DNA from: an uncultured Acidimicrobiia bacterium
Lineage (GTDB): Bacteria; Actinomycetota; Acidimicrobiia; Spongiisociales; Spongiisociaceae
Direction: 5' to 3'
NCBI GenBank assembly: GCA_964516495.1
Contig: CAZEZF010000002.1
Location: forward strand, 1,231 to 65,230
Length of the DNA stretch: 64,000 nt
Shown here: positions 1-64,000 of the stretch, piece by piece
How the letters are laid out: each line of letters starts with the position of its first letter
Position numbering within the stretch: the first letter of the stretch is position 1
Notes under the pieces: generated by a model
Database searches by the model: none
What the model saw: the letters and a program-made list of their open reading frames with translations, nothing else
What the model was told of the DNA's origin: nothing
Translations under genes and position numbers: made by a program

Positions 1-209
1 CCTCCTTCAAGTGCCGCCAGCCGAGCCTGGAGATTCGAGACCGTCGGATTGGCCGACCGGGAATAGGAGTAACCCTTGGTCATATATTCGTCTACCGACG
101 GCTGCACGAAAGTGGTCGACTGGTGGATAGGGGTGAGGATTGCGCCCGTGGTCGGATCAGGGACCACGCCGGCGTGTATCTGGTCTGTTGTGAAACCCAT
201 GTAACTCCG
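1..209 (-). CDS. PLP-dependent Cys/Met-metabolism enzyme (cystathionine gamma-synthase / O-acetylhomoserine sulfhydrylase-like), N-terminal part; gene runs off window start
   Basis: Minus-strand translation from ATG at 209 gives MGFTTDQIHAGVVPDPTTGAILTPIHQSTTFVQ..., the conserved N-terminus of trans-sulfuration PLP enzymes; absent from ORF track because there is no stop inside the window. Confidence 0.5.
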
Positions 210-1041
210 GGCTCGCGGAGCAACCGACTCTACCGGCTTACAGTTCCTTTCGCATCATTTGCTGTCCTGCAAGGATGAAGTGGACAGGCGGTCGGGAGTC
301 TGCGGTCAAGCAAACATTCCCCGAAGGTCACTTGCAAGGATGTGGTCCAGTCCTTCACCGAATTCGTGGGAACCGTAGTAGGGCGGCGACCTCTTACCTG
401 GACAGGGCGTCCTCTACTTCCTCGGTAGCGCCGAGAGCAGCGATCAGGGCGGTGAGTTTCCGGTCGATTTCAGACATCACACCCTCCAAGGCCCCGATCC
501 GAACCTCCAAGGCCCCCATCCGGTCTTCGAGACGGTCTATCCGGTGATCGATCCTGGTCTCCAGGCTGGAGAGGCGGTCGTTGGTTTCGCTGATCCTGAT
601 GTTGGATGTGGTGAGTTACGAAGCCGAGCAACACCACAATGACCGCCCCGAACAGGCTCGCCAGCGGGTATTCGATCATCTGGTTGCGAAGTCCGGGCCC
701 GCGAGCCCTTGGTGATGTGGACGACGAGGCTGCATCACCGGCGTGGGTCCGTCGCACGACGGTCTGATCGGTTGAGGTTTGATCGCCGGTTGTCATAGGT
801 ATTCTCCTTTCATGTCCTCCAACACCGGAACCGGCGCCGGTGTTCCGGTGTTGATACGATGCTTCACCTGATTCTCAGCGAATGCGCCGACCCGGTCGGG
901 ATACTTGTGCCAGTATCCTGCTGATCTGCTGTTATGTAACATATAATAGCAGTAGACGAGCACTCCATGATCCGGTTGCATGTGTTCCGGGCCCACCGAA
1001 TGTGAAAACAGCTACTATCGGCGTCCTATCCGCATAGATCA

Positions 1042-2064
1042 ATGACCGGCCCTTCTGGAGGCGACTCCATGACCGCGATAACAACCACGGAGATGCATAC
1101 GGGAGGTGAGCCGGTTCGAATCGTCGAAACCGGTTATCCCCCCATTGCGGGTACGACGATACTCGACAAACGGCGTTACGTACGGGAACACCTAGACCAC
1201 CTCCGCACCACCATCATGCATGAACCGAGAGGTCACTACGACATGTACGGGGTGATCCCTGTCGAGCCCGACCTTCCGCAAGCGGATCTGGCGGTTCTGT
1301 TCATGCACAACGAGGGCTACTCCACGATGTGCGGCCACGCAGTCATAGCGTTTGGCAGGTATGCGGTGGATCGGGGACTGGTTCCTAGGAATGCGCCAGT
1401 CACCGAGATGGTGATCCAGTGTCCGTGCGGTCCGGTGACCGTACAGGTGGAGGTGAAAGACGGCCGGGCAGGCAGGGTCCGCTTTCGCAGCGTCAAAGCC
1501 TTCGCCGCGGCTCTTCAACATAAAGTTCATGTTAAACCTTATGGTTGGGTCACCTACGATATAGGGTATGGCGGAGCTTTCTATGCGGTCAGCGACGCCT
1601 CCCGATTCGGGCTGGAGGTAGGCGCCTCACGGGTGGAAGAGTTGGTCAGGGCTGCCAAGGCTTTGAGCGACGTCGTTAGGGAGGAAGGGGGATTGAGCCA
1701 CCCCGACAACCCTGAGTTGGCGGAACTCTACGGGTCGATCCTCACCGACGGCCGGGACGGAGAGGATGCGTCGGCCAACATCTGCGTCTTCGCCGATGCG
1801 CAGGTGGATCGTAGCCCGACCGGCTCGGGAGTAACCGCGCGAATGGCTATCCGCTATGCCCGCGGCCAGGTTTCTATCGGCGACGAGCGGACCTTCGAGA
1901 GCGTCGTGGGGTCGCGGATGACCGGAATGGTGGTAGCGGAAACAACCCTTGGTAGGTATCCGGCGGTCACGGTCGAGGTTGCTGGGAAGGCTTACTATAC
2001 GGGGAGGTCTTCATTCATCGTGGAGCCTGATGATCCGTTCGGGACAGGCTTTCTGGTTCGTTGA
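1042..2064 (+). CDS. Proline racemase family protein, Cys/Thr catalytic pair suggests trans-3-hydroxy-L-proline dehydratase type; start may be ATG at 1069
   Basis: MHTGGEP N-terminal motif; first catalytic motif MCGHA (Cys) and second SPTGSG (Thr instead of Cys), as in T3LHyp dehydratases. Confidence 0.7.
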   Translation: MTGPSGGDSMTAITTTEMHTGGEPVRIVETGYPPIAGTTILDKRRYVREHLDHLRTTIMHEPRGHYDMYGVIPVEPDLPQADLAVLFMHNEGYSTMCGHAVIAFGRYAVDRGLVPRNAPVTEMVIQCPCGPVTVQVEVKDGRAGRVRFRSVKAFAAALQHKVHVKPYGWVTYDIGYGGAFYAVSDASRFGLEVGASRVEELVRAAKALSDVVREEGGLSHPDNPELAELYGSILTDGRDGEDASANICVFADAQVDRSPTGSGVTARMAIRYARGQVSIGDERTFESVVGSRMTGMVVAETTLGRYPAVTVEVAGKAYYTGRSSFIVEPDDPFGTGFLVR

Positions 2065-2267
2065 CCCCGATTTTTCATGCAGGGGTTTGAATGGGTAACC
2101 GAGCGAGATGCAAAGAACTCTCTGACCTGCGACGATAGCTGATTGACGGCCTCTACTGGCCGGGGTATTACCTTTCACCCGAAAGGTGAACGCCGGGACG
2201 CCCCCATGCAAGTGGACTTGACGTGGCCTTTTCAGGTTCGGTGTGTCCGGGGCATGAAGAATTGGGG
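2065..2267 (+). mobile_element. MITE family A copy 1 (203 bp), flanked by TTGA target duplication (2061-2064 includes the upstream stop codon; 2268-2271)
   Basis: Terminal inverted repeats CCCCGATTTTTCATGC ... GCATGAAGAATTGGGG; about 85-90 percent identical to copies at 6915, 7271, 57605. Confidence 0.75.
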
Positions 2268-2806
2268 TTGATGCATCGGTTCAGCAAGCGTGACCGCCCG
2301 ACTGGTCAACCACCTACCCGAACGGCGCTTTAGGGTTCTCGGGTGAGCGCTGCCTTCAGATGGACTTGCATCGGCTGACGTGCCGCCTCCATGTGCAGTC
2401 GGTAGGTCATGGCGTTGTCTTTGACTTCAATAATCCTTCTTACACGGGATACTTCGACTGCGGTAGCGGAAAGTCCCACCAGACTGGTTTGGAAATCGAT
2501 CCGGTGGTCTTGCACGACGCCCGTGTGGACTTCGACGATTCCGGTCGGTTGGCTTATGACCAACTCGACAACACTTTTGGAAACGGGCCTGATGTAGCCG
2601 GTTTCGGAATGCAAAGGCTCTTGTTCGGCGCCTAGACGGTGGGTTGTCTGCCGGTAGATAATGAAAGGTTTACCGGGTCCAGGTGTGTATGTAGCTGTTT
2701 CTGTATATGCGAACGCGTCGATGGTAGGGTAGCGCCCCTCCCCGGCGCCCCTCCAGACTCCGAGGAGGAACTCCAGAGGGGCGAGTGCGGGATGTAGGTC
2801 GTGCAT

Positions 2807-3451
2807 CTAACCGGTTGGGATCTCGCAGGTCACCCCCGTACCCCGAAGCCCGCAGTATCCATTGGGGTTCTTGGCCAGGTACTGCTGGTGATAGTCCTCG
2901 GCGTAGTAGAACTCGGGCGCATCTCGGATCTCGGTTGTGACCGGTCCGATGCCTGTTGCCATCAAGTCCCGCTCGTACGCGGCCTTGCTGGCTTCAGCCA
3001 GTTCCCGTTGGGCCGGGGTCGTCCAGTAGATGGCCGACCGGTACTGGGTGCCTCGGTCGTTTCCCTGTCGCATACCCTGGGTGGGGTTGTGCTCCTCCCA
3101 GAACCTTTTCAGCAATTCTCCGTACGAGATTACGTCGGGGTCATAGGCGACCAGCACCGCCTCGGTGTGACCGGTGCGTCCGCTGCAAACCTCGTAGTAG
3201 GTAGGGTTGGCCGTCATCCCTCCCTGATAGCCCACCGCGGTGGTATAGACACCCGGAATCTGCCAATAGATTCGCTCCACCCCCCAGAAGCAGCCCATAC
3301 CGAAGTATGCAATCTCCAGATTTGTAGGGAACGGAGGAGTGATGGGTCGCCCATGGACGAAATGTGGTCTTGCCTCCAGAACACCGGTTGTTCTGCCCGC
3401 CGGCGCCGTATCGGCCGTCGGTAATACGTCTTTTCTACCTCGACCGAACAT
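2807..3451 (-). CDS. msrA: Peptide methionine sulfoxide reductase MsrA
   Basis: GCFWG active-site motif and overall MsrA length/conservation. Confidence 0.85.
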
Positions 3452-3580
3452 ATGTATTCCTTTCTGTCGTCTACCCTTGATAACACTATCGCCGTGTTTA
3501 TGTTCCCGAAAGCTGTGCAGATCCGGTAACCGGTTAGCCTGGGGTCAGCATCAGCGAAAGCAGCGGAGGCGTATCTCCAA

Positions 3581-4426
3581 ATGAGGGTCGGCGCGAACAT
3601 ATTCCTGACTGACATGTCCATCGAACCTGTTCAACTCGGGGAGGAGCTCGAGTCACGTGGATTCGAGTCCTTATGGGTGGCGGAGCACAGCCACATTCCT
3701 ACCAGCCGGAAGACGCCGTGGGGAGGGAGGAAGAACGCCCCGCCGCTTCCGGAGGAGTATTGGCGAACCCATGACTGTTTTGTGGCGTTGTCTGCGGTGG
3801 CGGCCACTACCGACCGTTTGAAGGTCGGTACGGGCATCACCCTGGTTGCACAGCATGATCCGATCTGGTTGGCCAAGCAGGTGGCATCCCTTGATGTGAT
3901 ATCCAAAGGCCGGTTCGAGTTCGGGATCGGATTCGGTTGGAACCGGGAGGAGATGCGCAACCACGGTGTGGACCCGGCCACGAGACACCAGCTGGTGGCG
4001 GAAAAGATCGGCCTGATGAAGGCCCTCTGGACCAAGGAGCGAGCCTCCTATGACGGCGACTTGGTGACTCTGAAGGAGAGTTGGGCTTGGCCCAAACCGA
4101 TACAAAAGCCGCATCCACCCATCTTCATGGGGAGCAGCGGAGGTCCTAAGGCTTTTGCAGCCACAGCGGCTTACTGTGATGGGTGGTTACCGGTGCGACC
4201 GGGAAACCTGGCCGAAGGGATCACCACCTTGCACGGCTATCTGGAGCGGGCCGGAAGAGATCCTTCGGAACTGGAGATTGCGGTTTACAACGCCGCGCCC
4301 GATCCCGACGCTTGGAAGACGTGGGAGCGACTAGGAGTTTCCCGTGTCATGATAGGACTTCCGCATGCTCCCGCCGAGGTGATTGTCCCGTTACTTGACG
4401 AGTATCAACACCTGATCGAGGTTTGA
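3581..4426 (+). CDS. LLM-class (luciferase-like) flavin/F420-dependent oxidoreductase
   Basis: ESLWVAEH..., TIM-barrel LLM family signature pattern, 281 aa. Confidence 0.65.
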   Translation: MRVGANIFLTDMSIEPVQLGEELESRGFESLWVAEHSHIPTSRKTPWGGRKNAPPLPEEYWRTHDCFVALSAVAATTDRLKVGTGITLVAQHDPIWLAKQVASLDVISKGRFEFGIGFGWNREEMRNHGVDPATRHQLVAEKIGLMKALWTKERASYDGDLVTLKESWAWPKPIQKPHPPIFMGSSGGPKAFAATAAYCDGWLPVRPGNLAEGITTLHGYLERAGRDPSELEIAVYNAAPDPDAWKTWERLGVSRVMIGLPHAPAEVIVPLLDEYQHLIEV

Positions 4427-4460
4427 GGCCGGGCTGGTAGCTCCCGGATCGGAATCAAGG

Positions 4461-5669
4461 TTGGCCTCCGGTTCAGACTCTCACTGTCCAGGAAGGCTCA
4501 TCCTCATGGGGTCGGGGGAGATGTCCGCCCCCTTGCTTGCCGCCCATCGTCTGGGCATTGAAGAGGCCGAGGCGCGGGAGGTGGTTGTCCTGGATACTCC
4601 GTTCGGGTTCCAGGAAAATGCCCCGCTCCTAGCCGACCGGCTGACCCGCTTCTTCCGCACCGGCTTCTCTGTGGATTCTACTGTTGCGTCGTACCGATCG
4701 GTTGGAGATGGAGAGGTCGCCGCCGAGCGGATGTTGACGAAGCTGAGGGGCGCCCGTTACGTGTTCGCCGGTCCCGGATCCCCTACTTACGCTCTCGGGG
4801 TATGGAAAGGTGTCAACTTGGAGCAGACCCTCCGGGAGCTGCTGCGAACGGGGGCGACGGTGACCTTCGCGTCTGCGGCGGCTCTCACTGCGGGGATCAA
4901 GACCCTGCCCGTGTACGAGATATACAAGGTTGGGGCGGCGCCGTACTGGCTTGAGGGTCTCGACTTGGCCGGCGCTCTGGGTCTTGCGGGTGTGGTCATT
5001 CCCCATTGGAACAACACGGAGGGTCAGGGATTCGATACCAGCCGTTGTTACATGGGTCGTCGCCGCTTCGGGCTGCTGCGTTCGATGCTTCCCCCAAGGG
5101 TTGGAGTGATCGGCTTGGATGAGCACACAGCCGGAGTGTTCGACTTCGGTAAGGGACAGTTGAGCGTTATCGGAACGGGTCGGGTGACCCTCAGCGGTAT
5201 CGATGACATGACCCTCCGGCATGGGGAGCGGATCGACTTGGCCACTGCCGCCGCATTCCTGGAGTCGAGCCCACCGACCCCGACGGCCGATCCGCCGCAA
5301 CCTGTACCCGGCCTTCGGGAATGTTTGGAGGAACGATCAGCCGAAGCCATTGCGTCGATCCTGCTCTCGATCGAATCTCGGGCAGCGGCGGGTTCGGGAT
5401 CAGCCAGGAGAGAATTACGATCGACGATACTGGAGATGGCGGACCTGGCCGCACGCGGGCTTGTGACTCGTCGTGAGTGGGTGGGGAAGTATGTGGATCT
5501 GCTTGTAGAGCAGCGATCCCGGCTGCGGGCTGAGAAACGCTGGGAGGAGGCGGATCACCTGAGAGCCGCGCTCGATTCCCTGGGTATCGCTCTCAGGGAT
5601 ACCCGGAACGGTACGGAATGGGCCTTCTCGGATGGAGGCATTCCGGATATCGGATCGAATAGGGACTGA
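4461..5669 (+). CDS. Fusion protein: peptidase S51 / class I glutamine-amidotransferase-like N-domain plus C-terminal domain resembling the CysRS/MshC C-terminal (DALR-2-like) anticodon-binding domain
   Basis: N-term LILMGSGEM...VFAGPGSPTYAL (S51/cyanophycinase-like); C-term RWEEADHLRAALDSLGIALRDTRNGTEW matches the ...DWxxADxIRDxLxxxGIxLxDTxxGTxW end of cysteinyl-tRNA synthetases. Confidence 0.4.
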   Translation: MASGSDSHCPGRLILMGSGEMSAPLLAAHRLGIEEAEAREVVVLDTPFGFQENAPLLADRLTRFFRTGFSVDSTVASYRSVGDGEVAAERMLTKLRGARYVFAGPGSPTYALGVWKGVNLEQTLRELLRTGATVTFASAAALTAGIKTLPVYEIYKVGAAPYWLEGLDLAGALGLAGVVIPHWNNTEGQGFDTSRCYMGRRRFGLLRSMLPPRVGVIGLDEHTAGVFDFGKGQLSVIGTGRVTLSGIDDMTLRHGERIDLATAAAFLESSPPTPTADPPQPVPGLRECLEERSAEAIASILLSIESRAAAGSGSARRELRSTILEMADLAARGLVTRREWVGKYVDLLVEQRSRLRAEKRWEEADHLRAALDSLGIALRDTRNGTEWAFSDGGIPDIGSNRD

Positions 5670-6061
5670 TTGCCGGGATGGGATTACAGATCGGCGCCTC
5701 TCCGGTCATGGCCAGAAAAGGGTTACGGTCGAAAACTAGTGTCCTGAATCTTTAGGTTCGCTTGGTTTTTATCCTGCAAGAAATTCGGATTGCGCACCGG
5801 GATTCGCCGTTGTCTCTCAGATCAGCCCAGATCAGTAGACGCCGCGGAGGACCGCGTGAAGGGATCAGAGTTCGTTCGAGGCAACCCCGTCGGGGGGTGT
5901 GGGAGGACTCGTCTCGACCAAAGGCGGCGCCGGTGGGGGAGGGCCCGCCGGGGAAGGGTTCATCCCCCGGAGCTTATCTGTAAACGCACCGGGCAACGTC
6001 TCTATGTCAAACCGACGCCGAGGCGGTACCATGGTGACCTACGCAGGACGGTTGGAGATCG

Positions 6062-6337
6062 ATGAGCTACCAAGGTTATGTTCGTGTGATCGATGCTAAC
6101 GGCAACATCCTTGATGTAGCCGAGGCATCCCTAGGCGCGATCGACTATGTCGGTCATCGTTGGGGTGGGACTCTGGCGGTATGGCCGGGCGGGGCACTCG
6201 ACGGAAAGACCATGCCGGTGGAGTTGGAGGTACCGGGCGCCTTCCGGGCCGGAGCTCTCCTCACACCCGGTCCGGTGACGGATGGTCGCCGTCTGGTGTC
6301 GGTGCTCGGCGCCGATCCTTCACCGTTCGCGGCCTGA
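6062..6337 (+). CDS. Small hypothetical protein (91 aa)
   Basis: ORF with coding-like composition between annotated genes; no recognisable domain. Confidence 0.25.
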   Translation: MSYQGYVRVIDANGNILDVAEASLGAIDYVGHRWGGTLAVWPGGALDGKTMPVELEVPGAFRAGALLTPGPVTDGRRLVSVLGADPSPFAA

Positions 6338-6345
6338 GATTCCTC

Positions 6346-6849
6346 CTACGGCAAATCCCAAACCGTGGAGCTATCTCCGGACGCCGCCACAGCAAGGGAT
6401 CGAGCGGAGTGCAGTACCGTCCCCACCAGGACCAGCGCCAGGCCGGCGTTCACGATCATCTCCGTTAGGAGTGGAACCGATCCGATCAGTTCCGGAATGG
6501 TCGTGGCGGTTAGGTAGAGGATCGAGAATATGGCCCAGGTGACCAGGGCGGAGCAGACAAAGAAGACCTGCTTTGAAGTGCCGCTCGTCTGTCCGAGCCC
6601 CTTGTAGATCAGGGGAACCAGCAGCGCCACCAGAGCGAACCCGAAGAGTTGCGCCGAGTTACGGTCTCCGGAGACGAGGAAGAATGCGAAGCCGATTACC
6701 ACCGCGCTGCTCGATGCCCAACTACCCGAGAAGGACCAGCGCATCGGTCCAACCGTACCCTTCCACCGCCCCTTCGAGTCGCTGACCGCGGCAAAGGTCA
6801 CCACAAAGGCCACCAATCCGCTGATGGTGATCATCGAGTTCACGTTCAT
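6346..6849 (-). CDS. Hypothetical integral membrane protein (about 4-5 TM segments)
   Basis: Hydrophobic helices throughout (ITISGLVAFVVTFAAV..., ALVALLVPLIY..., LALVLVGTVL). Confidence 0.4.
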   Translation of the reverse strand: MNVNSMITISGLVAFVVTFAAVSDSKGRWKGTVGPMRWSFSGSWASSSAVVIGFAFFLVSGDRNSAQLFGFALVALLVPLIYKGLGQTSGTSKQVFFVCSALVTWAIFSILYLTATTIPELIGSVPLLTEMIVNAGLALVLVGTVLHSARSLAVAASGDSSTVWDLP

Positions 6850-6914
6850 GGATGGGCTTCCTTTCTAGCGTTTTCGAGGTACATCTTCACCGTCGTCGAA
6901 TACAAGAATACTAA

Positions 6915-7116
6915 CCCCGATTTTTCCATGCAGGGGTTTGAATGGGTAACCGAGAGAGATGCAAGGAACTCTCTGACCTGGGAAAATAGCTGCTTGGTGG
7001 CCTCTACTGGCCGGGGTGTTACCCTTCACCCGAAGGTGAACGCCGGGACGCCCCATGAAAGTTGGTTTGACGTGGCCCTTTTCGGGTTCGGTGTGTCTGG
7101 GGCATGAAGAATTGGG
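6915..7116 (+). mobile_element. MITE family A copy 2 (202 bp), CTAA target duplication (6911-6914 / 7117-7120)
   Basis: Same TIRs and internal sequence as copy 1; perfect 4-bp direct repeat flanks. Confidence 0.75.
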
Positions 7117-7270
7117 CTAAAGGGTTTGGCCTCTTGGTCTTGTTGTCGAGGTCCCGGGTCTACTCTCGAGTCGGGGGTATGTCACGCTCGTCCGTCGCGG
7201 TGAGGCCGTATCATTCATCGGATCGATTCGGCCTCATACCGAAGAGGGCAGCCCGATGGGTACGCAATAG

Positions 7271-7472
7271 CCCCAATTTTTATGTAGGGGTTTGGATGGG
7301 TAGCCGAGAGGGGGGCAAGGAACTCTCTGACCTAAGAAGATAGCTGTTTGGCGGCCTCACCTGGTCGAGGGGTTACCCTTCACCCGAAGGTGAACGCCGG
7401 GACGCCCCATGAAAGTTGGTTTGACGTGGCCCTTTTCGGGTTCCGGTGTGTCTGGGGCATGAAGAATCAGAG
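7271..7472 (+). mobile_element. MITE family A copy 3, 154 bp downstream of copy 2 (ATAG/CTAG flanks)
   Basis: Full-length alignment to copies 1, 2 and 5. Confidence 0.7.
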
Positions 7473-7488
7473 CTAGGAGAATCCTGAT

Positions 7489-9009
7489 ATGAGGTTAAGG
7501 GCGGTCGTTCTGGCCTCGCAGCGTGTTGCCGCCACCCGGTCACGTCGATCCAAGGTTGCGGTGCTGGCTGAACTGCTCTCGGCGGCCGATCCGGCCGAGA
7601 TCGAGGTAGTCGTGGGCTTCCTGTCGGGGGCGCCTCGCCAAGGTCGGGTGGGGATCGGCGCGGCTTCCTTGTGGGCGGTCGAGACCACGCCGGCGGATTC
7701 GCCCACCCTCGAAGTACTCGAGGTCGATCACTTCATCGAACGGATACCGACTATTACCGGTCGAGGGTCACAAGCGCGCCGTCGCCGGTTGTTAGAGGAT
7801 CTGCTGGGCAGCGCTACAAACACCGAGCAGGATTTCCTGCGCAGGTTACTGGTAGGGGAGTTGAGACAGGGAGCGCTCCGAGGACTCATGATGGACGGGG
7901 TGGCCGCCGCGTCGGGCCTTCCGGCTACCTTGATACGGCGGGCCACCATGCTGGGTGGGGACTTGGGCAGGGTGGCCTGCACCGCTCTCACTGAAGGCGA
8001 GGAAGCCTTGAGGCAGATGAGCATCCGGCCCCTCCGTCCGGTTCATCCGATGCTCGCTACCGCATCCGGTTCGGTGGCCGAAGCGTTGGACGGTCTCGAG
8101 GCAGCCTCGGTCGAATGGAAGCTGGACGGGGCCCGGATTCAGGTCCATCGAATAGGTGACCGGGTGGCGGTGTTCACACGGCGGCTGAACGAGGTCGGAT
8201 CTCGTATGCCTGTGGTGAGGTCGGTGGTGAACGCCCTACCGGTGACCGCCGTCGTTCTGGACGGGGAGGCCCTTACCGTCGACAGCAAGGGAACCCCGAG
8301 GCGTTTCGAACAGACAATGAGCCGCTTCGGTTCGCAGGAGGCCACCGACGATGCCCCGCTGATTCCCTTCTTCTTCGACATTCTCCATATCGATGGGCGG
8401 GATCTGATCGATCTTCCCCTCTCTGAGAGGATTGCGCTGCTCCAGCAGTTGGCGCCTGCCGAGTATCTGGCGCCCAGAATCATCACCGGGGAGGTAACCG
8501 AGGCTGAGAGGTTCTTCGCCATGGCCCGCCGCCGGCGACATGAAGGGATCATGGTGAAGGACCTCAACGCGACCTATGCGGCCGGTCGGCGAGGATCGGC
8601 CTGGCGAAAGGTCAAGGTCGCCCACCATCTTGATCTGGTGGTGCTCGCCGCCGAATGGGGTCACGGTCGCCGCAGGGGGTGGTTATCCAACCTGCATCTG
8701 GGAGCTCGAGACGCGGATCGAGGCGGGTTTGTGATGGTAGGGAAGACCTTCAAGGGGCTTACCGACAAGATGCTGGCCTGGCAAACTGAACGGTTTCTGG
8801 AACTCCAAACGGGTCGGGACCGCCATATCGTCTTCGTTCGTCCCGAAATGGTGGTAGAGGTGGCTTTCGACGGGGTTCTTCCCAGCCCTACCTACCCGGG
8901 TGGAGTGGCTCTTCGCTTTGCCAGAGTGAAACGTTTCCGTACCGACAAAAAACCCGACGAGGCCGACACCATCGAGGAGATCCGCCGGATCCTCGAAGGT
9001 CATACCTGA
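7489..9009 (+). CDS. ATP-dependent DNA ligase (LigB/LigC type)
   Basis: Adenylation motif WKLDGAR (KxDG), OB-fold region, 506 aa. Confidence 0.8.
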   Translation: MRLRAVVLASQRVAATRSRRSKVAVLAELLSAADPAEIEVVVGFLSGAPRQGRVGIGAASLWAVETTPADSPTLEVLEVDHFIERIPTITGRGSQARRRRLLEDLLGSATNTEQDFLRRLLVGELRQGALRGLMMDGVAAASGLPATLIRRATMLGGDLGRVACTALTEGEEALRQMSIRPLRPVHPMLATASGSVAEALDGLEAASVEWKLDGARIQVHRIGDRVAVFTRRLNEVGSRMPVVRSVVNALPVTAVVLDGEALTVDSKGTPRRFEQTMSRFGSQEATDDAPLIPFFFDILHIDGRDLIDLPLSERIALLQQLAPAEYLAPRIITGEVTEAERFFAMARRRRHEGIMVKDLNATYAAGRRGSAWRKVKVAHHLDLVVLAAEWGHGRRRGWLSNLHLGARDADRGGFVMVGKTFKGLTDKMLAWQTERFLELQTGRDRHIVFVRPEMVVEVAFDGVLPSPTYPGGVALRFARVKRFRTDKKPDEADTIEEIRRILEGHT

Positions 9010-10352
9010 TACGGATCGTCATATAGATCGTTGCGCGACTTCATAAGGTCCGGCCCGTCCGGTATAGCGCGACGATACCCGATTCTTGCCGGGGGATCAG
9101 CCATGGATACGAGCAGGGCGCTCACCAGGATGACCTGAGCAACGAGGGCGGTGCAGCCCGCCAGAACCAGACCTAAGGTAACCGGAATCGGTAGCAGGAC
9201 CGGGATGACCGCGCCGAGGACCCAGGCCAACTGGAAGAGGGTTTCCGAATAGGTGAAGGTCTTGCCGCGTTCGCCCGGCGCGACGCTGGCATGGAGCAGA
9301 CCGTCGTAACCGAACTTGGCGGTTCCCCAAGCCAGACCGGCGAACAGGGCCAGAGCCGCCGAAGCCCACACCCCGAAGACATGGGCGCCTATAAAGGCAG
9401 CCCCCGCTTCGAGGGCCAGGGCCGCCACGACCATCGGTTCTTCGCGGAGGCGTCTGACCAGGAACTGGGCGAGGTAGGAGGACAGCCCGAATCCTGCTCC
9501 CGCGGCGATCATTAGGGCGCCGAAGCTCGCCATGCCCTCTTGCGCGTCCCGTAGCGCGAAGGCGACCAGAAGGAGGAGGTAACCGTTGAGGAGCCGTACG
9601 ATGGCGGTGGCTATCCGGGCGTGCCGCATGGCTCGGCGGGAGGCGGGAGATCGGGCCGGGTTTTCCAGTACCTCGCCGGTCACCCCGCCTCTTGAGCGCA
9701 GATCGAGTCTTAGCCCGAGAGCGGCGCCCGCCGACCAGCAGAAGAGCAGGGTGGCCAGCGCCAGCGCGTACCTGTTACCCAACAAGGCGATCAGGCCGGC
9801 GCCCACCGGGGCGACCAACCCGCCGGCGAAGATTCCTATCCGAGCGAGCCGGGCGTTGGCGGATACCAGGGCGGTCGCTTCAGGAAGCGCCGCGGGCAGG
9901 ATAGAACTACGGCTGATTCCGTAGATGCGTGACAGCACCAGCATCCCGAACACCAGGGACAGCATCACCAACTCGGCGTCGGATCGGATCATTGCTATCG
10001 CCACGACCGCACGCCCGATCGAGCCGAATGTCAAACCTGCCTGATGGCTTCGAGGCACGCGATTGAACATCGAACCCAAGAGTGGTCCGATGACCGCGAA
10101 CGGGGCCAGGGTGAGAAGCAGAAAGGACACCACGTTGCCGCGCGCTTCGGCGGTCGGCACCGAGAAGAACAGGGTTTCGGCGAGCGCGAGGGCAATCAGG
10201 GCGTCACCGGCGACGTTGGCGGCGTGCGAAATAGCGAGGCGGCGGAAGGCCCATCCGTGAACCGAGAAGGCGGCGTCGATCCTTCGTCCGACCGCCCTGG
10301 TAGCTCTGGCTACCTTGGAAGACTGCCTACCGCGAGGAATCGATTCGGTCAT
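9000..10352 (-). CDS. MFS-type transporter / polytopic membrane protein (start taken at ATG 10352, MTESIPRG)
   Basis: About 12 hydrophobic segments, MFS-like loop motifs; upstream Met candidates overlap the ligase gene. Confidence 0.55.
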   Translation of the reverse strand: MTESIPRGRQSSKVARATRAVGRRIDAAFSVHGWAFRRLAISHAANVAGDALIALALAETLFFSVPTAEARGNVVSFLLLTLAPFAVIGPLLGSMFNRVPRSHQAGLTFGSIGRAVVAIAMIRSDAELVMLSLVFGMLVLSRIYGISRSSILPAALPEATALVSANARLARIGIFAGGLVAPVGAGLIALLGNRYALALATLLFCWSAGAALGLRLDLRSRGGVTGEVLENPARSPASRRAMRHARIATAIVRLLNGYLLLLVAFALRDAQEGMASFGALMIAAGAGFGLSSYLAQFLVRRLREEPMVVAALALEAGAAFIGAHVFGVWASAALALFAGLAWGTAKFGYDGLLHASVAPGERGKTFTYSETLFQLAWVLGAVIPVLLPIPVTLGLVLAGCTALVAQVILVSALLVSMADPPARIGYRRAIPDGPDLMKSRNDLYDDPYQV

Positions 10353-10633
10353 GTCTGAACCTGATCTTTGTGTTCTCACTACACCAAGGCCCATCATGCC
10401 ACCTAACCGGAGGATCGGGTGGTATCCCGTGACACATCCCGCCGACGAATGAAACGCTCTACAAAAGGATATACACAGTCAACTAGTGGTAAATAATCTT
10501 TACAAGCCTTCTTACGGTGTCCGGGTAATCCCTGGTCAATGGAATAATTATGATTAACGTAGCTCTCGACAGCGGTTGGACACGGTAAACAGGTCCGGTG
10601 TCTCCGCCAGTAGATCGAACTTGGAACGACGGG

Positions 10634-11518
10634 ATGAACAGAACTCAACTCAAGAAGGCCAAAGAGGGTCAAGGGTTCATAGCGGCTCTTGACCAGAGCG
10701 GCGGCAGCAGTCCGAAGGCCCTCCAACGGTACGGATTATCGGAAGACGGCTATTCAACCAGTGATGAGATGTTCGATCTGATCCACGCCATGCGGACCAG
10801 GATCATCACCAGTCCGAGCTTCGGGGGCGACCGCCTGTTCGGGGCGATCCTCTTCGAGAACACCCTGGGCCGTGAGATCGAAGGCCGTAACTCGGCTGCC
10901 TACCTATGGGAGGTGAAAGGCATTGTACCGTTCCTGAAGGTTGACAAGGGTCTGGCGCCGGACCGCGATGGTGTCCAGGTCATGAGACCCATTCCCGACC
11001 TTGACGCTCTGCTGGAGTTCGGCCGAGAGAAGGGGGTCTTCGGCACAAAGATGCGTTCGGTTATCAAGCTGGCGAACCCCGCCGGTATCGAGGCCAACGT
11101 CGAGCAGCAGTTCAGGCTGGGAGAACGTATCCTCGAAGCGGGTCTGGTTCCTATCCTGGAGCCGGAGGTAGATATCAACAGCCCTCAAAAGGCTGAAGCG
11201 GAGGAGATGCTCAAACAGGCCATTCTTGATCGGCTCGGCAGGCTCGGGGACGCAGGGGTCCTCTTCAAGCTCACCATACCCAGCCAGGACGACCTGTACC
11301 GCGACCTCGTCGAGCATCCGAACGTCGTACGTGTGGCGGCGCTATCAGGTGGTTACACCCATGACGAGGCCTGTGAGGGATTGTCCCGCCAGAAAGGGAT
11401 GGTCGCCAGCTTCAGCAGGGCGCTCCTCGAAGGGCTCTCGGTAGACCAGACCGACGACCGGTTCGACCAGGTTCTGGATCGTTCGGTAGCGAACATATTC
11501 GCCGCGTCATCCACCTGA
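10634..11518 (+). CDS. fba: Fructose-bisphosphate aldolase class I
   Basis: IAALDQSGGSSPKALQRYG and Schiff-base region typical of bacterial class I FBA (Glycolytic family). Confidence 0.75.
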   Translation: MNRTQLKKAKEGQGFIAALDQSGGSSPKALQRYGLSEDGYSTSDEMFDLIHAMRTRIITSPSFGGDRLFGAILFENTLGREIEGRNSAAYLWEVKGIVPFLKVDKGLAPDRDGVQVMRPIPDLDALLEFGREKGVFGTKMRSVIKLANPAGIEANVEQQFRLGERILEAGLVPILEPEVDINSPQKAEAEEMLKQAILDRLGRLGDAGVLFKLTIPSQDDLYRDLVEHPNVVRVAALSGGYTHDEACEGLSRQKGMVASFSRALLEGLSVDQTDDRFDQVLDRSVANIFAASST

Positions 11519-11742
11519 GATACTGTTATGTCAAAGAAGGTGAGAGGCGCTCATCTTGTCGTTTGATCGAAGAAGATGATGGGCGAAACGGTCAGATTCG
11601 GTCGGCGACCCGCCCCCGAAGAGGTCATCGGTACTCGAAGCGGCGCTCGCCGGGCCGGTCCGGGTCCTCTCTTCACCGGCTTGGCTTGGGGTGCTCGCAG
11701 TCGGTACCCGTTCGATCCATCCGATCTGATAACGTCATAGCC

Positions 11743-12849
11743 GTGTCGGGAAGCAGCATCGCCGGACTAAAGCGGCTAACCCTTCGAGAGCGCCACGACG
11801 CACTCGGCGCCCGCTTCGCACCCTTTGCCGGTTGGGAGATGCCGCTCCAGTACCAGGGCACGGTGGCGGAGCACCAAGCTGTGCGTGATGGGGTGGCGGT
11901 TTTCGACGTTTCGCACCTGGGTCGGGTCTGGGTGGGCGGGGCAGGCGCCGACCGGGTTCTACGTTCGGCAACCACCTTCGATGTGACCTCGATACCGGTG
12001 GGCAAGGCCCACTACAGCCTCTATTGCAATGACGCAGGAGGTATCGACGATGACGTTTTCGTCTATCACCTTCCGCGCGATCGCTGGCTCATTGTCCACA
12101 ATGCGGCTAATGCGAAGCAAGACCTCGAGCGTCTCCATAACGCGTTCACCGGAGAGGCGGTCGACGTAACCAGCGATACGGTGATGCTCGCGGTCCAGGG
12201 TCCCGATGCGTTACCCCTGCTCGGCGCCGTCTTCGGGGATAGCCTTGCGGATATTGCACGTCATGGCTGCCTCGAGTTCAACTGGCAAGGATCATCCGTA
12301 CTCTTCGCTCGTACCGGTTACACGGGGGAAGACGGTGGGGAGTGCATTGTAGGCGCCGATCGGGCCGGTGACCTCTGGGATGCTTTGATGGAGGCGGGCG
12401 CCGCCCCGGCCGGCTTGGGCGCGCGCGACACGTTACGTCTTGAAGCCGCCCTGCCGTTACACGGCAATGACATCGATCACACCGTTAACCCTTTCGAGGC
12501 GGGACTCGGGTTTGCGGTGAGTCTTGAGGACGGTCGACCGTTCCAGGGTCGAGAGGCGCTGGTGAGCCTCAAGGAGGGACCGCTCTCCCGGCGTCTGGCT
12601 CACCTGAAGGCGCGTGGACGGGGCGTCCCCAGGGCGGGCTTCCCCGTGTACGAGCCGGACAGCGGTGAAGCTGTCGCGGTGCTTACCAGTGGAGGATTCA
12701 GCCCCAGTTTGCGACTCGGGATCGGGATGGCGTACCTCCCTGTCCGTTTGGCTAGAGCCGGGGTTAGGTTGCAGATTGATATTCGGGGTCGCGAGCTGCC
12801 CGTGGAGGTGGTGAGCCGACCCTTCTACCGAAAGTCGAGGCAATCATGA
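11743..12849 (+). CDS. gcvT: Glycine cleavage system T protein (aminomethyltransferase); start assigned to GTG 11743
   Basis: GWEMPLQYQG...AVFDVSHLG motifs; followed by gcvH-gcvPA-gcvPB. Confidence 0.8.
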   Translation: MSGSSIAGLKRLTLRERHDALGARFAPFAGWEMPLQYQGTVAEHQAVRDGVAVFDVSHLGRVWVGGAGADRVLRSATTFDVTSIPVGKAHYSLYCNDAGGIDDDVFVYHLPRDRWLIVHNAANAKQDLERLHNAFTGEAVDVTSDTVMLAVQGPDALPLLGAVFGDSLADIARHGCLEFNWQGSSVLFARTGYTGEDGGECIVGADRAGDLWDALMEAGAAPAGLGARDTLRLEAALPLHGNDIDHTVNPFEAGLGFAVSLEDGRPFQGREALVSLKEGPLSRRLAHLKARGRGVPRAGFPVYEPDSGEAVAVLTSGGFSPSLRLGIGMAYLPVRLARAGVRLQIDIRGRELPVEVVSRPFYRKSRQS

Positions 12850-13247
12850 AAAGGGACTACGACATTCCCGACGGACTCCTGTACACAGAAACCCATGAAT
12901 GGGTGCGTTGCAGTGAAAGCCATCCCGGAGAGGCCACGATCGGAATAACCGACTTTGCCCAAGACGAGGTGGGTGATGTTGTATATGTAGATTATCCGAA
13001 CGCCGACTCCGTAGCGGCTGGAGACATGTGCGCGGAGATCGAATCCACTAAGACCGTCGCCGAGTTATACGCTCCGGTAGATGGCGAAGTCATCGCCACC
13101 AACGCGAACCTGGAAGGTCAACCTGAGTTGGTTAACCATTCACCATATGATGAAGGTTGGATGGTCAGGATCAGGGTCGAAGATGATGATCAGCTTTCGG
13201 GTCTCTTGAACGCCGGTTCCTACCGCGCCTTGATCGAAAAGGGTTGA
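12846..13247 (+). CDS. gcvH: Glycine cleavage system H protein
   Basis: Lipoyl-lysine motif ESTKTV, 133 aa, ATGA overlap with gcvT. Confidence 0.85.
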   Translation: MKRDYDIPDGLLYTETHEWVRCSESHPGEATIGITDFAQDEVGDVVYVDYPNADSVAAGDMCAEIESTKTVAELYAPVDGEVIATNANLEGQPELVNHSPYDEGWMVRIRVEDDDQLSGLLNAGSYRALIEKG

Positions 13248-14623
13248 AGCGCTTGGTATCTTCTCCACCCGCCGGATCATTCCACCCCTATATCCCCGCT
13301 ACGGAAGATGATCAGGCCCGGATGCTCAGGCGAATAGGCGTCTCCGATGTAGACGCCCTTTTCGATGATCTGCCCGAAGCCATGCGGGATCCGAAGATCA
13401 ACCTGGCGCCTTCCTTGACGGAGCCCGAACTCGTAGCGTTTATGGAGGATCTTTCCGTCGTCAATGAGTCCCCGGCGCGGCCTTCGTTTCTCGGCGCCGG
13501 CGCCTACCGTCGTTTCATTCCGGCGATCACCGCCAACCTGACCTGGAGATCGGAGTTTGCAACCTCATACACGCCTTACCAGCCGGAGATCAGCCAGGGA
13601 ACCTTGCAGGCGGCTTTCGAATTCCAGTCGGTGGTGTGCGAATTGACCGGCATGGATGTGTCGAACACCGGTCTATACGACGTGGGTAGCTCGACCGCCG
13701 AGGCTTGTCTCCTGGCTACACGAGTAACCAGACGACGGGCGGTTCTCCTCCTGGAACCGATCCATCCCGGAACCGCCGATGTGGTGAGAACCTACGCCCG
13801 CGGCGCCGGGTTAAGGGTCGATGTGGCGAGCGCGCCGGACGCGTTGACCACCGAGCATGCCTGCCTCGTGGTGCAGCAACCGGATTTCCTGGGCGCCATT
13901 GTGGATTTGGCCCCCCTCTCCGAGGCGGCCCATGCGAAGGGAACCCTGTTGGTAGCGATCGCCGATCCCTTCTCCTTGGGTTTGCTACGAGCGCCGGGGG
14001 ACGTCGGCGCCGACATCGTTACCGGGGAAGGTCGCGACCTGGCCGGTCCACCGAACTTCGGAGGACCCTCTCTCGGTCTCTTCGCAGCCCGTACCAGGTT
14101 TCTACGACAGATGCCGGGTCGCATCGTCGGGCGCACTCAAGAACTGCATGCCGCACCCGACGGAGGCGGCGCACGGCGCACCGGGTACATACTTGCTCTG
14201 CAAGCTCGCGAGCAGTTCATCCGGCGAGAAAGGGCCACTTCCAACGTTTCCACCGCTCAATCTCTGATCGCGGTGGCTTTTACCATCACCTTACAGGCGC
14301 TCGGTCCCCATGGCCTTCGGCAGTCCGCCGAACTGTGTTACCAGCGGGCGCACGACGCGGCGGCCCGGATCGCCGCCCTGCCCGGATACAGTGTTCCGGA
14401 TCGAGGGCCCTGGTTTCAGGAGTTCCTGGTGCGAGGGCCGCTTCCCGCCTGGCAACTCGCGGCTCGTCTTGCGGAAGAAGGCGTCACCGCCGGACTGGAT
14501 GTTGCGGCGCGTCCGGAGCCCGAGGCGCGCGATGCGCTGCTCTTTGCGGTGACCGAGGCCACGCCGGATGCCCATGTCGACACCTTGCTGGAGGCGCTGG
14601 AGAAGATCGGAAGGGAGAAGTGA
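13244..14623 (+). CDS. gcvPA: Glycine dehydrogenase (decarboxylating) subunit 1
   Basis: N-terminal YIPATEDD...MLRRIG..DALF pattern of GcvPA, 459 aa. Confidence 0.8.
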   Translation: MKRLVSSPPAGSFHPYIPATEDDQARMLRRIGVSDVDALFDDLPEAMRDPKINLAPSLTEPELVAFMEDLSVVNESPARPSFLGAGAYRRFIPAITANLTWRSEFATSYTPYQPEISQGTLQAAFEFQSVVCELTGMDVSNTGLYDVGSSTAEACLLATRVTRRRAVLLLEPIHPGTADVVRTYARGAGLRVDVASAPDALTTEHACLVVQQPDFLGAIVDLAPLSEAAHAKGTLLVAIADPFSLGLLRAPGDVGADIVTGEGRDLAGPPNFGGPSLGLFAARTRFLRQMPGRIVGRTQELHAAPDGGGARRTGYILALQAREQFIRRERATSNVSTAQSLIAVAFTITLQALGPHGLRQSAELCYQRAHDAAARIAALPGYSVPDRGPWFQEFLVRGPLPAWQLAARLAEEGVTAGLDVAARPEPEARDALLFAVTEATPDAHVDTLLEALEKIGREK

Positions 14624-14625
14624 GC

Positions 14626-16098
14626 ATGACCAAACCAACCGACGATGACTTCGGCGCCCGGTTGAGCTTCGACCGGGGTTCGCCTGGTCGTCGCGCGGTT
14701 GACATTCCCTCCTGGGGCGAGGATGAAACGCCGCTACCGGACCGGCGTCTGTTGCGCGATACGGTCCGCCTACCTGAGATGGGCCAGGGTGAACTGGTCC
14801 GGTATTACACCGCCATGTCCACCCGGAACTTCGGTATCGACTCCGGCGCCTACCCGTTGGGCTCCTGCACCATGAAGTACAACCCGAAGGTTAATGACGT
14901 GGTGGCGTCGCTACCCGGTTTCGCCCGAGCTCATCCCCAGGCTCCGGCCGGGGAGGTTCAGGGAACGTTGCGCATCATGTTGGAATTGCGCCAAGGCTTG
15001 AGCGAGCTTACCGGTTTACCGCACGTCAGCATGGCGCCGGCGGCAGGCGCCCATGGCGAACTCGCCGGAGTGTTGATGATTACCCGCGCTCTCGAAGATC
15101 GGGGGGAACTAGAACAGCGGCGCCGGATACTGGTTCCCGATTCGGCTCACGGCACCAATCCGGCCACCGCCGCGATGGTCGGTTACAAAGTGACCCAGAT
15201 ACCTACCGGCGCCGACGGTTCACTTGATCGCGCCACCCTCGAGAACGAACTCGACGAGACGGTCGCCGCGGTGATGGTAACCGTTCCCAATACCCTCGGA
15301 TTGTGGGAAAACGGCATCGAACGGGTCGCCGAAATGGTTCACGACGTGGGAGGTTACGTCTATGGGGACGGCGCCAACTTCAACGCCGTCATGGGCCGGG
15401 CGCGCTACGGGGATCTGGGTTTCGATGTGGTGCACCTCAACCTTCATAAGAGCTTCAGCACCCCCCACGGCGGTGGTGGTCCGGGGGCCGGACCGGTCTG
15501 CTGTAGTGACGAACTAGCCCCTTACCTCCCGGCGCCGGTGGTGGAGGAAGGCGAGGACGGCATGGTGCGATTGGCAACCCCCGCTCACAGTATCGGCCGG
15601 CTACAGCAATTCCACGGTAACGCGGCCGTCCTGGTCCGCGCCTACTCCTACCTACGAGCCCTCGGTCTCGAGGGGCTGCGAGCCGCCTCGGGGCAAGCCG
15701 TCCTCAACGCCAACTACGTGCGGGCATTGCTCTCCGGTCACTACGAACTGCCCTATGACCGCCCGGTACTTCATGAGGTGGTGTTCTCGGGAACCCGCCA
15801 GCGTCGCGAGTTGGATGTGCGGACCTATGACATAGCGAAGCGGATCATCGATCACGGATTCCATCCTCCCACCGTCTACTTCCCGCTGATTGTCGAGGAG
15901 GCCTTGATGATCGAACCGACCGATACGGAGTCGTCCGAGGCGATCGAAGGACTTGTGGAAGCCATGATCGCCGTTGCCGAGGAAGCGAAGACCGATCCCG
16001 AAACGCTGAACGGCGCTCCCTGGACGGCCCCTATCGGGCGTCTCGACGAAGCCACCGCATCCCGCAGACCGGTGCTCCGTTGGGTCGCCTCGGAGTAA
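14626..16098 (+). CDS. gcvPB: Glycine dehydrogenase (decarboxylating) subunit 2; real start ATG 14626 (the 797-aa track ORF has a spurious Arg-rich N-terminal extension overlapping gcvPA)
   Basis: CTMKYNPK, PLP-lysine region HLNLHKSFSTPHGGGGPG; ATG 2 nt after gcvPA stop. Confidence 0.8.
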   Translation: MTKPTDDDFGARLSFDRGSPGRRAVDIPSWGEDETPLPDRRLLRDTVRLPEMGQGELVRYYTAMSTRNFGIDSGAYPLGSCTMKYNPKVNDVVASLPGFARAHPQAPAGEVQGTLRIMLELRQGLSELTGLPHVSMAPAAGAHGELAGVLMITRALEDRGELEQRRRILVPDSAHGTNPATAAMVGYKVTQIPTGADGSLDRATLENELDETVAAVMVTVPNTLGLWENGIERVAEMVHDVGGYVYGDGANFNAVMGRARYGDLGFDVVHLNLHKSFSTPHGGGGPGAGPVCCSDELAPYLPAPVVEEGEDGMVRLATPAHSIGRLQQFHGNAAVLVRAYSYLRALGLEGLRAASGQAVLNANYVRALLSGHYELPYDRPVLHEVVFSGTRQRRELDVRTYDIAKRIIDHGFHPPTVYFPLIVEEALMIEPTDTESSEAIEGLVEAMIAVAEEAKTDPETLNGAPWTAPIGRLDEATASRRPVLRWVASE

Positions 16099-16108
16099 TC
16101 GAGCCGAA

Positions 16109-17227
16109 TCACGATGCCGTTCGACGGATTGTGTAACTCTCGTTGTTGAACCAGACCCCGCCGTGTCGCTCCATCACAGTGCGGGTTGCCTTGATGTAGG
16201 CGCCCGACGCCACCGCATCGGCCATCCGTCGCTCGTCTATCTGCGCTACATATGCGGCGGCGTTCCAAGCCGCCAGGATCGACGGCGTGGCGATGTGTTC
16301 CTGTGCCTCGACCGCCATCGATCGCATCGTGTAGCGGAATATAGAGGCGCTATCTTCCAGAGGTTCCATCACCAGGTTACCCCTTCCCGACAGGCGCCGT
16401 GAGGCTTCGGCGAGGAGAGCGTGGCGATCGGATCGGAAGGGGTCTTCTCCTGGCCACAGGTTCCTGATGATCTCGATGCCGGGATCGTGCCCGTAGGAGT
16501 GTATACCCAACAGGCGCCCTCCCGGGGCCAGCGCCTCGGCTAGCGGCCGGATGACGGTACGCACCTTGTGTTCCGAGGTGGTGCGGGCTCGATAGGGCTG
16601 GGATGCGATGATCAGATCGTAGGCGCCCCGGTAGTCGTCGCGCTCCGGCAGTACCCGGCGCAGTATGAACTCGCGGTCCTTGCGATAGATCAGATGGACG
16701 GACGGTCTTCTGTAGATCGGATTGCCCGTCACGCTGCTGGTTCGTATCTGCCAGTCCTCGGTTACCGAACCGAGGGTTGCCCTGATCTGGCGGGCGAAGT
16801 CCACCGTGGTGGATCCCTCCAATGCGGTGGTGCGCCACGACAGCCGGGGCTTGGTCGGGCCCGGCCGGAGATCGGGGGCCTCGCCGTAGGTCATGTTGGT
16901 GACCACGAACACCATTTCAGGATGTTCATGAAAACGGTCAGGCAACTTCTCCAGCGCCAGACGCACGTCTTCCAGGCTTATCTCCTTGCCCACCACCAAC
17001 CATGGGACATGCGTAAAGGAGGCGTGCAGGTCGCGCATCACATCGGTTAGAACACTGGCGTCACCCATTCCCGCATCGAACACGCGTAGAGCGTCCGGGC
17101 CGGGATTTACGAGATCCGCCTCTTGGGCGATACGAGCCGCCACCTCCGCTTTCTCGGTGGTGGTGGTCACGAACATCATGTAGGCGGCTCGGCTGTCGAA
17201 GAAACGAGGCCGGTTCTTCTCTTCCAT
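16109..17227 (-). CDS. Hypothetical protein, possibly class I SAM-dependent methyltransferase fold
   Basis: VFDAGMGDASVL resembles MTase motif I; otherwise no confident assignment. Confidence 0.3.
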   Translation of the reverse strand: MEEKNRPRFFDSRAAYMMFVTTTTEKAEVAARIAQEADLVNPGPDALRVFDAGMGDASVLTDVMRDLHASFTHVPWLVVGKEISLEDVRLALEKLPDRFHEHPEMVFVVTNMTYGEAPDLRPGPTKPRLSWRTTALEGSTTVDFARQIRATLGSVTEDWQIRTSSVTGNPIYRRPSVHLIYRKDREFILRRVLPERDDYRGAYDLIIASQPYRARTTSEHKVRTVIRPLAEALAPGGRLLGIHSYGHDPGIEIIRNLWPGEDPFRSDRHALLAEASRRLSGRGNLVMEPLEDSASIFRYTMRSMAVEAQEHIATPSILAAWNAAAYVAQIDERRMADAVASGAYIKATRTVMERHGGVWFNNESYTIRRTAS

Positions 17228-17279
17228 GTGCGGTACCTCGATATCCTTCTACAACCGGGTTAACGGTACTCTCTCCGGG

Positions 17280-18449
17280 ATGGTGTACGAACCTCCTCCG
17301 GCTATGGCTGTTCCCCGCCCGTTTCGACCTACCTATGCCGAGATCGATCTAGCGCGTCTAACCTCCAACTACCGGGCGATCGAGCGGGCAGTAGGGGCCA
17401 ACCGGATGGTTCCGGTACTCAAAGCCAACGCCTATGGACACGGTCTGATCCAGGTTGCCCGGCATGTAGAGTCGCTGGGTGCGGCCGGATTGGCGGTAGC
17501 GTTTCTTGAAGAGGGGGAGTTGCTCCGGAGGGCGGGGATACACTGTCCGATCCTGGTGATGGGCGGGATCGACGGGCGCCAGATTTCGGACTTCCTGCGC
17601 TACGACCTGACCATGACAGCCTCATCAACTCACAAGCTGAGGGAGGTCAACCGGGTGGCTGCCCGGTATGGGAAGGTCGCCAAGGTCCATTTGAAGGTCG
17701 ATACCGGCATGGGTCGGATCGGGATGCGTTCCGATACCGCCCCGACCATGTTCGACCTCGGCCTGCGCTCCCCCAACGTGCGGGTTGACGGGGTGTACAG
17801 CCACCTCGCCACCGCCGACCGCAGGGATCCGGAGCAGACGCGGCAGCAGCTTCGAGAGTTTCTCGGGTGCGTTTCTTTCTACCGCTCCCGCGGCCTTCCC
17901 ACCCCGAAGCTACATATAGCCAATTCGGGCGCCATCCTCCAGCATCCCGATTCGTACCTCGATCTGGTGCGTCCCGGCCTCCTGCTATTCGGTGTCTATC
18001 CATCAGAGGAGGTTCGGCGAACGATAGAGGTGAAACCGGTGCTGAGTTGGAAGTCGCGGGTGGTGTTCTTCAAGGTTCAGCCGGCAGGTCGCCCGATCGG
18101 GTACGGCGCCGGATGGGCGCCTCGCAGGGACACGAGGGTGGTGACCGTACCCGTGGGTTACGGTGACGGATACTTCTACTCCCTGTCGGATCGAGGCCGG
18201 GTCATCATCGCCGGCCGCCGGTATCCGATCGTCGGCGGTATCTGTATGGACCAGTTCATGGTCGACGTCGGACCCGACGGAGAGGTCTACAACGGTGACG
18301 AGGTGGTCCTGATCGGATCACAGGGTGACGGATCGGTCAGTGTGAGCGATGTGGCTCGTTGGGCGGGGACGATTCCCTATGAGGTACTCACCAACATAAA
18401 CACCCGCGTCGGGCGACGTTACGTCGAATGCGGAACCACCACCTCGTAA
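17280..18449 (+). CDS. alr: Alanine racemase
   Basis: PLP motif VLKANAYGHG, C-terminal domain conserved; start placed at MVYEPPP. Confidence 0.8.
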   Translation: MVYEPPPAMAVPRPFRPTYAEIDLARLTSNYRAIERAVGANRMVPVLKANAYGHGLIQVARHVESLGAAGLAVAFLEEGELLRRAGIHCPILVMGGIDGRQISDFLRYDLTMTASSTHKLREVNRVAARYGKVAKVHLKVDTGMGRIGMRSDTAPTMFDLGLRSPNVRVDGVYSHLATADRRDPEQTRQQLREFLGCVSFYRSRGLPTPKLHIANSGAILQHPDSYLDLVRPGLLLFGVYPSEEVRRTIEVKPVLSWKSRVVFFKVQPAGRPIGYGAGWAPRRDTRVVTVPVGYGDGYFYSLSDRGRVIIAGRRYPIVGGICMDQFMVDVGPDGEVYNGDEVVLIGSQGDGSVSVSDVARWAGTIPYEVLTNINTRVGRRYVECGTTTS

Positions 18450-19378
18450 CCCTCGGCCTCCGGTTCGGCGTCCACCAACTCCGCCGGGAAGCCCGGCGCT
18501 CGCAAATCCAGACCGCAAGCATCTTCGAGGAGGCGGACGACTTCCGAGGACCAGGCCCGCGATCCGTAGGCCTCTCGACCTTTCCGGAATATTTTCGTTA
18601 CAAGTGGCGAAACCTCGAGAGGGACATCGTGGAGATCGGCGAGTTGCTGGAACAGCGATAGATCCTTCACTACCAGGTCCATGGTGAAGTTGATGTTGTA
18701 GCTACCGTTGAGGATCACCTGGGACTCGGTTTCGTGGACGAACGAGTTACCGGAACTGATCCGGATGCCTTCGTATACAGCCCCTAGATCCAACCCGTTT
18801 CGCGCTGCCACCGTCATTGCTTCACCCAGCGCTACCAAGTGGACGGAAGCGAGATAGTTGGTCACCACCTTGAGTACGGAGGCGGCGCCCAAGCCGCCCA
18901 CATGAAGGATACGCCGTCCCATCGCGGTCAGGACAGGCATATTCCGCTCGAAATCCTCGCGTGTCCCGCCGACCAGAATCGATATGTTTCCGGTCGCGGC
19001 CCGGTGGCATCCTCCCGAGACCGGCGCCTCCACGGGGCGGGCGCCCGACGATGCGACCAGGTCACCGAGGCGGCGGACCTCGGATTCGTCGGTGGTGCTC
19101 ATCTCCATCCATGTTTTCCCCGGTCCCAACCCGGCGATCACGCCTTCGGCGCCTTCCATAACCCAACGCACCGCGTCCGGTGACGGCAAGCAGGTGATGA
19201 CGACATCGCAACTGCGGGCCAACTCGCGGTTGGTGTCGACCCACTCGGCGCCGGAGTCCAGGAGAGGGCGCGCAACTTCCCGGTCAAGGTCCCTGACGGA
19301 CATCCGAAAGCCGTTTCGCAGCAGGCTGCCGGCCAGCTTTCCCCCCAGGTTGCCCAGCCCGATGAATCCCACCCTCAT
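18419..19378 (-). CDS. NAD(P)-dependent oxidoreductase, 3-hydroxyisobutyrate/6-phosphogluconate dehydrogenase-like
   Basis: N-terminal Rossmann MRVGFIGLGNLGGKLAGSLLRNGF and HIBADH-like body. Confidence 0.7.
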   Translation of the reverse strand: MRVGFIGLGNLGGKLAGSLLRNGFRMSVRDLDREVARPLLDSGAEWVDTNRELARSCDVVITCLPSPDAVRWVMEGAEGVIAGLGPGKTWMEMSTTDESEVRRLGDLVASSGARPVEAPVSGGCHRAATGNISILVGGTREDFERNMPVLTAMGRRILHVGGLGAASVLKVVTNYLASVHLVALGEAMTVAARNGLDLGAVYEGIRISSGNSFVHETESQVILNGSYNINFTMDLVVKDLSLFQQLADLHDVPLEVSPLVTKIFRKGREAYGSRAWSSEVVRLLEDACGLDLRAPGFPAELVDAEPEAEGYEVVVPHST

Positions 19379-19717
19379 TGTTACCTCCTCCAGCCGATTT
19401 GATGTTGCGGTGAGTGATGGTATTCCTGATCATGGATCGGCGCGGTCGTCCACAGGGTCCCATTCGAACGCACGTCATGTCGCTCCATCCGGTGGATCAT
19501 TCCGGATACGCCTATCTATCCCTACCATGGGAATCCCATCTCTACCGGCCTGGTCGTTCGGAGAATTACGGAGAAGCAGTCGATATCACCCGGTGGCGCA
19601 TTTGGTGTGATAGCCTCAATCAACCGATGAATGGTCACACCATAGGTATAAAGTCCGCCAGAAGGGTGGCCATCAATCCGGAATTGAGGTCGGTTGCGAG
19701 CGAAGGGATGGAATGTA

Positions 19718-20737
19718 ATGCCCCGATTGTTGTTCCTGGTATCGAGTGCGCGAGAAATGAAACTTGCCGATGGCACTACGACCGAGACCGGGTATTTCGC
19801 CGATGAGGCGCTGACGCCATACGAACGGTTCGTGGAGGCGGGCGTAGATGTGGTGGTCGCCACCCCGGATGGCCTATCGCCCTACGCCGATCCCTACGGG
19901 TTGGAAGAGATATTCCATTATCCGGATGCTGACGAGGACTTTCTCAACAGCATCACCCGGACTTTCGCCCATGACATCGACGACATTCGCCTCACCCTGC
20001 ACCATCTCACCGAACTCGGCATGATTTCAGCTCGTCGGGTATTCGATCGCCTCAAAACAGCAGGTATGCATCCGATCGAGGCCCGCAAACTGGTAGCGCG
20101 GGCAGCAGCCGACTCTTGGCGTGACGATGAGCAATTCATCGATTCGCTATTGTCGGAAGATCTCCCCGATTCGATCACTCGCACCGACCTCGAAGCCGCC
20201 CTCGGCGAGGTCCTGGCCGACAGCCAATCGGAATCCCAGCGTGTGAAGGGCGCCTTGGACTCCCTTCCCGGCTTCGTTTCGCCCGCCGACCTATCGACCA
20301 TGACCGACGAGGAGATCGGCGAGTTCGACGCGGTATTCGTACCCGGAGGCCATGGGCCCATGGTGGATCTGGCGGACAACCCCGACGTTACCCGGGTAAT
20401 TCAGATCCTGCATCAGAAACAGGCGTCGATCGCCTCCGTTTGCCACGGACCCGCTTTCCTACTCTCGGCGCCCGCCAACCTCGACGGTCAATGGTTGTTC
20501 GACGGTTACCGGGTTACCTCCTTCACCGACGAGGAGGAGGACCAGACCAGGCCCGGCCAAAAGGGTCTGTCGTGGTATCTCGAGAGCGCATTGCGAAACG
20601 CAGGAGCGGTATTCGACGACGGGCGGTCTGCCTGGTCCTCCCATGTGGTGGTGGATCGCAACCTCATCACCGCCCAGAACCCCGGCTCCGCCGACGCGGT
20701 AGCCGATGCGGTCCTCAAGAGCCTCGACGCACTCTGA
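19718..20737 (+). CDS. DJ-1/PfpI (type 1 glutamine amidotransferase-like) family protein with insertion
   Basis: VFVPGGHGPMVDL...ASVCHGPAFL nucleophile-elbow region. Confidence 0.6.
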   Translation: MPRLLFLVSSAREMKLADGTTTETGYFADEALTPYERFVEAGVDVVVATPDGLSPYADPYGLEEIFHYPDADEDFLNSITRTFAHDIDDIRLTLHHLTELGMISARRVFDRLKTAGMHPIEARKLVARAAADSWRDDEQFIDSLLSEDLPDSITRTDLEAALGEVLADSQSESQRVKGALDSLPGFVSPADLSTMTDEEIGEFDAVFVPGGHGPMVDLADNPDVTRVIQILHQKQASIASVCHGPAFLLSAPANLDGQWLFDGYRVTSFTDEEEDQTRPGQKGLSWYLESALRNAGAVFDDGRSAWSSHVVVDRNLITAQNPGSADAVADAVLKSLDAL

Positions 20738-20753
20738 ACTGAGGTGGATACAG

Positions 20754-21173
20754 ATGCCTGATACAGTCGAAAGGTTCTGGGCCGCGATCAGGGAAGGCAA
20801 CGTCGACGGAGCTATGGAGTTGGTCTCCTTCGAGGCCACCATTGATCTGACGCCTGCCAACGTCAAGGGGGGCAAGGACGAGGCGCGGGGATTCTTCGCC
20901 GACACCGTGGCGGCTTTTCCTGACCTGCTGCTCACCATCAAGAACCATTTCATAGGGACCGACGGGACCGCGGTTACCGAGATGAAGATGGAGGGCACCC
21001 AGGCCGCAGATTATCTAGGAGTGGTAAACCAGGAGAAGCACATCGATCTCGACCAGGTGTGGTTGCTCGGCGTGGCCGACGGCTTGATAACTTCGATACG
21101 GGGGTTCTGGGACCAGAACATCCTTTATCGTCGGCTGGCGGTCAAGCGCCTGGACGCAGTGTCGATCGTGTGA
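20754..21173 (+). CDS. SnoaL-like / NTF2-like superfamily protein
   Basis: About 140 aa, ERFWAAIREGNVDGAMELVS... typical ketosteroid-isomerase-like fold proteins. Confidence 0.5.
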   Translation: MPDTVERFWAAIREGNVDGAMELVSFEATIDLTPANVKGGKDEARGFFADTVAAFPDLLLTIKNHFIGTDGTAVTEMKMEGTQAADYLGVVNQEKHIDLDQVWLLGVADGLITSIRGFWDQNILYRRLAVKRLDAVSIV

Positions 21174-21215
21174 AGTGGACCATATGAGATGGAGCTATAA
21201 CCAAGGAGGGAATCG

Positions 21216-21680
21216 GTGACAACTACCGCAACGAAAGCCGACCCGGCGACGACGGTCAAGGCCTTCTTCGACGCCTACCGGCGACAGGATACGATAGCGA
21301 TGGTGGATCTATGTACCGACACCGCCAGTTTCTCTTACGTGCCGTTCGAGATATGGACCAAACAGAGGGTGATCAGGGGTGACGGAAAGGTCGCCACCCT
21401 CGGCCGGCCTATCTGGGAGGGCCTGATCAATTCTTTCCCCGATCTGACCAACGAGGTGCATTCCATAATCGCTTCCGAGGACGGCAAGGTGGCGGCGGTG
21501 GTCAGTATCGGCGGGTGTCAGGAGAAAGCCTGGGGGCCGATAGCTCCACAAGGAAAGAAGTACTGGGAGCCGCATGCGTTCATTTTCGATGTAGACGACG
21601 ACGGCAAGATCGAGAGCTTGACCGCCTACTGGGACAACGCTTCGATCTACCGGCAACTCGGTCACATGGAAGTCGACTGA
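21216..21680 (+). CDS. NTF2-like (SnoaL-like) domain protein
   Basis: VKAFFDAYRRQDTIAMVDLCTDT... pattern; second paralogue immediately upstream of monooxygenase genes. Confidence 0.5.
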   Translation: MTTTATKADPATTVKAFFDAYRRQDTIAMVDLCTDTASFSYVPFEIWTKQRVIRGDGKVATLGRPIWEGLINSFPDLTNEVHSIIASEDGKVAAVVSIGGCQEKAWGPIAPQGKKYWEPHAFIFDVDDDGKIESLTAYWDNASIYRQLGHMEVD

Positions 21681-21693
21681 GGAGGAAGAGAAC

Positions 21694-23202
21694 ATGACCC
21701 TTAAAAGAGAGGAATGGCAGGGAATAGTCCGTGATGTCGACTGGACTCTTGGATATGTGGACGACGACGCCGTATACCCGGATTGGTTGAGCGGAACGGG
21801 CAAGGTTCCCCGTGAGGCCTGGTCGGCATGGGAGGAGAGCTACAAGGTCGCCTATCCCGAGTATGTCGCCACCCAACACGAGAAGGAAACCTCGGCCTAC
21901 GCCGTCAAGGCGGCTCTACGCAAGTCCAACCAGTACGACATGCTGGACGAGGCGTGGCGGTCATCGGTCAAGATGCACCTCGGGGGAATCGCCCTCGTCG
22001 AGTACGCGGCGGTTTACGGTGAGAGCCGCATGGCTCGCTTCGGCCTCAGCCCCGCCTGGCGCAACATGGCCGTCATGGGAACCCTCGACGAGATTCGTCA
22101 CGGGCAACTCAGCCTCTCCTTCGCCCATGAGCTGGTAGAGCGGGATCCGCAGTTCGACTGGGCCCACAAGGCCCTCCTGACCAACGACTGGGTCGCTATC
22201 GCGCTGCGAGCCCTGATCGACAACATGATGATCGGCGGCAGCGTGGTTGACATCGCCATCCAGTTGCCCTTCGCATTCGAAACCGGATTTACGAACATCC
22301 AGTTCGTGGCTCTGGCCGCCGACGCCTTGGAAGCCGGCGACGTGGCCTTCGCCAACCTGATCTCCTCGATCCAGACGGACGAGGCTCGCCACTCCCAGCA
22401 GGGTGGACCCACCTTGGAGGTGCTGATCGAGCATGATCCGGTTCGGGCCCAGTGGACCGTGGACAAGTTCTTCTGGCTGTCGGCGCGCGCCTTTGCCGCC
22501 CTCACCGGCCCGTCGATGGACTACAACACCCCGGTGGAGTCCCGCAAGTACAGCTATCGGGAGTTCATGGAGGAGTGGATCATCGACCAGTTCGTCCGCA
22601 CCATCCAGGACTACGGCCTCAAGCGCCCCTGGTACTGGGACGAGTTCATCGAGGGTCTTGATGTGTGGCACCACTCGCTGCAGATGGGGGAGTGGTTCTG
22701 GCGTCCCACCCTTTGGTGGAAGCCGGTCGGTATCACCCCGGAATCACGGGAGTGGTTGATCGAGAAATACCCGAACTGGGAGCTCCTCTACGGCGACAAA
22801 TGGCGGATCCTCGCCGAGAACATTAACGCCGGTAATATGAACCGCGCTCTTCCGGAGACCCTTCCCTGGTTGTGCAACTACTGCCACCTCCCCACCTGTA
22901 ACGCCACCTACGGGCGGGACGGCAAGTGGCGGGTCCGGAATCACTCGCTCAAGCACAACGGTATCACCTATCACTTCTGCACTCGGGCCTGCCGTCAGAT
23001 CTGGTGGGAGGATCGCGACGCACTCAACAACAAGACGGTGGTGGAGAGGTTCCTGGCCGGTCAGATCCAGCCGATGGACGTTCCCGGAATACTGGGTTAC
23101 ATGGGCATCACGCCCGACGTCATGGGTGACGACGCCAGCGCCTACGATTGGACCGAGGCCTACGCCCGTACCGGGAAGGTAGGCGCGGGAGTGGGTGCAT
23201 GA
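21694..23202 (+). CDS. Soluble di-iron monooxygenase hydroxylase alpha subunit (toluene/alkene/propane monooxygenase type)
   Basis: Two di-iron ligand motifs DEIRHGQ and DEARHSQ, about 500 aa like TmoA/TouA-type alpha subunits. Confidence 0.8.
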   Translation: MTLKREEWQGIVRDVDWTLGYVDDDAVYPDWLSGTGKVPREAWSAWEESYKVAYPEYVATQHEKETSAYAVKAALRKSNQYDMLDEAWRSSVKMHLGGIALVEYAAVYGESRMARFGLSPAWRNMAVMGTLDEIRHGQLSLSFAHELVERDPQFDWAHKALLTNDWVAIALRALIDNMMIGGSVVDIAIQLPFAFETGFTNIQFVALAADALEAGDVAFANLISSIQTDEARHSQQGGPTLEVLIEHDPVRAQWTVDKFFWLSARAFAALTGPSMDYNTPVESRKYSYREFMEEWIIDQFVRTIQDYGLKRPWYWDEFIEGLDVWHHSLQMGEWFWRPTLWWKPVGITPESREWLIEKYPNWELLYGDKWRILAENINAGNMNRALPETLPWLCNYCHLPTCNATYGRDGKWRVRNHSLKHNGITYHFCTRACRQIWWEDRDALNNKTVVERFLAGQIQPMDVPGILGYMGITPDVMGDDASAYDWTEAYARTGKVGAGVGA

Positions 23203-23474
23203 GCGACAACGGCGCCGCCGCAGAACCACAGTTGGTTCCACTCAACGCCATCTTCGCCGACGACTTTGTAGAGATCCTGGTTCCGGTGATGTCCAACAAC
23301 ACCATCGCCGAGGTGGCGGAAGCGGTAGCTCACCACACGGTGGGTGTGCGGGTTCGAGACCGTGGTCTACCCAAGATCGTCGTCCACAACAACCGGATAC
23401 TGCCGTCCGACCTGACGGTGGTCGAGGCGGGGATTGCCCCCCTCGACCATATCCGGGTTGACTGGCAAGAGTAG
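23199..23474 (+). CDS. Monooxygenase small (TmoB-like) subunit
   Basis: About 90 aa ORF between alpha and effector genes, overlapping stop/start. Confidence 0.5.
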   Translation: MSDNGAAAEPQLVPLNAIFADDFVEILVPVMSNNTIAEVAEAVAHHTVGVRVRDRGLPKIVVHNNRILPSDLTVVEAGIAPLDHIRVDWQE

Positions 23475-23484
23475 GAGGGTCGAT

Positions 23485-23790
23485 ATGGAGAATCCGGTAG
23501 GTCCGATTCTACGGATGAGCGACTCCATCGAGGAGATCATCAGCGCTATCGAGGACGATAATCCCGGTCGGGAGATCGAGGTCATCGACCGGGGCGCTTA
23601 TGTGCGGGTGCAAGCCTCCTCCTTCCTGAAGGTGACGGCCGAGTCGTTGAAACGCCATTTAGGACCCGATTACCAGTTGCGATCCCTGGAAACCTTGCTG
23701 ACCGCCAACGCCGGGCGTATCAACACGTCCCGGAGTGATCAAACGAGTTGGTCGCTGGGTGGGGCAACCGAGGAGGACGTGACATCATGA
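23485..23790 (+). CDS. Monooxygenase effector/coupling protein (MmoB/DmpM family)
   Basis: About 100 aa, position and composition typical of SDIMO effector. Confidence 0.55.
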   Translation: MENPVGPILRMSDSIEEIISAIEDDNPGREIEVIDRGAYVRVQASSFLKVTAESLKRHLGPDYQLRSLETLLTANAGRINTSRSDQTSWSLGGATEEDVTS

Positions 23791-24821
23791 ACGCCAAGAA
23801 GCGTAAGCTGCGCACATGGAGCGAGTTCGGCGAGATTCGACGCCGTCCCACCGAGTATGAAATCGGCGCTCACGCCGCCAACTACACGGTCCGGCGAGAT
23901 CGAATGGCGCCCCTGGAGCAGAACCCTTCTTCTCCGGGAAACCTGTGGTTCTTGGCCTATCGAGACAATTCCCCGCTTCAGATCGACGACTGGGAGGTAT
24001 TCCGGGATCCTGACCAGCTGACCTATCGGGCCTATGTGTCGAAGCAGTCCACGCAAGAGGCCAAGGTGGCGGGATTGCTGGACAGCTTCGCGGCTGTCGG
24101 CCATGATGAGTCCTTGTCGGCCGGATGGGTGGATATTCTGCGAAAGCTCTACACGCCCATGCGTTATCCGTCGCACGTCATCCAGATGTTGCAGGCCTAT
24201 GTGGCGCACATGTCACCCACGGCCTACATCACCAACGCGGCGGCTTTGGCCGCGGCTGATCAGCTGCGACGGGTAACGGTGGTGTCGATCCGAACCCGTG
24301 AGCTACAGATGGCCTATCCGGAGGCAGGTTTCGTCACCGGTGAGCGCAAGATCTGGGAAGATCACGAAGCGTGGCAACCGGCCAGGGAACTCTTGGAGAA
24401 GGCCCTTATCGCCTATGACTGGGGCGAGGCCTTGACGGCCGCCAACCTGGTTATCGCCCCTACCCTCGACGATGTCCTGAACCGACAGTTGGGCGAGACG
24501 GCCCGAGCCAACAACGACAATCTGACCTGGTTGCTGTGTCAGAATCTGCATGAGGATACGGCTCGCCGGGCCCGGTGGTCGGCTGCGGTCGTCCGGCTGG
24601 CGGTGGAGAGCCGCTCGGAGAACGCGTCGGCTTTCGAACGCTGGATCAAGAAATGGGCGCCGCGGGCCGATGCCGCCGCGCTGGCCCTGGGAACCATGTT
24701 GGCCGGTGCGCCGGAGGGAAGGGTCGACGCCGAGACGGTGGCGGTGGAAGCTGCCGAGGCAAGGCGACAGATCCTCGCCACCACCGGATTGACCTGTCCG
24801 GCCGTTCACGCAGCGAGCTGA
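23787..24821 (+). CDS. Soluble di-iron monooxygenase hydroxylase beta subunit
   Basis: About 340 aa, ATGA-coupled to effector gene, beta-subunit-like helical protein. Confidence 0.6.
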   Translation: MNAKKRKLRTWSEFGEIRRRPTEYEIGAHAANYTVRRDRMAPLEQNPSSPGNLWFLAYRDNSPLQIDDWEVFRDPDQLTYRAYVSKQSTQEAKVAGLLDSFAAVGHDESLSAGWVDILRKLYTPMRYPSHVIQMLQAYVAHMSPTAYITNAAALAAADQLRRVTVVSIRTRELQMAYPEAGFVTGERKIWEDHEAWQPARELLEKALIAYDWGEALTAANLVIAPTLDDVLNRQLGETARANNDNLTWLLCQNLHEDTARRARWSAAVVRLAVESRSENASAFERWIKKWAPRADAAALALGTMLAGAPEGRVDAETVAVEAAEARRQILATTGLTCPAVHAAS

Positions 24822-24828
24822 GAGGTCG

Positions 24829-25152
24829 ATGACCGAATCTTCCGACCGGTGGCTCGACGCCATGGAACTGGATGACCTCTGGGAGGGTGACCTCGAAGGC
24901 GTTACGGTCGGCCGCCACAAACTCATACTCGTCAATGTGGATGGGGAGGTGCGCGCCTACCGGGATCGTTGCCCGCACCAGGCTTGGCCGCTTTCGGACG
25001 GAGATCTGGATGGCGAGGTGCTTACCTGCACCAACCATTTATGGGAGTTCAACGCGATAACCGGCGCCGGGATCAATCCGGACGACTGTTCATTGTTCAC
25101 CGTTCCGTGCAAGGTTGAGGATGGTGTCATCTACGTAGCGCCGCCCGGCTGA
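24829..25152 (+). CDS. Rieske [2Fe-2S] ferredoxin component
   Basis: CPHQAWPLSDG ... CTNHLWEF (CxH / CxxH Rieske ligands). Confidence 0.8.
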   Translation: MTESSDRWLDAMELDDLWEGDLEGVTVGRHKLILVNVDGEVRAYRDRCPHQAWPLSDGDLDGEVLTCTNHLWEFNAITGAGINPDDCSLFTVPCKVEDGVIYVAPPG

Positions 25153-25154
25153 TC

Positions 25155-26396
25155 ATGGCTGGTCTCCCGGAGACCGTCGTGTTGTTAGGTGGCGGTACCG
25201 CTTCGGCGGCGTGTGCGTCGACTCTTCGCCATAGAGGTTTCGACGGCCGGATCGTGTTGGTATCGGAAGAGGTGGAACTACCTTACGAACGTCCGCCCCT
25301 TTCGAAGCAGATACCGGCCGGGACTATGGATCCCGGCGCGGCAACCATCCGCAGCGAGGATTGGTACCACGCTAACGATGTAGAGTTGCGGCTTGGTGTC
25401 AGGGTCATATCTGTAGACGCAGACGGTTCGGCGGTCGGCACAGAGAAAGGTGAGCGAATCGGGTACGACCACCTCCTGGTCGCTACCGGGGGGCGGGCCC
25501 GGAGGCTGGCCCATATCGAAGGAGATCGAGTCCTGCACCTGCGCACCCGACGGGACGCTGAGAGGCTGTCGTCCGTATTGCGGGAGCGAGGCCGTCTCGC
25601 GGTGCTGGGTGGAGGTTTTATAGGTTGCGAGGTGGCCTCGACCGCCTTGGATTTGGGCGTTGAAGTGACCATTATCGAGATGGAGCCCTACTGTCTCCGC
25701 GCGCCTCTGGGGGACCGTTACGGACGGATCATGACCGAGATCCATGAGGACCGGGGATGTCGGATGCGGATGGGGGAGAGGGTCACCGGCGCCATCGAGA
25801 CTGCGGATGGGTTGATGGTGACCACCGACCTGGACAGGCTGGAGTGCGACTGGCTACTGGTAGCCGCCGGTATGATCCCGAACACCGAACCGGTACTCGG
25901 TACTCCGATCGAAGTGGACAATGGGATACTGGTGGATAGCCACTGCCGAACTTCCGTTCCCAACGTGTACGCAGCCGGAGACGTCGCCGCCCGCCGTCGT
26001 CCCGGTGGCGGGCGGCGGGTGGAGCATCATGACAACGCCATGAGGCAGGGCGCGGTGGTAGCTCGCAACATCCTGGGCGAGAAGACATGCGATGACGAGC
26101 CGCATTGGTTCTGGTCGGACCAGTACGACCTGTCGATTCAATCCCTGGGTGAGTTCGATCCGGATGCGAACCATGTGATCAGAGGATCGCTCGACGATCG
26201 GTCCTTCTCGGCCTTCCATCTCGCCGGGGATGGGGTGAGCGGGAGTAGCATCGAGGGAGTACTGACCATCGGCCGACCGAGAGATGTCTTTGCGGCCCGA
26301 AAGCTCATGAAGTCGGGAATGACCGTGACTGCCGGACAGCTGGAGGACCTTTCCACGGATTTGCGCCGCCTCGCTCGACCCCGGAGACGACGATGA
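25155..26396 (+). CDS. FAD/NAD(P)H-dependent ferredoxin reductase (pyridine nucleotide-disulfide oxidoreductase family)
   Basis: N-terminal VVLLGGGTASAACA, second dinucleotide fold LAVLGGGFIGCEVA, BphA4-like architecture. Confidence 0.75.
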   Translation: MAGLPETVVLLGGGTASAACASTLRHRGFDGRIVLVSEEVELPYERPPLSKQIPAGTMDPGAATIRSEDWYHANDVELRLGVRVISVDADGSAVGTEKGERIGYDHLLVATGGRARRLAHIEGDRVLHLRTRRDAERLSSVLRERGRLAVLGGGFIGCEVASTALDLGVEVTIIEMEPYCLRAPLGDRYGRIMTEIHEDRGCRMRMGERVTGAIETADGLMVTTDLDRLECDWLLVAAGMIPNTEPVLGTPIEVDNGILVDSHCRTSVPNVYAAGDVAARRRPGGGRRVEHHDNAMRQGAVVARNILGEKTCDDEPHWFWSDQYDLSIQSLGEFDPDANHVIRGSLDDRSFSAFHLAGDGVSGSSIEGVLTIGRPRDVFAARKLMKSGMTVTAGQLEDLSTDLRRLARPRRRR

Positions 26397-26800
26397 GTGA
26401 CCCAGCGCTTCCGGCGCCCACCGTGACCGCCCTCAAGACCAACGTCCGGATCGACCAGGACGAAGCCGTACATATCCTGAGGTCTATCGAGGGTATGAAT
26501 GTCGAGGAGGCTCACCGAGCTCTCAAGTTCCGGCCCGGTCTTGTTTCGGCGCCGCTCTCCCGGGTACTCGAGCAGGGCTTGGCGGAAGCGGCCCGCTTCG
26601 GGATACGGAGCCGTGAGATGGAGGTCGGTAGTTGGAGTGTGGACGATGGGGATGTAATCACCCGTCTGCGGAGGATGGCGCACGGCATCGCCGATTGGAT
26701 CACCACCAGCACCACCCGGGTCGAGATTCAATTACTAGTAGTGACCTGGCAGACCTCTTCGGGACAGGATGAACGCGACCAGATCACAGAGAGAAGGTAG
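26393..26800 (+). CDS. Hypothetical protein translationally coupled (ATGA) to the reductase; sequence pattern resembles the ribosomal uL22 fold
   Basis: VEEAHRALKF / RVLEQGLAEAA / VDDGDVITRLRRMAHGIADWITTSTTRVEIQL parallel the L22 blocks VSQALDIL / KVLESAIANAE / [32 protein letters not shown]. Confidence 0.35.
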   Translation: MSDPALPAPTVTALKTNVRIDQDEAVHILRSIEGMNVEEAHRALKFRPGLVSAPLSRVLEQGLAEAARFGIRSREMEVGSWSVDDGDVITRLRRMAHGIADWITTSTTRVEIQLLVVTWQTSSGQDERDQITERR

Positions 26801-26805
26801 TTACG

Positions 26806-27141
26806 ATGGATCCAGTCAAGGTATCGAGCCCGATCCGGAGTCGGATCATCGAATCGCTGCGAAATGTGATCGATCCGGACTTGGGTGTGAACATTGTCGA
26901 CCTGGGTTTCATACGCCGAGTTCAGGTCGAGGGTCGCGAGGCTTCCCTTGACGTGACCCTTACCAACCCTTTCTGCCCGCTTACATCGGTCATCGAGGAC
27001 CAGATGCGCAACGAGTTGGTAGGGGAGGGGATACTGGAGGACTTCCGAGTCAGTTGGGTGTTCGACCCCCCCTGGTGTCCGGATCAGGTCACCGAAGAGG
27101 GTCGAAAGCAACTCCGATCGATCGGGTTCGCATCGATGTGA
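26806..27141 (+). CDS. DUF59 / SufT (MIP18-like) metal-sulfur cluster assembly factor
   Basis: DPDLGVNIVDLGFI...NPFCPL motif of DUF59/PaaD-like proteins. Confidence 0.7.
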   Translation: MDPVKVSSPIRSRIIESLRNVIDPDLGVNIVDLGFIRRVQVEGREASLDVTLTNPFCPLTSVIEDQMRNELVGEGILEDFRVSWVFDPPWCPDQVTEEGRKQLRSIGFASM

Positions 27142-27196
27142 GCCCATCCCTGCAATTCCAGGTTCCAGGTAAGGTCATCTCGAGGAAGGATCCAAC

Positions 27197-27478
27197 ATGA
27201 CGATCATCGCTACCTACGACGTATCCGAAGGCAATGGGGACAGGGTTGCCGAACTGTTGAAGGGTTATGCACCCACGGTACTCACCGAACCGGGATGTAT
27301 CGCCTTTGATGTGTACCGGAGCAATGACAACCCGAACCGGTTCGTGCTTGTGGAGCAGTACACAGGCCAGGCCGCGGTGGAGGCCCACATAGCCGCCGAC
27401 CATTTCGACGAGATAGCCGTGAAGCAGATCCGCCCTCTTCTGGCCGACCGCAGCGTCGACTTCTTGACGAAGCAGTAG
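27197..27478 (+). CDS. Antibiotic-biosynthesis-monooxygenase (ABM) domain protein
   Basis: 93 aa, ferredoxin-like ABM pattern (FVLVEQYTGQAAVEAHIAADHF). Confidence 0.65.
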   Translation: MTIIATYDVSEGNGDRVAELLKGYAPTVLTEPGCIAFDVYRSNDNPNRFVLVEQYTGQAAVEAHIAADHFDEIAVKQIRPLLADRSVDFLTKQ

Positions 27479-27664
27479 ACGACCCAGGCGCCCGATCCAG
27501 CCCCGTTGTTTGCCGGCAATAGGTTGGTTGGCGCCATTCTATCGGTGAGTAGATGTCACAAATTCCTGGACGCCAAGATTGGGGTGGGGTAGCCTGAATG
27601 ACCTACCCACCTTGGCTAGGCGGCCGCCGAAACGATCAAGACATCAACACATCATTACCACAAG

Positions 27665-27959
27665 ATGCTATGTTGTCTTGAGCGGACAACCTTGACTCTC
27701 GATGATGATGTAGCGGCGGCTCTCAGGGAACGGACCCGGCTCACCGAACAGACATTCAAGCAGGTCGTCAATGACACCTTGCGGCGAGGCCTTTCCCCGG
27801 CGCAACCGGAGGCGAAAGCGGGTTACCGTCGTCAGGGTCCACCACGGTGGATTCCTATCTGGAGTCGATCCATTACGCCTGAACCAACTCAACGATTCGC
27901 TTGAGGCCGCCGGGTTCGCCGGCTCACCACTTTCACGGGATGTCCCGACCTTAGGGTGA
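27665..27959 (+). pseudogene. vapB: VapB-type (RHH, RTTLTLDDD) antitoxin gene with a frameshift near 27828; its 3' end is overlapped by a MITE
   Basis: ERTTLTLDDDVAAALRERTRLTEQTFKQVVNDTLRRGL in one frame continues as VVRVHHGGFLSGVDPLRLNQLNDSLEAAG in the +1 frame (track ORFs 27665 and 27771). Confidence 0.6.
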
Positions 27960-28068
27960 TGGGGGCGCCCCGTCCAGACGAGGCCGTCACACAGCTATCT
28001 TCCCAGGTCATGTGGTTAATTTCACCTCGCTCGGCTACCCATCCAAACCCCTGCATGAAAAATTGGGG
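27935..28068 (-). mobile_element. MITE family A copy 6, diverged/partial, inserted at the vapB-vapC junction (TTAA at 28069-28072); left boundary approximate
   Basis: 28068 leftwards matches the first ~100 nt of other copies (ccccaatttttcatgcaggggtttggatgggtagccgag...); weaker similarity further left. Confidence 0.55.
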
Positions 28069-28085
28069 TTAACGGAACGGAGCAA

Positions 28086-28403
28086 GTGGGGATTGCATGG
28101 ATCGTGGCGGCAGGGTTCGTGCGGTTACTCACCCACCCCAACGTTCTCAGTACCCCGGCGACACCGGAACACGCCGTTGACACCATGGCGGAGTGGTTCA
28201 TTTCGCCCGGCGTCATACCCCTGAACCCGGGAACGCGGCGCCTTACGATCTTCCGCCACATGCTTTCGGCCGCCGGAGTAGGCGGGAACCTTGTTACTGA
28301 CGCTCACATCGCTGCGCTCGCTATCAAGTATCAGGCCGAGGTCCACTCCAACGATCGCGATTTTATGCGCTTCCCCGGTTTGCGTTGGCGTAACCCTCTC
28401 TGA
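28086..28403 (+). pseudogene. vapC: VapC (PIN) toxin gene lacking its first ~35 codons (MxLVDANVLLYAV... missing)
   Basis: C-terminal two-thirds of PIN domain incl. GNLVTDAHIAALAIKYQAEVHSNDRDFMRFPGLRWRNPL; paralogue of 29151..29579. Confidence 0.65.
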
Positions 28404-28515
28404 TCTCCCCTCCGTCGGCGTTGTCTGACCTGATGCAGGCCGAAGGTGGACCAGTCGGCTTTGTGGGCCTACGTTGTCGGTTGTCTCCGAGATCGGTGAC
28501 GGACAGGATTCTTAC

Positions 28516-28875
28516 TTACAGGCGTACCGCGGGCAGTCGCTTTAGTTCTTCCCGCTGAGGATCAACCACGAAGCCCCCGGATTCGAGTGCGGTTACGGCC
28601 AGTAGTGGTTCTACACCTTCCTCGCCGAAGACCACCATGTTCGCTACAAATACACCTTCGAACTCCAGCACCGCCGCGCTGATGTCATAGGTGACGATCC
28701 TCCCATCGGCCGTCTCGTAGTCGCGGTTGGAGATAGGCGCCAGCCCGATCGACTCCAGGTACGATCTCGGCGCTACCGAGTCGAATGCGCCGGTGTCGAC
28801 CAGGAACCTACCGGTCCATGACCGGTCGAGATCAGCCGGATTCCGAACTGTCACATCAACATGGGTCATCCCCAC
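28516..28875 (-). CDS. Retropepsin-like (clan AA) aspartic protease, copy 1
   Basis: Catalytic VDTGAFDS (D-T-G-A) motif, 119 aa; about 80 percent identical to 31157..31516 with co-duplicated 5' and 3' flanks. Confidence 0.7.
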   Translation of the reverse strand: MGMTHVDVTVRNPADLDRSWTGRFLVDTGAFDSVAPRSYLESIGLAPISNRDYETADGRIVTYDISAAVLEFEGVFVANMVVFGEEGVEPLLAVTALESGGFVVDPQREELKRLPAVRL

Positions 28876-29097
28876 AGGATACCCTCCTTGGTATCGAAAA
28901 CGTAGTAATCAATAATAGATTATTAACATATAATTACAAGACCAATGAGGTAGGACAGTCGGATAGAATGAGTCGGCGCCGAACGTGGTCGGCGTCCGTG
29001 GAAGACCTGTGACACGCCACCCCCGAACCGTGGACTCGTCTACTCAAAGACTTTCTGATAGCAATACATCAGTCAAGTCGATGCTATAACTGTCAGA

Positions 29098-29579
29098 ATG
29101 CGAACGACTGTGACGCTCGACGCGGACACCCAACAGATTGACAGGGGATCGTGAAGCTCGTCGATGCGAACGTACTTCTGTATGCTGTCAACGGCGACGC
29201 GCCCCACCACTGGACGCCGCCAAACGGTGGCTCGACGGCGCACTCAACGGCGGGGCGACGGTTGCCTTTGCCTGGGTCGTCTTACTGGCCTTCATCCGGC
29301 TGGCTACCGCGCGCAGCATCTTCACCCGACCACTACGACCGCAAGAGGCGATAGCGCAGGTAGTTGACTGGACATCGCAGCCAACCGCTGTTGTCGTGGA
29401 GCCCACCGTCCGGCATCCTCATCTCGTTGAACGGTTACCGGCGCCGAGCGGGCCGGGTGGGAACCTCGTCAACGACGCGCATCTGGCTGCGCTCTCCGTC
29501 GAACACCGGTGTGAAGTCGTAACCCTTCGATCGTGACTTCGCCAGATTCGAGGGCATCCGCACCCGACTTCCGGTTTGA
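29098..29579 (+). pseudogene. vapC: vapB remnant (18 codons, 29098-29154) plus vapC (PIN) with two frameshifts (about 29212 and 29524)
   Basis: VKLVDANVLLYAVNGDAPHH | DAAKRWLDGALNGGATVAFAWVVLLAFIRLAT...GNLVNDAHLAALSVEHRCEVVT | FDRDFARFEGI read in three frames; GTGA start/stop overlap with the MRTTVTLD remnant. Confidence 0.65.
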
Positions 29580-29804
29580 TCCCGACGACTCGAAAAGGCG
29601 CCATCAACATGTTGCGAAGGTCAGGTTCGAGGGCGTCCTCACGAAGAAGATAGAATCCTTAGCGTAGAGTAGTGAGAATTAGTAGTGTAGTAATGCGTGA
29701 ACTTATAGTGCTGACATAGCCTACGGTATCGGGTGACCAGTATCCGTATCGGGAGGACTACTGGGCCACCTGCGGCGCCGGGTAGTCGTTCAAGGGGACG
29801 AAGT

Positions 29805-31100
29805 ATGGCCGACACGGAGAAAACAACGTACCGCCCTCGGGTGGTCGATAAGGAGTTGGATTGGTTGCTGTCCGGACTTCCGGCTATCAGTATCAACGGT
29901 CCGCGCGCCGTGGGAAAAACCAGCACCGCCCTCCGGCGCGCTCGGACCATCCACAGCCTGGACGACCCCCAGACGTTGGCGCTGACCCTGGCCGATCCCG
30001 GCCGCTTGACAGCCGGGGAGCGTCCGGTGTTGATCGACGAATGGCAACTCTATCCCCCTGCGTGGGATCTGGTACGGCGCGCTGTGGACGCCGACCCTGC
30101 GCCGGGCGGGTTCATTCTCACCGGTTCCACGGCTCCGGAGACACCCCCGACGCACTCTGGCGCCGGACGCATCATCGTGTTGAGGATGAGGCCGATGGCA
30201 TTGAGCGAGCGCGGCCTTGAAGCGTCGACCGTGAGCCTGCGCGCCATGCTGGAAGGGAACCAACCCCCGGTGAAGGGACGGACCGGCGTAGGTCTGGCGG
30301 ACTACGCCCGGGAGATAGTCTCCGGAGGCTTTCCGGGCATGCAACACGCCGACCCCGAACTCCAGTCGGCTTACCTCGACGGCTATCTCGACATGGCTAT
30401 CGACCATGATGTAGCCCTGATGGGTTACCGGGTTCGCCGGCCGGTTATGATGCGACGCTGGCTGGCCGCTTACGCCGCGGCGACTGCAACCACCGCGACT
30501 TACGAGGCCATTCTGGATGCGGCCACTCCCGGAGAGGGCCAGAAACCGGCGAAGACCACGACGGCGGCCTATCGCGACCTACTGGAGGCGATGTGGTTGG
30601 TGGAGCCGGTCTCCGCCTGGCAACCGCGTGGCAATCCCCTACGACGACTCAAGCGGGGGCCGAAACATCATCTGGCCGACCCTTGCCTCGCCGCCCGGCT
30701 GATGGGAGTAACGGAAGCCTCGTTGGTCTCGCCCCTTCCGAAGGAGAGGGCGCATCCTGCTCCGTTTGCCAAAGGTCCTCTGCTGGGCGCATTGTTCGAA
30801 TCGCTGGTTACCCAGAGCGTTCGCGTCTACGCCCAATCTGCCCGGGCGCGGGTGGGCCACCTGCGAACCTGGAATGACGTTCGCGAAGTCGATCTGATTG
30901 TCGAGCGAGAGGACAAGGTGCTCGCAATCGAGGTCAAACTCGTTGCCGCCCCCACTCGTTCCGACACCGCCCACCTACGTTGGCTCGCTGACCAGATGGG
31001 CTCTGAGGTCTGCGATACCATGATCGTGACCACCGGCCGGCACGCCTATCGGGATCAGGACGGAGTAGCCGTGGTTCCCGCCGCGTTGCTAGGTCCCTGA
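29805..31100 (+). CDS. COG1373-type AAA+ ATPase (AAA_14 + DUF4143 architecture)
   Basis: Walker A GPRAVGKTS, Walker B VLIDEWQ, C-terminal DUF4143-like region. Confidence 0.6.
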   Translation: MADTEKTTYRPRVVDKELDWLLSGLPAISINGPRAVGKTSTALRRARTIHSLDDPQTLALTLADPGRLTAGERPVLIDEWQLYPPAWDLVRRAVDADPAPGGFILTGSTAPETPPTHSGAGRIIVLRMRPMALSERGLEASTVSLRAMLEGNQPPVKGRTGVGLADYAREIVSGGFPGMQHADPELQSAYLDGYLDMAIDHDVALMGYRVRRPVMMRRWLAAYAAATATTATYEAILDAATPGEGQKPAKTTTAAYRDLLEAMWLVEPVSAWQPRGNPLRRLKRGPKHHLADPCLAARLMGVTEASLVSPLPKERAHPAPFAKGPLLGALFESLVTQSVRVYAQSARARVGHLRTWNDVREVDLIVEREDKVLAIEVKLVAAPTRSDTAHLRWLADQMGSEVCDTMIVTTGRHAYRDQDGVAVVPAALLGP

Positions 31101-31156
31101 ACTCTCGTCCTTCCTATACAGTCTCCGAGTTGATTCGAGTCGGACCGGGGATCTAC

Positions 31157-31516
31157 CTACAAGCGCACCGCGGGGAGTCGGGTGAGTTCTTCCCTCCGGG
31201 GGTCTACTCGGAATCCACCGGATTCGAGTGCGGTGACGGCGAGGAGCGGTTCCACGCCCTCCTCGCCGAAAACCACGGTGTTTCCGACCAGGACTCCCTC
31301 GAACTCCAGTTCCGCCACGCCGATGGCATAGGTTACGGAACTTCCGTCCGCGAGTTCGTACTCACGGGTGGATCTGGGCTTGATTCCTATCGCCTCGAGA
31401 ACCGATCGCGGTATTACCGAGTCGTAGGCGCCGGTGTCCACCAGGAACCGGCCTGTCCATGACCGACCGAGATCAGCCGGATTCCGAACCGTCACATCAA
31501 CGTGAGTCATCCCCAC
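31157..31516 (-). CDS. Retropepsin-like (clan AA) aspartic protease, copy 2
   Basis: VDTGAYDS motif; 119 aa; duplicated with promoter/RBS region (31517-31595) and 3' flank. Confidence 0.7.
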   Translation of the reverse strand: MGMTHVDVTVRNPADLGRSWTGRFLVDTGAYDSVIPRSVLEAIGIKPRSTREYELADGSSVTYAIGVAELEFEGVLVGNTVVFGEEGVEPLLAVTALESGGFRVDPRREELTRLPAVRL

Positions 31517-31573
31517 AGGTTAACCTCCTTGGCTCCGAAACGTAGTAGTCCATAATAGGGCACTGACATACGA

Positions 31574-34500
31574 TTACAAGGGCACGGAGGCGGGGCGGTT
31601 AGAGATGGTCGGTTCGACGGCCAGCCTTCTGCGCCACTCGACAATCTCTTCCTCATCGAAGTCGAGGGCCATCGCAGCGGCCCGGTCGATGATCCGGCGC
31701 GCCTGACATTCTTGACCTAGCGACAGGGGGAGCATCTCGAGGTCGGCGGCCTGCTCCCATGCCTCCGCGAGGTGTGACCAGGCAGAGTTGTCGGGTCTGG
31801 GTACTCCGACCTGCCGTAGCTGCGCCAACGACCACGATGGATACGTCAGTTTCTTCGTGCGGAGGTTGAGTAGCATGAGTCGGACGGGAGTGGAGTTCCA
31901 CCATGCCACCAACGCCTTGCCTTCCGGTTTCCCGGAGACCGCAACCGGGATCCATCCTGACCCGATGGACGGTGTCGGCGACCAGAGAGCCGTTAGACGC
32001 CCGCTGATAGTGTCGTAACGCTCGGTGACTAGAGTGTGACTGCGCATCTCCCAATACCGACGAGCTAGGTGTGACTTGTCGGCCTTGGGATAGCCTTGAT
32101 GGTCTGGCGTACCCGCCATCCGCCGGTGGATCTTGGCGGCGATTGACCAGAACAGGGGAACTGTCTCCGGGTCTACCTCAGCGGACTTACGATAGGTATC
32201 GCGTATTCCCCGCCCTGATGGGCCGATCCAGTGGTGAAGGCCGATCGGTTCCAAGTTTGGCGACAGGTTGATTAGGTAGGTTGCCTCGGCAAGTTGACCG
32301 TCGAACCACTGCACTGGCGCCCAGTCGCCGGCTTGGACGCGGTCGGCCGGCCAGAACGTGCGGCTGCCCCACTCGGTAGCGTTCCTTTGTGCGATGGCGT
32401 CTGCTGCTGCAAGGGTTTCTTCCGGGCTGGTTGGCATTCTGCGTAACGCGAAGAACTCGGTCTCGGGGGGGGGGTGTTGATTCGACGCGCTATCAGCAGG
32501 CACTCGTGTATGCCGGTGTTCTCGGAGAAGTTTATGCGTTTGGGGTCGTGCGAGGTGATGATCCGTTCGATGTGGAACCGCTTCGCCAAGAAAACACGCT
32601 CTTCCACACCCGACGACCCGATGCAACCTGTCGCCGGAACAACTTTCGCGAGCGTTCCCGCTGTGGTCCCATTCCTGTCAGATGGCGAATCCGTACCCTC
32701 TTCACCCGCGTACGGATCCCGGAGGAGGCGGTCGGCGAGGGGAGTGAAGAAGGTGCTGACGCTGTTGACGTTGACAACCTGTCCGGCTTCATGGTCAGAT
32801 TGGGATAGATGATCGCGCAGGCTCAACTCGTACTGCTGCATCTGTCTCACCTGTTCAGAGGTGTATTGGCGGCCTCGCTTCACGTTGTTGGTGAAAGGTG
32901 GGTTCATGATGACCAGGTCGAGGTTGCCGGTCGGTAGCTCGGTCTCCTCATCGCTCACCTGGGTAGCGCCAAGTCCCAGCCGGGTTGCCAGAGGACGTAC
33001 CAGGCTTGCCAACGAGTCCGCATCTTCGGCGGCGCCGAGAATCTCCAACGAACCGGCTTTGACCTCACCGTCCGGTTGCGGACCGTGTTTCAGGGTGAAT
33101 AAGTTTATCCGTCGGTAGTCAACCGTCGGGGCGCCCAAGGTCAGGTTGCAGGCGGCCATCTGCACGGCGTAGCGGTTGATGTCAAGGCCGTAGATCACGT
33201 TCTCGACCAACGCCTTGTGGAACCCGGCCATGTCGTCCTCGCTCATCTGACGAGCTTCTCGTACACGGGACTTCATCACTTGCAGGGCGGCCATGAGCAG
33301 CGTTCCGGTGCCGCAGGCCGGATCCATGATTCTCAGTCGATTTACCTGTTCGGTGTCGTTCCATTCAACAAAGTCCTCGCTGATGGCGAGCCGGGCCAGT
33401 AGTAGCGCCGAGATGTTGTTGGTGTAATACGAGCCGGTCGCAGCGGCGTTGGGCAGGATGCGGTGGTAGAGCGGTCCGGCATGGTCGTAACCCAACTCGC
33501 TGAGCGAGGTGGCCGTTCGGTTGGCGCACTCGGCGAGTATGCATAGGGCGTGGCTTACGAAGCGCCGCCGGGGTAGGGTGGCGAGAACTGCCACGGCGGG
33601 TTCGAACACCGGTTTGTAGTCCTGTTCCAGGATTTTCTCCCAGTCGCGGACCAACGCCTCGGCGGGGTACTCGTCGCCCGACACCCGGGCCAGGTCGTCC
33701 AGCCAACCCATGTGCGCCACATCGGCCAGCCTACGGTGTAATAGGCAGGCGTTGGCGACCAGGAGTGCGGCGATCTTGCAGATATCGCGCTCGTTCCGGT
33801 CAACGCTCAAGCCCATGGCGGTTGCCAGGTCGGTAGCCAGGTCTCCCTCCTTGAAGAGCCCGGCCGCTCGCCGTACCGCATGGGTGATCTCGTCGGCTAC
33901 CAGCAGACCAGGTGTTCCCAGACCGGAGGAGGCCACCACATGAGCGAAGATGCCGCGTCCGACCTCCTTGAGATCAAGCGTCAACTGATCCGGGATGTAG
34001 TCCTCTTCGGATGACGGGTCGTCTCCGGTCGGTTCCTGGACGGAGACGAAGCGAAGCGGGTCCTCCGCGAGACGCCCGTCGTGGGACTGAAGCGCCCGCA
34101 ATACCTGGCCGACGGCCTTGTAGCCCTGGCTGCCTTCAGAGAGCGCGGTGGTCAGGTCCTCGCCGGGGGAGATCGGGATCGGCACGATTACATACCCGAG
34201 CCGCTTGCCCTCGCTACGCCGCATAACCCGACCAACCGCCTGGACGATGTCCACCTGGCTGTCCCTCGGCTCCATAAAGACAATGGCGTTCAGCGACGGA
34301 ACGTCGACACCTTCGCTGAAGAGCTTCACGTTGCACAGAACCCGGGCGGTGTCGCCGTCGCCGGCTCGACGAAGCTTCCGAAGGGCCTGGTTGCGCTGGA
34401 AGGCGCTGTTGGCGCCGTCGAGATGTTTGGCGTCGATCTTCAAGGAGGACTCGGCGTCGCGTCGACCCCGGCGTACCCGGCGGGTAATGAGAGATCTGAG

Positions 34501-35985
34501 TTCGGGATGCGCCAGAGCTTCGGCGAAGAACTTGGAGCGTTTGATCGAGTTGGCAAAAGCGATGGTGCGGTGTAGTCGCCCCGGGCGCTCCAACGATGCG
34601 CCTTCCGCCACGCCGTTGATAGCCAGGGCGGTTCCCAACAGGCGGGTCGCTTCGGTGCTGGTGACGGTCAGGGGCTTTCCCCGCCCCGTGCTCAGCTGTT
34701 CGCCGAGGGAGACCAGGCGCCTCCACATGCCCTCAGGGACGTCCCGGTCGCGGACGCCGAGCACGATCACCCGGTAGTCGGAGAGCATCTCGTGGTTAAC
34801 GGCGTCTTTGAAGGACAGGAGGTCCAGTTCCGGTCCGTACACCTCCAAGTCGGACATGTCCACCGTCTCGATACCCCGGGCTTTGAGTGAACCGCGAGAC
34901 CTGGCCGTGTAGATACGCGGCGTGGCGGTCATATAGAGGCGTTTGGAAGCTGACAGCAGGTCATCGTGATGCACCGCCTGGAACCCGTTGAAGTCCTTGA
35001 TCTGTGAGCCGGCCCGATCCACGCCGGTGGTGCGATGCGCCTCGTCGCACAGCACCAGATCGAAGGAGGGGGTCTCGTGTTTCTGCTGGGCCTCGGTCAG
35101 GCGCCGGAGTGACTGGTAGGTGGAGAACACCACCCGAGTGTTGCTGGTTTCCGGTTTTGGGGCCATCAAATCGGCCAACTTCTTGGGATCGGAAGTGACC
35201 GCGCATTCGAGTTCGGAGAGCTTGATCTCGTTTCCTTCTCCACGACCTCCGGCGGAACGGTCCGAGCAGACGACCCGGCAGTCGAGAGGTCGGAGGGTGT
35301 GCCGTAGCCACTCCCGCCTGGCCTGCGAGACGAGGGCGATGCTCGGGGCGAGGAACAGGATTCGACCACCGTCGGGAACCACCTGCTCCGCTATCCGGAG
35401 TGCGGTGAACGTCTTGCCCGTGCCGCACGCCATGGTGAGGCGGCCCCGGTGATGGTATTGCAGACCCTTCACGACTTTGTCGATCGCCTCCTGCTGGCGC
35501 GGCCACGGTCGGCGTACCGGGCGACCGTCGCCCGGTACGGTGAGCGGATCGTTCTCATGCCGCAGGAAGTCGATCCGTCGAACGGGTGGCTCAGCCCCTT
35601 CGACAGCCGCCTCGGCTGCCTTTGTCCAATCACTGGTGGCGATAATCCAACGCATGGAGTAGACCGACTGCTGGGTGAAACCAAGGAAAGAGTCGATTGC
35701 CGGCTTCGAGACGCGGGCCTTCTCGGAGTAGCACTTGCATTGAATGGCGATCCATCCGTCGCTTCGATGCCGGGCTACCAGGTCGACTCCCCAGTCGCGA
35801 CCGTCGTGTCCGGTCAACTCCTCCCGTTCCGGCCAGTCCGCCCATCGGTGGACCTTCTCGATCTCGTATTCAGGGTTTGCCAAGAGAACCTGGCTGACAA
35901 GGTTCTCGAACCATCGACCCTTCTCACTCTCGTCACGGCTTTCCCGTCGGATCCGATCCAGCGCCTCGCCAATCGTCGAAACCAT
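31574..35985 (-). pseudogene. Type ISP-like single-polypeptide restriction-modification enzyme (Mrr-cat nuclease - SF2 helicase-like ATPase - gamma-class N6-adenine MTase - TRD), reading frame broken at a C10 homopolymer (phase-variable, pseudogene or sequencing error)
   Basis: Mrr-like D...QCK (GVDLVAR...IAIQCKCY); Walker A MACGTGKT and DEAH box LVLCDEAHR; MTase motif I MDPACGTGTLL and motif IV VIMNPPFTNN; 1237-aa frame degenerates into low complexity after INTPPP while the overlapping 350-aa frame (HPPPETEFFALRRMPTSPEE...) continues as a plausible TRD. Confidence 0.7.
32465..32474. repeat. G10 (C10 on coding strand) homopolymer tract at the frameshift point of the RM gene
   Basis: tctcGGGGGGGGGGtgttga; both overlapping frames translate it as PPP. 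Confidence 0.9.
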
Positions 35986-36184
35986 GTTCTGCCTCCCTGC
36001 CTTCTCGGCAGCGGGTCTCCCTGTACCCGCCCGAGATATGCCCGCCCGAGATTTACCTATAACCGTACGTGATCCGCGATCCAGGCGCCTTCCCGTTCAG
36101 GGTCGGATGGATCACCGCCTCTATTGCGCGACGACGGTTGGAATGTGCAGCGAGGTTGATTCCCGGTCGCCCCGATACAAGGTC

Positions 36185-36345
36185 GAGTTCCCGAAAGGGG
36201 TGACTGGCTACTTGAATGTTTCCGCTAGATTGTCCTCCTACGTCTGCGAAAGACCGATGGAAGGTAGGGCTGTGGTTCATTTTGATGCGTCAGCGAGCCT
36301 TCGTTGCTCCTCCGGCGATTACATCTCCACTCGGGGATCCATCAC
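36185..36345 (+). repeat. Repeat B1: partial duplicate of promoter and 5' end of the 37569 gene (contains a 54-codon remnant ORF 36257..36421)
   Basis: About 80 percent identity to 37497..37650 incl. ttgaatgtttccgctagattgtcctcctacgtctgcgaa and ATGGAAGGTAGG start. Confidence 0.7.
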
Positions 36346-36481
36346 CCCCACCGGCTTGCGACGGTATGTCTATTGGCACATGGAGCATCCGCTTGAGGCT
36401 CGCACCGCTATTGGATGCTGATGTCGGTTCGACTGCGCGGGTCTCGATCCCCGTCCGTCGGGTCATTACCCGATTTCCCTG

Positions 36482-37450
36482 ATGCCTCCCGCGGTCCGGA
36501 TGGGCTTCCAGGTATGGGCACAGCATGTGTCCTGGGCGGAACTGATGGGCGCGGCCACATCGATAGAGGGCCGCGGCTTCGACAGCCTGTGGAGCAACGA
36601 TCACTTCTTTCCGATCGCAGGCTATGAACTCGACGTCAACCAGCGCCTGGAAGGTCCGATCTTCGAGGGATGGACGGTCCTGTCCGGTTTCGTCGCCCAT
36701 ACCAACGCCGTCCGGGTGGGATGTATGGTCTCAGCGGCGGGTTTTCGCAACCCCGGCTTGCTGGTGAAGATGGCAACGAGTCTGGATCATGCGTCGGGTG
36801 GCCGCCTGGTGTTGGGTATCGGCGCCGGATGGTACGAACGGGATCACATAGCGTTCGGGCTCGATCACCCGACAGTCGGAGAGCGTCTCGATCGATTGGA
36901 TGAGACGGTCGTGGCTATCAGAAGGTTGCTCGACGGCGAGACGGTGTCGATGGAGGGTAGATGGGTTCGGATGGTGAAAGCGCGCAACGATCCCCCTCCG
37001 CTTCAGAAGAACATGCCGTTGCTGGTCGGAGGCAGCGGCGAGCGGCGTAGTCTACCGTTAGCGGCTCGGTTCGCCGACTGGTGGAACGGTGAGGGGACCC
37101 CTGAGGAGATCGCCCGCAAGAACGTGCTCCTTGATCGGATGACCGAAGCTGCCGGGAGACGTCCGGCCGACCTCATCAGGACAGTGGGGTTACCCAATCC
37201 GCTAATCCGCAGTTCCCGGGCCGAAGCGGCGGAGGTCGCGGCCGCAATCCTGGCGAGACATGGCATGCCCGCCGGACAGGCGTGTGCTGCGGCCGTCAGG
37301 TCACCCTTGGTCGGGCCCTCGGATCAGGTCGCCGCCTATCTCCGCCGGTACGCGGAAGTCGGCGTAGCCGAAGTGGTCTTCGACTGGCCCTCTCCCTTCG
37401 ATGTGGAAACCCTTGACGCACTGGCGATCCTTCGCCGGGAAATGGGTTGA
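36482..37450 (+). CDS. LLM-class flavin/F420-dependent oxidoreductase
   Basis: FDSLWSNDHFF..., LVLGIGAGW motifs of luciferase-like monooxygenase family. Confidence 0.65.
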   Translation: MPPAVRMGFQVWAQHVSWAELMGAATSIEGRGFDSLWSNDHFFPIAGYELDVNQRLEGPIFEGWTVLSGFVAHTNAVRVGCMVSAAGFRNPGLLVKMATSLDHASGGRLVLGIGAGWYERDHIAFGLDHPTVGERLDRLDETVVAIRRLLDGETVSMEGRWVRMVKARNDPPPLQKNMPLLVGGSGERRSLPLAARFADWWNGEGTPEEIARKNVLLDRMTEAAGRRPADLIRTVGLPNPLIRSSRAEAAEVAAAILARHGMPAGQACAAAVRSPLVGPSDQVAAYLRRYAEVGVAEVVFDWPSPFDVETLDALAILRREMG

Positions 37451-37496
37451 GAGAGAGAGCCGGCCACGTTCGATGCGAGTGGTTTGCCGCGCCTCG

Positions 37497-37650
37497 GAGG
37501 TCCGAAAGGGGTTGGGTGGCTGCTTGAATGTTTCCGCTAGATTGTCCTCCTACGTCTGCGAAGCACCGATGGAAGGTAGGACCGTGGTTTCTCCGATGTA
37601 TCAGGGCGCCTCTGTTGCTCCACTGGCAATTACCGTTCCACTCGGGATCT
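37497..37650 (+). repeat. Repeat B2 (promoter/5' region of hypothetical gene), direct repeat partner of B1
   Basis: See B1. Confidence 0.7.
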
Positions 37651-38327
37651 CTATCCAGGAGTTCTCGACCATCATGGTTGCCATCGGCGGTCTCTACCGA
37701 GAGGTTGGTAAGGCCCTGGGCACTGAGGAGGTAACCGGGCTTCAGGTGAGCAGACATCGGGAGGGAAGCCTGGTGTTGGAGTGTGATCCGCTTCTTAAGG
37801 ATGGTTCCGACCCCTCCGCTGCCAATAGTGTCACCGATGTGCTCCTACAAGAATTGGAAGCGCTTGCGATAGGCAGCAGGTCCGCGAGCTTCAGTCAAGC
37901 CGCACTCAAGCATGCCGCCAAGTTGACCGGAGCTTTCACGGACGAGGGTTCTCAGGTGGTTGTATCAAGCGGTAGCCGATCCGTCTCGTTCGGCGTGGAC
38001 TTCCGCTCCACAGTTCTGGGCTTGGTCAACCGCACGACGGTCAGCTGGGGATCGGTTGAGGGGACGCTGCAAATGATCTCGCTGAGGGGACCTTCACGGT
38101 TCAACCTACACGAAATGCTCACTGACGAGAAGGTGGAGTGCAGATTCGATGCAGACATGCTTGAAACCGCGAGGGCGTCGTTGGGGTATCGAGTTGTTGT
38201 TTCCGGCGAGATCCACAAACGAGGGGGCAAGTTTGAGTACGTCAAGGTAGAGCGCCTGCACGCTCGTCCTCCATCTGACCAACTCCCGGGCTTTGCGGAG
38301 ATCCGCGGGCTGTTTGCTGACGCCTGA
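37569..38327 (+). CDS. Hypothetical protein (253 aa from ATG 37569; track ORF starts 37401)
   Basis: No recognisable domain; start inferred from the conserved ATGGAAGGTAGG shared with repeat B1. Confidence 0.35.
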   Translation: MEGRTVVSPMYQGASVAPLAITVPLGISIQEFSTIMVAIGGLYREVGKALGTEEVTGLQVSRHREGSLVLECDPLLKDGSDPSAANSVTDVLLQELEALAIGSRSASFSQAALKHAAKLTGAFTDEGSQVVVSSGSRSVSFGVDFRSTVLGLVNRTTVSWGSVEGTLQMISLRGPSRFNLHEMLTDEKVECRFDADMLETARASLGYRVVVSGEIHKRGGKFEYVKVERLHARPPSDQLPGFAEIRGLFADA

Positions 38328-38351
38328 TCAAATGCCGGCTGAATTACGATA

Positions 38352-38798
38352 TTGGGATTCTGCATGTTTCTGGCAGTGATGAAAAACGAACCAAAAGGCA
38401 TGGAGTGCGAAGGGGTGATAGAGGCCGCGGAAGCGGGGACTGTTCGGATTGTGACATCCACATGGACCCTTACCGAAGTTATTCGGATTAGGGGGTTGGA
38501 CACCATGACCGAATCCGACGATCATGTGATCAGACGATTCTTTGAACGTGACTATATCGCGCTACGAGCTGTGACAGAGGAGATCGGCCACAAGTCACGA
38601 CGGCTGGTCTGGAAACAACGTTATTCCACCAAGGACGCCATACACATAGCGACCGCCCTGGACGCAAATTGTACCGTCTTCGACACTTTCGACCAGCAGT
38701 TGATCAACCTGGGTGCGCCGACAGGATCTCATCTTCGGATAACGACACCCGATCTACCGAGCCGACCACGCTTGCTGATCAACGGTGCATCTGCATAA
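38352..38798 (+). CDS. PIN-like domain protein (possibly degenerate; N-terminal acidic residue not evident)
   Basis: C-terminal DAIHIATALDANCTVFDTFDQQL resembles PIN motif IV; 24 nt downstream of the hypothetical gene. Confidence 0.35.
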   Translation: MGFCMFLAVMKNEPKGMECEGVIEAAEAGTVRIVTSTWTLTEVIRIRGLDTMTESDDHVIRRFFERDYIALRAVTEEIGHKSRRLVWKQRYSTKDAIHIATALDANCTVFDTFDQQLINLGAPTGSHLRITTPDLPSRPRLLINGASA

Positions 38799-38945
38799 TC
38801 GGTGTTTCCTGATGGCTCCCAGCCAACCGACTTTCGAGGAGCCATCTTCATGGAGAGGCGATCATCTCTGTGGCCCTTCACTGCGGTAGGAAACCGGTCT
38901 TTTATGTTGTGACTCACCGGCCGCCACCCGGAAAAGGGGACCCTA

Positions 38946-39033
38946 AAACAGGGGCGGACCATACTCAAAACGGGCGGTTAGCAGCGCCTCGCAGGTTCTT
39001 GGTGGTTAGCATCCCTTAAACGGCGGTTAGGGC
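38946..39033 (+). promoter_or_regulatory. Array of direct repeats AAAC(G)GGCGGTTAG x3-4 upstream of the coxM-like gene
   Basis: aaaacaggggcggacc / aaaacgggcggttagc / ggtggttagc / aaacggcggttaggg spaced about 20-30 bp. Confidence 0.4.
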
Positions 39034-39068
39034 TACGTCGAGTACCGCCGCGCAGGAGGTGAACCCGC

Positions 39069-39941
39069 GTGAAACCAGCGGTTTTCAATTATTCGGCGCC
39101 GGAGAACATTGCAGAAGTTCTGGATCTTCTCGCCGAACACGGTCCGGAAGCGAAACTACTCGCCGGCGGCCAGAGTCTTGTTCCGATGCTCAACTTCCGG
39201 TTGGCGAGACCGGCGCATCTGATCGACATCAACGGAGTCGAGTCTCTGGCGCACATCTCGTCCAACGGAACGCTGCGGATCGGCGCCATGACCCGTCTGA
39301 CCGAGGTAGGTGAGTCGAGCGTGGTAGCAGCGGCGCATCCGGTTATTTCGGCGGCCGTGTCCCAGATCGGGCACCGGGCGATCCGCAATCGCGGCACGAT
39401 CGGAGGGTCGTTGGCGCACAACGATCCGGCCGCAGAGCTTCCGGCGGTGTTGATGGCTCTGGATGCCGAAGTGACGGCGCGGTCCATGGACGGGGAGCGG
39501 GTGATCGGGATCAGCGACCTCATCGGTGATCGTCTCTTCGACACCACCCTCGCCGACACGGAGTTGCTGACCGAGATCAGCGTTCCGGCGGCCGCTGGTC
39601 GCAGCCGATTCGGGTTTCAAGAGTTTGCCCGTCGCCACGGGGACTTCGCCCTGGCCGGAGTGGCGGTGGTGATCTCCCTCGACGGCGGCGCCATCAAGTC
39701 GGCCTCCCTGGCCGCATTCGGTGGTACCCATGCAGCTCGTCTTCCGTCCGCAGAAGCGGCCCTGGTGGGAGTTGAAGCGACCGGCGCGGCATTCGAAGCC
39801 GCCGGTGAGGCCGCATCGGCGGATTTTCCCACCACTTCGGATGTTCACGGTTCCGGCGAATACCGGAGCCACCTGGTCAAGGTACTTACGGTTCGTGCCC
39901 TTGCGGACGCGGCCGGCAATGCGGGAGGCGGTAATGGCTGA
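39069..39941 (+). CDS. Xanthine dehydrogenase/CO dehydrogenase family FAD-binding medium subunit (CoxM/CutM-like)
   Basis: FAD-binding domain pattern KLLAGGQSLVPMLNFRLARP, 290 aa. Confidence 0.75.
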   Translation: MKPAVFNYSAPENIAEVLDLLAEHGPEAKLLAGGQSLVPMLNFRLARPAHLIDINGVESLAHISSNGTLRIGAMTRLTEVGESSVVAAAHPVISAAVSQIGHRAIRNRGTIGGSLAHNDPAAELPAVLMALDAEVTARSMDGERVIGISDLIGDRLFDTTLADTELLTEISVPAAAGRSRFGFQEFARRHGDFALAGVAVVISLDGGAIKSASLAAFGGTHAARLPSAEAALVGVEATGAAFEAAGEAASADFPTTSDVHGSGEYRSHLVKVLTVRALADAAGNAGGGNG

Positions 39942-40425
39942 AAGAGTGAGTGTGGCCCTCAATGTCAACGGCGCCACCAGAGAGATATCGGTGGAGCCGC
40001 GCAAGACCTTGGCCGACGCAGTCCGTGAGGACCTAGGCCTTACCGGCACTCACCTGGGTTGCGAGCACGGGGTGTGCGGGGCGTGCACGGTCTTGCTCGA
40101 CGGGGAGGTTGTCCGCTCCTGCCTGCTGTTCGCCGTTCAGGCGGCGGGTTCGGAGATAACCACCATCGAAGGGATCGGCGCCGGGGGAGACCTCCACCCG
40201 ATGCAGGAGGCGTTTTCCCGCTACCACGGTCTTCAATGCGGATTCTGTACCCCGGGGATGATCCTGGCGGGCATCGACATGCTGTCCCGGAATCCGGATC
40301 CGAGCCGCCAGGAGGTACGAGAAGAAATGGGCGGCAACATCTGCCGGTGTACCGGTTACCAGAAAATCGTCGAGTCGGTCCAGGCAGCCGCCGCCGTGAT
40401 GGCCGGTGAAGGGGGGAGCAAATGA
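39934..40425 (+). CDS. [2Fe-2S]-binding small subunit (CoxS/CutS-like)
   Basis: CEHGVCGACTV and CGFCTPG cluster motifs. Confidence 0.8.
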   Translation: MAERVSVALNVNGATREISVEPRKTLADAVREDLGLTGTHLGCEHGVCGACTVLLDGEVVRSCLLFAVQAAGSEITTIEGIGAGGDLHPMQEAFSRYHGLQCGFCTPGMILAGIDMLSRNPDPSRQEVREEMGGNICRCTGYQKIVESVQAAAAVMAGEGGSK

Positions 40426-42797
40426 CCACCACGCAGGAGACCGGTTGGATCGGCCGTTCGGCGCCTCGCCGGGAGGATGGCCCCCTCATTCGGGGCCGGG
40501 GCCGCTTCATCGCCGACATCGAGCCGGCAGGAACCCTTCACATGGCTGTTCTTCGCAGCCCGTTCGCCCATGCCCGCATCAGCGCCATCGACACATCGGC
40601 GGCCGGAGCCCTCGATGGTGTCCATCTCGTCCTCACTGCGGACGACCTCGACGGTGTCGGGGACTTTCCGACCATTTGGCGGTTGCCTGGTCAGAAAGAG
40701 TCCGATACTCCGGCCCTTGCTCCGGGCAAGGCTCGTTACGTCGGCGAACCTGTGGCCGCGGTGGTGGCCGACTCGCGATACGTCGCCGAAGACGGTCTCG
40801 ACCTGATCGAAGTGGACTATGAGGTTCTCGACCATGTGGTTGGAGTCGAGGCGGCTATAGCGGAGGACGCTCCGGTCATCAACGAGCACATGGGCGACAA
40901 CGCCATCATCGAGTATACCTTCCCGGGGATCAACGCTCTCGGGGAAGCCGGGGATGTGGCGGCCGCATTCGATGAGGCCGACGAGATCGTTAGCGGCCGG
41001 TTCCATATCGGTCGATACTCCGGGGTTCCGTTGGAGACACGGGGTTTGGTGGTCGAATGGGATGACCTTCGCCAGACCCTTACCGTCCACTCGGAAAGCC
41101 AGGTAGCCAGCCTGTTCCGAACCGAGTTGGCCGCGGCCCTGGGTCTTCCTGAGACGGCCGTCCGAGTGCTTACTCCGAACATCGGGGGCGCCTTCGGCAA
41201 CAAGTGGGACCGGTATCCGGAGGACATCCTGGTATCTGTCGCGGCGATGAGGCTCGGCCGCCCGGTGAAGTGGATCGAGGACCGCCGCGAATCGCTGCGA
41301 GCAACCGTTCACGGACGGGAGCAGGTACAGGAGTGGCGCCTGGCGGCCCGCTCCGACGGAACCATTCTGGGATTGAAAGGCCGCGTGCTGAGCGACCAGG
41401 GCGCCCATCTGCACAGCGTGGGTATCGGACCGGCGTGGGTAACCGGCGCGGCGGCGGTCAACCAGTACAAGATCGCCAACTACCACTGCGATGTGATCGG
41501 AGTGGCCACGAACAAGACGCCGAACAGCACCTTCCGCGGATTCGGTGGTCCCGAGGCCATGTTCGGGATCGAAAGGATGGTGGACAAGACCGCCCGCCGG
41601 CTCGGTATGGACCAAGCCGAGATCAGACGGAAGAACATGATCGGGGCGGACGAGTTTCCGTACTTCAGCCCGGGTGGCGCCGTCTACGACAGCGGCAATT
41701 ACCCCGCGGCCTTGGAGAAGGCGCTGGAGGCGGTCGAATACGACAAGTTGCGCGCGGAGCAGCAAAGCCTGCGAGAGCAGGGGATTTACCGGGGGGTCGG
41801 CATAGCCTCCTACATTCATGTCTCCGGCTTCGGGCCCTCGGCAATCCTCGGGTTCCTCGACTACTACACCGGTGGCTACGAGGGTTCTACCGTCAAGATC
41901 GATCCGCACGGGCGAGCGACCCTGTACACGGGAATGATCCCCATGGGACAAGGCACCGAGACCACCCTTGCTCAAGTAGCGGCCGATCACCTTGAGATCG
42001 ACATCGCCAACGTAAGAGTCGTGTGGGGAGACACCGACCAGACTCCCTACACCGGCTTCGGATCCGCCGGCAGCCGCTCGAACGTGGCGGCGGTGGCGCT
42101 TATCAAAGCGATCGACGAGATCAAGGCGAAAGCGGTGCGGATCGGGGCCGGATTGCTGGAAGCCGATCCCGACGATGTGGCTTATGCGGACGGTCGGATC
42201 TCCGTCAAGGGGGCCGAGGAGATGAAGTCCCTCACCCTGGCCGAGGTGGCGCAGCAGGCGTACTGGGGTCACCATATCCCGGAAGGCGACCAGCCCACTC
42301 TTGAGGCGACCTATGTGTACGACCCGGCCAACTTCACCACCGCGTACGGCACCCATGTGGCGGTGGTGGATGTGGACATCGACACCGGCAAGATCGACTG
42401 GGTCAGGTATGTAGTGGTCGACGACTGCGGCACGGTCATCAACCCGCTTCTGGTAGAAGGGCAGATCCACGGCGCCTTGGCGCAAGGTCTGGGCGGGGCG
42501 ATGTTGGAGGAGTTCGTGTACGACGAGGAGACCGGGCAGTTGCTGTCATCCTCGCTGATGGACTACCTGTTGCCGTCGTTCACCGACCTGCCGGACTTTG
42601 ACATCCATCACCTGGTCACCCCGTCTCCGCACACCGAGGGCGGGTTCAAGGGAATGGGAGAGGCCGGATGTTTCCCGGCCGCTCCGGCTCTCGCCAACGC
42701 GGTGGTTGATGCGCTGTCGGACCTGGGGGTGGAGGTGGATCAGACCCCTATCACACCGAGTCGGCTGTGGACTTTGATCGAACAGGCGCGCGGCTAG
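40422..42797 (+). CDS. Molybdopterin-binding large subunit of xanthine dehydrogenase family (CoxL-like; active-site loop STFRGFGGPEA, neither AYXCSFR nor AYRGAGR)
   Basis: 791 aa aldehyde oxidase/xanthine DH Mo-co domains; GFGGP loop. Confidence 0.75.
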   Translation: MTTTQETGWIGRSAPRREDGPLIRGRGRFIADIEPAGTLHMAVLRSPFAHARISAIDTSAAGALDGVHLVLTADDLDGVGDFPTIWRLPGQKESDTPALAPGKARYVGEPVAAVVADSRYVAEDGLDLIEVDYEVLDHVVGVEAAIAEDAPVINEHMGDNAIIEYTFPGINALGEAGDVAAAFDEADEIVSGRFHIGRYSGVPLETRGLVVEWDDLRQTLTVHSESQVASLFRTELAAALGLPETAVRVLTPNIGGAFGNKWDRYPEDILVSVAAMRLGRPVKWIEDRRESLRATVHGREQVQEWRLAARSDGTILGLKGRVLSDQGAHLHSVGIGPAWVTGAAAVNQYKIANYHCDVIGVATNKTPNSTFRGFGGPEAMFGIERMVDKTARRLGMDQAEIRRKNMIGADEFPYFSPGGAVYDSGNYPAALEKALEAVEYDKLRAEQQSLREQGIYRGVGIASYIHVSGFGPSAILGFLDYYTGGYEGSTVKIDPHGRATLYTGMIPMGQGTETTLAQVAADHLEIDIANVRVVWGDTDQTPYTGFGSAGSRSNVAAVALIKAIDEIKAKAVRIGAGLLEADPDDVAYADGRISVKGAEEMKSLTLAEVAQQAYWGHHIPEGDQPTLEATYVYDPANFTTAYGTHVAVVDVDIDTGKIDWVRYVVVDDCGTVINPLLVEGQIHGALAQGLGGAMLEEFVYDEETGQLLSSSLMDYLLPSFTDLPDFDIHHLVTPSPHTEGGFKGMGEAGCFPAAPALANAVVDALSDLGVEVDQTPITPSRLWTLIEQARG

Positions 42798-43030
42798 CCG
42801 GAGCAATAGTTGGTCGGTAGCCCCGGCGTCTATGATCGGACGGGCGTGACGGACGGCGCGGTTGCGTACGGCTCTATCCGGCGCGGGTGCCGCGACCCGG
42901 TCCCGGGGCGGGACCTATGGCCCGGAAGCCGTGGTCGGCTTGAACGCGACCGCGTTCCGGTAGGGCGCGTCGCGTCCGTCCGTCAGGTCCTCGCGGGTTT
43001 CGATATCAGGCTGGTGACCGAGGTTGTTCC

Positions 43031-44431
43031 ATGAGGCTGCTGGTGCAGGGTGGCCGCATCGTGACGGCCACCCAGGACTATGTGGCGGATATCCTCGTGG
43101 AGGATGGTCGGATAAAGGCCATCGGTGATCTCGAAGGGATCGAGGCGGACGAGATAATCGACGCCGCCGACCACCTGATCTTCCCCGGTGGGATAGATCC
43201 GCACACCCATCTGGACACCCCGGTGGCCGGGACGGTGATTTCCGACGATTTCGACTCGGGGACCCGGGCGGCGGCCGCGGGCGGAACCACAACCGTGGTG
43301 GACTTCGCCATCCAGGACAAGGGCGTCGATCCCCGCGCCTCCCTGACTAGATGGCACGAGATGGCGGCCGGTAAGGCGGCGGTCGACTACGCCTTCCACC
43401 AGATCATCACCGATCTGCCCGACCGGATGCTCTCCTCACTGGACGGCGTCGTTGCGGAAGGAGTTACCAGCTTCAAGCTGTTCATGGCTTATCCGAACGC
43501 CTGGATGTTGGACGACGGGGTGATCTTCAAGGCAATGAGAAGGACCGCCGACAACGGCGGTTTCATGATGCTGCACTGCGAGAACGGTCACGCGATCGAC
43601 GCCCTGGTCAAGGAATCGCTTGCCCGAGGCGACTCAGACCCGGTTTTCCATGCCCGCACCCGACCGACCATCGCTGAGGATGAGGCGACCAGACGAGGTA
43701 TAGCGTTAGCCGAGATGGCGGGTGTGCCCGTCTATGTGGTCCACATGTCATCCGCCGGGTCGGTGCGCGCCATGGCCGAGGCGCGCGAGCGAGGGGTCCG
43801 AGCCTACGCGGAGACCTGCCCCCATTACCTCCTGCTCACGGACGACAAGTTGGCCGAGCCGGACTTCCGGGGCGCCAATTATGTATGTTCTCCGCCTCTC
43901 CGGCCGGCGGAGAACCACGGGCCCCTGTGGAACGGATTGCGGGTCGGCGACCTGCAAGCGGTCGGGACCGACCATGCCCCCTTCTTCTTCGAGCAACGCC
44001 AGGTCGGGAGGGGCGACTTCAGCAAGATACCCAACGGTCTTCCCGGTATCGAATGGCGGCTCAGCCTCCTGTACCACCACGGGGTGGTCGGCGGGCGGAT
44101 TTCACTAAACAGGTTTGTGGAGATTTCCTCCACCAACGCGGCGAAGCTGTTCGGCCTGTACCCGAGGAAAGGGGAGATCGCACCCGGATCGGACGCTGAT
44201 CTGGTGGTGTTCGACCCGGCGGGCACCACCACCCTGTCGGTCGACACGCAGGTGACCAACTGTGACCACAATCCTTACGAGGGCAGCGTGCTGGCGGGCG
44301 CGATCCGCCGAGTGGTCCTGCGTGGGAAGATCATCGTGCGCGGCGGTCGCTACGTCGCCTCGACATCCGGAGGCGTGTTCATAAGGAGCGCCGAGTCGGC
44401 CGCTCTCAGCAGCTCGACCCTGGTGTCGTGA
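43031..44431 (+). CDS. Dihydropyrimidinase / D-hydantoinase (cyclic amidohydrolase)
   Basis: Metal-binding HxH (DPHTHLD), carboxylated-Lys region, about 465 aa. Confidence 0.75.
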   Translation: MRLLVQGGRIVTATQDYVADILVEDGRIKAIGDLEGIEADEIIDAADHLIFPGGIDPHTHLDTPVAGTVISDDFDSGTRAAAAGGTTTVVDFAIQDKGVDPRASLTRWHEMAAGKAAVDYAFHQIITDLPDRMLSSLDGVVAEGVTSFKLFMAYPNAWMLDDGVIFKAMRRTADNGGFMMLHCENGHAIDALVKESLARGDSDPVFHARTRPTIAEDEATRRGIALAEMAGVPVYVVHMSSAGSVRAMAEARERGVRAYAETCPHYLLLTDDKLAEPDFRGANYVCSPPLRPAENHGPLWNGLRVGDLQAVGTDHAPFFFEQRQVGRGDFSKIPNGLPGIEWRLSLLYHHGVVGGRISLNRFVEISSTNAAKLFGLYPRKGEIAPGSDADLVVFDPAGTTTLSVDTQVTNCDHNPYEGSVLAGAIRRVVLRGKIIVRGGRYVASTSGGVFIRSAESAALSSSTLVS

Positions 44432-44447
44432 AAGGAGACCTGAAGCT

Positions 44448-45284
44448 GTGAGAACTGCATTGGTACAGATGGGCGCCCACTACGACCGGGACCGAAACGT
44501 GGACCGAGCGGAGCGTTTGGTCCGGCAGGCGGCGGATCGGGGCGCCCGGATCGTTTGCCTGCAGGAACTGTTCCACACCGTCTACTTTCCCTACGAAATG
44601 GACTCCCGGCACCTGGATCTCGCCGAGCCGATCGACGGTCCCACAATGGAGCGGATGCGCTCTCTGGCCCGCCAGTTGCAGGTGGTCCTGATCGCTCCGA
44701 TCTACGAGAAGGCGATGGATGGATTGCTGTACAACAGCGCCCCGGTGATCGGGCCGGACGGCGACTTGATGGGAATCTACCGCAAGAGTCACATCCCTAT
44801 CGTCTCGGTGCCGACCCTCACCGGAGTCGAGAAGTACTACTTTGCGCCCGGCGATACAGGTTTCGTAACGTTCCCGACCCCGTTCGGTGTGACCATCGGG
44901 ATCCTGATCTGCTACGACCGGCATTTCCCTGAGGCGGCCCGCACCCTCGCCCTGAACGGCGCCCAGATAGTTTACGTCCCCACCGCCACCACGGGCATGA
45001 GCCGCTACCTATGGGAGCTTGAACTCCAAGCCCACGCCGTCGACAACATCTACTATGTGGGTGGCGTCAACCGGGTCGGGGTGGACCAGGGCGGTTCCGA
45101 TTCGCACTTCTACGGCTCGTCCATGTGGGTCGATCCCAAAGGGAGGATCATCTGCCAGGCAAGCGACACCGATGATGAGGTGCTGGTCGCCGACCTGGAT
45201 CTGGCGGTTATTCCCCAGATCCGCAACGACTGGGGCTTCTTTCGCGACCGGCGCCCCGACCTTTACGGTCGCCTCAGTACCTGA
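44448..45284 (+). CDS. Carbon-nitrogen hydrolase family (beta-ureidopropionase / N-carbamoyl-amino-acid amidohydrolase-like)
   Basis: Nitrilase-superfamily E-K-C pattern (CLQELF..., ICYDRHFPE). Confidence 0.65.
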   Translation: MRTALVQMGAHYDRDRNVDRAERLVRQAADRGARIVCLQELFHTVYFPYEMDSRHLDLAEPIDGPTMERMRSLARQLQVVLIAPIYEKAMDGLLYNSAPVIGPDGDLMGIYRKSHIPIVSVPTLTGVEKYYFAPGDTGFVTFPTPFGVTIGILICYDRHFPEAARTLALNGAQIVYVPTATTGMSRYLWELELQAHAVDNIYYVGGVNRVGVDQGGSDSHFYGSSMWVDPKGRIICQASDTDDEVLVADLDLAVIPQIRNDWGFFRDRRPDLYGRLST

Positions 45285-45308
45285 GATTCACGAGCGAGGA
45301 GCGAAATC

Positions 45309-46076
45309 ATGGACACTGGTCTGGCGGGCAAGGTGGCGGTGGTTACCGGCGCGAGCCGCGGTATCGGGCGGGGCATAGCCCGGGCTCTAGCGGCCGAAGG
45401 GGCGCGGGTTGCCGCACTTGCCCGGACCGGCGGTGATCTAGCCGACACGGTTGCGAGTCTGGAGGGGAGTGAAAGCGACCATCTCTCGATTACATGCGAC
45501 GTTACCGACCCCGACCGGATTGCGACGGCCATGGATCAGGTTCACACCCGGTTCGGACGTATCGACGTTCTGGTCAACAACGCCGGCCGACGGCAGAACT
45601 TCGCCAGGTTGCACAAACTTGAGGTGGCCGAGTGGAGGGCGACTGTCGAGGCCAACCTGTCCTCGGTTTTCTACATGTCGCAGGCGGTGACCGGCCCGAT
45701 GATCGCCCAGGGATCGGGGTCGATAGTCAACATCGCCTCGATCGCGGGACCGGTGGCCTTCGCCCGCATCGGCGCCTACTCGGCGGCCAAGGCGGGCGTT
45801 ATCGCCCTTACCAAGGTGATGGCGGTTGAGTTGGCCGAGTTCGGCATACGCACCAACGCCGTGGCGCCGGGATGGACCGAGTCTTCCATGAACTACGAGC
45901 TACGTACCGAACCGGCCAACCGGGAACTGTTCGAGACGATTCGCGACTCGACGTTGTTCAAGAGGTTCGCGGTCCCGTCCGAGGTGGCGAGCGCGGTGGT
46001 GTTCCTCGCCGGAGACGGCGCTAGCTACATCACCGGCGAGACGCTCACCGTAGACGCCGGCTGGGTGGCGGTCTGA
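45309..46076 (+). CDS. SDR family oxidoreductase
   Basis: TGASRGIGRGIA cofactor motif and YxxxK region. Confidence 0.75.
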   Translation: MDTGLAGKVAVVTGASRGIGRGIARALAAEGARVAALARTGGDLADTVASLEGSESDHLSITCDVTDPDRIATAMDQVHTRFGRIDVLVNNAGRRQNFARLHKLEVAEWRATVEANLSSVFYMSQAVTGPMIAQGSGSIVNIASIAGPVAFARIGAYSAAKAGVIALTKVMAVELAEFGIRTNAVAPGWTESSMNYELRTEPANRELFETIRDSTLFKRFAVPSEVASAVVFLAGDGASYITGETLTVDAGWVAV

Positions 46077-46150
46077 ACCACGGGAATCACGGTCATTCGT
46101 TCCTTCGGACCGGCGCGAGGCGAAGGTCCGGTCAGCGGGTGGTCGGTGGA

Positions 46151-47161
46151 TCATGCCGCCGGGTTGAAAACCTCGATTATCTCCTCGTAGTTCTCGGTGA
46201 TGGGGAGCAGAGCCGGGTAGATGTTCGGCCGGATCGAGTAGGCGTTCACCTGCCGTAGGCACTGCTCCGGAGTCCCGGCCGCGGTGAGAGATCGGACGAC
46301 CTCGGCCGGAACGAGGGGCATGGCCGCCTCGATCCCTCCCTCCGAAGGGGGCCAGCCACCCATGGCGCGGCGCACGCTGTCCAGCAGATCCTGGTCGACT
46401 CCGCTCGCCCGAGCGATGTGAGGTTGCTGACCCAGGTACATGGTGGTCATGCGGGTGGCGACGGACAGCGCCTTCTCCTCATTCTCATCCATGGCTATGA
46501 CGATGGTCTGGGGAAGGTCCAGATCATGCAACTTCCGGTCGGCGGCTCGGGCACCCCGTTCGATATGGCGGAGGGCGTCGGCGAGGTAGGTGAGGGATGT
46601 GAAGCCGTTGAGCATCACCCCGTCGGCGACTTCGCCGGATAGGGCCAGCATTTGCGGTCCGGTTGCCCCCACGTAGATCGGGACCTGTTTAGGAAGGTGA
46701 GCCACCCCGTGCCCGAGATCGAGCCGCAGGTCCCGGACCGTCACCAACTCACCCTCATAGGTGACCGTTTCGAGTGCCAGGAGCCGACGGGTGACCTCGA
46801 TGTATTCCCGCATCTGGCGGATCGGCCGACGGCGGTTGATTCCCTGCTTCCACGCCAACGGATCCCAGTACGCTCCGAGCCCGAGCAGCATGCGGTGCGG
46901 CGCCATCTCGTCAAGGGTGGCGAAGGTGAGCGACATCAATGAAGCGGGTCTGGTCCACGAGTTCACGACCCCTGTCCCGAGCTTGATCGTGGATGTAGCA
47001 TAGGCCATGGCGCCCAAGACAGAAATGGCGTCGCGAGCGGTACGGGTCTCGCACACCCACACCGATTCGTAACCGAGCGCCTCCATCCGCGCCGCCAGAC
47101 TCACCTGCCGTCGAGGATCCGGTCGATCCAGGAAACACATGCCTACCCGCCGACTGGTCAT
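46151..47161 (-). CDS. LLM-class flavin/F420-dependent oxidoreductase
   Basis: Luciferase-like family pattern (ALGYESVWVCE..., LLGLGAYW). Confidence 0.6.
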   Translation of the reverse strand: MTSRRVGMCFLDRPDPRRQVSLAARMEALGYESVWVCETRTARDAISVLGAMAYATSTIKLGTGVVNSWTRPASLMSLTFATLDEMAPHRMLLGLGAYWDPLAWKQGINRRRPIRQMREYIEVTRRLLALETVTYEGELVTVRDLRLDLGHGVAHLPKQVPIYVGATGPQMLALSGEVADGVMLNGFTSLTYLADALRHIERGARAADRKLHDLDLPQTIVIAMDENEEKALSVATRMTTMYLGQQPHIARASGVDQDLLDSVRRAMGGWPPSEGGIEAAMPLVPAEVVRSLTAAGTPEQCLRQVNAYSIRPNIYPALLPITENYEEIIEVFNPAA

Positions 47162-47592
47162 CCGGGTATCCTCCCAGGAGAGTGTCGAAAAAGACGGGGG
47201 TGGGTCCACCGCCTGCTGACCAGGGAGTTTATCATCGAACTTCGGGCCGGCAGGAGGTTTTCAAGTACCTTCCTGTGTTGTCCTGAATCACTGTTTATTT
47301 TGTCGTTGTGGTCGGTTGCGTGGTTAGGGGACGGGTTTTTGTCCTAACCATGTTGCATACCGATAGGTAACTGCGATCACCAAGCGGCCCGTTTGGGTAC
47401 CGGCCGGGCCGGGATCATGTTGAACGTACCTGACCCTAGGTAGGGGGTATGGGGGGACGCGTTTCGGCGCTGAGGCGGCGGCGGTTGGGGGTGGTACCCA
47501 CTAGGGGAGTCAACCAGATAATAAGGATGTTTCTCGCGGCCTTTGGTCCTCAGGGGCCGAACAGTTCTGGCGGCAAGCACGTTATTCACCAA

Positions 47593-47717
47593 CCCCGATG
47601 ATTCTTCATGCCCCCGTCACGCCGAACCCGAAAAGGCCAAGTCAAACCCACTTTCTTGGTCGTCCCGGCGTTGTAACTCGTTCGTACCCATTCAAACCCC
47701 TGCATGAAAAATCGGGG
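47593..47717 (-). mobile_element. MITE family A copy 4, internally deleted derivative (about 125 bp)
   Basis: Both TIRs present, central ~80 bp missing; CCAA/TCAA flanks. Confidence 0.6.
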
Positions 47718-47813
47718 TCAATAAATCTCAGAATCAGGACAAGCAACTACCGAGCGTCAGGACCTCTACCGAACCTCGGACGAAGTAGGTCGGTAGACTG
47801 TCCGCCATCTTCC

Positions 47814-49112
47814 ATGAGAGGGACTGTGGCACGCGACTCCATCTACACGGCGGCGCTCCGTCGGGTGAGCGACGAATACATTCGGCGCAACCCCGCCTCT
47901 CGGGATATTGCCCGGCGCTCTGCGAAGGTACTTCCGGGCGGCACGACGCGTACCACGACCTTTTTTGCCCCGTTTCCTCCCGTCCTGGTCAGTGGCCGGG
48001 GTTCTCAGGTGGTGGATGTTGACGGCAACCGGCGGGTCGACTACCTGAACAACTACACGTCGCTCATCCTGGGCCATGCCCATCCGAATGTAATGGCGAG
48101 AGCGATGACCGTGGCGGAGCGGGGTAGCGCCTTCTCGTCCCCCACCATCCAAGAGGTTCGGCTGGCGGAGATGCTGGTTGAACGGGTTCCATCGGTGGAA
48201 CAGGTTCGATTCACAAATTCGGGTACCGAGGCGACGATGGCCGCGCTGCGGCTAGCGCGCGCCTTTACCGGGCGACCCAGGGTGGCCCGGTTCGAGGGCG
48301 GCTACCACGGGACCCACGACTACACCGCCACGCCGGGGGCCGGAATACCGGATGCGGTTGACGAACTGGTCGTTACCCTTCCTTTCAACGATGTGGCCGG
48401 TTGCGGGGAGCGGCTGGTGGAGGTGGCTGATTCGCTTGCGGCGGTGATCGTAGAACCGGTGCTCGGGGCCGGAGGAGTGATAGCCGCCGAACGGGACTTC
48501 CTGGCGTTTCTCCGAGAGGTAACCCGCCGGGAAGGGGCGTTGCTGATATTCGATGAGATCATCTCGTTGCGTTTGCACACCGGGGGGGTTCAGGCCATCT
48601 ACGAATTGGAACCGGACCTCACCACCTTCGGCAAGATTATCGGTGGGGGTTTCCCGATCGGCGGGTTCGGCGGACGGCGGGACGTGATGGCCCTTCTCCA
48701 CCCGATCAACGGCACGATAAGTTGGGGGGGAACCTTCAACGGAAATCCGGTCAGCGCATCGGCCGGCATAGAGACTCTCCAGGCCTTGACTCCGCCGGTC
48801 ATTGACGGGCTTAATCAGGCCGGAGACGAGTTGGCGGAGCGACTCGACAAGGTGTTCGAGATCTCCGGACTACCGGTCGGGGTGACAAACTACGGGTCGC
48901 TGTTCAACATCCATGCCACCGGCGATCCGATCCGTGATAACCGGGCGGTGGCGGGCGCCGATCCTGAACTGGCCGAAATCCTCCATCTCGGTTTGATGAA
49001 CCGCGGCTTCTTCCTTGCACCCCGCGGCATGGGTTGCCTTTCCACGGCCATGACAGCAGATGACCTGGACGGCTTGGTGGCGGCGGTCGAGGATTTGGTG
49101 GCGAACCTGTGA
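47814..49112 (+). CDS. Class III aminotransferase (glutamate-1-semialdehyde aminomutase-like); N-terminal part of track ORF is MITE translation
   Basis: PLP-fold motifs GGTEATMAALRLARAFTGR, FDEIISLRLHTGG. Confidence 0.7.
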   Translation: MRGTVARDSIYTAALRRVSDEYIRRNPASRDIARRSAKVLPGGTTRTTTFFAPFPPVLVSGRGSQVVDVDGNRRVDYLNNYTSLILGHAHPNVMARAMTVAERGSAFSSPTIQEVRLAEMLVERVPSVEQVRFTNSGTEATMAALRLARAFTGRPRVARFEGGYHGTHDYTATPGAGIPDAVDELVVTLPFNDVAGCGERLVEVADSLAAVIVEPVLGAGGVIAAERDFLAFLREVTRREGALLIFDEIISLRLHTGGVQAIYELEPDLTTFGKIIGGGFPIGGFGGRRDVMALLHPINGTISWGGTFNGNPVSASAGIETLQALTPPVIDGLNQAGDELAERLDKVFEISGLPVGVTNYGSLFNIHATGDPIRDNRAVAGADPELAEILHLGLMNRGFFLAPRGMGCLSTAMTADDLDGLVAAVEDLVANL

Positions 49113-49158
49113 CAGGGTGCTGCGCTCGCCGCGAATCGTGAGCGTTGATCCGGTCTCC

Positions 49159-50304
49159 TTATGCGGCTCTGCCCGCCAGGACTCCGGCAAGTTCTTCAAG
49201 CCCTTCGATATTGTGGCCCGCAACCAACTCGTCCACGAACGGTAGGGCTGCCACCAGCCCGCGCGCCAACGGTTGGAACTTGGGATCGCCCGCCAGCGGG
49301 TTGACCCAGATTACAGTGTGGGCTTGGCGGGAGAGCCGTTGCATGGCCCAGGCCAAGCGGTCGGGTGGACCCATCTCGAGGCCGTCCGAGCATATGATCA
49401 CCAGGGCTCCACGGTTGAAACGCAACTTGCCCCATGTCTGTACATAGCTGCTCAGCGACTCGCCGATCCTGGTGCCGCCGTCCCAGTCAACCACCAACCC
49501 CGTTGCCTGTTCGAGGGCTGTGTTTGCGTCCCGGACCCGCATCGCGCTGGTTAGACGGGTAAGCCTGGTTCCGAAGCAGAACACCTCCACTCGTTGTGAA
49601 GCCCTGCCGATGCCGTAGGAGAACTGCACCAGAGCACGTGAGAACCCCGCCATGGAGCCCGATACGTCGACAATCACGACGATGGGACGCGGGCGGTCCA
49701 CCCTCCGCCTGCGGCGCAGGTGAAACAGGTCGCCCCCGTAGTACAAGGAGTCGCGCACACTGCGGCGCAGGTCGATTCGAGGACCTCTAGATGCGGGGCG
49801 GGTACGGCGGGTACGCCTCTGCGGCAACTGCAGGCGGGGAACCAAGCGGGCTAGCCGCCGGAACTCCTCCTCGGTCCATTGGTCAAAGTGTTTGGTTCGC
49901 AAGACCTCGACACTCGACGCTTGTGGACCGCCCCCGGACGGACGGTCCAGGTTGTCGCCCTCTAGCAACTCCAACTCCGTATCCTCCCTGCCGAACGAAA
50001 CAGAGGCCGGTTCCGCATCTCCGTCGTTTTCAGCGACGCCCAACGGGAGCAACGGAGGGGGAGATCCGCTTTCTGAACCGACGAAGTACGCATCAAACGC
50101 GGCGTCGTAGATCGCCAGATCGCGGCGCCGGTTGATGAGGGTGATGCGGCCGGCCCAATACAGGTCCCGAAGGTCGGCGGGGTCCAATCCGGCCACCGCC
50201 CTCGTGTATGCCAGAACCTGGCCGGCGCCGACTGTCGCTCCCTGAGCCCGGAGCAGGTGTCCGAACCGGACCAAACCGGTCGTCGGGCCGGACTCAGACA
50301 CCAT
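49159..50304 (-). CDS. VWA domain protein, CoxE-like
   Basis: MIDAS-like IVVIVDVSGSM, CoxE-family body; adjacent to MoxR ATPase. Confidence 0.65.
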   Translation of the reverse strand: MVSESGPTTGLVRFGHLLRAQGATVGAGQVLAYTRAVAGLDPADLRDLYWAGRITLINRRRDLAIYDAAFDAYFVGSESGSPPPLLPLGVAENDGDAEPASVSFGREDTELELLEGDNLDRPSGGGPQASSVEVLRTKHFDQWTEEEFRRLARLVPRLQLPQRRTRRTRPASRGPRIDLRRSVRDSLYYGGDLFHLRRRRRVDRPRPIVVIVDVSGSMAGFSRALVQFSYGIGRASQRVEVFCFGTRLTRLTSAMRVRDANTALEQATGLVVDWDGGTRIGESLSSYVQTWGKLRFNRGALVIICSDGLEMGPPDRLAWAMQRLSRQAHTVIWVNPLAGDPKFQPLARGLVAALPFVDELVAGHNIEGLEELAGVLAGRAA

Positions 50305-51229
50305 CCAGAATCCCGGGCGCCCGGCTCCGAACGGTGGACAGATCATCATGGTCCTTGATTACCGATCCCAAGCTGAGATCCAGGTTGTCGGAGGTCACCT
50401 GATCCTCGCCCAGCTGATTGAGCGCTCGCGCCCAACTGATGGTCTCCGCCACGCCGGGCTGTTTGACCAACTCCAGGTCACGCAGCCGGGCCACCACCCG
50501 GGTGGTGCTCCGAGCGAGCCGCACCGGTACTTCGGGTGCGCGGGCGACGACAATGGCCACCTCTCTCTCCAGGCTGGGGAAGTCGATCCAGTGATAAAGA
50601 CAGCGGCGCTTCAGGGCGTCATGCAGTTCTCGGGTACGATTGGATGTGATGATCACCGGGGGTGCCGCCGAGGCCCGCACGGCGCCTATCTCGGGAATGG
50701 TGATCTGGAACTCGGACAGGATCTCGAGCAGGAACGCCTCGAACTCGTCGTCCGCCCGGTCGATCTCATCGATAAGCAGGACACACTCCGAACCTCGCCG
50801 GATGGCTTTCAGGAGGGGTCGTTCGACGAGGAAACGCTCGGCGAAGAGTTCATCCCGGTCACCTGATTCCGGCGGGTCGTCCGCCGATTGTCGCAGGTAC
50901 AAGAGTTGGCGCGGGTAGTCCCACTCGTACAGAGCCTGGTTGGCGTCGATACCCTCGTAACATTGGAGCCGGATGAGTTCGACCCCCAGCCCGCCCGCCA
51001 GCGCCTTGGCTACCTCGGTCTTCCCTACCCCGGCCTCTCCTTCCAGTAGCAGCGGCTGGGGCAGGGTAAGAGAAAGATAGATGGCGGTCGACAGACCTCG
51101 GTCGGACAGGTACGCCTGGTCGGCGAGCATCCGGGTGACATGGGTTATGTCACCGGAGAACCCGGCGTTGACGACTCCGGTCAAGGACGTTCGAAGATGG
51201 CCGCCAGTCCTTGTCCGCCGCCGATGCAC
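50294..51229 (-). CDS. MoxR-family AAA+ ATPase (CoxD-like)
   Basis: Walker A GEAGVGKTEVAKALAG, Walker B LLIDEIDRA. Confidence 0.75.
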   Translation of the reverse strand: MHRRRTRTGGHLRTSLTGVVNAGFSGDITHVTRMLADQAYLSDRGLSTAIYLSLTLPQPLLLEGEAGVGKTEVAKALAGGLGVELIRLQCYEGIDANQALYEWDYPRQLLYLRQSADDPPESGDRDELFAERFLVERPLLKAIRRGSECVLLIDEIDRADDEFEAFLLEILSEFQITIPEIGAVRASAAPPVIITSNRTRELHDALKRRCLYHWIDFPSLEREVAIVVARAPEVPVRLARSTTRVVARLRDLELVKQPGVAETISWARALNQLGEDQVTSDNLDLSLGSVIKDHDDLSTVRSRAPGILDGV

Positions 51230-52356
51230 ATCGTCACGATGCCGCGCCGCCCGCCAGTCCGTTCCAGGGCGTGGAGCAGTTTGATTACCAGGATGGCCCC
51301 GGTGGCGCCCACGGGATGCCCCAATGCGATAGCGCCGCCGGAGATGTTGGTCTTGTCGGGATCCAGGTCCGCGTCCCTGATCACGGCTACCGCTTGGGCG
51401 GCGAACGCCTCGTTGAGTTCCACCAGATCTATATCGTCGAGGGTCAAACCCGCCTTGTCGAGCACCTTGGGGATAGCGAGAGCCGGAGCGTATCCCATCA
51501 CCTCAGGATCGATACCGCTCACCGCCCAGTCAACCAGCCGCAACCGCGCGTCGGCGCCTCTGGCATGAGCCGATTTCTCGCTCATAAGCACCAACGAAGC
51601 AGCCCCGTCGTTGATCCCGGACGAGTTACCCGCGGTAACGGTGCCGTCTTTCACGAACACCGGACGCAGCCGGGCGAGGCTCGCCTCGGTCGTGGCCGGC
51701 CTCGGGTGCTCATCAACCATGAACGGCTCCTGCCGGGGTACGTCTACCGCGACGATCTGATCCTCGAAGTGGCCCTCCTTGATAGCGATAGCGGCGCGGT
51801 GTTGACTTTCGGCCGCGAACCGGTCCTGTTCACGGCGGTTTACGTTGTAGCGTTCGGCCACTCGCTCCGCCGTTACACCCATCGGGTAGTCGCCGAACGG
51901 ATCTGTTACCAGCGAAAGAGTGCCGTCCACCAACTTGCGATCACCCAGCCTCCAACCGTTGCGAGCCTTGAAGTCGAGGAACGGCTGGCTGCTCATGTTC
52001 TCGTTGCCCCCGGCGACCACGATGTCGGCGTCTCCCAGCATGATCTGCTGGGCGCCGGTGATGATCGCCTGAAGTCCGGAGGAGCACAGGCGGTTGACGT
52101 TCATGGCGGTGGTCGAGGAGGGAAGGCCGGCCTCGAGAGCACAACGCCGGGCGTTGTAGGCGTCAGGGCCGACTTGGCCGATCTGACCCATAACCACCTC
52201 GTCGACCTCGCCGGTTTCCACCCCGGCCCGCTGCAACGACTCCTTGACGGTGACAGCGCCGAGTTTGTATGAGTCGACCCTGCTGAGAGAGCCGCCGTAG
52301 GCGCCTATCGCGGTACGCGCCGCCCCGACCACAACTACCGGATTCACATTTACCAT
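51181..52356 (-). CDS. Acetyl-CoA C-acyltransferase (thiolase)
   Basis: Active-site NVNRLCSSGLQAI, C-terminal GHPVGATGA, CIGGGQG. Confidence 0.85.
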   Translation of the reverse strand: MVNVNPVVVVGAARTAIGAYGGSLSRVDSYKLGAVTVKESLQRAGVETGEVDEVVMGQIGQVGPDAYNARRCALEAGLPSSTTAMNVNRLCSSGLQAIITGAQQIMLGDADIVVAGGNENMSSQPFLDFKARNGWRLGDRKLVDGTLSLVTDPFGDYPMGVTAERVAERYNVNRREQDRFAAESQHRAAIAIKEGHFEDQIVAVDVPRQEPFMVDEHPRPATTEASLARLRPVFVKDGTVTAGNSSGINDGAASLVLMSEKSAHARGADARLRLVDWAVSGIDPEVMGYAPALAIPKVLDKAGLTLDDIDLVELNEAFAAQAVAVIRDADLDPDKTNISGGAIALGHPVGATGAILVIKLLHALERTGGRRGIVTMCIGGGQGLAAIFERP

Positions 52357-52624
52357 GTCCGTTCCTTTGTATAACGGTGACTGCCCGAACGCAGGTCCCT
52401 TCTCCGGCCAAACCCGCCAGGTACGACCGACTCTCCATCCTAACCCTTTCCGTGTCCTCAACTACCACAGAAAGAGTCCCGGTTCCAGATAGGACCCTAG
52501 GGTGAACTCGGGCGATCGCCGTGGTTGAGACGTGGTTTTGGCGTGAGAGCATGTACCACATATGAACCGAAACCCGCGGGAGTTCGTATCTATGATGCAA
52601 ACGAGACTAGACATTCTTAACCCG

Positions 52625-52643
52625 TATCTCTAGAATAGAGATA
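52625..52643 (+). promoter_or_regulatory. Perfect palindrome TATCTCTA-gaa-TAGAGATA abutting the ATG of the 52643 gene (candidate autoregulatory operator)
   Basis: 8-bp arms, 3-bp spacer, overlaps start codon. Confidence 0.45.
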
Positions 52644-53182
52644 TGGAGATAGTTAAGCTATTTTCAGGGGCGATAAGTGGGGCAGACTTCGCGGATGATC
52701 CACACTCGGTCAAGTACATGGGCGAGTTGGATCGACACTCCGAAGCCTTCCACCGTCTCTTTGAGCTACTCAATGATCCTGCTAACGAGCAACGCCTCGT
52801 CGATGCCGAGACCCATGATCTGCCGGCCTTGGCCGGCATCGTCCGGTTCGTCGAGGAGGAACCGGCCATCAGGTATGTGCTGTCGCGCGGGCGATCAAGT
52901 CTTCGATTTCGCCAGGCGGTCGGAGTGGCGGTAAAGCTGAAAATGCAGAAGCTCGGCCGGCGTACGACAGGTCGAAAGGGCGTTGTGAAGAGTGCTGTGT
53001 ATTTCACAAGGGCTGAGCGCTATATCGCCGATCCCGACGCCGCTGCTAGTTCCGCGTCAAGTGCGCTTGAGGCACTTGACGCGGTGGCAAGCATGGGCGA
53101 TGAGACGGAACGCCTCCAGACCGGGCGTGAGCTGATGGAGGCCCTGGCGGCGACTCGGCGGAGCGCGGGTCGTCCTTTCTGA
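52643..53182 (+). CDS. Hypothetical protein (179 aa), first gene of a pair with a PIN gene
   Basis: No recognisable domain; stop 3 nt before the GTG of the PIN frame. Confidence 0.35.
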   Translation: MEIVKLFSGAISGADFADDPHSVKYMGELDRHSEAFHRLFELLNDPANEQRLVDAETHDLPALAGIVRFVEEEPAIRYVLSRGRSSLRFRQAVGVAVKLKMQKLGRRTTGRKGVVKSAVYFTRAERYIADPDAAASSASSALEALDAVASMGDETERLQTGRELMEALAATRRSAGRPF

Positions 53183-53184
53183 GG

Positions 53185-53632
53185 TGTTGATACTGCTTGA
53201 CAGCGGTCCGCTGGGGCTTCTTAGCAACCCGACTGTCCGTGGGTCGGGACGCGATGCCCGCGTATGGGCGCGGAACCACCTTGTATCCGGCGCGCTTCTC
53301 ATAGTCCCCGAGATAGCCGACTACGAGTACGCCGTGAGCTGATCAGGGCTGGAAAGCAGATGGGCGTGGCGCGACTCGACGAGTTGTGTGAAAGTTTCGG
53401 TTATCACCCCCTCTCAACCGCGATCATGCGCGATGCAGCGTGGCTGTGGGCTCGGGCTCGTAACCAGGGTTACCCTACGGCTCATGACGCGGCGCTTGAT
53501 GGCGACGTCCTCTTGGCAGCGCAAGCCCGCCGCCTGAAGGCCGAACAGCCTACCGAGACCGTCGTAGTGGCAACTACGAACCCCTCCCACCTAAGGCGGT
53601 ATGTCGATGCCAGGGTCTGGCGCCAGGTGTGA
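53185..53632 (+). pseudogene. PIN-domain (VapC-like) gene with a frameshift near 53330
   Basis: VLILLDSGPLGLLSNP...VPEIADYEY in one frame, continuing RRELIRAGKQ...DAALDGDVLLAAQA...VVVATTNPSHLRRYV in track ORF 53264..53632. Confidence 0.5.
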
Positions 53633-53806
53633 GGCGGAGGCGGACTGTAGTCGCAGGAGTAGGGCTTCCCGGAGAATCAGTAGAGACCTCGGTGTCTCAG
53701 GAGACGCAGGTAGGTTTCGATACTCCCGCTGGGAGCGGCTTCAAATCCCGGCCCGTGACCGTGCGTCCGGCGCCTCGGTAAAGCCCAGAAGTGGTGAACC
53801 CCCATC

Positions 53807-53909
53807 AGGAGGGTGCCGGGAAACCCCCGGCTTGGCCCGACATCCGATGGTAAACTCCCTGGTCAGCGGACGGAGGGCCAATCTAATCACCCGTTTTCAG
53901 CACCCTCCT
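53807..53909 (-). repeat. Repeat family C copy 1: about 100-nt structured element closed by GGAGGGUGC/GCACCCUCC pairing, starting at the stop codon of the deaminase gene
   Basis: About 80 percent identical to 63083..63181; internal hairpins (ccggggguuucccgg etc.). Confidence 0.55.
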
Positions 53910-54900
53910 AGGAACTCCAGTATTCCTGCTGGATGGTGGAGGATTCGGCGACCAGGTGGGGTCCCCTCACCTCTATATGGCGCTGACCGGTACCCAGGAT
54001 CTCGCGGCAACCTACACCGCGCATGGTCGGGTTGAGGGGGTTGGCGCCGGTGTATTCCAACAGGTGGTGTTCGCTCATGCCGTACACCAGCCGGTTGAGG
54101 CCGCCCCAGTACATGGATCCGCTGCACATGGCGCAGGGTTCGCAGCTGGTGTAGAGAGTGGCGTCCGCGATCTGTTCGGAAGTGAGTTGGTCCACCGCCA
54201 TTCGCATCAGGTTGGTCTCGGCGTGGTTGAGAGGGCTTTTGCCGGTGATGTCGGAGTTCTCCGCCTCAAGGAGGATGTTTCCATCCGGGTCGGCCAGCAG
54301 CGCCCCGAAAGGCAGGTTTCCGTTGGCCACGGAGCGTTCCGCGACCTTGATCGCCCTCCGCAGCAGTCGCTCATCCATCTCGCTCAGGTCGCCGGTTACC
54401 GGTCGGGGGCCGCCTTCGGCGAAGAAATCGATGTGTACCGCCGACGCCTCCTCGATAAGGTGTGGTCCGCTCACCTCTATATGGCGCTGACCGCTGTCGA
54501 AGATGTTGCGACATCCCACGCCCCGCATCGTGGCCGTGCCGGGATCGCCTCCGGTTATTTCGAGAAGGTCCAACTCGCTCATGGCATAGACCATGCGGTT
54601 GAGCCCGCCCCAGTACATGGCGCCCGAGCACATGGCGCAGGGTTCGCAGCTGGTGTAAAGGGTGGCCTCGGCGATCTGTTCCGGGGTGAGGGTGGTAACC
54701 GCCAGGTTCATGAGGTTGGTCTCCGCATGGTTGAGCGTGTTGCGCCCGGTTACCCCGGTGTTCTCCGCCTCGAGCAGGATGTTTCCGTCACGGTCGGCCA
54801 TGATCGCCCCAAAGGGCATGTTCCCGTTGGATACCGATCTGGCCGAAACCTCGATCGCCTTTCGCAGGAGCCGTTCGTCATGTGAGCTGAGTACTGTCAT
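53908..54900 (-). CDS. Tandem-domain nucleoside/nucleotide deaminase (two CDA-fold TadA/guanine-deaminase-like domains)
   Basis: HAETNLM ... CEPCAMCSG zinc motifs present twice; the two halves are about 75 percent identical (504-bp internal tandem repeat). Confidence 0.7.
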   Translation of the reverse strand: MTVLSSHDERLLRKAIEVSARSVSNGNMPFGAIMADRDGNILLEAENTGVTGRNTLNHAETNLMNLAVTTLTPEQIAEATLYTSCEPCAMCSGAMYWGGLNRMVYAMSELDLLEITGGDPGTATMRGVGCRNIFDSGQRHIEVSGPHLIEEASAVHIDFFAEGGPRPVTGDLSEMDERLLRRAIKVAERSVANGNLPFGALLADPDGNILLEAENSDITGKSPLNHAETNLMRMAVDQLTSEQIADATLYTSCEPCAMCSGSMYWGGLNRLVYGMSEHHLLEYTGANPLNPTMRGVGCREILGTGQRHIEVRGPHLVAESSTIQQEYWSS

Positions 54901-55156
54901 GGAAAGATGCTATTGGGACCGACCTGTTACCGGGGTCTTATTCAGCTTCATTCTACGCAGGGTAGTTGCAAACCGGATCCTGGGCGGGCCCGCCGTTGAT
55001 ATCCCACAAAGAGATACGGCCGGATCGCTGGACTCGGGCAGGCGTCATAGAAGCCGTCATTCCGCACCATTAGGTCGAACGAGATTCGAGCCCCTTCAGT
55101 GGAATGGCCTACCCCCTCCGGCTTGACGGGGCGAACAGGGCAGAAGGCCAGTGAGG

Positions 55157-56323
55157 TTATGTTGCTCGACCTACCTCACTCACCAGGTCAAGTAGCGGTA
55201 CAGCCTCCGTGTCCGGGGTGACCCGGTAGCGCTCCTCTCCGGGATAGACGACAAACCTGGCTTCCGGTTGCACATCGGTACAGCCGCTGTGGAAGCCTTT
55301 GCGGGGCCGGGGCGTAAGGCTCCTTTTCGCTTCTATCGCCCACGGGCGATGGCCGGGCAAAGTGATGATCAGGTCGATCTCCGCTCCGCCCGACGATCGG
55401 TAGTAGCTCGCCTCGCTTCCGTCCGGAAGCCGAGATATGAGGGTTTCGATGACAAAACCCTCCCAACTTGCCCCGACCACCGGATGCCCTAGTAGGTCTT
55501 CCTTCGAGACAAGGCCCAGCAGAGCATGCACGATCCCGCTGTCACGGACATAGACTCTCGGGGACTTGACAAGACGCTTGCCGACATTCTTACGCCATGG
55601 CGGTAGGCGCCGTACCAGCAGCAGGTCCACCATAAGGTCCAGGTAGCGGGAGACGGTCTTGCCGTCCACGCCGAGCCCGCGCGCGAGGGCGGATGCGTTG
55701 AGTGGACCTCCTTGGGAGTGGGCCAGCATCACCCAGAATCGCCGGAGGGTTTCGGCGGGTATACGGGGGCCGAACTGGGGGATGTCGCGCTCGATATAGG
55801 TCCGGATGAAGTTCAGTCGCCAGCGAAAGCTCCTGCGGTCATCGGCGGCCAGGAAGCTGTCGGGAAAGCCGCCTCGCACCCAAATTGAATCCCGTTCGCT
55901 TGCATCAACCTCTGACACGTCCAGCGGACCGAGTTCAAGGTAGGCGATTCGTCCGGCCAGGCTTTCACCTGACTGTTGGAGCAGATCCATCGAGGCCGAC
56001 CCCAGCAGCAGAAACCGTCTCACTCCCCGGCCGCTTCGTCTTCCCTGATCTATGATGCCGCGCAGGGCTTGAAACAGGCCTGGGGTTCTATGCACCTCAT
56101 CCAGGATCACCAGCCTGTGCTGATGGCCTGCCAGATAGAGTTCGGGTTCGGATAGCTTGGCGTGGTCGGATGGTGATTCCAGGTCGAGATAGACGGAGTC
56201 GATCGCGTCGGCGATCTGCCAGGCCAGGGTGGTCTTCCCCACCTGCCGGGGTCCGATCAAGGCGACAGCAGGGTATTCGGATAGCAGTTCATGCAAGTGT
56301 GGGAGCAGGCGGCGGGGAATCAT
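55157..56323 (-). CDS. COG1373-type AAA+ ATPase (AAA_14 + DUF4143), second copy in window
   Basis: Walker A GPRQVGKTT, Walker B VILDEVH, DUF4143-like C-terminus. Confidence 0.6.
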   Translation of the reverse strand: MIPRRLLPHLHELLSEYPAVALIGPRQVGKTTLAWQIADAIDSVYLDLESPSDHAKLSEPELYLAGHQHRLVILDEVHRTPGLFQALRGIIDQGRRSGRGVRRFLLLGSASMDLLQQSGESLAGRIAYLELGPLDVSEVDASERDSIWVRGGFPDSFLAADDRRSFRWRLNFIRTYIERDIPQFGPRIPAETLRRFWVMLAHSQGGPLNASALARGLGVDGKTVSRYLDLMVDLLLVRRLPPWRKNVGKRLVKSPRVYVRDSGIVHALLGLVSKEDLLGHPVVGASWEGFVIETLISRLPDGSEASYYRSSGGAEIDLIITLPGHRPWAIEAKRSLTPRPRKGFHSGCTDVQPEARFVVYPGEERYRVTPDTEAVPLLDLVSEVGRAT

Positions 56324-56482
56324 CCTTGTAATTATGGTGTGACATGCCAGAAATGCAAGGATGACCGGGTTCTCCGAGGGTTTTCGGGATTGTGATCGAC
56401 ATGAACAGAATGCTGCAATCCTCGCAGCCGACGGCCGGCAAACCGTCTCGAATCGACCCTACTCAACCACAGTGGATCCAGG

Positions 56483-57286
56483 TTATGGGGCTTGACCCGC
56501 TGTTGGTGTCTGGTTCAGGTGCATCTTGCGCAGGGAGTGGCGAACCAGATCCTGGGCGGACCTGGCGCTGATGTCCAGGAATCCATCCGGCCAGCCTTCC
56601 GAAAGGCCGCCGTACTCGTTTATCTCCGACTTCCGGTAAGTCGTGATGCCGTCACTCTTCTCCGCGAATAGGAGGGTGACCAGTTCCCTGGTCGTATCGG
56701 TCTCATCTGACGCCACCTGGGTCCGCAGTTGATTGACAAGATGGTCGCTGTGGGTCTCCACGATTATCTGGCGGCCCGCTCGAACGAAAGCCAGGAGGAA
56801 GTCCGCAAGTCGCTTCTGTAGCGCCGGGTGAAGGTGTAACTCCGGCTGCTCGAGTATCAACAGATCCGCCGGAATACTCAACAAGCACTGCAAGATGACC
56901 GGCAGCACCTGACTAACTCCTGTACCGACCGCCGAAAGGTAGACGGGCCTTGGTGCATCGGATACGTGGACGCTCAGAGCCCGCTGTCCATAGCGATCCC
57001 GCACCTCCACGTCCACCGCTTCCGCTATACCGAACCACCGGAGCCACTGGTCCATTGCATCCCGAAACGGAACCAGATCCTCATGACCGGTGGGTAGCGG
57101 GACGTTAACCCACCGATCACTTGATCCATCCAGCACTATGGCCGCGTTCTCGCCGCGGGTACCGACATGTGTATTTTCCAGCCGAGTCATAGACGCAGGT
57201 CCTTCCTGTGGAGATACCCGCACTGGACCTAGATAGTGAAGCCTCGAATCAAGTAGTCCGTCGGACGCAGCCTTCATCCATAACAA
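56483..57286 (-). pseudogene. SMC/ABC-like AAA ATPase (AAA_21 + DUF3696-like) lacking its N-terminal Walker A region
   Basis: LHYLGP, Walker B LLILEQPELHLHP, H-loop ETHSDHL present; P-loop absent; MITE copy 5 lies immediately upstream. Confidence 0.5.
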
Positions 57287-57604
57287 TGGGTGGTCCTCCT
57301 CCGAGGCATTTTGTTTGTCCTAAACGTCGATCAACCAGCATCCGGCGTCTTCGGCAACCCGGATCATGCTGTCTCTGGTTCTCTCATACACATAGGAGGC
57401 GGAGACCGTTTGATGGTCTGGGCGTATCTTTAGTTCTCCGGCCTCGGTCTTTCGACCCGACTCCAACCCATCACCCGTTGCTTCGACACCGAAGTTCCCT
57501 GGAAGCGTGAGCGTAGTGAGCGCCCCTTCTATCAGAGGCCAGAAGGACTCGTAGTGGGCATGACCTAGTGTCCCGAATGTCTCGACCCAGTTGTCGACCC
57601 TTAA

Positions 57605-57805
57605 CCCTGATTCTTCATGCCCCAGACACACCGACCTCAAAAAGGCCATGTCAAGCGCAGCACCGTGGGGCGTCCCGGCGTTCACCTCAGGGTGAAGGGT
57701 AACACCCCAGCCAGGCGGGGCCACCAAGCGGCTATCTTCCCAGGTCAGAGAGTTTATTGCATCTTTCTCGGCTACCCAATCAAACCCCTGCATGAAAAAT
57801 TGGGG
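57605..57805 (-). mobile_element. MITE family A copy 5 (201 bp), perfect TTAA target duplication (57601-57604 / 57806-57809)
   Basis: Full-length, both TIRs. Confidence 0.8.
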
Positions 57806-57970
57806 TTAATGCCCCGACAGCCTCCAATTCCTTCACATCATCCAAGGTGAGCATCACTTCGTAGCTGGTTGCCAGGTTCAATAACCGTTGCAATACGGTC
57901 CCGAGGTTACCGCAGGAGTTAAGAAGTTCCAGAGCCAAGCAAACCGGGATCGAGTTGGAGGGGCGGTCCC

Positions 57971-58489
57971 TCATAGAGAAGAGCGGAGGTACAGTCGGCA
58001 GCCGGGCTTCTGACAGATGCGCCCTCTTGGGATTTGAAGTCCCCATCTGGGGTCGAATCGGCCGCGGAGCGGTAAACCGGTGGAAATGTCCTCCCAGTCA
58101 CATGGCTGGCCGATCGCGACATCACCGACTGCTTCCAGGCTCTCAGGAGCAATCGCGCCGGTCAGGTTTCTCATCTGGTCTTCCCAGATGACGGAGCGCG
58201 TATCAGTCTGGACGACGACGGTGTAAGGCAAGGTGGAGCTTTCTGGTGGGATGGTGAGGTCGAAGGCTGTCGCGAGTTCGGTGTTGGAGTGAACGAGCAT
58301 GATCTCGGCAAACCTCCGGAGGTGGTGCGAGTCCAGCCGGAGGACAAGGACCATGCGGTCGAATGTGAACGACGACCCGGTCATGTGAACTGTTCGTAGC
58401 TGTCCAGGTTGTACGTCGATTTGAACAGGCGGTAACCTGCGGCGGGTATGCCCGGCCAATGCGGCTTTGATCGCTCGGGGTACGCTCAT
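57971..58489 (-). CDS. Hypothetical protein (extent uncertain)
   Basis: Long ORF without recognisable domain in a decayed region. Confidence 0.2.
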   Translation of the reverse strand: MSVPRAIKAALAGHTRRRLPPVQIDVQPGQLRTVHMTGSSFTFDRMVLVLRLDSHHLRRFAEIMLVHSNTELATAFDLTIPPESSTLPYTVVVQTDTRSVIWEDQMRNLTGAIAPESLEAVGDVAIGQPCDWEDISTGLPLRGRFDPRWGLQIPRGRICQKPGCRLYLRSSL

Positions 58490-58904
58490 GTGTCTGTACT
58501 TCCGCCAAGCGATGAACTGATCGCGGCAAGCAACTCCTCCATCACCGCAACGTGGTGGCTTGCGTCGAAGCGGCCCAACAGGTCCGTCGCCAATCGACGG
58601 AGAACCCTCCGTTTCCGCTGTGCAACCCAGGGCCTTTGATCGTCCAAGACGTGCGGCCACCTCCCCGTCTGCGATACCCTGGCTTTTGCTCATAATGATC
58701 CACTGCTCAGGCTCACCGAGGTCTAGCGCGAAAACCTCCACCGCTGTTTCATCTCGACATCTTCCAGTGCTGCCCCGGGAGTCGGCTTGTCCGACGGGTA
58801 GTCCCTCTCAGTATTTGAAGGAACGTTGGAAGCCACGATGTCAACAACTTCTCGAGAATCCGCGCCAAGTCCCGTTCGCTTATGGTGCTGACCTCGTCTC
58901 TTGT

Positions 58905-59510
58905 CTAGTCCTGTGAAGTCGCTACCAGGTTCAGTAGATATGGATCGGTGATCGGGGTCTGGGTTATTTCCGCTATGCGGTAGCCGGATAGCGCTTCTTC
59001 TATCGCCGCCGCGATGGCGGGCGCCGGACCGATGATCCCGGCCTCGCCGGCGCCTTTCGCTCCCCAGGGCATCTCAGGCGCCGGTGATTCGAAGTGAAGG
59101 ACCGTCATATCCGGGATCTCCGTGGTGGTGGGGAGGTGATAGTCGAGGAATGAGGTTGACAGAGGGTTAGCCCACTCGTCGTAGTGGAGTTTCTCGAGCA
59201 GCGCCCCTCCTATACCCTGGGCTATCCCGCCGACCACCTGGCCTCTGACGATCTGGGGGTTGATCACCGTGCCGCAATCAAGGGCGACTATGTATTCGAG
59301 CACCCGGACCTGGCCGGTCCCGACATCGACCGAGACGATCGCGGCGTGGGAGGCGTTGGTGTAGGTGGCGGCTGCGTTGACCCGCCCGTACTCGTCCGGT
59401 ACGTGCTCGATTCCGGGAGGGTCATAGGTGGCGGTCGCTTCCAAGCCCGGATCGACGCCCGAAGGCAGGTCAACGGTCCTGATGTTGGCGCGCGGTGGTG
59501 ATCGGCACAC
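58905..59510 (-). pseudogene. C-terminal ~200-aa fragment of a second xanthine-dehydrogenase-family Mo-binding large subunit
   Basis: VDVGTGQVRVLEYIVALDCGTVINPQIVRGQVVGGIAQGIGGALLE...WGAKGAGEAG aligns with the C-terminus of the intact 40422..42797 product. Confidence 0.65.
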
Positions 59511-60387
59511 CGATCCTGCTGGCCGGTCTCGGAGAGATGATGACCGAGCACTCCGGGGTGATGAACCTGGGTGTGGAAGGAATGATGCTCGGAGGGGGAG
59601 TGGTGGGTTTCTGGATGAGCACCCAGCATGCGTCGATACCTATGGCGGTGGGGGCGGGTGTCGGGGCGCTGTTCGCGCTGATTCATGCTTATCTGGCGGT
59701 CACCCTGCGCGTCAACCAGATCGTCTCCGGATTGGCGCTGGTAATGACCGGAACCGGGTTCGCCGGTTTCGTGGGCAGTTTGGCCGACTCCGCCCTCATC
59801 TACGCTCGGCCTGTGTCTTCTTTCGGGCCGGTCTTCGGCGAGTGGCTTCGGGAGTCGCCGCTGGTCGGGCCCTTGATATTCGGTCACGACTGGGTCGTAT
59901 ACATGTCGTGGGTTCTCGTGGCTTTGGCTGCCTTCTGGTTGTTCCGGACCAGGGCGGTTCGGGCGGTGGGGGAAGATCCCGCGGCGGCCGACACGGTTGG
60001 TATTCCGGTTGGGATTACCCGATATGTCTATACGATGATCGGCGGCGCCGGGGCCGGGATGGGGGTACCTACCTGATGGTCGGTATTTTCGCCACCTACC
60101 AGCACGGCATAACGGCCGGTCTCGGTTGGATAGCCTTCGCGCTGGTGATCTTCGCCGGCTGGCGACCGTGGCGAGCCCTGGTAGCGGCGTATGTGTTCGG
60201 CGCCCTCCGTAACCTCGGCTTCTCGCTACAGATTCTGGGCGCCGAGATACCCTCGGACGTATTGAACGCCTTGCCGTTCGTGCTGACAATCGTCGCGCTG
60301 ATAATCATCTCGGCTCGGCCGGCGGCAGCCCGCCGCTACAGCGCACCGTCGGCCCTCGCCGTTCCGTACGCCCGGGAGAGCCGCTGA
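59495..60387 (+). pseudogene. BMP-family (nucleoside/sugar type) ABC transporter permease, N-truncated and frameshifted near 60062 (G-run)
   Basis: ILLAGLGEMMTEHSGVMNLGVEGMML... ends GMGVPT* and continues in the +1 frame as YLMVGIFATYQHG... (track ORFs 59495 and 59428). Confidence 0.55.
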
Positions 60388-60608
60388 ACGGATATCGACG
60401 GCACCGGTAGGAAAGCAGGTTCCTCGTGGGATTCCGGGGGACTGAAGCTGATGAGGTAACAGCGAGATAGATCAACGCCCGTTCCGCGGCTGCCGCGCGG
60501 ACCTCCGGCAGAGGGCCGCGCCGCCGCCGAGTATGTGCGACCTGATGCGATTCTCCCATGTGTGTGGTCCTTGTGCGTCCACAGGTCGGCGGCTCAAGAC
60601 CGGATCGG

Positions 60609-61937
60609 TCAGTGGAACTGCTTGGCCTCGGTGGAGCCCACCAGTGACAGGGTCGAACCGCGTCCGCCGGTCGTGACCTGCACCACCTCGTCGAAGTATC
60701 CCGCGCCTACTTCGGCCTGGTGCCGGGTGGCGGTGTAACCGAGCGACTCCGCGCCGATCTCGGTTTGCTGCAACCGGCTGTAGGCCGCCATACCGTCGTG
60801 GTGGTAGGACCGGGCCATGTCGAAGGTGTGGTAATTGAGCAGGTGCCATCCGGCCAGGGTGATGAACTGGAACCGGTATCCCAGCGAGGCGATCCGATCC
60901 TGGAAGGCCGCGATCTGTTCATCGCTCAGATGGCGCCTCCAGTTGAACGAGGGGGAGCAGTTGTAGGCGAGCGTCTTGTCCGGAAACCGCTCATGGATGG
61001 CCGCCGCAAAGGTTGCCGCCTCCTCGAGGTCCGGCGCCGAGGTCTCGAACCACAGCAGGTCGGCGTAAGGCGCGTAGGCGAGAGCCCTCTGCGTGGCGGC
61101 TTCCATTCCCCCACGGACTCCGTGGTATCCCTCCGCGGTTCGTTCCCCGGTGACGAAACGACGGTCGCCTTCGTCCACGTCGCTGGTCAGGAGACGGGCG
61201 TCCCGGGCGTCGGTCCTCGCCATGATGAGGGTGGGAACATCCAGCACGTCGGCCGCCAGCCGCGCCGCGGTCAGCGTACGGATAAACTGGGAGGCCGGTA
61301 CCAGCACCTTGCCTCCCATGTGTCCACACTTCTTTTCGGAGGAGAGTTGATCCTCGAAGTGGACACCGGCCGCGCCCGCCTCGATCATCGCCTTCATCAA
61401 CTCGAATGCGTGGACCGGGCCGCCGAACCCGGCTTCGGCGTCGGCCACTATGGGAGCGAACCAGTCGGCTCCAGTCCGGCCTTTGATGTAGTCGGCCTGG
61501 TCGGCGCGGGTGAGGGCGTTGTTGATGCGCCTTACCAAGCTCGGAACGCTGTTGGACGGATAGAGACTCTGGTCCGGATAGGTCTGGCCGGCCACGTTGT
61601 TGTCGGCCGCCACCTGCCAGCCGCTCACGTACAGAGACGTGAGTCCGGCCCGCACCATCTGCACTGCTTGGGCGCCGGTGAGTGCGCCGAAGGTTCGGAC
61701 GATCGGTTCGGTCTGTAGCAGGCGCCGGAGCCGTTCCGCCCCGGCTCGGGCGATGCTGTGCTCGATCCGGAGGCTACCCCGCAGGCGGAGTACGTCGAGG
61801 GCGGTATACGGGCGCTCGACACCCTGCCACCTTGCCTCCTGGTCCCAACGGGCTTGGAGAGCGTCTGCTCTCCCGAACCTGTTCCGCCCATTCCTCGACA
61901 TGATTCCGTACCTCCCCGGTACCGATCCAGTACTCAA
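60609..61937 (-). CDS. aceA: Isocitrate lyase
   Basis: Signature [15 protein letters not shown], 442 aa. Confidence 0.85.
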
Positions 61938-62106
61938 CCGAGCCGTCCCGCGCGCTCTGCCGAAGCATCGCGAGGTAATCGCTCCGTGTTAAGCATGGCG
62001 GAACCGGAGGCCATATGTGTTGCTTTCGGCAATAGTGCAGGCCTGTTTCTTTTGATCGAAGTGATAGGCTGTAGCTATCACATCGGGAGAAGGGAGAGGG
62101 AGGCGA

Positions 62107-63027
62107 GTGGAGTTCCGGGAACTTGAGTCCTTCCTGGCGGCGGCGCGGATAGGCAGCTTTCGAGGGGCGGCGAGAGCCTCGTTCGTGAGCCAGCCATCAC
62201 TCAGCGCCCGGATCAGGTCGTTGGAGCGCGAGCTCCGCGCCCCGCTCTTCCATCGTATGGGTAGAGGCGTTCGGCTCACCGTGGCCGGGGAGGCATTTCT
62301 GCCCTTTGCCGAGCGGGTTATGGAGTTCCTCGATAAAGGCCGCGACGCGGTACGTCAGACCGTGGATGAGCAGCAGGGGACCATCACGATCGGTTCGGCT
62401 CGTACCATCGGTACCTACATGCTTCCCCCGACGCTGGAACGTTATCAACGCCGCTACCCGCAGGTATCAGCCCGGATACGTACCGGACGGTCAACCGATG
62501 TCTTGGCCATGATCATCGATGGTGTTGTTGATGTCGGCCTTTGCAGGGGCTTGGTACACCCGGATGTGCATTCGATCTACCTGTACGACGAGGAGATCGT
62601 TCTGGTTACCTATCCGGATCACCCATTTGCGGAGGCGGGGCATGCCAGGATCTCGGAGGTGGCGCGCCAACCCCTGATCCTCTATGACCCGAGTTCGACC
62701 TACTTCCTGCTCATCAATCAGGCCTGTCACGAGGCGGGGATCGTGCCCCAGATCGAGACCATGCTCGACAGCATCGAGGCCACCAAGCGTATGGTGGCCT
62801 TGGGGCTGGGCATCTCGTTCCTGCCGCGCAGCGCTATCCGGAGCGAGGTCGAGATGGGAAGCCTTACGCCCATCCGGATGGCTGCGCAACACCGGGTGCA
62901 GCTGCCGACCCATGTCCTGGTCAGACGAGCCCAGCACTACAGCATGCCGGTGATGTCGTTTCTCGGGCTGTTGCGGGAGATCCACGGGTGCGACCTGTCC
63001 GGGGTGGTGGACAAGTCCACAGGGTAG
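62107..63027 (+). CDS. LysR-family transcriptional regulator
   Basis: N-terminal HTH (FLAAARIGSFRGAARASFVSQPSLSARIRSLE) and LysR substrate-binding domain. Confidence 0.8.
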   Translation: MEFRELESFLAAARIGSFRGAARASFVSQPSLSARIRSLERELRAPLFHRMGRGVRLTVAGEAFLPFAERVMEFLDKGRDAVRQTVDEQQGTITIGSARTIGTYMLPPTLERYQRRYPQVSARIRTGRSTDVLAMIIDGVVDVGLCRGLVHPDVHSIYLYDEEIVLVTYPDHPFAEAGHARISEVARQPLILYDPSSTYFLLINQACHEAGIVPQIETMLDSIEATKRMVALGLGISFLPRSAIRSEVEMGSLTPIRMAAQHRVQLPTHVLVRRAQHYSMPVMSFLGLLREIHGCDLSGVVDKSTG

Positions 63028-63082
63028 GTTCCGGTTGATCGGGGAGGCGGGTCCCTTTTGGCGCCCGGTCGCGGTTCGGTCT

Positions 63083-63181
63083 AGGAGGGTACTGAGAAAC
63101 CCCCGGTTGGCCCGACATCCGATAAACTCCCTGTTCAGCGGGCGGAGGCCGACCCGCCCCCGTCTTTTTCAGCACCCTCCT
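63083..63181 (-). repeat. Repeat family C copy 2, starting at the stop codon of the Rieske oxygenase gene
   Basis: See copy 1. Confidence 0.55.
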
Positions 63182-64000
63182 AAACGTTGTCCGCGCCGTC
63201 GGCGATCTGCTTGAGCCACCTTCGATACTCGACGGCCACTCGGTCGGAGCCTTTGATCTGCACCTCGGCCGACAGGTCCATCGGCAGTTCCTCAGGGCGC
63301 TGTGATTGTACGATGGGAAGGTCCTGCCCGATCACGAGGGCGTTGAAGTCGAGCATCTCTTGGTCTGTCTGTTCGTCCATCGAATAGTCTCGACCCATAA
63401 AGGTGAAGCATCTCGATGTCTTGCGTCCGGTCGGACAGACGGAGAAGAACAGCAAGTACCGCTGGTCGAGGGCGGGAATCCGCTGGTCGAGGGGGATCGT
63501 GTTGGGCATGAACATCCGGTAGTCGATCCGGACATCAACCGGACCGTCGCCGGACTCGAGGTTCTTGTTCTTGCCGGAGTCGGCGGGTTCGGCCATGTGG
63601 GGATGGTCGAAGCGCAACTCGTGGCCCACCCGGGCGATGCCGTGATCGGGAACCTCCGGCTGTTCACGATCCCCCAATACGCCGTCGTGAACCCAGGCGA
63701 AGTGGGCGAAGTCGACGTAGTTCTCGATCCGGCGCGGCATAGAGCAGTTCCAGTCGTAGGACGGCACTTCGATGATCCGGTACCGAGGGTCTGAGCGATA
63801 GGGGAAATCGGGCAGCGGGTATCTCGGCTTTCCCGACATGCACACCCAGATGAGACCGGCCGCCTCGGCGGCGGCGTAGCTGGTCAGGCGGGCTCTCTTG
63901 GGGATTCGGGTACCGAAACGGGAGGGGATTTCAGTACACATGCCGTCCGGCCCATATTTCCATCCGTGGTAGGCGCAACGTAAAGAGTTGTCTTCCACCC
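63180..64000 (-). CDS. Rieske non-haem iron oxygenase alpha subunit (VanA/PDR-like), C-terminal part; gene continues beyond window end
   Basis: CAYHGWKY (second Rieske CxxH ligand pair) near the window edge, catalytic domain downstream. Confidence 0.55.
   Translation of the reverse strand, partial: VEDNSLRCAYHGWKYGPDGMCTEIPSRFGTRIPKRARLTSYAAAEAAGLIWVCMSGKPRYPLPDFPYRSDPRYRIIEVPSYDWNCSMPRRIENYVDFAHFAWVHDGVLGDREQPEVPDHGIARVGHELRFDHPHMAEPADSGKNKNLESGDGPVDVRIDYRMFMPNTIPLDQRIPALDQRYLLFFSVCPTGRKTSRCFTFMGRDYSMDEQTDQEMLDFNALVIGQDLPIVQSQRPEELPMDLSAEVQIKGSDRVAVEYRRWLKQIADGADNV

Follow-up and report, generated by a model that had tools for sequence, protein, structure and literature searches.

Two co-oriented genes make up the locus, which lies in a 64,000-nucleotide stretch of DNA (hereafter named the window): ORF-A (52643-53182), coding for a protein of 179 residues, and a PIN gene (53184-53632) (Table 1). 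The original prediction described a toxin-antitoxin (TA)-like layout with tight gene coupling. The close spacing was found, but not the 3-nt gap, as a single nucleotide separates the ORF-A stop codon (53180-53182) from the GTG start codon of the PIN gene. The layout is indeed that of a TA bicistron, with the putative antitoxin gene immediately upstream of the toxin gene and co-oriented with it as in VapBC systems, and a single operon is predicted. The pair is conserved, a PIN gene being located directly 3' of the ORF-A homologue in 37 of 41 related Acidimicrobiia loci. The search that had been suggested for syntenic homologues with an intact PIN gene returned pairs in many genomes, as well as an intact allele of the same gene.

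ORF-A has 188 homologues, all unnamed and all from Acidimicrobiia, and the PIN gene has 4536. Because the two sets are strictly syntenic, the two-gene module is far beyond chance, unlike the palindrome at its promoter taken alone (see below). The genes neighbouring the cassette are unlike among Microthrix, Poriferisodalis and the window. In tblastn searches against 72,556 plasmids, ORF-A had no match and the PIN gene matched four cyanobacterial plasmids only.

Table 1 Features of the locus (positions in the window)
Feature	Position	Strand	Description
-35 hexamer TAGACA	52608-52613	+	Promoter scan; relatives read T(T/A)GACATC at the homologous position
TAGACATT	52608-52615	+	-35 hexamer and next two bases; left arm of the operator-like inverted repeat common to the family
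TATCTCTA	52625-52632	+	Right-arm (GATGTCTA) position of the family operator, 9 nt past the left arm
Perfect 8-3-8 palindrome TATCTCTAgaaTAGAGATA	52625-52643		Over the -10 box, the predicted +1 and the A of ATG
-10 hexamer TAGAAT	52631-52636	+	Promoter scan; 6 nt upstream of ATG
ORF-A, putative antitoxin gene (179 aa), intact	52643-53182	+	ORF list, homologues
ORF-A N-domain, aa ~8-130	52664-53032	+	No known family matched
ORF-A C-terminal tail, aa 135-179	53045-53179	+	Two helices (aa 131-149 and 154-174), conserved GRPF (R177) at the end; putative PIN-binding segment
13-nt perfect inverted repeat CCGCGTCAAGTGC-N7-GCACTTGACGCGG	53052-53084		Inside ORF-A, codons for ASSALEALDA
PIN gene, 5' part	53184-53342	+	GTG start, 48 ancestral codons (D6, E43, D46, E48), 4 out-of-frame codons, premature TGA
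Frameshift site	53325-53328	+	Ancestral GAA GTA read as GAGTA, one A lost after 53326
PIN gene, 3' part	53327-53632	+	Ancestral frame V49-V149 and TGA (53630-53632); D106, D108, T131, N133

The PIN gene and its frameshift

The downstream gene had been read as VapC-like, a similarity that profile searches were to support, and they did so at the level of the family: 41 of 59 members match Pfam PIN (PF01850) at E<0.01 (best E=1.5e-6), the window's reconstructed protein (P0389) falling short of Pfam's PIN threshold at E=0.058. In addition, the AF2 model (pLDDT 92.5) retrieved VapC or PIN proteins as its top 40 Foldseek matches in the PDB, VapC coming first (TM up to 0.78; for example 4chg, 3zvk, 6nkl and 3tnd, TM 0.62-0.78). 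As modelled, the gene product has the PIN/VapC fold. Residues D6, E43, D46, E48, D106, D108, T131 and N133 are invariant. A sequence-profile search of the PIN alignment against the PDB gave nothing at E≤1, and NCBIfam holds no model for this subfamily.

The window's copy carries one frameshift, as had been predicted. An allele from another sample (L129), identical over 1149 bases but for one SNP, reads GAC TAC GAA GTA where the window reads GAC TAC GAG TA, which identifies the lesion as the loss of a single A. The ancestral frame resumes at 53327, and an out-of-frame stop codon at 53340-53342 ends the product after 52 codons. D106, D108 and N133 lie outside this truncated product and are present in P0389, the full 149-residue PIN protein encoded by the L129 allele. 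In the window, this family member has become a pseudogene.

The same deletion occurs in three Logan assemblies (L042, L043 and L044). Since a fourth assembly has the intact allele, the loss of the toxin appears to be recent and still segregating, that is, polymorphic in the population. The frameshift could also be read as a sequencing or assembly error, or as a programmed ribosomal frameshift, and the window's toxin would then work. The extra-base allele does exist in a sibling sample (SRR8304784), and the indel falls within a short A run (GAAG). However, the deletion is found in the NCBI contig and in three separately assembled read sets (SRR8304783, SRR8304785 and SRR22586457), and errors are not typical of a run of only two bases. 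Programmed frameshifting was rejected, as no X XXY YYZ slippery heptamer is present at C GAG TAC and all the other PIN family members are encoded in one frame. Overall, a functional toxin in the window is very improbable.

The two parts of ORF-A

ORF-A is identical in the independent assembly L042. The protein had been described as without recognisable domain, and our searches agree: nothing significant was found in Pfam, NCBIfam, PADLOC or PHROGs, where only weak, scattered matches to RhiE_B and DUF6767 appeared, below cut-off. A sequence-profile search of the ORF-A alignment against the PDB gave only nucleoside-diphosphate kinase (E about 0.5), and no DNA-binding fold was detected by structure search with Foldseek. 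The N-terminus does not fall into the AbrB, RHH, Phd/YefM or HTH classes typical of VapBC antitoxins. MarR-family proteins account for 7 of the top 25 Foldseek matches. ORF-A resembles these winged-helix regulators in the order of its elements (a long helix, a β-hairpin "wing", two C-terminal helices, and a basic helix-hairpin), the similarity in fold or sequence to MarR or winged-HTH proteins remaining below significance.

The N-domain comprises an acidic helical part (residues 13-80), a long basic helix (83-103) and a β-hairpin (106-129). The helix-hairpin segment (residues 83-130) is basic (+8.7 ± 2.0) and is the most conserved stretch of ORF-A. A profile search yielded 305 clusters, including many proteins of 120-135 residues that cover profile positions 8-127 only. 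Such stand-alone homologues have neither the tail nor a PIN neighbour (L038 and L040 loci examined). The L128 locus carries a gene for a 279-residue PD-(D/E)xK-like protein, a possible effector. In the distant relative P0315, the N-domain is fused to DUF433 and followed by a DUF5615/PIN_10 gene; DUF433 (PF04255) is absent from ORF-A and from 77 aligned homologues. Sequence comparisons hence indicate that the N-domain is modular and occurs in three architectures: with the tail, with DUF433, or alone.

On the other hand, the C-terminal tail belongs to a known type of toxin partner. Of some 75 PIN loci sampled in metagenomes and on cyanobacterial plasmids, nearly all have an upstream partner that ends in LLxSW..D..EQRET..YL..ALDEDRLS.RKLFP. 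The N-terminal parts of these partners vary: HTH_17 (E=4e-8), a weak RHH, or none. Some antitoxins of the subfamily, 65-68 residues long, seemingly have no DNA-binding domain. Alignment of ORF-A against the tails of the small partners with hhalign gave a probability of 88.8% (E=2.5e-6) over 45 columns, corresponding to ORF-A residues 135-179, and the comparison with a single Nostoc sequence gave E=1.8e-4. The motif ...E(Q/R)xxTxxxLxxALxxxRxxxxRxF is located in ORF-A directly upstream of the cognate PIN gene. By this homology, the tail would be the segment that binds and neutralises PIN. Such binding would fit with the absence of the tail in those N-domain proteins that lack a neighbouring PIN gene.

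The original prediction noted the unusual size of the protein for an antitoxin and proposed a novel class of antitoxin or regulator. The size results from a domain fusion, in which a new N-domain precedes a standard, putatively toxin-binding tail. The protein is thus an atypical antitoxin with an N-domain not described before, and not a wholly new antitoxin, as the tail is standard.

ORF-A deviates from the family at 4 of 54 near-invariant columns, the family median being 1. Two of the substitutions, W106R and G117S, fall where ORF-A is predicted to contact DNA. The toxin loss might have relaxed selection on ORF-A, but this explanation was rejected, as L129, whose toxin is intact, shows no mismatch with the window over the 155 ORF-A codons that it covers. 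This contig includes three of the four deviant positions, A22S being upstream of it, so at least three of the substitutions predate the frameshift.

Promoter and inverted repeats

A promoter scan of 52300-54000 returned a single site, TAGACA-17-TAGAAT, with 10 of 12 matches. This is a near-consensus sigma-70-type promoter placed 6 nt before the ATG, and the TAnnnT-N6-start geometry is common to about 25 homologous loci. No Shine-Dalgarno sequence precedes the ORF-A ATG. Because the -10 hexamer is so close to the start codon, the operon is probably leaderless, with an mRNA starting at or beside the start codon. In M. tuberculosis, TA transcripts are in the main leaderless (PMC8485053, PMC3898074).

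The family promoters share an inverted repeat, GACATC-N9-GATGTC, which covers the -35 and -10 boxes and the interval that separates them. It is kept in 17 of 26 distinct promoters and has perfect arms of 8-10 nt in five; at the L008 locus it reads TGTAGACATC-N9-GATGTCTACA. We consider this repeat as a candidate for a family-wide operator, based on its conservation. Its copy in the window is degenerate, with arms complementary at only 6 of 8 positions; in a start-anchored comparison of the 26 promoters, TATCTCTA is like the consensus arm GATGTCTA at 6 of 8 positions. As TGTCAA and TTGACA are complementary, promoter elements could account for some of the conservation of the repeat. Upstream of N-domain-DUF433 and stand-alone N-domain genes (L127, L128), only fragments of GACATC/GATGTC, such as TAGACAT and TGTCTA, are observed.

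The perfect 8-3-8 palindrome reported over the start codon is present, its last A being the A of the ATG. It reads TATCTCTA-gaa-TAGAGATA, and its left arm is shared with the right arm of the family operator. Its proposed role as the operator did not hold for the family, where the repeat is a different one and the palindrome is unique to this lineage: none of the 25 other distinct promoters contains it, not even those of the nearest relatives (65-68% identity). Allowing loops of 0-10 nt, we counted 25 perfect inverted repeats of 8 nt in the window, where 15.8 ± 4.4 would be expected; only one has A+T-rich arms, where 0.87 would be expected. By itself, the palindrome is no more than chance.

Could it nevertheless be the functional operator of this lineage's ORF-A, blocking the -10 box and the start, after co-evolution with the hairpin substitutions W106R and G117S? 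The palindrome is perfect and lies exactly over the -10 box and +1, its left arm is homologous to an arm of the family operator, and TAGAGATA is like the half-site TAGACATC at 6 of 8 positions. Moreover, a module broken only very recently would be expected to be regulated in some way, although its ancestral repeat has decayed, and both substitutions fall where the protein may contact DNA. Against this, the sequence is missing from the other promoters, one A+T-rich perfect repeat per 64 kb is what chance predicts, and part of it is simply the -10 hexamer. In addition, its arms are 3 nt apart versus 9 nt in the family, and the same dimer could not bind both alike. We therefore regard an operator role of the palindrome in this lineage as possible but doubtful.

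Two further elements were discarded. The 13-nt inverted repeat inside ORF-A has a predicted RNA dG of -27.5 kcal/mol and is one of only two perfect repeats of 13 nt in the window. It was rejected as a conserved RNA element, since the relatives' versions at the same codons are imperfect (8-10 of 11), without consistent covariation; these imperfect hairpins are largely explained by the quasi-palindromic peptide ASRALAALDA. A tRNA-like att site at 53730-53760 ("ggcttcaaatccc") was also rejected, as neither ARAGORN nor Rfam found anything there. The window has no Rfam RNA family, and its one tRNA is far from the cassette.

A probable VapBC-type cassette with an undescribed N-domain

Taking gene order, homology and promoter together, we consider it likely that the locus represents a type II TA cassette of the VapBC type, carried on the chromosome of an Acidimicrobiia-like actinobacterium and sampled very soon after its toxin was inactivated. 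Like VapBC2 of Rickettsia felis (3zvk), VapBC of Shigella flexneri (3tnd) and VapBC15 of M. tuberculosis (4chg), it has the antitoxin-toxin order and tight coupling. It also shares with VapBC a toxin of PIN/VapC fold with conserved acidic residues, a C-terminal antitoxin segment predicted to serve the toxin, an inverted repeat over the promoter, and varied neighbourhoods. It differs in the size of the antitoxin (170-180 residues versus 70-90), in an N-domain that is not AbrB, RHH, Phd/YefM or HTH, and in the last conserved catalytic position, which is Asn (T131-x-N133) and not Asp. The tail-type partners (WP_237997114.1 from Nostoc, WP_281010096.1 from Pseudanabaena, and others from metagenomes) are also close. 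Their PIN proteins are homologous (47-53% identity), their C-terminal motif places T, L, AL, R and the final F at the same intervals, and, like ORF-A, they lie immediately upstream of the PIN start or overlap it. However, they are only 65-130 residues long, with an N-terminus that is RHH-like, an excisionase-type HTH_17 or none, in place of the 120-residue N-domain.

An antitoxin outside the four classical DNA-binding classes has a precedent. VapB10, a DUF433 (COG2442) protein and partner of VapC10 in Synechocystis sp. PCC 6803, is an experimentally validated antitoxin that neutralises its PIN toxin and binds its own promoter, activating rather than repressing the operon (PMC3834315). ORF-A likewise lies outside these classes, and its relative P0315 carries the N-domain fused to DUF433; ORF-A itself lacks DUF433 and its PIN belongs to another subfamily.

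In the mechanism that we propose, PIN would be translated by coupling to ORF-A, and the C-terminal tail would wrap around PIN and block its acidic pocket, by analogy with VapB tails. The N-domain would stand in for the usual DNA-binding domain: as a dimer, it may bind the inverted repeat over the -35 and -10 boxes via its basic helix and β-hairpin (residues 83-130), and this binding would repress the operon. With the toxin truncated, ORF-A of the window would now be an orphan antitoxin or regulator gene. The degenerate family operator in the window counts against this proposal. Furthermore, autoregulation by the antitoxin may not be obligatory in this PIN subfamily, because some of the shortest tail types seem domain-less, and the N-domain need not be the DNA-binding part, because the DUF433 of P0315 is itself a winged-helix DNA binder.

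These points bear on a different role for the N-domain: it could be an accessory domain, sensory or regulatory, added to antitoxin modules that are unrelated to each other. It would then respond to a trigger, for instance a metabolite, a protease adaptor or a product of a phage, and any repeat in the promoter would be either the site of another factor or fortuitous. In line with this role, the N-domain precedes two unrelated antitoxin modules, the tail type and DUF433 with its own DNA binding; it stands alone with no toxin nearby at L038 and L040; no DNA-binding fold was detected in ORF-A; and the same subfamily includes antitoxins reduced to a tail. However, a strongly conserved palindrome covers -35/-10 specifically at ORF-A-type loci, ORF-A offers no other candidate DNA-binding part, residues 83-130 are very basic and best conserved, and the helix, β-hairpin and C-terminal helices follow the order of winged-helix proteins. 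On balance, a sensor in place of an operator binder seems to us quite unlikely. We also hold it unlikely that the N-domain, rather than a plain operator binder, is a previously undescribed portable TA module with a new nucleic-acid-binding fold or a trigger-sensing function. The N-domain is found on at least two unrelated antitoxin types, guarding two different PIN-like nucleases, and also alone; as a trigger sensor, it would control the release of the nuclease.

For the window itself, the conclusion is an ordinary one, a freshly inactivated TA cassette. The coexistence of intact and one-base-deleted alleles in sibling samples gives a snapshot of its decay, in which the toxin went first, the antitoxin and the promoter being still intact. 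Type II antitoxins usually combine a small DNA-binding domain, from one of four or five known classes, with a tail that binds the toxin. In ORF-A, the tail is of the kind usual for its PIN subfamily and the front half is replaced by a conserved domain without Pfam, NCBIfam or PDB relative, which recurs in its three architectures over about 300 sequence clusters of Actinomycetota. The family thus provides a clean, testable case of antitoxin domain swapping and a candidate for a new DNA-binding or sensing fold, within a large PIN/antitoxin subfamily for which curated libraries still have no model and whose PIN homologues number about 4500.

ORF-A and a VapC-type PIN gene with a segregating deletion

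The pair under study consists of ORF-A, a putative antitoxin gene, and a downstream PIN gene. As stated in the original prediction, ORF-A encodes a 179-aa protein, a palindrome lies over its start codon and the PIN frame is broken, but the gap between the ORF-A stop and the PIN gene is 1 nt instead of the 3 nt claimed.

Features of the ORF-A/PIN locus and its surroundings (window positions, or residues of ORF-A where marked aa)
Feature	Position	Description
-35 TAGACA	52608-52613	17 nt to -10
Palindrome TATCTCTA-gaa-TAGAGATA	52625-52643	perfect; last base is the A of ATG
-10 TAGAAT	52631-52636	ATG 6 nt later
ORF-A	52643-53182 (+)	179 codons, ending TGA
Helical region	aa 13-80	AlphaFold model
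Long helix	aa 83-103	AlphaFold model
Long beta-hairpin	aa 106-114 and 123-129	AlphaFold model
Linker	between hairpin and C-terminal helices	poorly conserved
C-terminal helices	aa 131-149 and 154-174	ending conserved G-R-P-F; AlphaFold model
Inverted repeat CCGCGTCAAGTGC-N7-GCACTTGACGCGG	53052-53084	perfect, 13 nt, in ORF-A
PIN gene start	GTG 53184	frame opens MLILLDSGPLG
PIN first frame	stop at 53340-53342	breaks after codon 48
PIN second frame	TGA 53630-53632	runs on to this stop
Tandem deaminase	53908-54900 (-)	330 aa
AAA_14+DUF4143 ATPase	55157-56323	
267-aa ORF	56483-57286 (-)	
157-aa ORF	57320-57793 (-)	no obvious similarity

As first proposed, the second gene of the pair encodes a VapC-type PIN protein. 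Joining the two frames of this gene yields a 149-aa protein that matches the Pfam PIN model at E=0.058 only; 41 of 59 aligned homologues match PF01850 at E<0.01. Most of its 4536 homologues are exactly 149 aa long, and some are named VapC-family toxins by NCBI. The AlphaFold model (pLDDT 92.5) finds its best PDB matches exclusively among VapC toxins, such as VapBC15, VapBC2 of R. felis, VapBC-1 of H. influenzae and Shigella VapC, the TM-score reaching 0.78. D6, E43, D46, E48, D106, D108, T131 and N133 are invariant in the family.

The frameshift is genuine, and it is a recent change that is still polymorphic. In three Logan assemblies from separate read sets (SRR8304783, SRR8304785, SRR22586457), the sequence through the lesion is identical to that of the window. 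P0389, a 149-aa protein in the 90% identity cluster of the PIN C-terminal fragment, is identical to our reconstruction, and the contig encoding it (L129, SRR8304784) differs from the window over 52713-53861 by a single SNP and one additional base, reading GAC TAC GAA GTA where the window has GAC TAC GAG TA. Therefore, one A was deleted after 53326. The truncated product, 52 aa long, lacks D106, D108 and N133, and the window copy is without the intact active site required of a VapBC toxin. Intact GAAGTA is found in one assembly (L129), and the GAGTA deletion in three (L042-L044) as well as in the window's contig. The occurrence of both alleles in sibling samples is a segregating loss-of-function polymorphism of the toxin gene. 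ORF-A shows no mismatch to the window over codons 25-179, the span covered by L129, nor over the whole gene in L042; hence, lineage-specific features within that span predate toxin loss. Programmed frameshifting is not indicated, since there is no slippery heptamer at the lesion. L042 starts exactly at the ATG (its position 1 is window 52643), right after the palindrome, and all three Logan contigs end at one base near 53883; these shared ends are probably assembly-graph breaks, not biology.

ORF-A has 188 homologues, all unnamed and all from Acidimicrobiia (hosts include Microthrix, Poriferisodalis, Poriferisocius and Aldehydirespiratoraceae). The search for syntenic pairs was positive: of 41 loci retrieved, 37 have a homologous PIN gene directly downstream, usually separated by 1 nt as in the window. 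The Microthrix pair is flanked by MIP channels and an ABC-2 permease, the Poriferisodalis pair by a CAP/RCC1 protein and a PALP enzyme, and the window pair by a thiolase and the tandem deaminase. The two genes form a unit that is conserved and movable. Locus L035 (2980-3124) may hold a second decayed copy of the cassette: its ORF-A homologue breaks off after ~48 codons, and the contig shows no PIN homologue further downstream.

The window deaminase, convergent with the PIN gene, contains two clearly alike cytidine/dCMP deaminase domains. Further on, the 267-aa ORF aligns with AAA_21/AAA_15 (AbiEii/OLD-like ATPase) models over their C-terminal quarter alone, and the 157-aa ORF lies just upstream of it; the two, adjoined by the AAA_14+DUF4143 ATPase, may represent a defence-type ATPase gene that was truncated or split.

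Promoter and candidate operator

A consensus scan of 52300-54000 returned a single promoter-like site, matching 10 of 12 positions. No Shine-Dalgarno sequence precedes ORF-A, and the layout T(T/A)GACA-17-TA(A/T)nnT-6-start recurs in ~25 homologous loci. This 6-nt spacing implies that the operon mRNA would be leaderless, as is common for M. tuberculosis toxin-antitoxin operons (PMC3898074, PMC8485053). G+C content is 0.52-0.55 over the promoter and the ORF-A 5' end, against ~0.63 in the surroundings.

In a start-anchored ungapped comparison of 26 distinct promoters, an inverted repeat of typical form TAGACATC-N9-GATGTCTA, overlapping both hexamers, was found in 17. Its arms are perfect over 8-10 nt in five loci (L008, L009, L012, L013, L052), and some loci show a longer form, the 21-bp palindrome GACATCCGA-aaa-TCGGATGTC. 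At these positions the window reads TAGACATT-N9-TATCTCTA, with arms complementary at 6 of 8 positions. The palindrome originally taken as operator-like is a different element, although present: it combines the window's right arm TATCTCTA with TAGAGATA, taking in the 6-nt spacer and the A of the start codon, and it encloses the -10 hexamer. Because it shares one arm with the family repeat and is absent from every other promoter compared, it is either an operator variant peculiar to this lineage or coincidental. By itself it is statistically ordinary: in the window, 25 inverted repeats have perfect 8-nt arms and a 0-10-nt loop (15.8 +/- 4.4 expected), and one of this kind has A+T-rich arms (0.87 expected). 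That the full 8-3-8 palindrome is the functional site seems rather unlikely.

The two parts of ORF-A

ORF-A is built of an N-domain (aa ~8-130) and a tail (aa 135-179); its AlphaFold model has a pLDDT of 86, exceeding 90 over residues 20-130. Cyanobacterial-plasmid PINs (47-51% identity) have 94-117-aa hypothetical proteins upstream, and a metagenome scan with a PIN alignment gave 80 loci, in nearly all of which the upstream partner ends LLxSW..D..EQRET..YL..ALDEDRLS.RKLFP. When 32 such tails were aligned and compared profile to profile, they matched ORF-A 135-179 (probability 88.8%, E=2.5e-6), as did a single Nostoc partner sequence (E=1.8e-4). Partner N-termini carry an excisionase-type HTH_17 (E=4e-8), weak RHH signals (CopG, MatP_C), no domain at all (65-68-aa proteins) or large regions without match (330-370 aa). 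At the sequence level, these partners show classical type II antitoxin modularity, with a constant, putatively toxin-binding tail and an exchangeable front. Neither the PIN subfamily (~4500 homologues) nor the tail-sharing partners (loci L047-L126, L045, L046) have a Pfam or NCBIfam model.

The 13-nt repeat, one of only two such in 64 kb (RNA dG -27.5 kcal/mol), covers the ASSALEALDA codons where the tail begins. It probably arises from the quasi-palindromic peptide ASRALAALDA, because in the nearest relatives these codons carry imperfect repeats (8-10 of 11); an influence on mRNA stability or on the toxin:antitoxin ratio is conceivable.

An exhaustive profile search gave 305 clusters, of which 177 reached E<=1e-10. 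Among these, 120-135-aa proteins cover profile positions ~8-127 only, with no adjoining PIN in the loci examined, and in P0275 the hairpin carries an insertion while the tail is unchanged. In P0315 the N-domain is fused to DUF433 (PF04255, E=1.3e-17). Its gene (L127, 2501-3289) is overlapped at the stop by 8 nt by an ORF uncalled in the source (3282-3635) encoding a DUF5615/PIN_10 protein (E=2.8e-16). In Synechocystis, the validated antitoxin VapB10 is a DUF433 (COG2442) protein; it counteracts VapC10 and also binds its own promoter (PMC3834315). Thus, together with the tail-type ORF-A, the N-domain is attached to two unrelated antitoxin modules, predicted to guard two different PIN-like nucleases, and L127 represents a putative second toxin-antitoxin architecture using it. 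In L128, the gene of a stand-alone N-domain protein (124 aa, 421-795) runs into the start of the next gene (795-1634), whose 279-aa product lacks a Pfam match, has a PD-(D/E)xK-like motif, DIVLVGPDWLLVLEAKVY, and may be a further effector paired with the N-domain.

Proposed function and its main rival

Overall, the locus is probably a VapBC-type toxin-antitoxin cassette whose toxin has just been inactivated, the pair resembling VapBC in function and layout. The tail would neutralise the PIN protein, whose translation would be coupled to that of ORF-A, and an N-domain dimer would bind the promoter repeat through its basic helix-hairpin. Residues 83-130 have a net charge of +8.7 +/- 2.0 in the family and +11 in the window, whereas residues 1-82 and the tail are acidic. 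In the main rival reading, the N-domain would serve as an accessory sensing or regulatory module and not as the DNA binder; its fusion to DUF433, itself DNA-binding, and the existence of domain-less tail antitoxins argue for this. We regard a DNA-binding role of the N-domain as about evenly balanced.

Unlike described VapB classes, ORF-A does not have their defining type of N-terminal DNA-binding domain. The suggested novelty of the antitoxin class holds for the N-domain and not for the tail, which is homologous to those of other partners. The PIN subfamily, the tail-type antitoxins and the N-domain have no curated models, and our literature search found no paper describing them. The palindrome that first drew notice is of little interest; the interest of the locus rests on an undescribed, reusable N-domain and on a natural pair of intact and deleted toxin alleles.

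Follow-up and report, generated by a model that had tools for sequence, protein, structure and literature searches.

Nucleotide metabolism and base-editor engineering both rely heavily on homodimeric enzymes of the TadA/guanine-deaminase type. Adenine base editors of the ABE7.10 type use an engineered single-chain TadA-TadA* dimer, in which one TadA-like domain follows the other head-to-tail; this obligate dimer is artificial, acts on DNA, has a long flexible linker and contains one catalytically relevant subunit. The guanine deaminases of B. subtilis (GuaD; 1WKQ) and Nitrosomonas (NE0047; 2G84/4HRQ) and the plant guanosine deaminase GSDA (7DBF) consist of separate subunits, as does Msd (Msmeg_3575; PDB 5XKO-5XKR, 8WLV-8WLX) from Mycobacterium smegmatis, an unfused homodimer of 158 aa. 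Natural bases are not substrates of Msd, which is without the second acidic proton shuttle. It stacks its ligand via F29 and W*95 of the neighbouring subunit (PMC11963756; PMC9081823), aromatic residues (Phe and Trp) that have been termed GD-like (PMC9081823), and its gene sits in a xenobiotic efflux cluster (PMC9081823). Fold duplication leading to a pseudo-dimer in one chain is found in E. coli Cdd (1AF2), APOBEC3G/3B and CDADC1 (9HFQ), and ADAT2/ADAT3, an obligate heterodimer, likewise derives from duplication of the deaminase fold. Our search of a limited collection of papers for natural tandem nucleobase deaminases of the TadA/guanine-deaminase/Msd branch found no description of one.

We analysed a candidate for such a protein, encoded in a 64-kb stretch of DNA (the window) from an uncultured Acidimicrobiia bacterium (Table 1). 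The original prediction was of a 330-aa chain with two complete deaminase-fold domains, and this is what we found. The Pfam profile PF00383 matches the protein twice, with 148.1 bits against a gathering cut-off of 25, and the motifs for zinc binding and catalysis, H(A/C)E and PCxxC, can be read in the N-half and in the C-half. Neither half lacks the zinc ligands or the catalytic Glu, a loss that had been considered possible. The 18-mer ctctatatggcgctgacc is found at positions 53971 and 54475, which gives the predicted offset of exactly 504 nt, or 168 codons. In a scan of the gene for internal offsets, only 504 gave a signal (69% identity), with other offsets at 37% or less. The halves are slightly less alike than the 75% first proposed. 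Their DNA is 71% identical over 474 aligned nt, with just 52% identity at third codon positions and 74% in the best 300 nt, and the proteins are 68% identical over 158 residues without gaps (E = 3e-85).

Table 1. Features of the deaminase gene and its surroundings in the window
Feature	Position	Strand	Basis or remark
Thiolase, MoxR-type AAA (CoxD-like), VWA_CoxE	49159..52461	-	Pfam; conserved downstream neighbours
46-nt hairpin-forming repeat	53834..53879	-	29 nt past deaminase stop codon
Tandem two-domain CDA-fold deaminase gene	53908..54900	-	330-aa ORF and stop; PF00383 twice
C-half, residues 169-330	53911..54396	-	Catalytic positions all invariant, 33/33 clusters
C-half P255-C256-A-M-C259 (PCAMC)	54124..54138	-	Read from sequence; invariant
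C-half H226-A-E228	54217..54225	-	Read from sequence; invariant
Gly/Pro-rich linker AEGGPRPVTG, residues 162-171	54388..54417	-	Joins N-half alpha5 to C-half alpha1
N-half, residues 1-168 including terminal linker	54397..54900	-	68% identity to C-half
N-half P87-C88-A-M-C91 (PCAMC), zinc ligands	54628..54642	-	Read from sequence; 33/33 clusters
N-half H58-A-E60, zinc-ligand His and catalytic Glu	54721..54729	-	Read from sequence
COG1373-type ATPase (AAA_14 and DUF4143)	55157..56323	-	Pfam; PADLOC PDC-S01
NsnB/DUF3696-like ATPase (AAA_21/DUF3696)	56483..57286	-	Pfam; PADLOC NsnB; N-terminally truncated relative to NsnB model
XDH-like molybdopterin subunit remnant, last ~190 of 790 aa	58923..59489	-	Pfam MoCoBD_2, C-terminal part only
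Bmp/PnrA-type importer permease (BPD_transp_2), two out-of-frame fragments	59492..60384	+	Pfam
Isocitrate lyase, upstream neighbour conserved in part of clade	60609..61937	-	Pfam ICL

[quoted passage not shown] With a pTM of only 0.63, the model does not fix how the two halves are oriented to each other. Msd was the best PDB match both by sequence (E 3e-17, ~31% identity) and by fold. The equivalents of its F29/W*95 pair are F30/W97 in the N-half and F198/W265 in the C-half; both pairs are conserved in orthologues and match the Phe and Trp stacking pair of CDA-fold guanine deaminases. Msd and the tandem family also share an extra alpha4-alpha5 insertion region. The alpha4-alpha5 gating loop of Msd, with its di-proline motif (P122-P123), falls where HMMER gave no alignment; the C-half has NPLNPT and the N-half DPG. 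The ligand-anchoring E27 of Msd has Met in its place in the N-half (M28) and Leu in the C-half (L196), so the substrate would be expected to differ from that of Msd. Beyond the first ~110 residues of each domain there is no alignment by sequence, and the C-terminal third cannot be aligned to bGD or NE0047. For this reason an attempt to assign the substrate from the residues that set specificity in bGD, NE0047 and GSDA failed. The second acidic proton shuttle of guanine deaminases (bGD D114 / NE0047 E143) falls within this unalignable part.

Tandem orthologues with 74-85% identity form 33 protein clusters, and the two-domain gene is present in 9 species-representative genomes of sponge-associated Acidimicrobiia, several of which are complete chromosomes. 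The original prediction had allowed for an assembly duplication. The chance that an assembly or frameshift error fused adjacent genes or doubled one is negligible, because 29% of nucleotides are different between the halves and the same unbroken two-domain ORF recurs across these clusters and genomes, recovered from independent short- and long-read assemblies. As predicted, the architecture is rare, occurring in roughly 5 of the best 150 clusters (50% identity clustering). The only point that bears on an assembly or frameshift error is that, in several MAGs, the NCBI annotation starts inside the gene and gives a 208-aa product.

Both halves evolve under purifying selection, with dN/dS of about 0.1-0.25 for each half (0.08-0.19 for the N-half against orthologues) and equal values for the N-half and the C-half. 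The catalytic positions of the C-half show no variation across the 33 clusters. The N-half catalytic Glu is retained in 31 of 32 informative clusters, the exception being P0005 with Ala (E60A), and the N-half Trp is lost in three orthologues (W97S/A). These losses of one Glu and three Trp hint that the two sites may be non-equivalent. The linker differs among orthologues in both sequence and length (3-12 residues), and in a 323-aa subgroup it is 7 residues shorter. As a comparison, proteins of the E. coli Cdd, APOBEC3G and CDADC1 type have one dead domain, whereas the window protein and nearly all of its orthologues have both halves intact. Unlike the ABE7.10-type dimers, the window protein is natural, belongs to a family with a linker of only 3-12 residues and scores below the NCBIfam TadA cut-off. 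The single-chain TadA dimers of base editors are hand-built; the window protein is a compact natural version with both sites apparently kept.

The tandem was originally ascribed to a 504-bp duplication within the gene. Our results favour a different origin. The repeat unit has the length of a whole single-domain gene (single-domain relatives have 166-173 aa), and N-halves fall in with the stand-alone genes of a clade called 'S-type' and not with C-halves. In neighbour joining with 500 bootstraps, N- and C-halves were sisters in 0.2% of replicates and N-halves grouped with S-type genes in 56%. Some genomes also carry the S-gene, N-half and C-half in one row. Given these observations, a fusion of whole-gene copies that stood in a tandem array is a better fit than a recent in-gene duplication, with the two not fully separable. 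The event is old, as judged from the low third-position identity of the halves, and older than the split of at least 9 species.

Several relatives have, at the orthologous locus, a single gene that is an N-to-C hybrid. Each hybrid has one switch point, and 5-6 distinct positions are represented. The locus holds one, two or three domain copies among close relatives. The fusion is unstable and evolutionarily reversible, with repeated collapse to single genes. A low dS of 0.28-0.47 between the N-half and C-half of some genomes raised the possibility of concerted evolution, which we rejected as the main process, since N- and C-halves separate into groups across species. The one-, two- and three-domain states and the N/C hybrids amount to a natural experiment, at one locus, on what is gained by fusing a symmetric dimer; possible gains are stability, obligate stoichiometry and freedom to turn asymmetric. 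Other uncharacterised tandem nucleoside-deaminase families (P0123/P0049; P0243 with P0270-P0283; P0122), each of 320-390 aa with two PF00383 domains, belong to the same branch but have only 27-38% identity to the window protein. Within each of these families the two halves are mutual closest relatives, so they are independent duplications, and at least four deaminase lineages have built tandems independently. In the distant P0122 family, the Cys ligands of the N-half are lost.

The original prediction also placed the gene in an island with PIN genes and COG1373 and DUF3696 ATPases. Pfam confirmed both ATPases as neighbours. A PIN gene could not be confirmed, as the two overlapping ORFs at 53184-53632 matched no Pfam family, either separately or as a frameshift-repaired merge. 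In loci L007, L082 and L084 neither ATPase gene separates the deaminase from its upstream neighbours; in the window the two genes (55157-57286) are insertions between the conserved deaminase and its ancestral neighbours. Membership of the deaminase in an island is disfavoured because orthologous loci without the ATPases keep the deaminase together with an importer, an XDH-like operon, isocitrate lyase (ICL) or the thiolase-MoxR-CoxE genes. A Bmp/PnrA nucleoside ABC importer (Bmp by Pfam) adjoins the deaminase divergently in L001-3, L008 and L081. In L004-6 and L085 the genes directly upstream form a xanthine-dehydrogenase-like (XDH-like) FAD/Fer2/MoCo operon, and its molybdopterin subunit directly precedes the deaminase in relatives. 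The order thiolase-MoxR-VWA_CoxE follows the deaminase in L083, L084, L085 and L013, and ICL is syntenic near it in L007 and L082-L085. In single-domain homologues with only 52-57% identity, the deaminase is found within an operon of the form Bmp-deaminase-ABC-permeases-XDH. This operon link is not universal, and part of the clade has ICL or NicX beside the deaminase.

In the window itself, the XDH remnant (58923-59489) has 89% identity to the XDH large subunit of L085, and the permease fragments (59492-60384) have 86-91% identity to the permease of L081, in two pieces. The importer and XDH genes are degraded in this genome, so the local pathway context has been lost. The association with purine-catabolic genes that characterises guanine and guanosine deaminases is seen in many relatives, and the window keeps only remnants of it. 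These comparisons indicate that the deaminase is a conserved resident gene of a putative purine/N-heterocycle uptake-and-breakdown locus and not of a defence island. Of the roles originally suggested, nucleoside/base salvage is favoured by the importer and XDH-like operon of the relatives.

We propose that the protein, of the TadA/guanine-deaminase/Msd branch, probably deaminates free nucleobases or nucleosides by zinc-dependent hydrolysis, with the homodimer fused in one chain and a place in a purine/N-heterocycle uptake-catabolism module. Each half folds as a complete monomer with His-Cys-Cys zinc ligation and a proton-shuttle Glu. The 10-residue Gly/Pro linker leads from the final helix of the N-half into the one that opens the C-half, and the two halves of the single chain would pair obligatorily as an intramolecular pseudo-dimer. 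Its two active sites would each be completed, by analogy with Msd, by the Trp of the opposite half (W97, W265). A Bmp/PnrA-type ABC importer would take up the nucleoside or base, the deaminase would convert the amino form to the oxo form, and a molybdenum hydroxylase of the XDH family, with CoxD/CoxE-like maturation factors, would oxidise the deaminated product. The predicted reaction is most likely guanine to xanthine or guanosine to xanthosine. The tandem deaminase is an uncharacterised variant of a known enzyme type and not a new kind of system. The scheme would give a probable pathway (nucleoside import, deamination, oxidation by a Mo-hydroxylase) to a large family that is labelled 'nucleoside deaminase' or misannotated as TadA, and would extend what is known of metabolism in sponge-symbiont Acidimicrobiia by a module for scavenging purines/N-heterocycles.

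The two sites might not do the same work. The halves could act on different substrates, or one could be mainly regulatory or structural (half-of-sites), which would make the protein resemble ADAT2/ADAT3, E. coli Cdd or the APOBEC3 double domains. The halves have fixed differences at residue 28/196 (M28 versus L196), the position of the Msd ligand-anchoring E27, in the beta2-alpha2 gating loop (T48-G49 versus S216-D217; N54 versus S222) and where the second gating element begins (L110-D111 versus H278-H279). The constancy of the C-half catalytic positions beside the single E60A and the three W97S/A changes in N-halves, and the missing N-half Cys ligands of P0122, point in the same direction. 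We nevertheless consider such specialisation unlikely, given that the window protein and 31 of the 32 informative clusters retain every catalytic residue in both halves and that dN/dS is the same in both. Moreover, hybrids with arbitrary switch points persist as single genes, so the halves seem to be functionally interchangeable still. A bifunctional fusion, in which sites that have diverged at the gating loops and anchor allow one chain to deaminate two imported aminated heterocycles, is quite unlikely in our estimate; the pair may be, for instance, a nucleoside together with its own base, or a purine together with either a pyrimidine or a pterin. In this reading, too, each site would need the opposite half to be complete. 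It would represent a natural single-chain deaminase with two specificities, balanced by recurrent recombination with single-domain forms.

Two further readings concern the substrate of the probable nucleobase/nucleoside deaminase. The closeness to Msd, the top match by sequence and by structure, and the common alpha4-alpha5 insertion region would suit a detoxifier that acts on aza-bases of a mutagenic or xenobiotic kind (isoguanine, 5-azacytosine, ammeline-type s-triazines) and leaves natural bases alone. This is decidedly improbable, as identity to Msd is low, the E27 anchor has become Met or Leu, and the efflux cluster around Msd contrasts with the importer and Mo-hydroxylase of the tandem family. 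Nucleic-acid editing, either as a tRNA A34 deaminase (TadA) or as a DNA/RNA-targeting defence or toxin deaminase of the adjoining ATPase island, had been among the first suggestions. TadA is indeed the top NCBIfam match and the name that JGI gives to several members, and defence-candidate ATPases do adjoin the gene. However, the TadA equivalog NF008113 reaches only 122.9 bits with both domains summed, against a cut-off of 150, and the models for anti-phage deaminases are not matched either. The NCBIfam model NF041025 scores 33.3 bits where 400 are required, and the PADLOC dCTPase match (25.6 bits) covers 57 residues of a 630-position model, the zinc motif only. Orthologous loci without the ATPases still keep the deaminase, and its occurrence in one, two or three domain copies and in catabolic operons is unlike that of an essential tRNA enzyme or of a toxin with an immunity partner. 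We regard both forms of editing as very unlikely.

The repeat that was said to abut the stop codon does exist, as a hairpin-forming element a short distance past the stop (Table 1). No RNA family in Rfam matched within the window. One other copy of the 46-nt repeat is present in the window, at 47203-47248 on the forward strand and thus in the opposite orientation. A second cluster resembling nucleobase-catabolism genes lies at 39-49 kb of the window.

The gene had been predicted to encode two deaminase domains repeated at an offset of 504 nt, and our results bear this out. The Pfam cytidine/deoxycytidylate deaminase zinc-binding domain matched the protein twice (148 bits against a cut-off of 25), and the zinc motifs can be read in both the N-half (residues 1–168) and the C-half (residues 169–330). 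The two halves aligned without gaps over 158 residues with 68% identity (E = 3e-85). When the DNA of the gene was compared with itself, the only signal was at the 504-nt offset and all other offsets were at or below 37% identity. At this offset the halves were 69–71% identical, or 74% over the best 300 nt, so that the predicted similarity is real but slightly lower than first given. Third codon positions were only 52% identical between the halves, and the duplication is old. The linker joining the halves is short and variable among orthologues and is 7 residues shorter in a 323-aa subgroup.

Features of the window, the tandem protein and related loci
Feature	Position	Strand	Remark
Two-domain deaminase ORF	53908-54900	minus	330 aa
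N-half H58-A-E60	54721-54729	minus	motif read from sequence
N-half P87-C-A-M-C91	54628-54642	minus	motif read from sequence
C-half H226-A-E228	54217-54225	minus	motif read from sequence
C-half P255-C-A-M-C259	54124-54138	minus	motif read from sequence
Gly/Pro linker	residues 162-171		joins N-half helix alpha5 to C-half helix alpha1; lower pLDDT
Hybrid P0282	between residues 28 and 34		N-to-C switch
Hybrid P0285 / L011	between residues 34 and 48		N-to-C switch
Hybrid P0286	between residues 54 and 65		N-to-C switch
Hybrid P0287	between residues 111 and 133		N-to-C switch
Hybrids P0036, P0037, L014	between residues 133 and 154		N-to-C switch
XDH-like FAD subunit	39072-39896
XDH-like Fer2 subunit	39937-40389
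XDH-like MoCo subunit	40428-42779
Amidohydrolase	43031-44431
CN-hydrolase	44448-45284
SDR	45309-46076
Luciferase-like monooxygenase	46151-47209	minus
Class-III aminotransferase	47598-49112
179-aa ORF	52643-53182	plus	before the frameshifted-looking small gene
Overlapping ORFs	53184-53342 and 53264-53632	plus	different frames; resemble one frameshifted small gene
COG1373-type ATPase	55157-56323		PADLOC candidate PDC-S01
NsnB/DUF3696-like ATPase	56483-57286		N-terminally truncated
MoCo subunit remnant	58923-59489		C-terminal 190 aa
Two permease fragments	59492-60384		out of frame
Slot, loci L083/L085	9160-10573
Slot, locus L084	9121-11799
Slot, window	52643-53632
46-nt element (GGCCC...GGGCC)	53834-53879 and 47203-47248	opposite orientations	self-complementary ends
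Dispersed repeat copies	2052-2269, 6916-7125, 7271-7471, 27968-28081, 47599-47659, 57597-57809

The original prediction allowed that the repeat could be an assembly duplication. This is excluded by two-domain orthologues with 74–85% identity in 33 clusters (search of 5.8 billion proteins) and by the presence of the gene in nine Acidimicrobiia MAG species, several of them complete chromosomes, in a scan of one genome per species. Judged by record name, most of these MAGs are sponge-associated (among them Candidatus Spongiisocius and 'SB06xx' bins). Against orthologues, dN/dS was 0.08–0.19 for the N-half and 0.10–0.24 for the C-half, and purifying selection is equally strong on both. Across the 33 clusters all zinc ligands and the catalytic Glu of the C-half were invariant; the exceptions in the N-half were E60A in one cluster and W97S/A in three.

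By sequence, the best solved relatives were the Mycobacterium smegmatis nucleobase deaminase Msmeg_3575 (Msd; 5XKO–5XKR), Bacillus subtilis guanine deaminase and Arabidopsis guanosine deaminase, with TadA, yeast cytosine deaminase and NE0047 further solved relatives. The protein fell short of the TadA equivalog model, for which the two domains together scored 122.9 bits against a cut-off of 150, and it also failed the anti-phage deaminase models. Both halves keep the stacking Phe of Msd and the Trp with which its neighbouring subunit reaches into the active site (F30/W97 and F198/W265). By contrast, the ligand-anchoring E27 of Msd is replaced: the N-half has Met at this position and the C-half has Leu. 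The C-terminal third, which in guanine and cytosine deaminases holds specificity elements and the second proton shuttle, gave no sequence alignment with the solved relatives. AF2 modelling with close orthologues only had a pLDDT of 48.7; with 118 sequences including distant tandem families the mean pLDDT was 91.9 and the pTM 0.63, which leaves the relative orientation of the halves unfixed. Characterised members of this branch are dimers; in some of them active sites are shared between subunits or the subunits influence each other (PMC11963756; PMC9081823). The natural reading is that the chain would be a covalent pseudo-homodimer with two active sites, its halves tied by the short linker.

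Searches of a representative library of 1.84 billion proteins placed the whole tandem family in one cluster, with only a handful of other tandem clusters among the best 150; a profile search added approximately 14. Half-to-half identities in four tandem families were 68%, 46%, 50–57% and 63%. Because the halves are mutually closest within each family, tandems of this branch arose independently at least four times. One of these families, represented by a distant tandem from this library (P0122, 389 aa, 37–40% identity), keeps HAE in its N-half but has CQPHAMS in place of CEPCAMC, thus lacking both Cys zinc ligands; here, independently, one half has degenerated after fusion. Sixteen positions tell N-halves from C-halves, and typing single-domain relatives at them revealed several hybrids with an N-type 5′ end, a C-type 3′ end and one switch point each, at differing sites; the C-then-N order was never seen among them. 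Two hybrids (L011 and L014) occupy the exact locus of the tandem in relatives. Recombination between the 504-nt direct repeats, with deletion, leaves just this signature, and through it the fusion collapses repeatedly; the pattern also shows that hybrid homodimers are viable substitutes for the tandem. Repeated origin and collapse together lend independent evolutionary support to the idea that the fused form is equivalent to a dimer.

The predicted 504-bp in-gene duplication is correct as to the repeat and less so as to how it arose. The repeat unit has the size of a whole single-domain gene (relatives are 166–173 aa), with half-to-half similarity running from about residue 4 into helix alpha5; no similarity could be detected in the tails or 5′ of the start. 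In NJ bootstraps the N-halves grouped with a large clade of stand-alone (S-type) genes in 56% of replicates, whereas N- and C-halves were sisters in 0.2%. In two loci (L084, L085) three units follow one another, an S-type gene lying directly 5′ of the tandem gene, and in P0030 the first half is S-type and is joined to a C-half. For these reasons we favour an array of whole-gene copies in tandem, probably shuffled by unequal recombination, within which two copies fused. Less likely, but still credible given the moderate 56% support, is an internal duplication after which the N unit was duplicated again. In L085 the tandem gene is followed by SLFN_AlbA_2, and 3′ of the latter lies a stray 81-aa N/S-type deaminase fragment (10656–10898), which suggests that this variable gene inserted into a formerly longer deaminase array.

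In relatives, the deaminase is flanked by a divergent Bmp/PnrA-type ABC importer (Bmp, double ABC ATPase and two BPD_transp_2 permeases; L001–3, L008, L081) and/or by a co-directional xanthine dehydrogenase (XDH)-family operon of FAD, 2Fe-2S and MoCo subunits (L004–6, L085). Thiolase, MoxR AAA (CoxD-like) and VWA_CoxE genes lie downstream in orthologous loci, and isocitrate lyase (ICL)-LysR-Rieske/VanA genes lie upstream in part of the clade only. Single-domain homologues with 52–57% identity (L022, L025–28, L030–31) sit inside a co-directional operon ordered Bmp-deaminase-ABC-permease-permease-(Rieske)-XDH. Receptors of the Bmp/PnrA type bind nucleosides, and proteins of the CoxD/CoxE type serve in the maturation of Mo-hydroxylases. 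Taken together, the conserved importer, deaminase and XDH-like enzyme suggest a plausible role in scavenging purine nucleosides or related N-heterocycles and breaking them down, for which guanine to xanthine or guanosine to xanthosine would be the most economical assignment. At 39072–49112 the window has a cluster resembling nucleobase/N-heterocycle catabolism, with a second XDH-like operon 40–56% identical to the deaminase-linked one of relatives, which fits a region given over to such catabolism.

In the window itself, a MoCo remnant and permease fragments between the deaminase and ICL indicate that the ancestral module decayed and ATPase genes invaded, leaving the deaminase intact. The COG1373 and DUF3696 ATPases of the predicted island are real neighbours, but both are insertions, since orthologous loci flank the deaminase otherwise. 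With the negative anti-phage models, this led us to reject the suggested defence role. Sequence from the 3′ end of the DUF3696/NsnB-like gene is found again as a 44-nt direct repeat (54961–55004 and 56533–56576, 80% identity) in the spacer that separates the COG1373 ATPase gene from the deaminase start, suggesting that this ATPase gene inserted into or beside a remnant of a second DUF3696/NsnB-like gene. What lies between the deaminase stop and the thiolase gene differs from genome to genome: SLFN_AlbA_2/HATPase_c_4, a Tricorn-like protein of 892 aa or, in the window, the small ORF pair. This slot behaves as an integration hotspot. The ORF pair is laid out like a toxin-antitoxin module; Pfam and PADLOC searches gave no match there, and the PIN label proposed near 53184–53632 is not upheld.

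Known two-domain CDA-fold proteins include E. coli Cdd, APOBEC3G/B, CDADC1 and the ADAT2/3 heterodimer, in which one domain is catalytically dead, and single-chain TadA dimers are engineered base-editor parts. By contrast, the tandem protein is a natural member of the nucleobase/nucleoside-deaminase branch, and both its sites appear to be kept. Our literature search found no paper on such natural tandem deaminases. Public records name it 'nucleoside deaminase', 'hypothetical protein' or TadA (JGI). NCBI often annotates no more than a 208-aa product that begins at an internal start; in records of several MAGs (MXY12186.1, MYH77102.1, MYE09471.1 and others, P0018 cluster) the gene is given as this short 'nucleoside deaminase' or, at full length, as 'hypothetical protein', so its two-domain nature is partly masked. 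It is best seen as a new architectural form of a known enzyme kind and no new system; the way in which the fusion forms and collapses is instructive, and the pathway assignment is plausible.

A 46-nt element that folds as a hairpin lies 29 nt past the deaminase stop and again where the luciferase-like gene has its 5′ end; the z-score of the surrounding region is only −1.7. A dispersed, MITE-like repeat family (approximately 100–220 nt, 70–89% identity) occurs in both orientations. Its copy at 57597–57809, inside ORF 57320–57793 and beside the truncated NsnB-like gene, suggests a part in disrupting that locus. There are also two direct-repeat pairs, 28491–28790 with 31132–31431 (300 nt, 72% identity, spacing 2641 nt) and 36185–36277 with 37497–37589 (93 nt, 87% identity, spacing 1312 nt), of which the second resembles intergenic or leader DNA that has been repeated.

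Follow-up and report, generated by a model that had tools for sequence, protein, structure and literature searches.

[quoted passage not shown] They are small and non-coding, carry short terminal inverted repeats, occur in multiple, mostly intergenic copies and are mobilised in trans, duplicating 2-4 bp of a CTAG-like target centred on TA. The eukaryotic relatives of the IS5 family are the PIF/Harbinger transposons with their Tourist MITEs. A second set of MITEs derives from IS630/Tc1-mariner elements, which insert at the TA of CTAG, and includes RUP in Streptococcus pneumoniae, Correia in Neisseria, Nezha in cyanobacteria and Stowaway in plants. These are 100-200 bp long, insert at TA, often in CTAG, and have end repeats that can form a long stem. 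PiggyBac elements use TTAA as target and have CCC...GGG ends. The omega RNAs of TnpB and IscB and the bridge RNAs of IS110 are, like the element described below, ~200 nt long. For IS427-group members of the IS5 family, duplications of 2 bp and in one case of 4 bp were published (PMC3281130, Table 2), and an actinobacterial IS5-group element duplicates CTAG (PMC9241763).

We analysed a 64-kb stretch of DNA from an uncultured Acidimicrobiia bacterium (in the following called the window), in which a sequence-only reading had proposed an undescribed, non-autonomous element with terminal inverted repeats. Empty sites, a split coding sequence and ~55 further copies bear this out. The copies very probably represent a non-autonomous cut-and-paste DNA transposon, a non-coding MITE of ~200 bp. 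It combines the properties of this class: a non-coding length below ~500 bp, terminal inverted repeats, a target duplication, presence/absence polymorphism and many dispersed copies. Compared by description with the known families, it is a new MITE family of an ordinary kind, spread in uncultured sponge-associated actinobacteria. Its points of interest are the density of six copies in 64 kb, the spread in sponge symbionts and an architecture that is constant across old subfamilies; the sole point unusual for transposon biology is the asymmetric pattern of its junctions.

Copies in the window and their termini

The copies were established by repeat detection, alignment and direct reading of the six places. 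All six were found by alignment where the sequence-only reading had put them: four full-length copies of 201-203 bp, one internally deleted and one truncated copy (Table 1). The truncated copy c6, previously given as ~27935-28068, is real and runs slightly longer. The internal deletion of c4, recognised before, amounts to ~84 nt, and the right repeat of this copy contains a 3-nt GAT duplication. A sensitive profile search yielded no seventh copy in the window. Among each other, the window copies are 85-90% identical.

The element is bounded by 5'-CCCCGATTYTTCATG ... CATGAAKAATCRGGG-3'. Its terminal inverted repeat, CCCCRATTYTTCATGC, is 16 bp long and imperfect, as had been described, with 14 of 16 nt complementary. 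Allowing up to two mismatches, CCCCRATTYTTCATGC matched eight times in the window, compared with an expectation of 0.14, and none of 100 shuffled windows gave eight matches. The element is without coding capacity; the open reading frames (ORFs) that overlap them are either artefacts or fused to neighbouring genes. Perfect 4-bp flanks had been reported for three copies: TTGA at c1 and TTAA at c5 hold, while the CTAA of c2 is perfect only when its last G is counted as missing.

Table 1 Features of the window. Profile positions refer to the family profile; flanks are given as left / right where two are known.
Feature	Position	Strand	Description	Flanks
c1	2065-2267	+	full length, 203 bp	TTGA 2061-2064 / TTGA 2268-2271
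c2	6915-7117 (end 7116/7)	+	full length	CTAA / (C)TAA
c3	7271-7472	+	full length	ATAG / CTAG
c6	~27920-28068	-	profile positions 1-160 only, right end absent	TTAA 28069-28072 (left end)
c4	47593-47717	-	profile positions 1-41 and 125-199; ~84 internal nt deleted	TTGA / TTGG
c5	57605-57805	-	full length, 201 bp	TTAA 57601-57604 and TTAA 57806-57809
Proline-racemase-family gene	1042-2064		stop codon in c1 flank
ORF (167 aa)	6346-6849	-	upstream of c2
Interval with c2 and c3	6850-7488		two copies and 154-bp spacer
ATP-dependent DNA ligase gene	7489-9009	+	downstream of c3
PIN-like ORF	28086-28403		downstream of c6
Direct repeats, 300 nt	28491-28790; 31132-31431		72% identical
Retropepsin-like ORFs	28516-28875; 31157-31516	-	aspartyl-protease type
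Fusion gene (1237 aa)	32272-35985	-	nuclease, helicase and methyltransferase domains
Direct repeats, 93 nt	36185-36277; 37497-37589		87% identical
Luciferase-like monooxygenase gene	36482-37450		downstream of first 93-nt repeat
ORF without Pfam domain	37401-38327		at second 93-nt repeat
Luciferase-like gene	46151-47209	-	beside c4
Second MITE family, related arms	47176-47213
Second MITE family, copies	53808-53908; 63084-63180		~99 bp
Tandem deaminase gene	53908-54900	-	two domains
Repeats within deaminase gene	53949-54248; 54453-54752		300 nt, 74% identical
Decayed two-gene locus	56483-58741		contains c5

Genomic context of the copies

The left flank of c1 includes the native TGA stop codon of a proline-racemase-family gene. 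That the duplication at c1 holds this stop codon had been noted before, and the same codon ends the orthologues in the related genomes L003 and L005. The racemase ORF had no exact match among recorded proteins, probably owing to its start codon. The copies c2 and c3 lie in tandem, 154 bp apart as previously stated, within a divergent intergenic region next to an ATP-dependent DNA ligase gene, whose ATG follows the right end of c3 at a distance of 16 bp. In the Logan short-read data of this organism (reads SRR22586461), contig L002 begins within c3, which suggests that the repeat interrupts this assembly.

Between the 167-aa gene and the ligase gene, the window contains only these two copies and an unrelated 154-bp spacer. 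At the same interval, L003 (8770-10000) contains a 74-aa ORF (48 aa in L005) and a gene for a 199-aa SAM-methyltransferase. To see if c2 and c3 bracket a deletion of the methyltransferase gene, we compared the 154-bp spacer with the L003 and L005 loci; it showed no similarity to them, which speaks neither for nor against such a deletion.

The internally deleted copy c4 lies between a luciferase-like gene and a class-III aminotransferase gene on the forward strand. For c6, a position inside a vapBC operon had been claimed. There are antitoxin- and toxin-like matches on its two sides, all of them below the Pfam cut-offs: the peptide encoded upstream is weakly RHH/VapB-like (RHH_1, E 0.036; VapB_antitoxin, E 0.094), and the PIN-like ORF downstream is without its N-terminal third and matches the C-terminal half of PIN only (E 0.001).

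Several other repeats and genes were recorded in this part of the window. Two direct repeats of 300 nt extend over retropepsin-like aspartyl-protease ORFs near PIN-domain and AAA_14/DUF4143 genes and form a duplicated small gene module. Further along, a single gene encodes a protein of 1237 aa in which an Mrr-type nuclease, a ResIII/DEAD helicase and an N6-adenine methyltransferase domain are fused and which resembles a single-chain restriction-modification enzyme. A luciferase-like monooxygenase gene is preceded by the first of two 93-nt direct repeats, which lie at a distance of 1312 bp and have no Rfam match; the second is inside or upstream of the following ORF. This pair is possibly a duplicated leader or regulatory region.

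Distribution and anatomy of the family

Scanning JGI metagenomes by pattern gave 57 loci, in which copies were then located by nhmmer. These loci contain ~55 full-length copies, 44 of them distinct, which fall into seven subfamilies and measure ~200 bp in every one (196-218 bp overall). Most of the 57 loci come from MKWU01, the metagenome of the sponge Aplysina aerophoba (PMC5649159, PMC5099237), a study that described two Acidimicrobiia bins of 3.9-4.1 Mb with 61.6-64.3% G+C (PMC5649159, PMC5099237). The G+C content is 61.4% in the window and 59-68% in the metagenome loci, and some of the latter have genes in common with the window that are 56-84% identical.

The nearest relatives of the window organism are L003 and L005, contigs of 4.0-4.1 Mb from ENA assemblies, which are syntenic with 1-20 kb of the window and encode ligases 81% identical to the one next to c3. 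The named matches at lower identity belong to metagenome-assembled genomes (MAGs) of Acidimicrobiia and Actinomycetota. Judged from the best named protein matches and from the source of the related contigs, the host is probably an Acidimicrobiia member living with sponges. The family is a marker of, and a practical nuisance in, one sponge-associated actinobacterial lineage. A 202-bp copy gave no match in the PLSDB plasmids, and the element gave none in IMG/VR. Among the matches listed for a 21-nt internal pattern in the genome collection there was one chance match, in an Acinetobacter MAG. Neither the element nor its end sequences were mentioned anywhere in the published literature that we searched.

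Between subfamilies, mean column identity is 56-65%. The blocks common to all of them are both end repeats, GGGGTTTG, CTGACC(W)GG, the palindrome TCACC-N4-5-GGTGA in the centre, GTGGTTGA.GTGGC and GGTGTG. The constant length of ~200 bp and the kept internal blocks hint at a constraint beyond the end repeats; a simpler reading of the shared blocks would be that transposition requires them. The gagagag...ctctctg stem, which had been taken as conserved, is confined to the subfamily of the window.

Evidence of mobility

The element has moved, as two filled/empty pairs of sites, a gene split by c5 and recent multiplication in one sponge metagenome demonstrate. The first empty site lies between the racemase gene and a THAP4-like gene, where L005 reads ...gggcCTAGcggtcg... 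and L003 reads ...ggcATAG[204-bp element]CTAGcggtcg.... The ligases of L003 and L005 fall into one 90% cluster, marking the two genomes as close relatives. The second pair was found upstream of a luciferase-like gene: the window reads ...ccggTTAGcctgggg..., and L003 and L005 have a copy in common, TTAG[element]CTAGcctgggg. An automatic search of the related loci gave no more empty sites.

Within the window, c5 sits inside a coding sequence and splits its frame. When c5 and one TTAA are removed, the frame is restored (...LEAVGALRVDNWVETFG... / ...DDVKELEAVGALRVDNWVETFG...) and aligns without gaps to residues 158-297 of an intact homologue of 297 aa (P0131, in L065) with 54% identity. At the equivalent site, the DNA of this homologue reads gcaCTGAgg. 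Besides the c5 insertion, the host gene has two frameshifts, so the insertion sits in a pseudogene.

The host gene of c5, whose function is not known, and a following ATPase gene form a decayed two-gene locus that corresponds to L065 3744-6589. The ATPase (AAA_15/AAA_21, AbiEii/OLD-like) is shortened to 267 aa, compared with 646 aa in L065. The locus resembles a defence-type system that is dead.

One subfamily in the Aplysina aerophoba metagenome comprises ~20 distinct copies that are 95-99% identical to each other, and this identity indicates recent activity. The element thereby marks recent genome change, in the split defence-like gene, in polymorphic intergenic regions and in the A. aerophoba burst.

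Target sites and asymmetric junctions

Junctions were counted for 37 distinct insertions, with c4 left out because of its deletion. TA is central in 35 of the 37, and the central dinucleotide is duplicated in 34, being TA in all of these except c1 (TG); c4, outside this set, has a TG centre too. The three bases beside the left end recur at the right end in 32 insertions, and all four bases recur in 17. The left-end triplet is TAG in 27 cases, TAA in nine and TAT in one. The target is therefore YTAR, centred on TA (CTAG, TTAG and TTAA, rarely TTGA). A 4-bp duplication with the consensus YTRA had been proposed: the duplication is real, the consensus becomes YTAR, and three bases (32/37) are repeated far more regularly than four (17/37).

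The commonest left/right pairs are CTAG/CTAG (10), TTAG/CTAG (8) and TTAA/TTAA (4). The two ends are not equivalent. TTAG...CTAG was observed eight times and the reverse, CTAG...TTAG, never, and the tetramer is palindromic at the right end in 29 of 37 insertions, compared with 18 at the left. Mixed pairs are present in copies that are 97-99% identical and were thus made at insertion, not by later mutation. Among such near-identical copies, the base beside TA is G in some and A in others and agrees with the far flank, behaving like a base that comes from the target.

The best single description of the junction is a 3-bp TAR duplication with an extra pyrimidine at the right end. We found no symmetric model with 2, 3 or 4 bp that predicts the observed counts, nor one in which donor flanks are carried over. 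Other origins of the asymmetry were considered and rejected: the copies are too similar for later mutation, and recombination between copies would act symmetrically, as would the deamination of CTAG when methylated.

In the window and the related loci, the observed frequency of CTAG, TTAG, CTAA and TTAA is just 0.16-0.40 of what base composition predicts, and many existing CTAG sites are MITE flanks. The target tetranucleotides carry stop codons on one strand or on both. Together with their 3-5-fold depletion, this helps to explain why insertions are mostly found in intergenic regions or exactly on stops. Examples of the latter are c1 on the TGA of the racemase gene and the L003 copy on the TAG of the THAP4-like gene; insertion inside a gene, as in the case of c5, is only occasional.

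Candidate sources of the transposase

For transposition, a DDE-type transposase whose gene lies elsewhere in the genome would bind both end repeats. The enzyme would excise the element and integrate it at a TA-centred tetranucleotide, with CTAG used most, followed by TTAG, then TTAA, and TTGA only rarely. When the staggered cut in the target is repaired, 2-4 bp would be duplicated, with the 3-bp TAR beside the left end as the best fit. We infer the type of this transposase (IS5 family, IS427 or IS5 group, or IS630 family) as well as its chemistry.

In line with the sequence-only reading, which had reported no cognate transposase in the window, no transposase domain was detected in window ORFs of at least 200 aa. 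No autonomous element with the same ends was present in the window, in four related-genome loci or in the 57 metagenome loci, ~650 kb in total. The pattern matches without a full copy behind them proved to be solo ends, nested insertions or contig ends, and pairs of end repeats 320-4000 bp apart were chance matches. TA-flanked inverted repeats at distances of 650-3200 bp turned out to be two copies of a second MITE family around ordinary genes (L061). All-against-all clustering of the ORFs in the related loci gave no multi-copy protein, an ORF beside a half copy in L058 had no Pfam domain, and the family profile had no nhmmer match in L006 or L007. When the IS families were compared by description, no known IS could be matched to the end sequence CCCCGATT....

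An IS5-family transposase of the IS427 or IS5 group is plausible as the source, though short of probable. This family makes duplications of 2-4 bp at CTAG-like sites. In the present element the duplication measures 2-4 bp around TA, with the target consensus YTAR, and the published duplications of IS427-group (2 bp, one 4 bp) and actinobacterial IS5-group elements (CTAG) fit. The TG-centred duplications of c1 and c4 also suit a relaxed target rule better than a strict TA. However, no IS5-family gene was found in any related locus examined, and the junctions of the present element, unlike those of IS5-derived MITEs, are asymmetric (NTAG left, CTAG right). IS5-family ends, moreover, typically start with GG or GA rather than with CCCC.

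Slightly less plausible, but still a serious candidate, is a transposase of the IS630/Tc1-mariner type acting at the TA of CTAG, which would duplicate TA alone and leave the base beside it as the tip of the element. The TA-type central dinucleotide is duplicated in nearly all insertions (34/37), IS630 transposases are very abundant in the lineage, and L006 carries an IS630 element flanked by cTAg. In the same genomes, the second MITE family of ~99 bp shows a clean TA duplication in CTAG, and a tandem pair in L017 shares a junction, TTAG, that fits element-borne tips. A duplication restricted to TA was, however, not what we observed: the next base is duplicated too in 32 of 37 insertions and, unlike in the second family, varies between G and A among copies of 97-99% identity. 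In addition, c1 and c4 in the window duplicate TG instead of TA, and the ends of the co-resident IS630 element (GTGTCCCGAGTC / GTGTCCTGAATC) are unrelated to those of the MITE.

It is likewise conceivable, without being probable, that the transposase belongs to neither of these families. We consider it improbable that the enzyme has an unusual, end-asymmetric chemistry or that the interior has a function of its own. Such a reading could rest on the target-derived NTAR at the left end, the nearly always palindromic CTAG or TTAA at the right and the conserved interior. One possibility would be a piggyBac/IS1380-like or undescribed enzyme that carries or re-templates the flanking base, and the interior could be a binding site for a host factor or regulator.

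A prokaryotic piggyBac/IS1380-like enzyme carrying flanking nucleotides over on excision, which would yield mixed junctions, is very improbable. The CCCC...GGGG ends, recalling the termini of that group, and the perfect TTAA...TTAA duplications in a minority of insertions (c5, L047, L040, L014) are compatible with it, as are the mixed junctions in copies too similar for later mutation. Symmetric carry-over, however, predicts CTAG...TTAG as often as TTAG...CTAG, at odds with the zero and eight cases observed, and it predicts TTAA...CTAA, which never occurred. The main targets here are CTAG and TTAG instead of TTAA, and no such transposase was present in the loci examined.

Folding of the element

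The copies had also been suggested to be transcribed as structured RNAs. That they are genes for structured non-coding RNAs, or act through a functional RNA or single-stranded DNA fold with the inverted repeats as closing stem, we regard as highly improbable. The constant length of ~200 bp and the internal blocks conserved across subfamilies would suit such a role, and so would the near-invariant central hairpin TCACC-N4-5-GGTGA. RNAalifold on 24 sequences gave a consensus of -49.9 kcal/mol with 84.9% of cells paired, compared with 37-50% for slid partners. This consensus was rejected as over-fitted because it was derived from the same sequences and failed cross-validation. G-U pairs exceed A-C pairs in it by 195 to 43; the way in which the structure was selected and the G+T richness of the strand account for this excess.

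The other tests argue against a functional fold. RNAalifold on 34 sequences returned three pairs, the folding energy of single copies was no better than that of shuffled sequences (z -0.93 and -0.73), and pairs changed on both sides numbered 17, against a shuffled expectation of 16.0. Internal pairs derived from one subfamily hold in 35-58% of the cells of other subfamilies, compared with 22-57% in slid controls, on both strands. The pairing of the end repeats does transfer between subfamilies, at 77-96%, and this difference between ends and interior would be expected of ends that serve as binding sites for protein. The structure common to the subfamilies consists only of the stem of the terminal repeats and the central hairpin. 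Rfam covariance models gave no match at gathering score in the window and only a tRNA in four copy-carrying loci, and a search of the c2-c3 region gave no promoter-like site. The copies also have target duplications and empty sites, and one lies inside a gene. Compared with omega and bridge RNAs, the element is without an Rfam match or a conserved internal fold, has a target of only 3-4 nt, and its copies stand alone, not beside the genes of such systems. A palindrome-associated element of the IS200/IS605 type was dismissed because terminal inverted repeats are present and the target is duplicated.

Co-resident mobile elements

Several further mobile elements share these genomes with the MITE. 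At L005 5229-6557, a TnpB element (OrfB_IS605 / Cas12f-like) with a 13-nt inverted repeat lies between a PMSR gene and a MITE copy (6718-6921). It is absent from the orthologous site in the closely related L003 and therefore represents a strain-level polymorphism. L007 contains an IS110-family element.

The IS630-family IS at L006 5647-6822 encodes DDE_3 and HTH domains, has the ends GTGTCCCGAGTC and is flanked by cTAg; the same end sequence also abuts a MITE copy in L009/L028. When its transposase was used as query, the best 120 of 8000 scored candidates were all at least 71% identical, several of them named Acidimicrobiales, which indicates that this type of IS630 is very widespread in the lineage. 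Since the search returned only close relatives, it was uninformative on diverged members.

The second, unrelated MITE family is ~99 bp long, with the ends GGAGGGTGCTGAGCA...TGYTCAGCACCCTCC and a clean TA duplication that usually lies inside CTAG. We counted ~35 copies across the window and the related loci examined. One of these (L042 7313-7420) is nested in a main-family copy, and others lie directly next to such copies. The ends of both this family and the L006 IS630 element are unrelated to those of the main family. These genomes thus harbour at least three types of element aiming at CTAG-like sites, which are themselves strongly depleted.

On the minus strand of the window, a further gene encodes a protein with two tandem cytidine/deoxycytidylate deaminase domains, and a 300-nt repeat is found within this gene.
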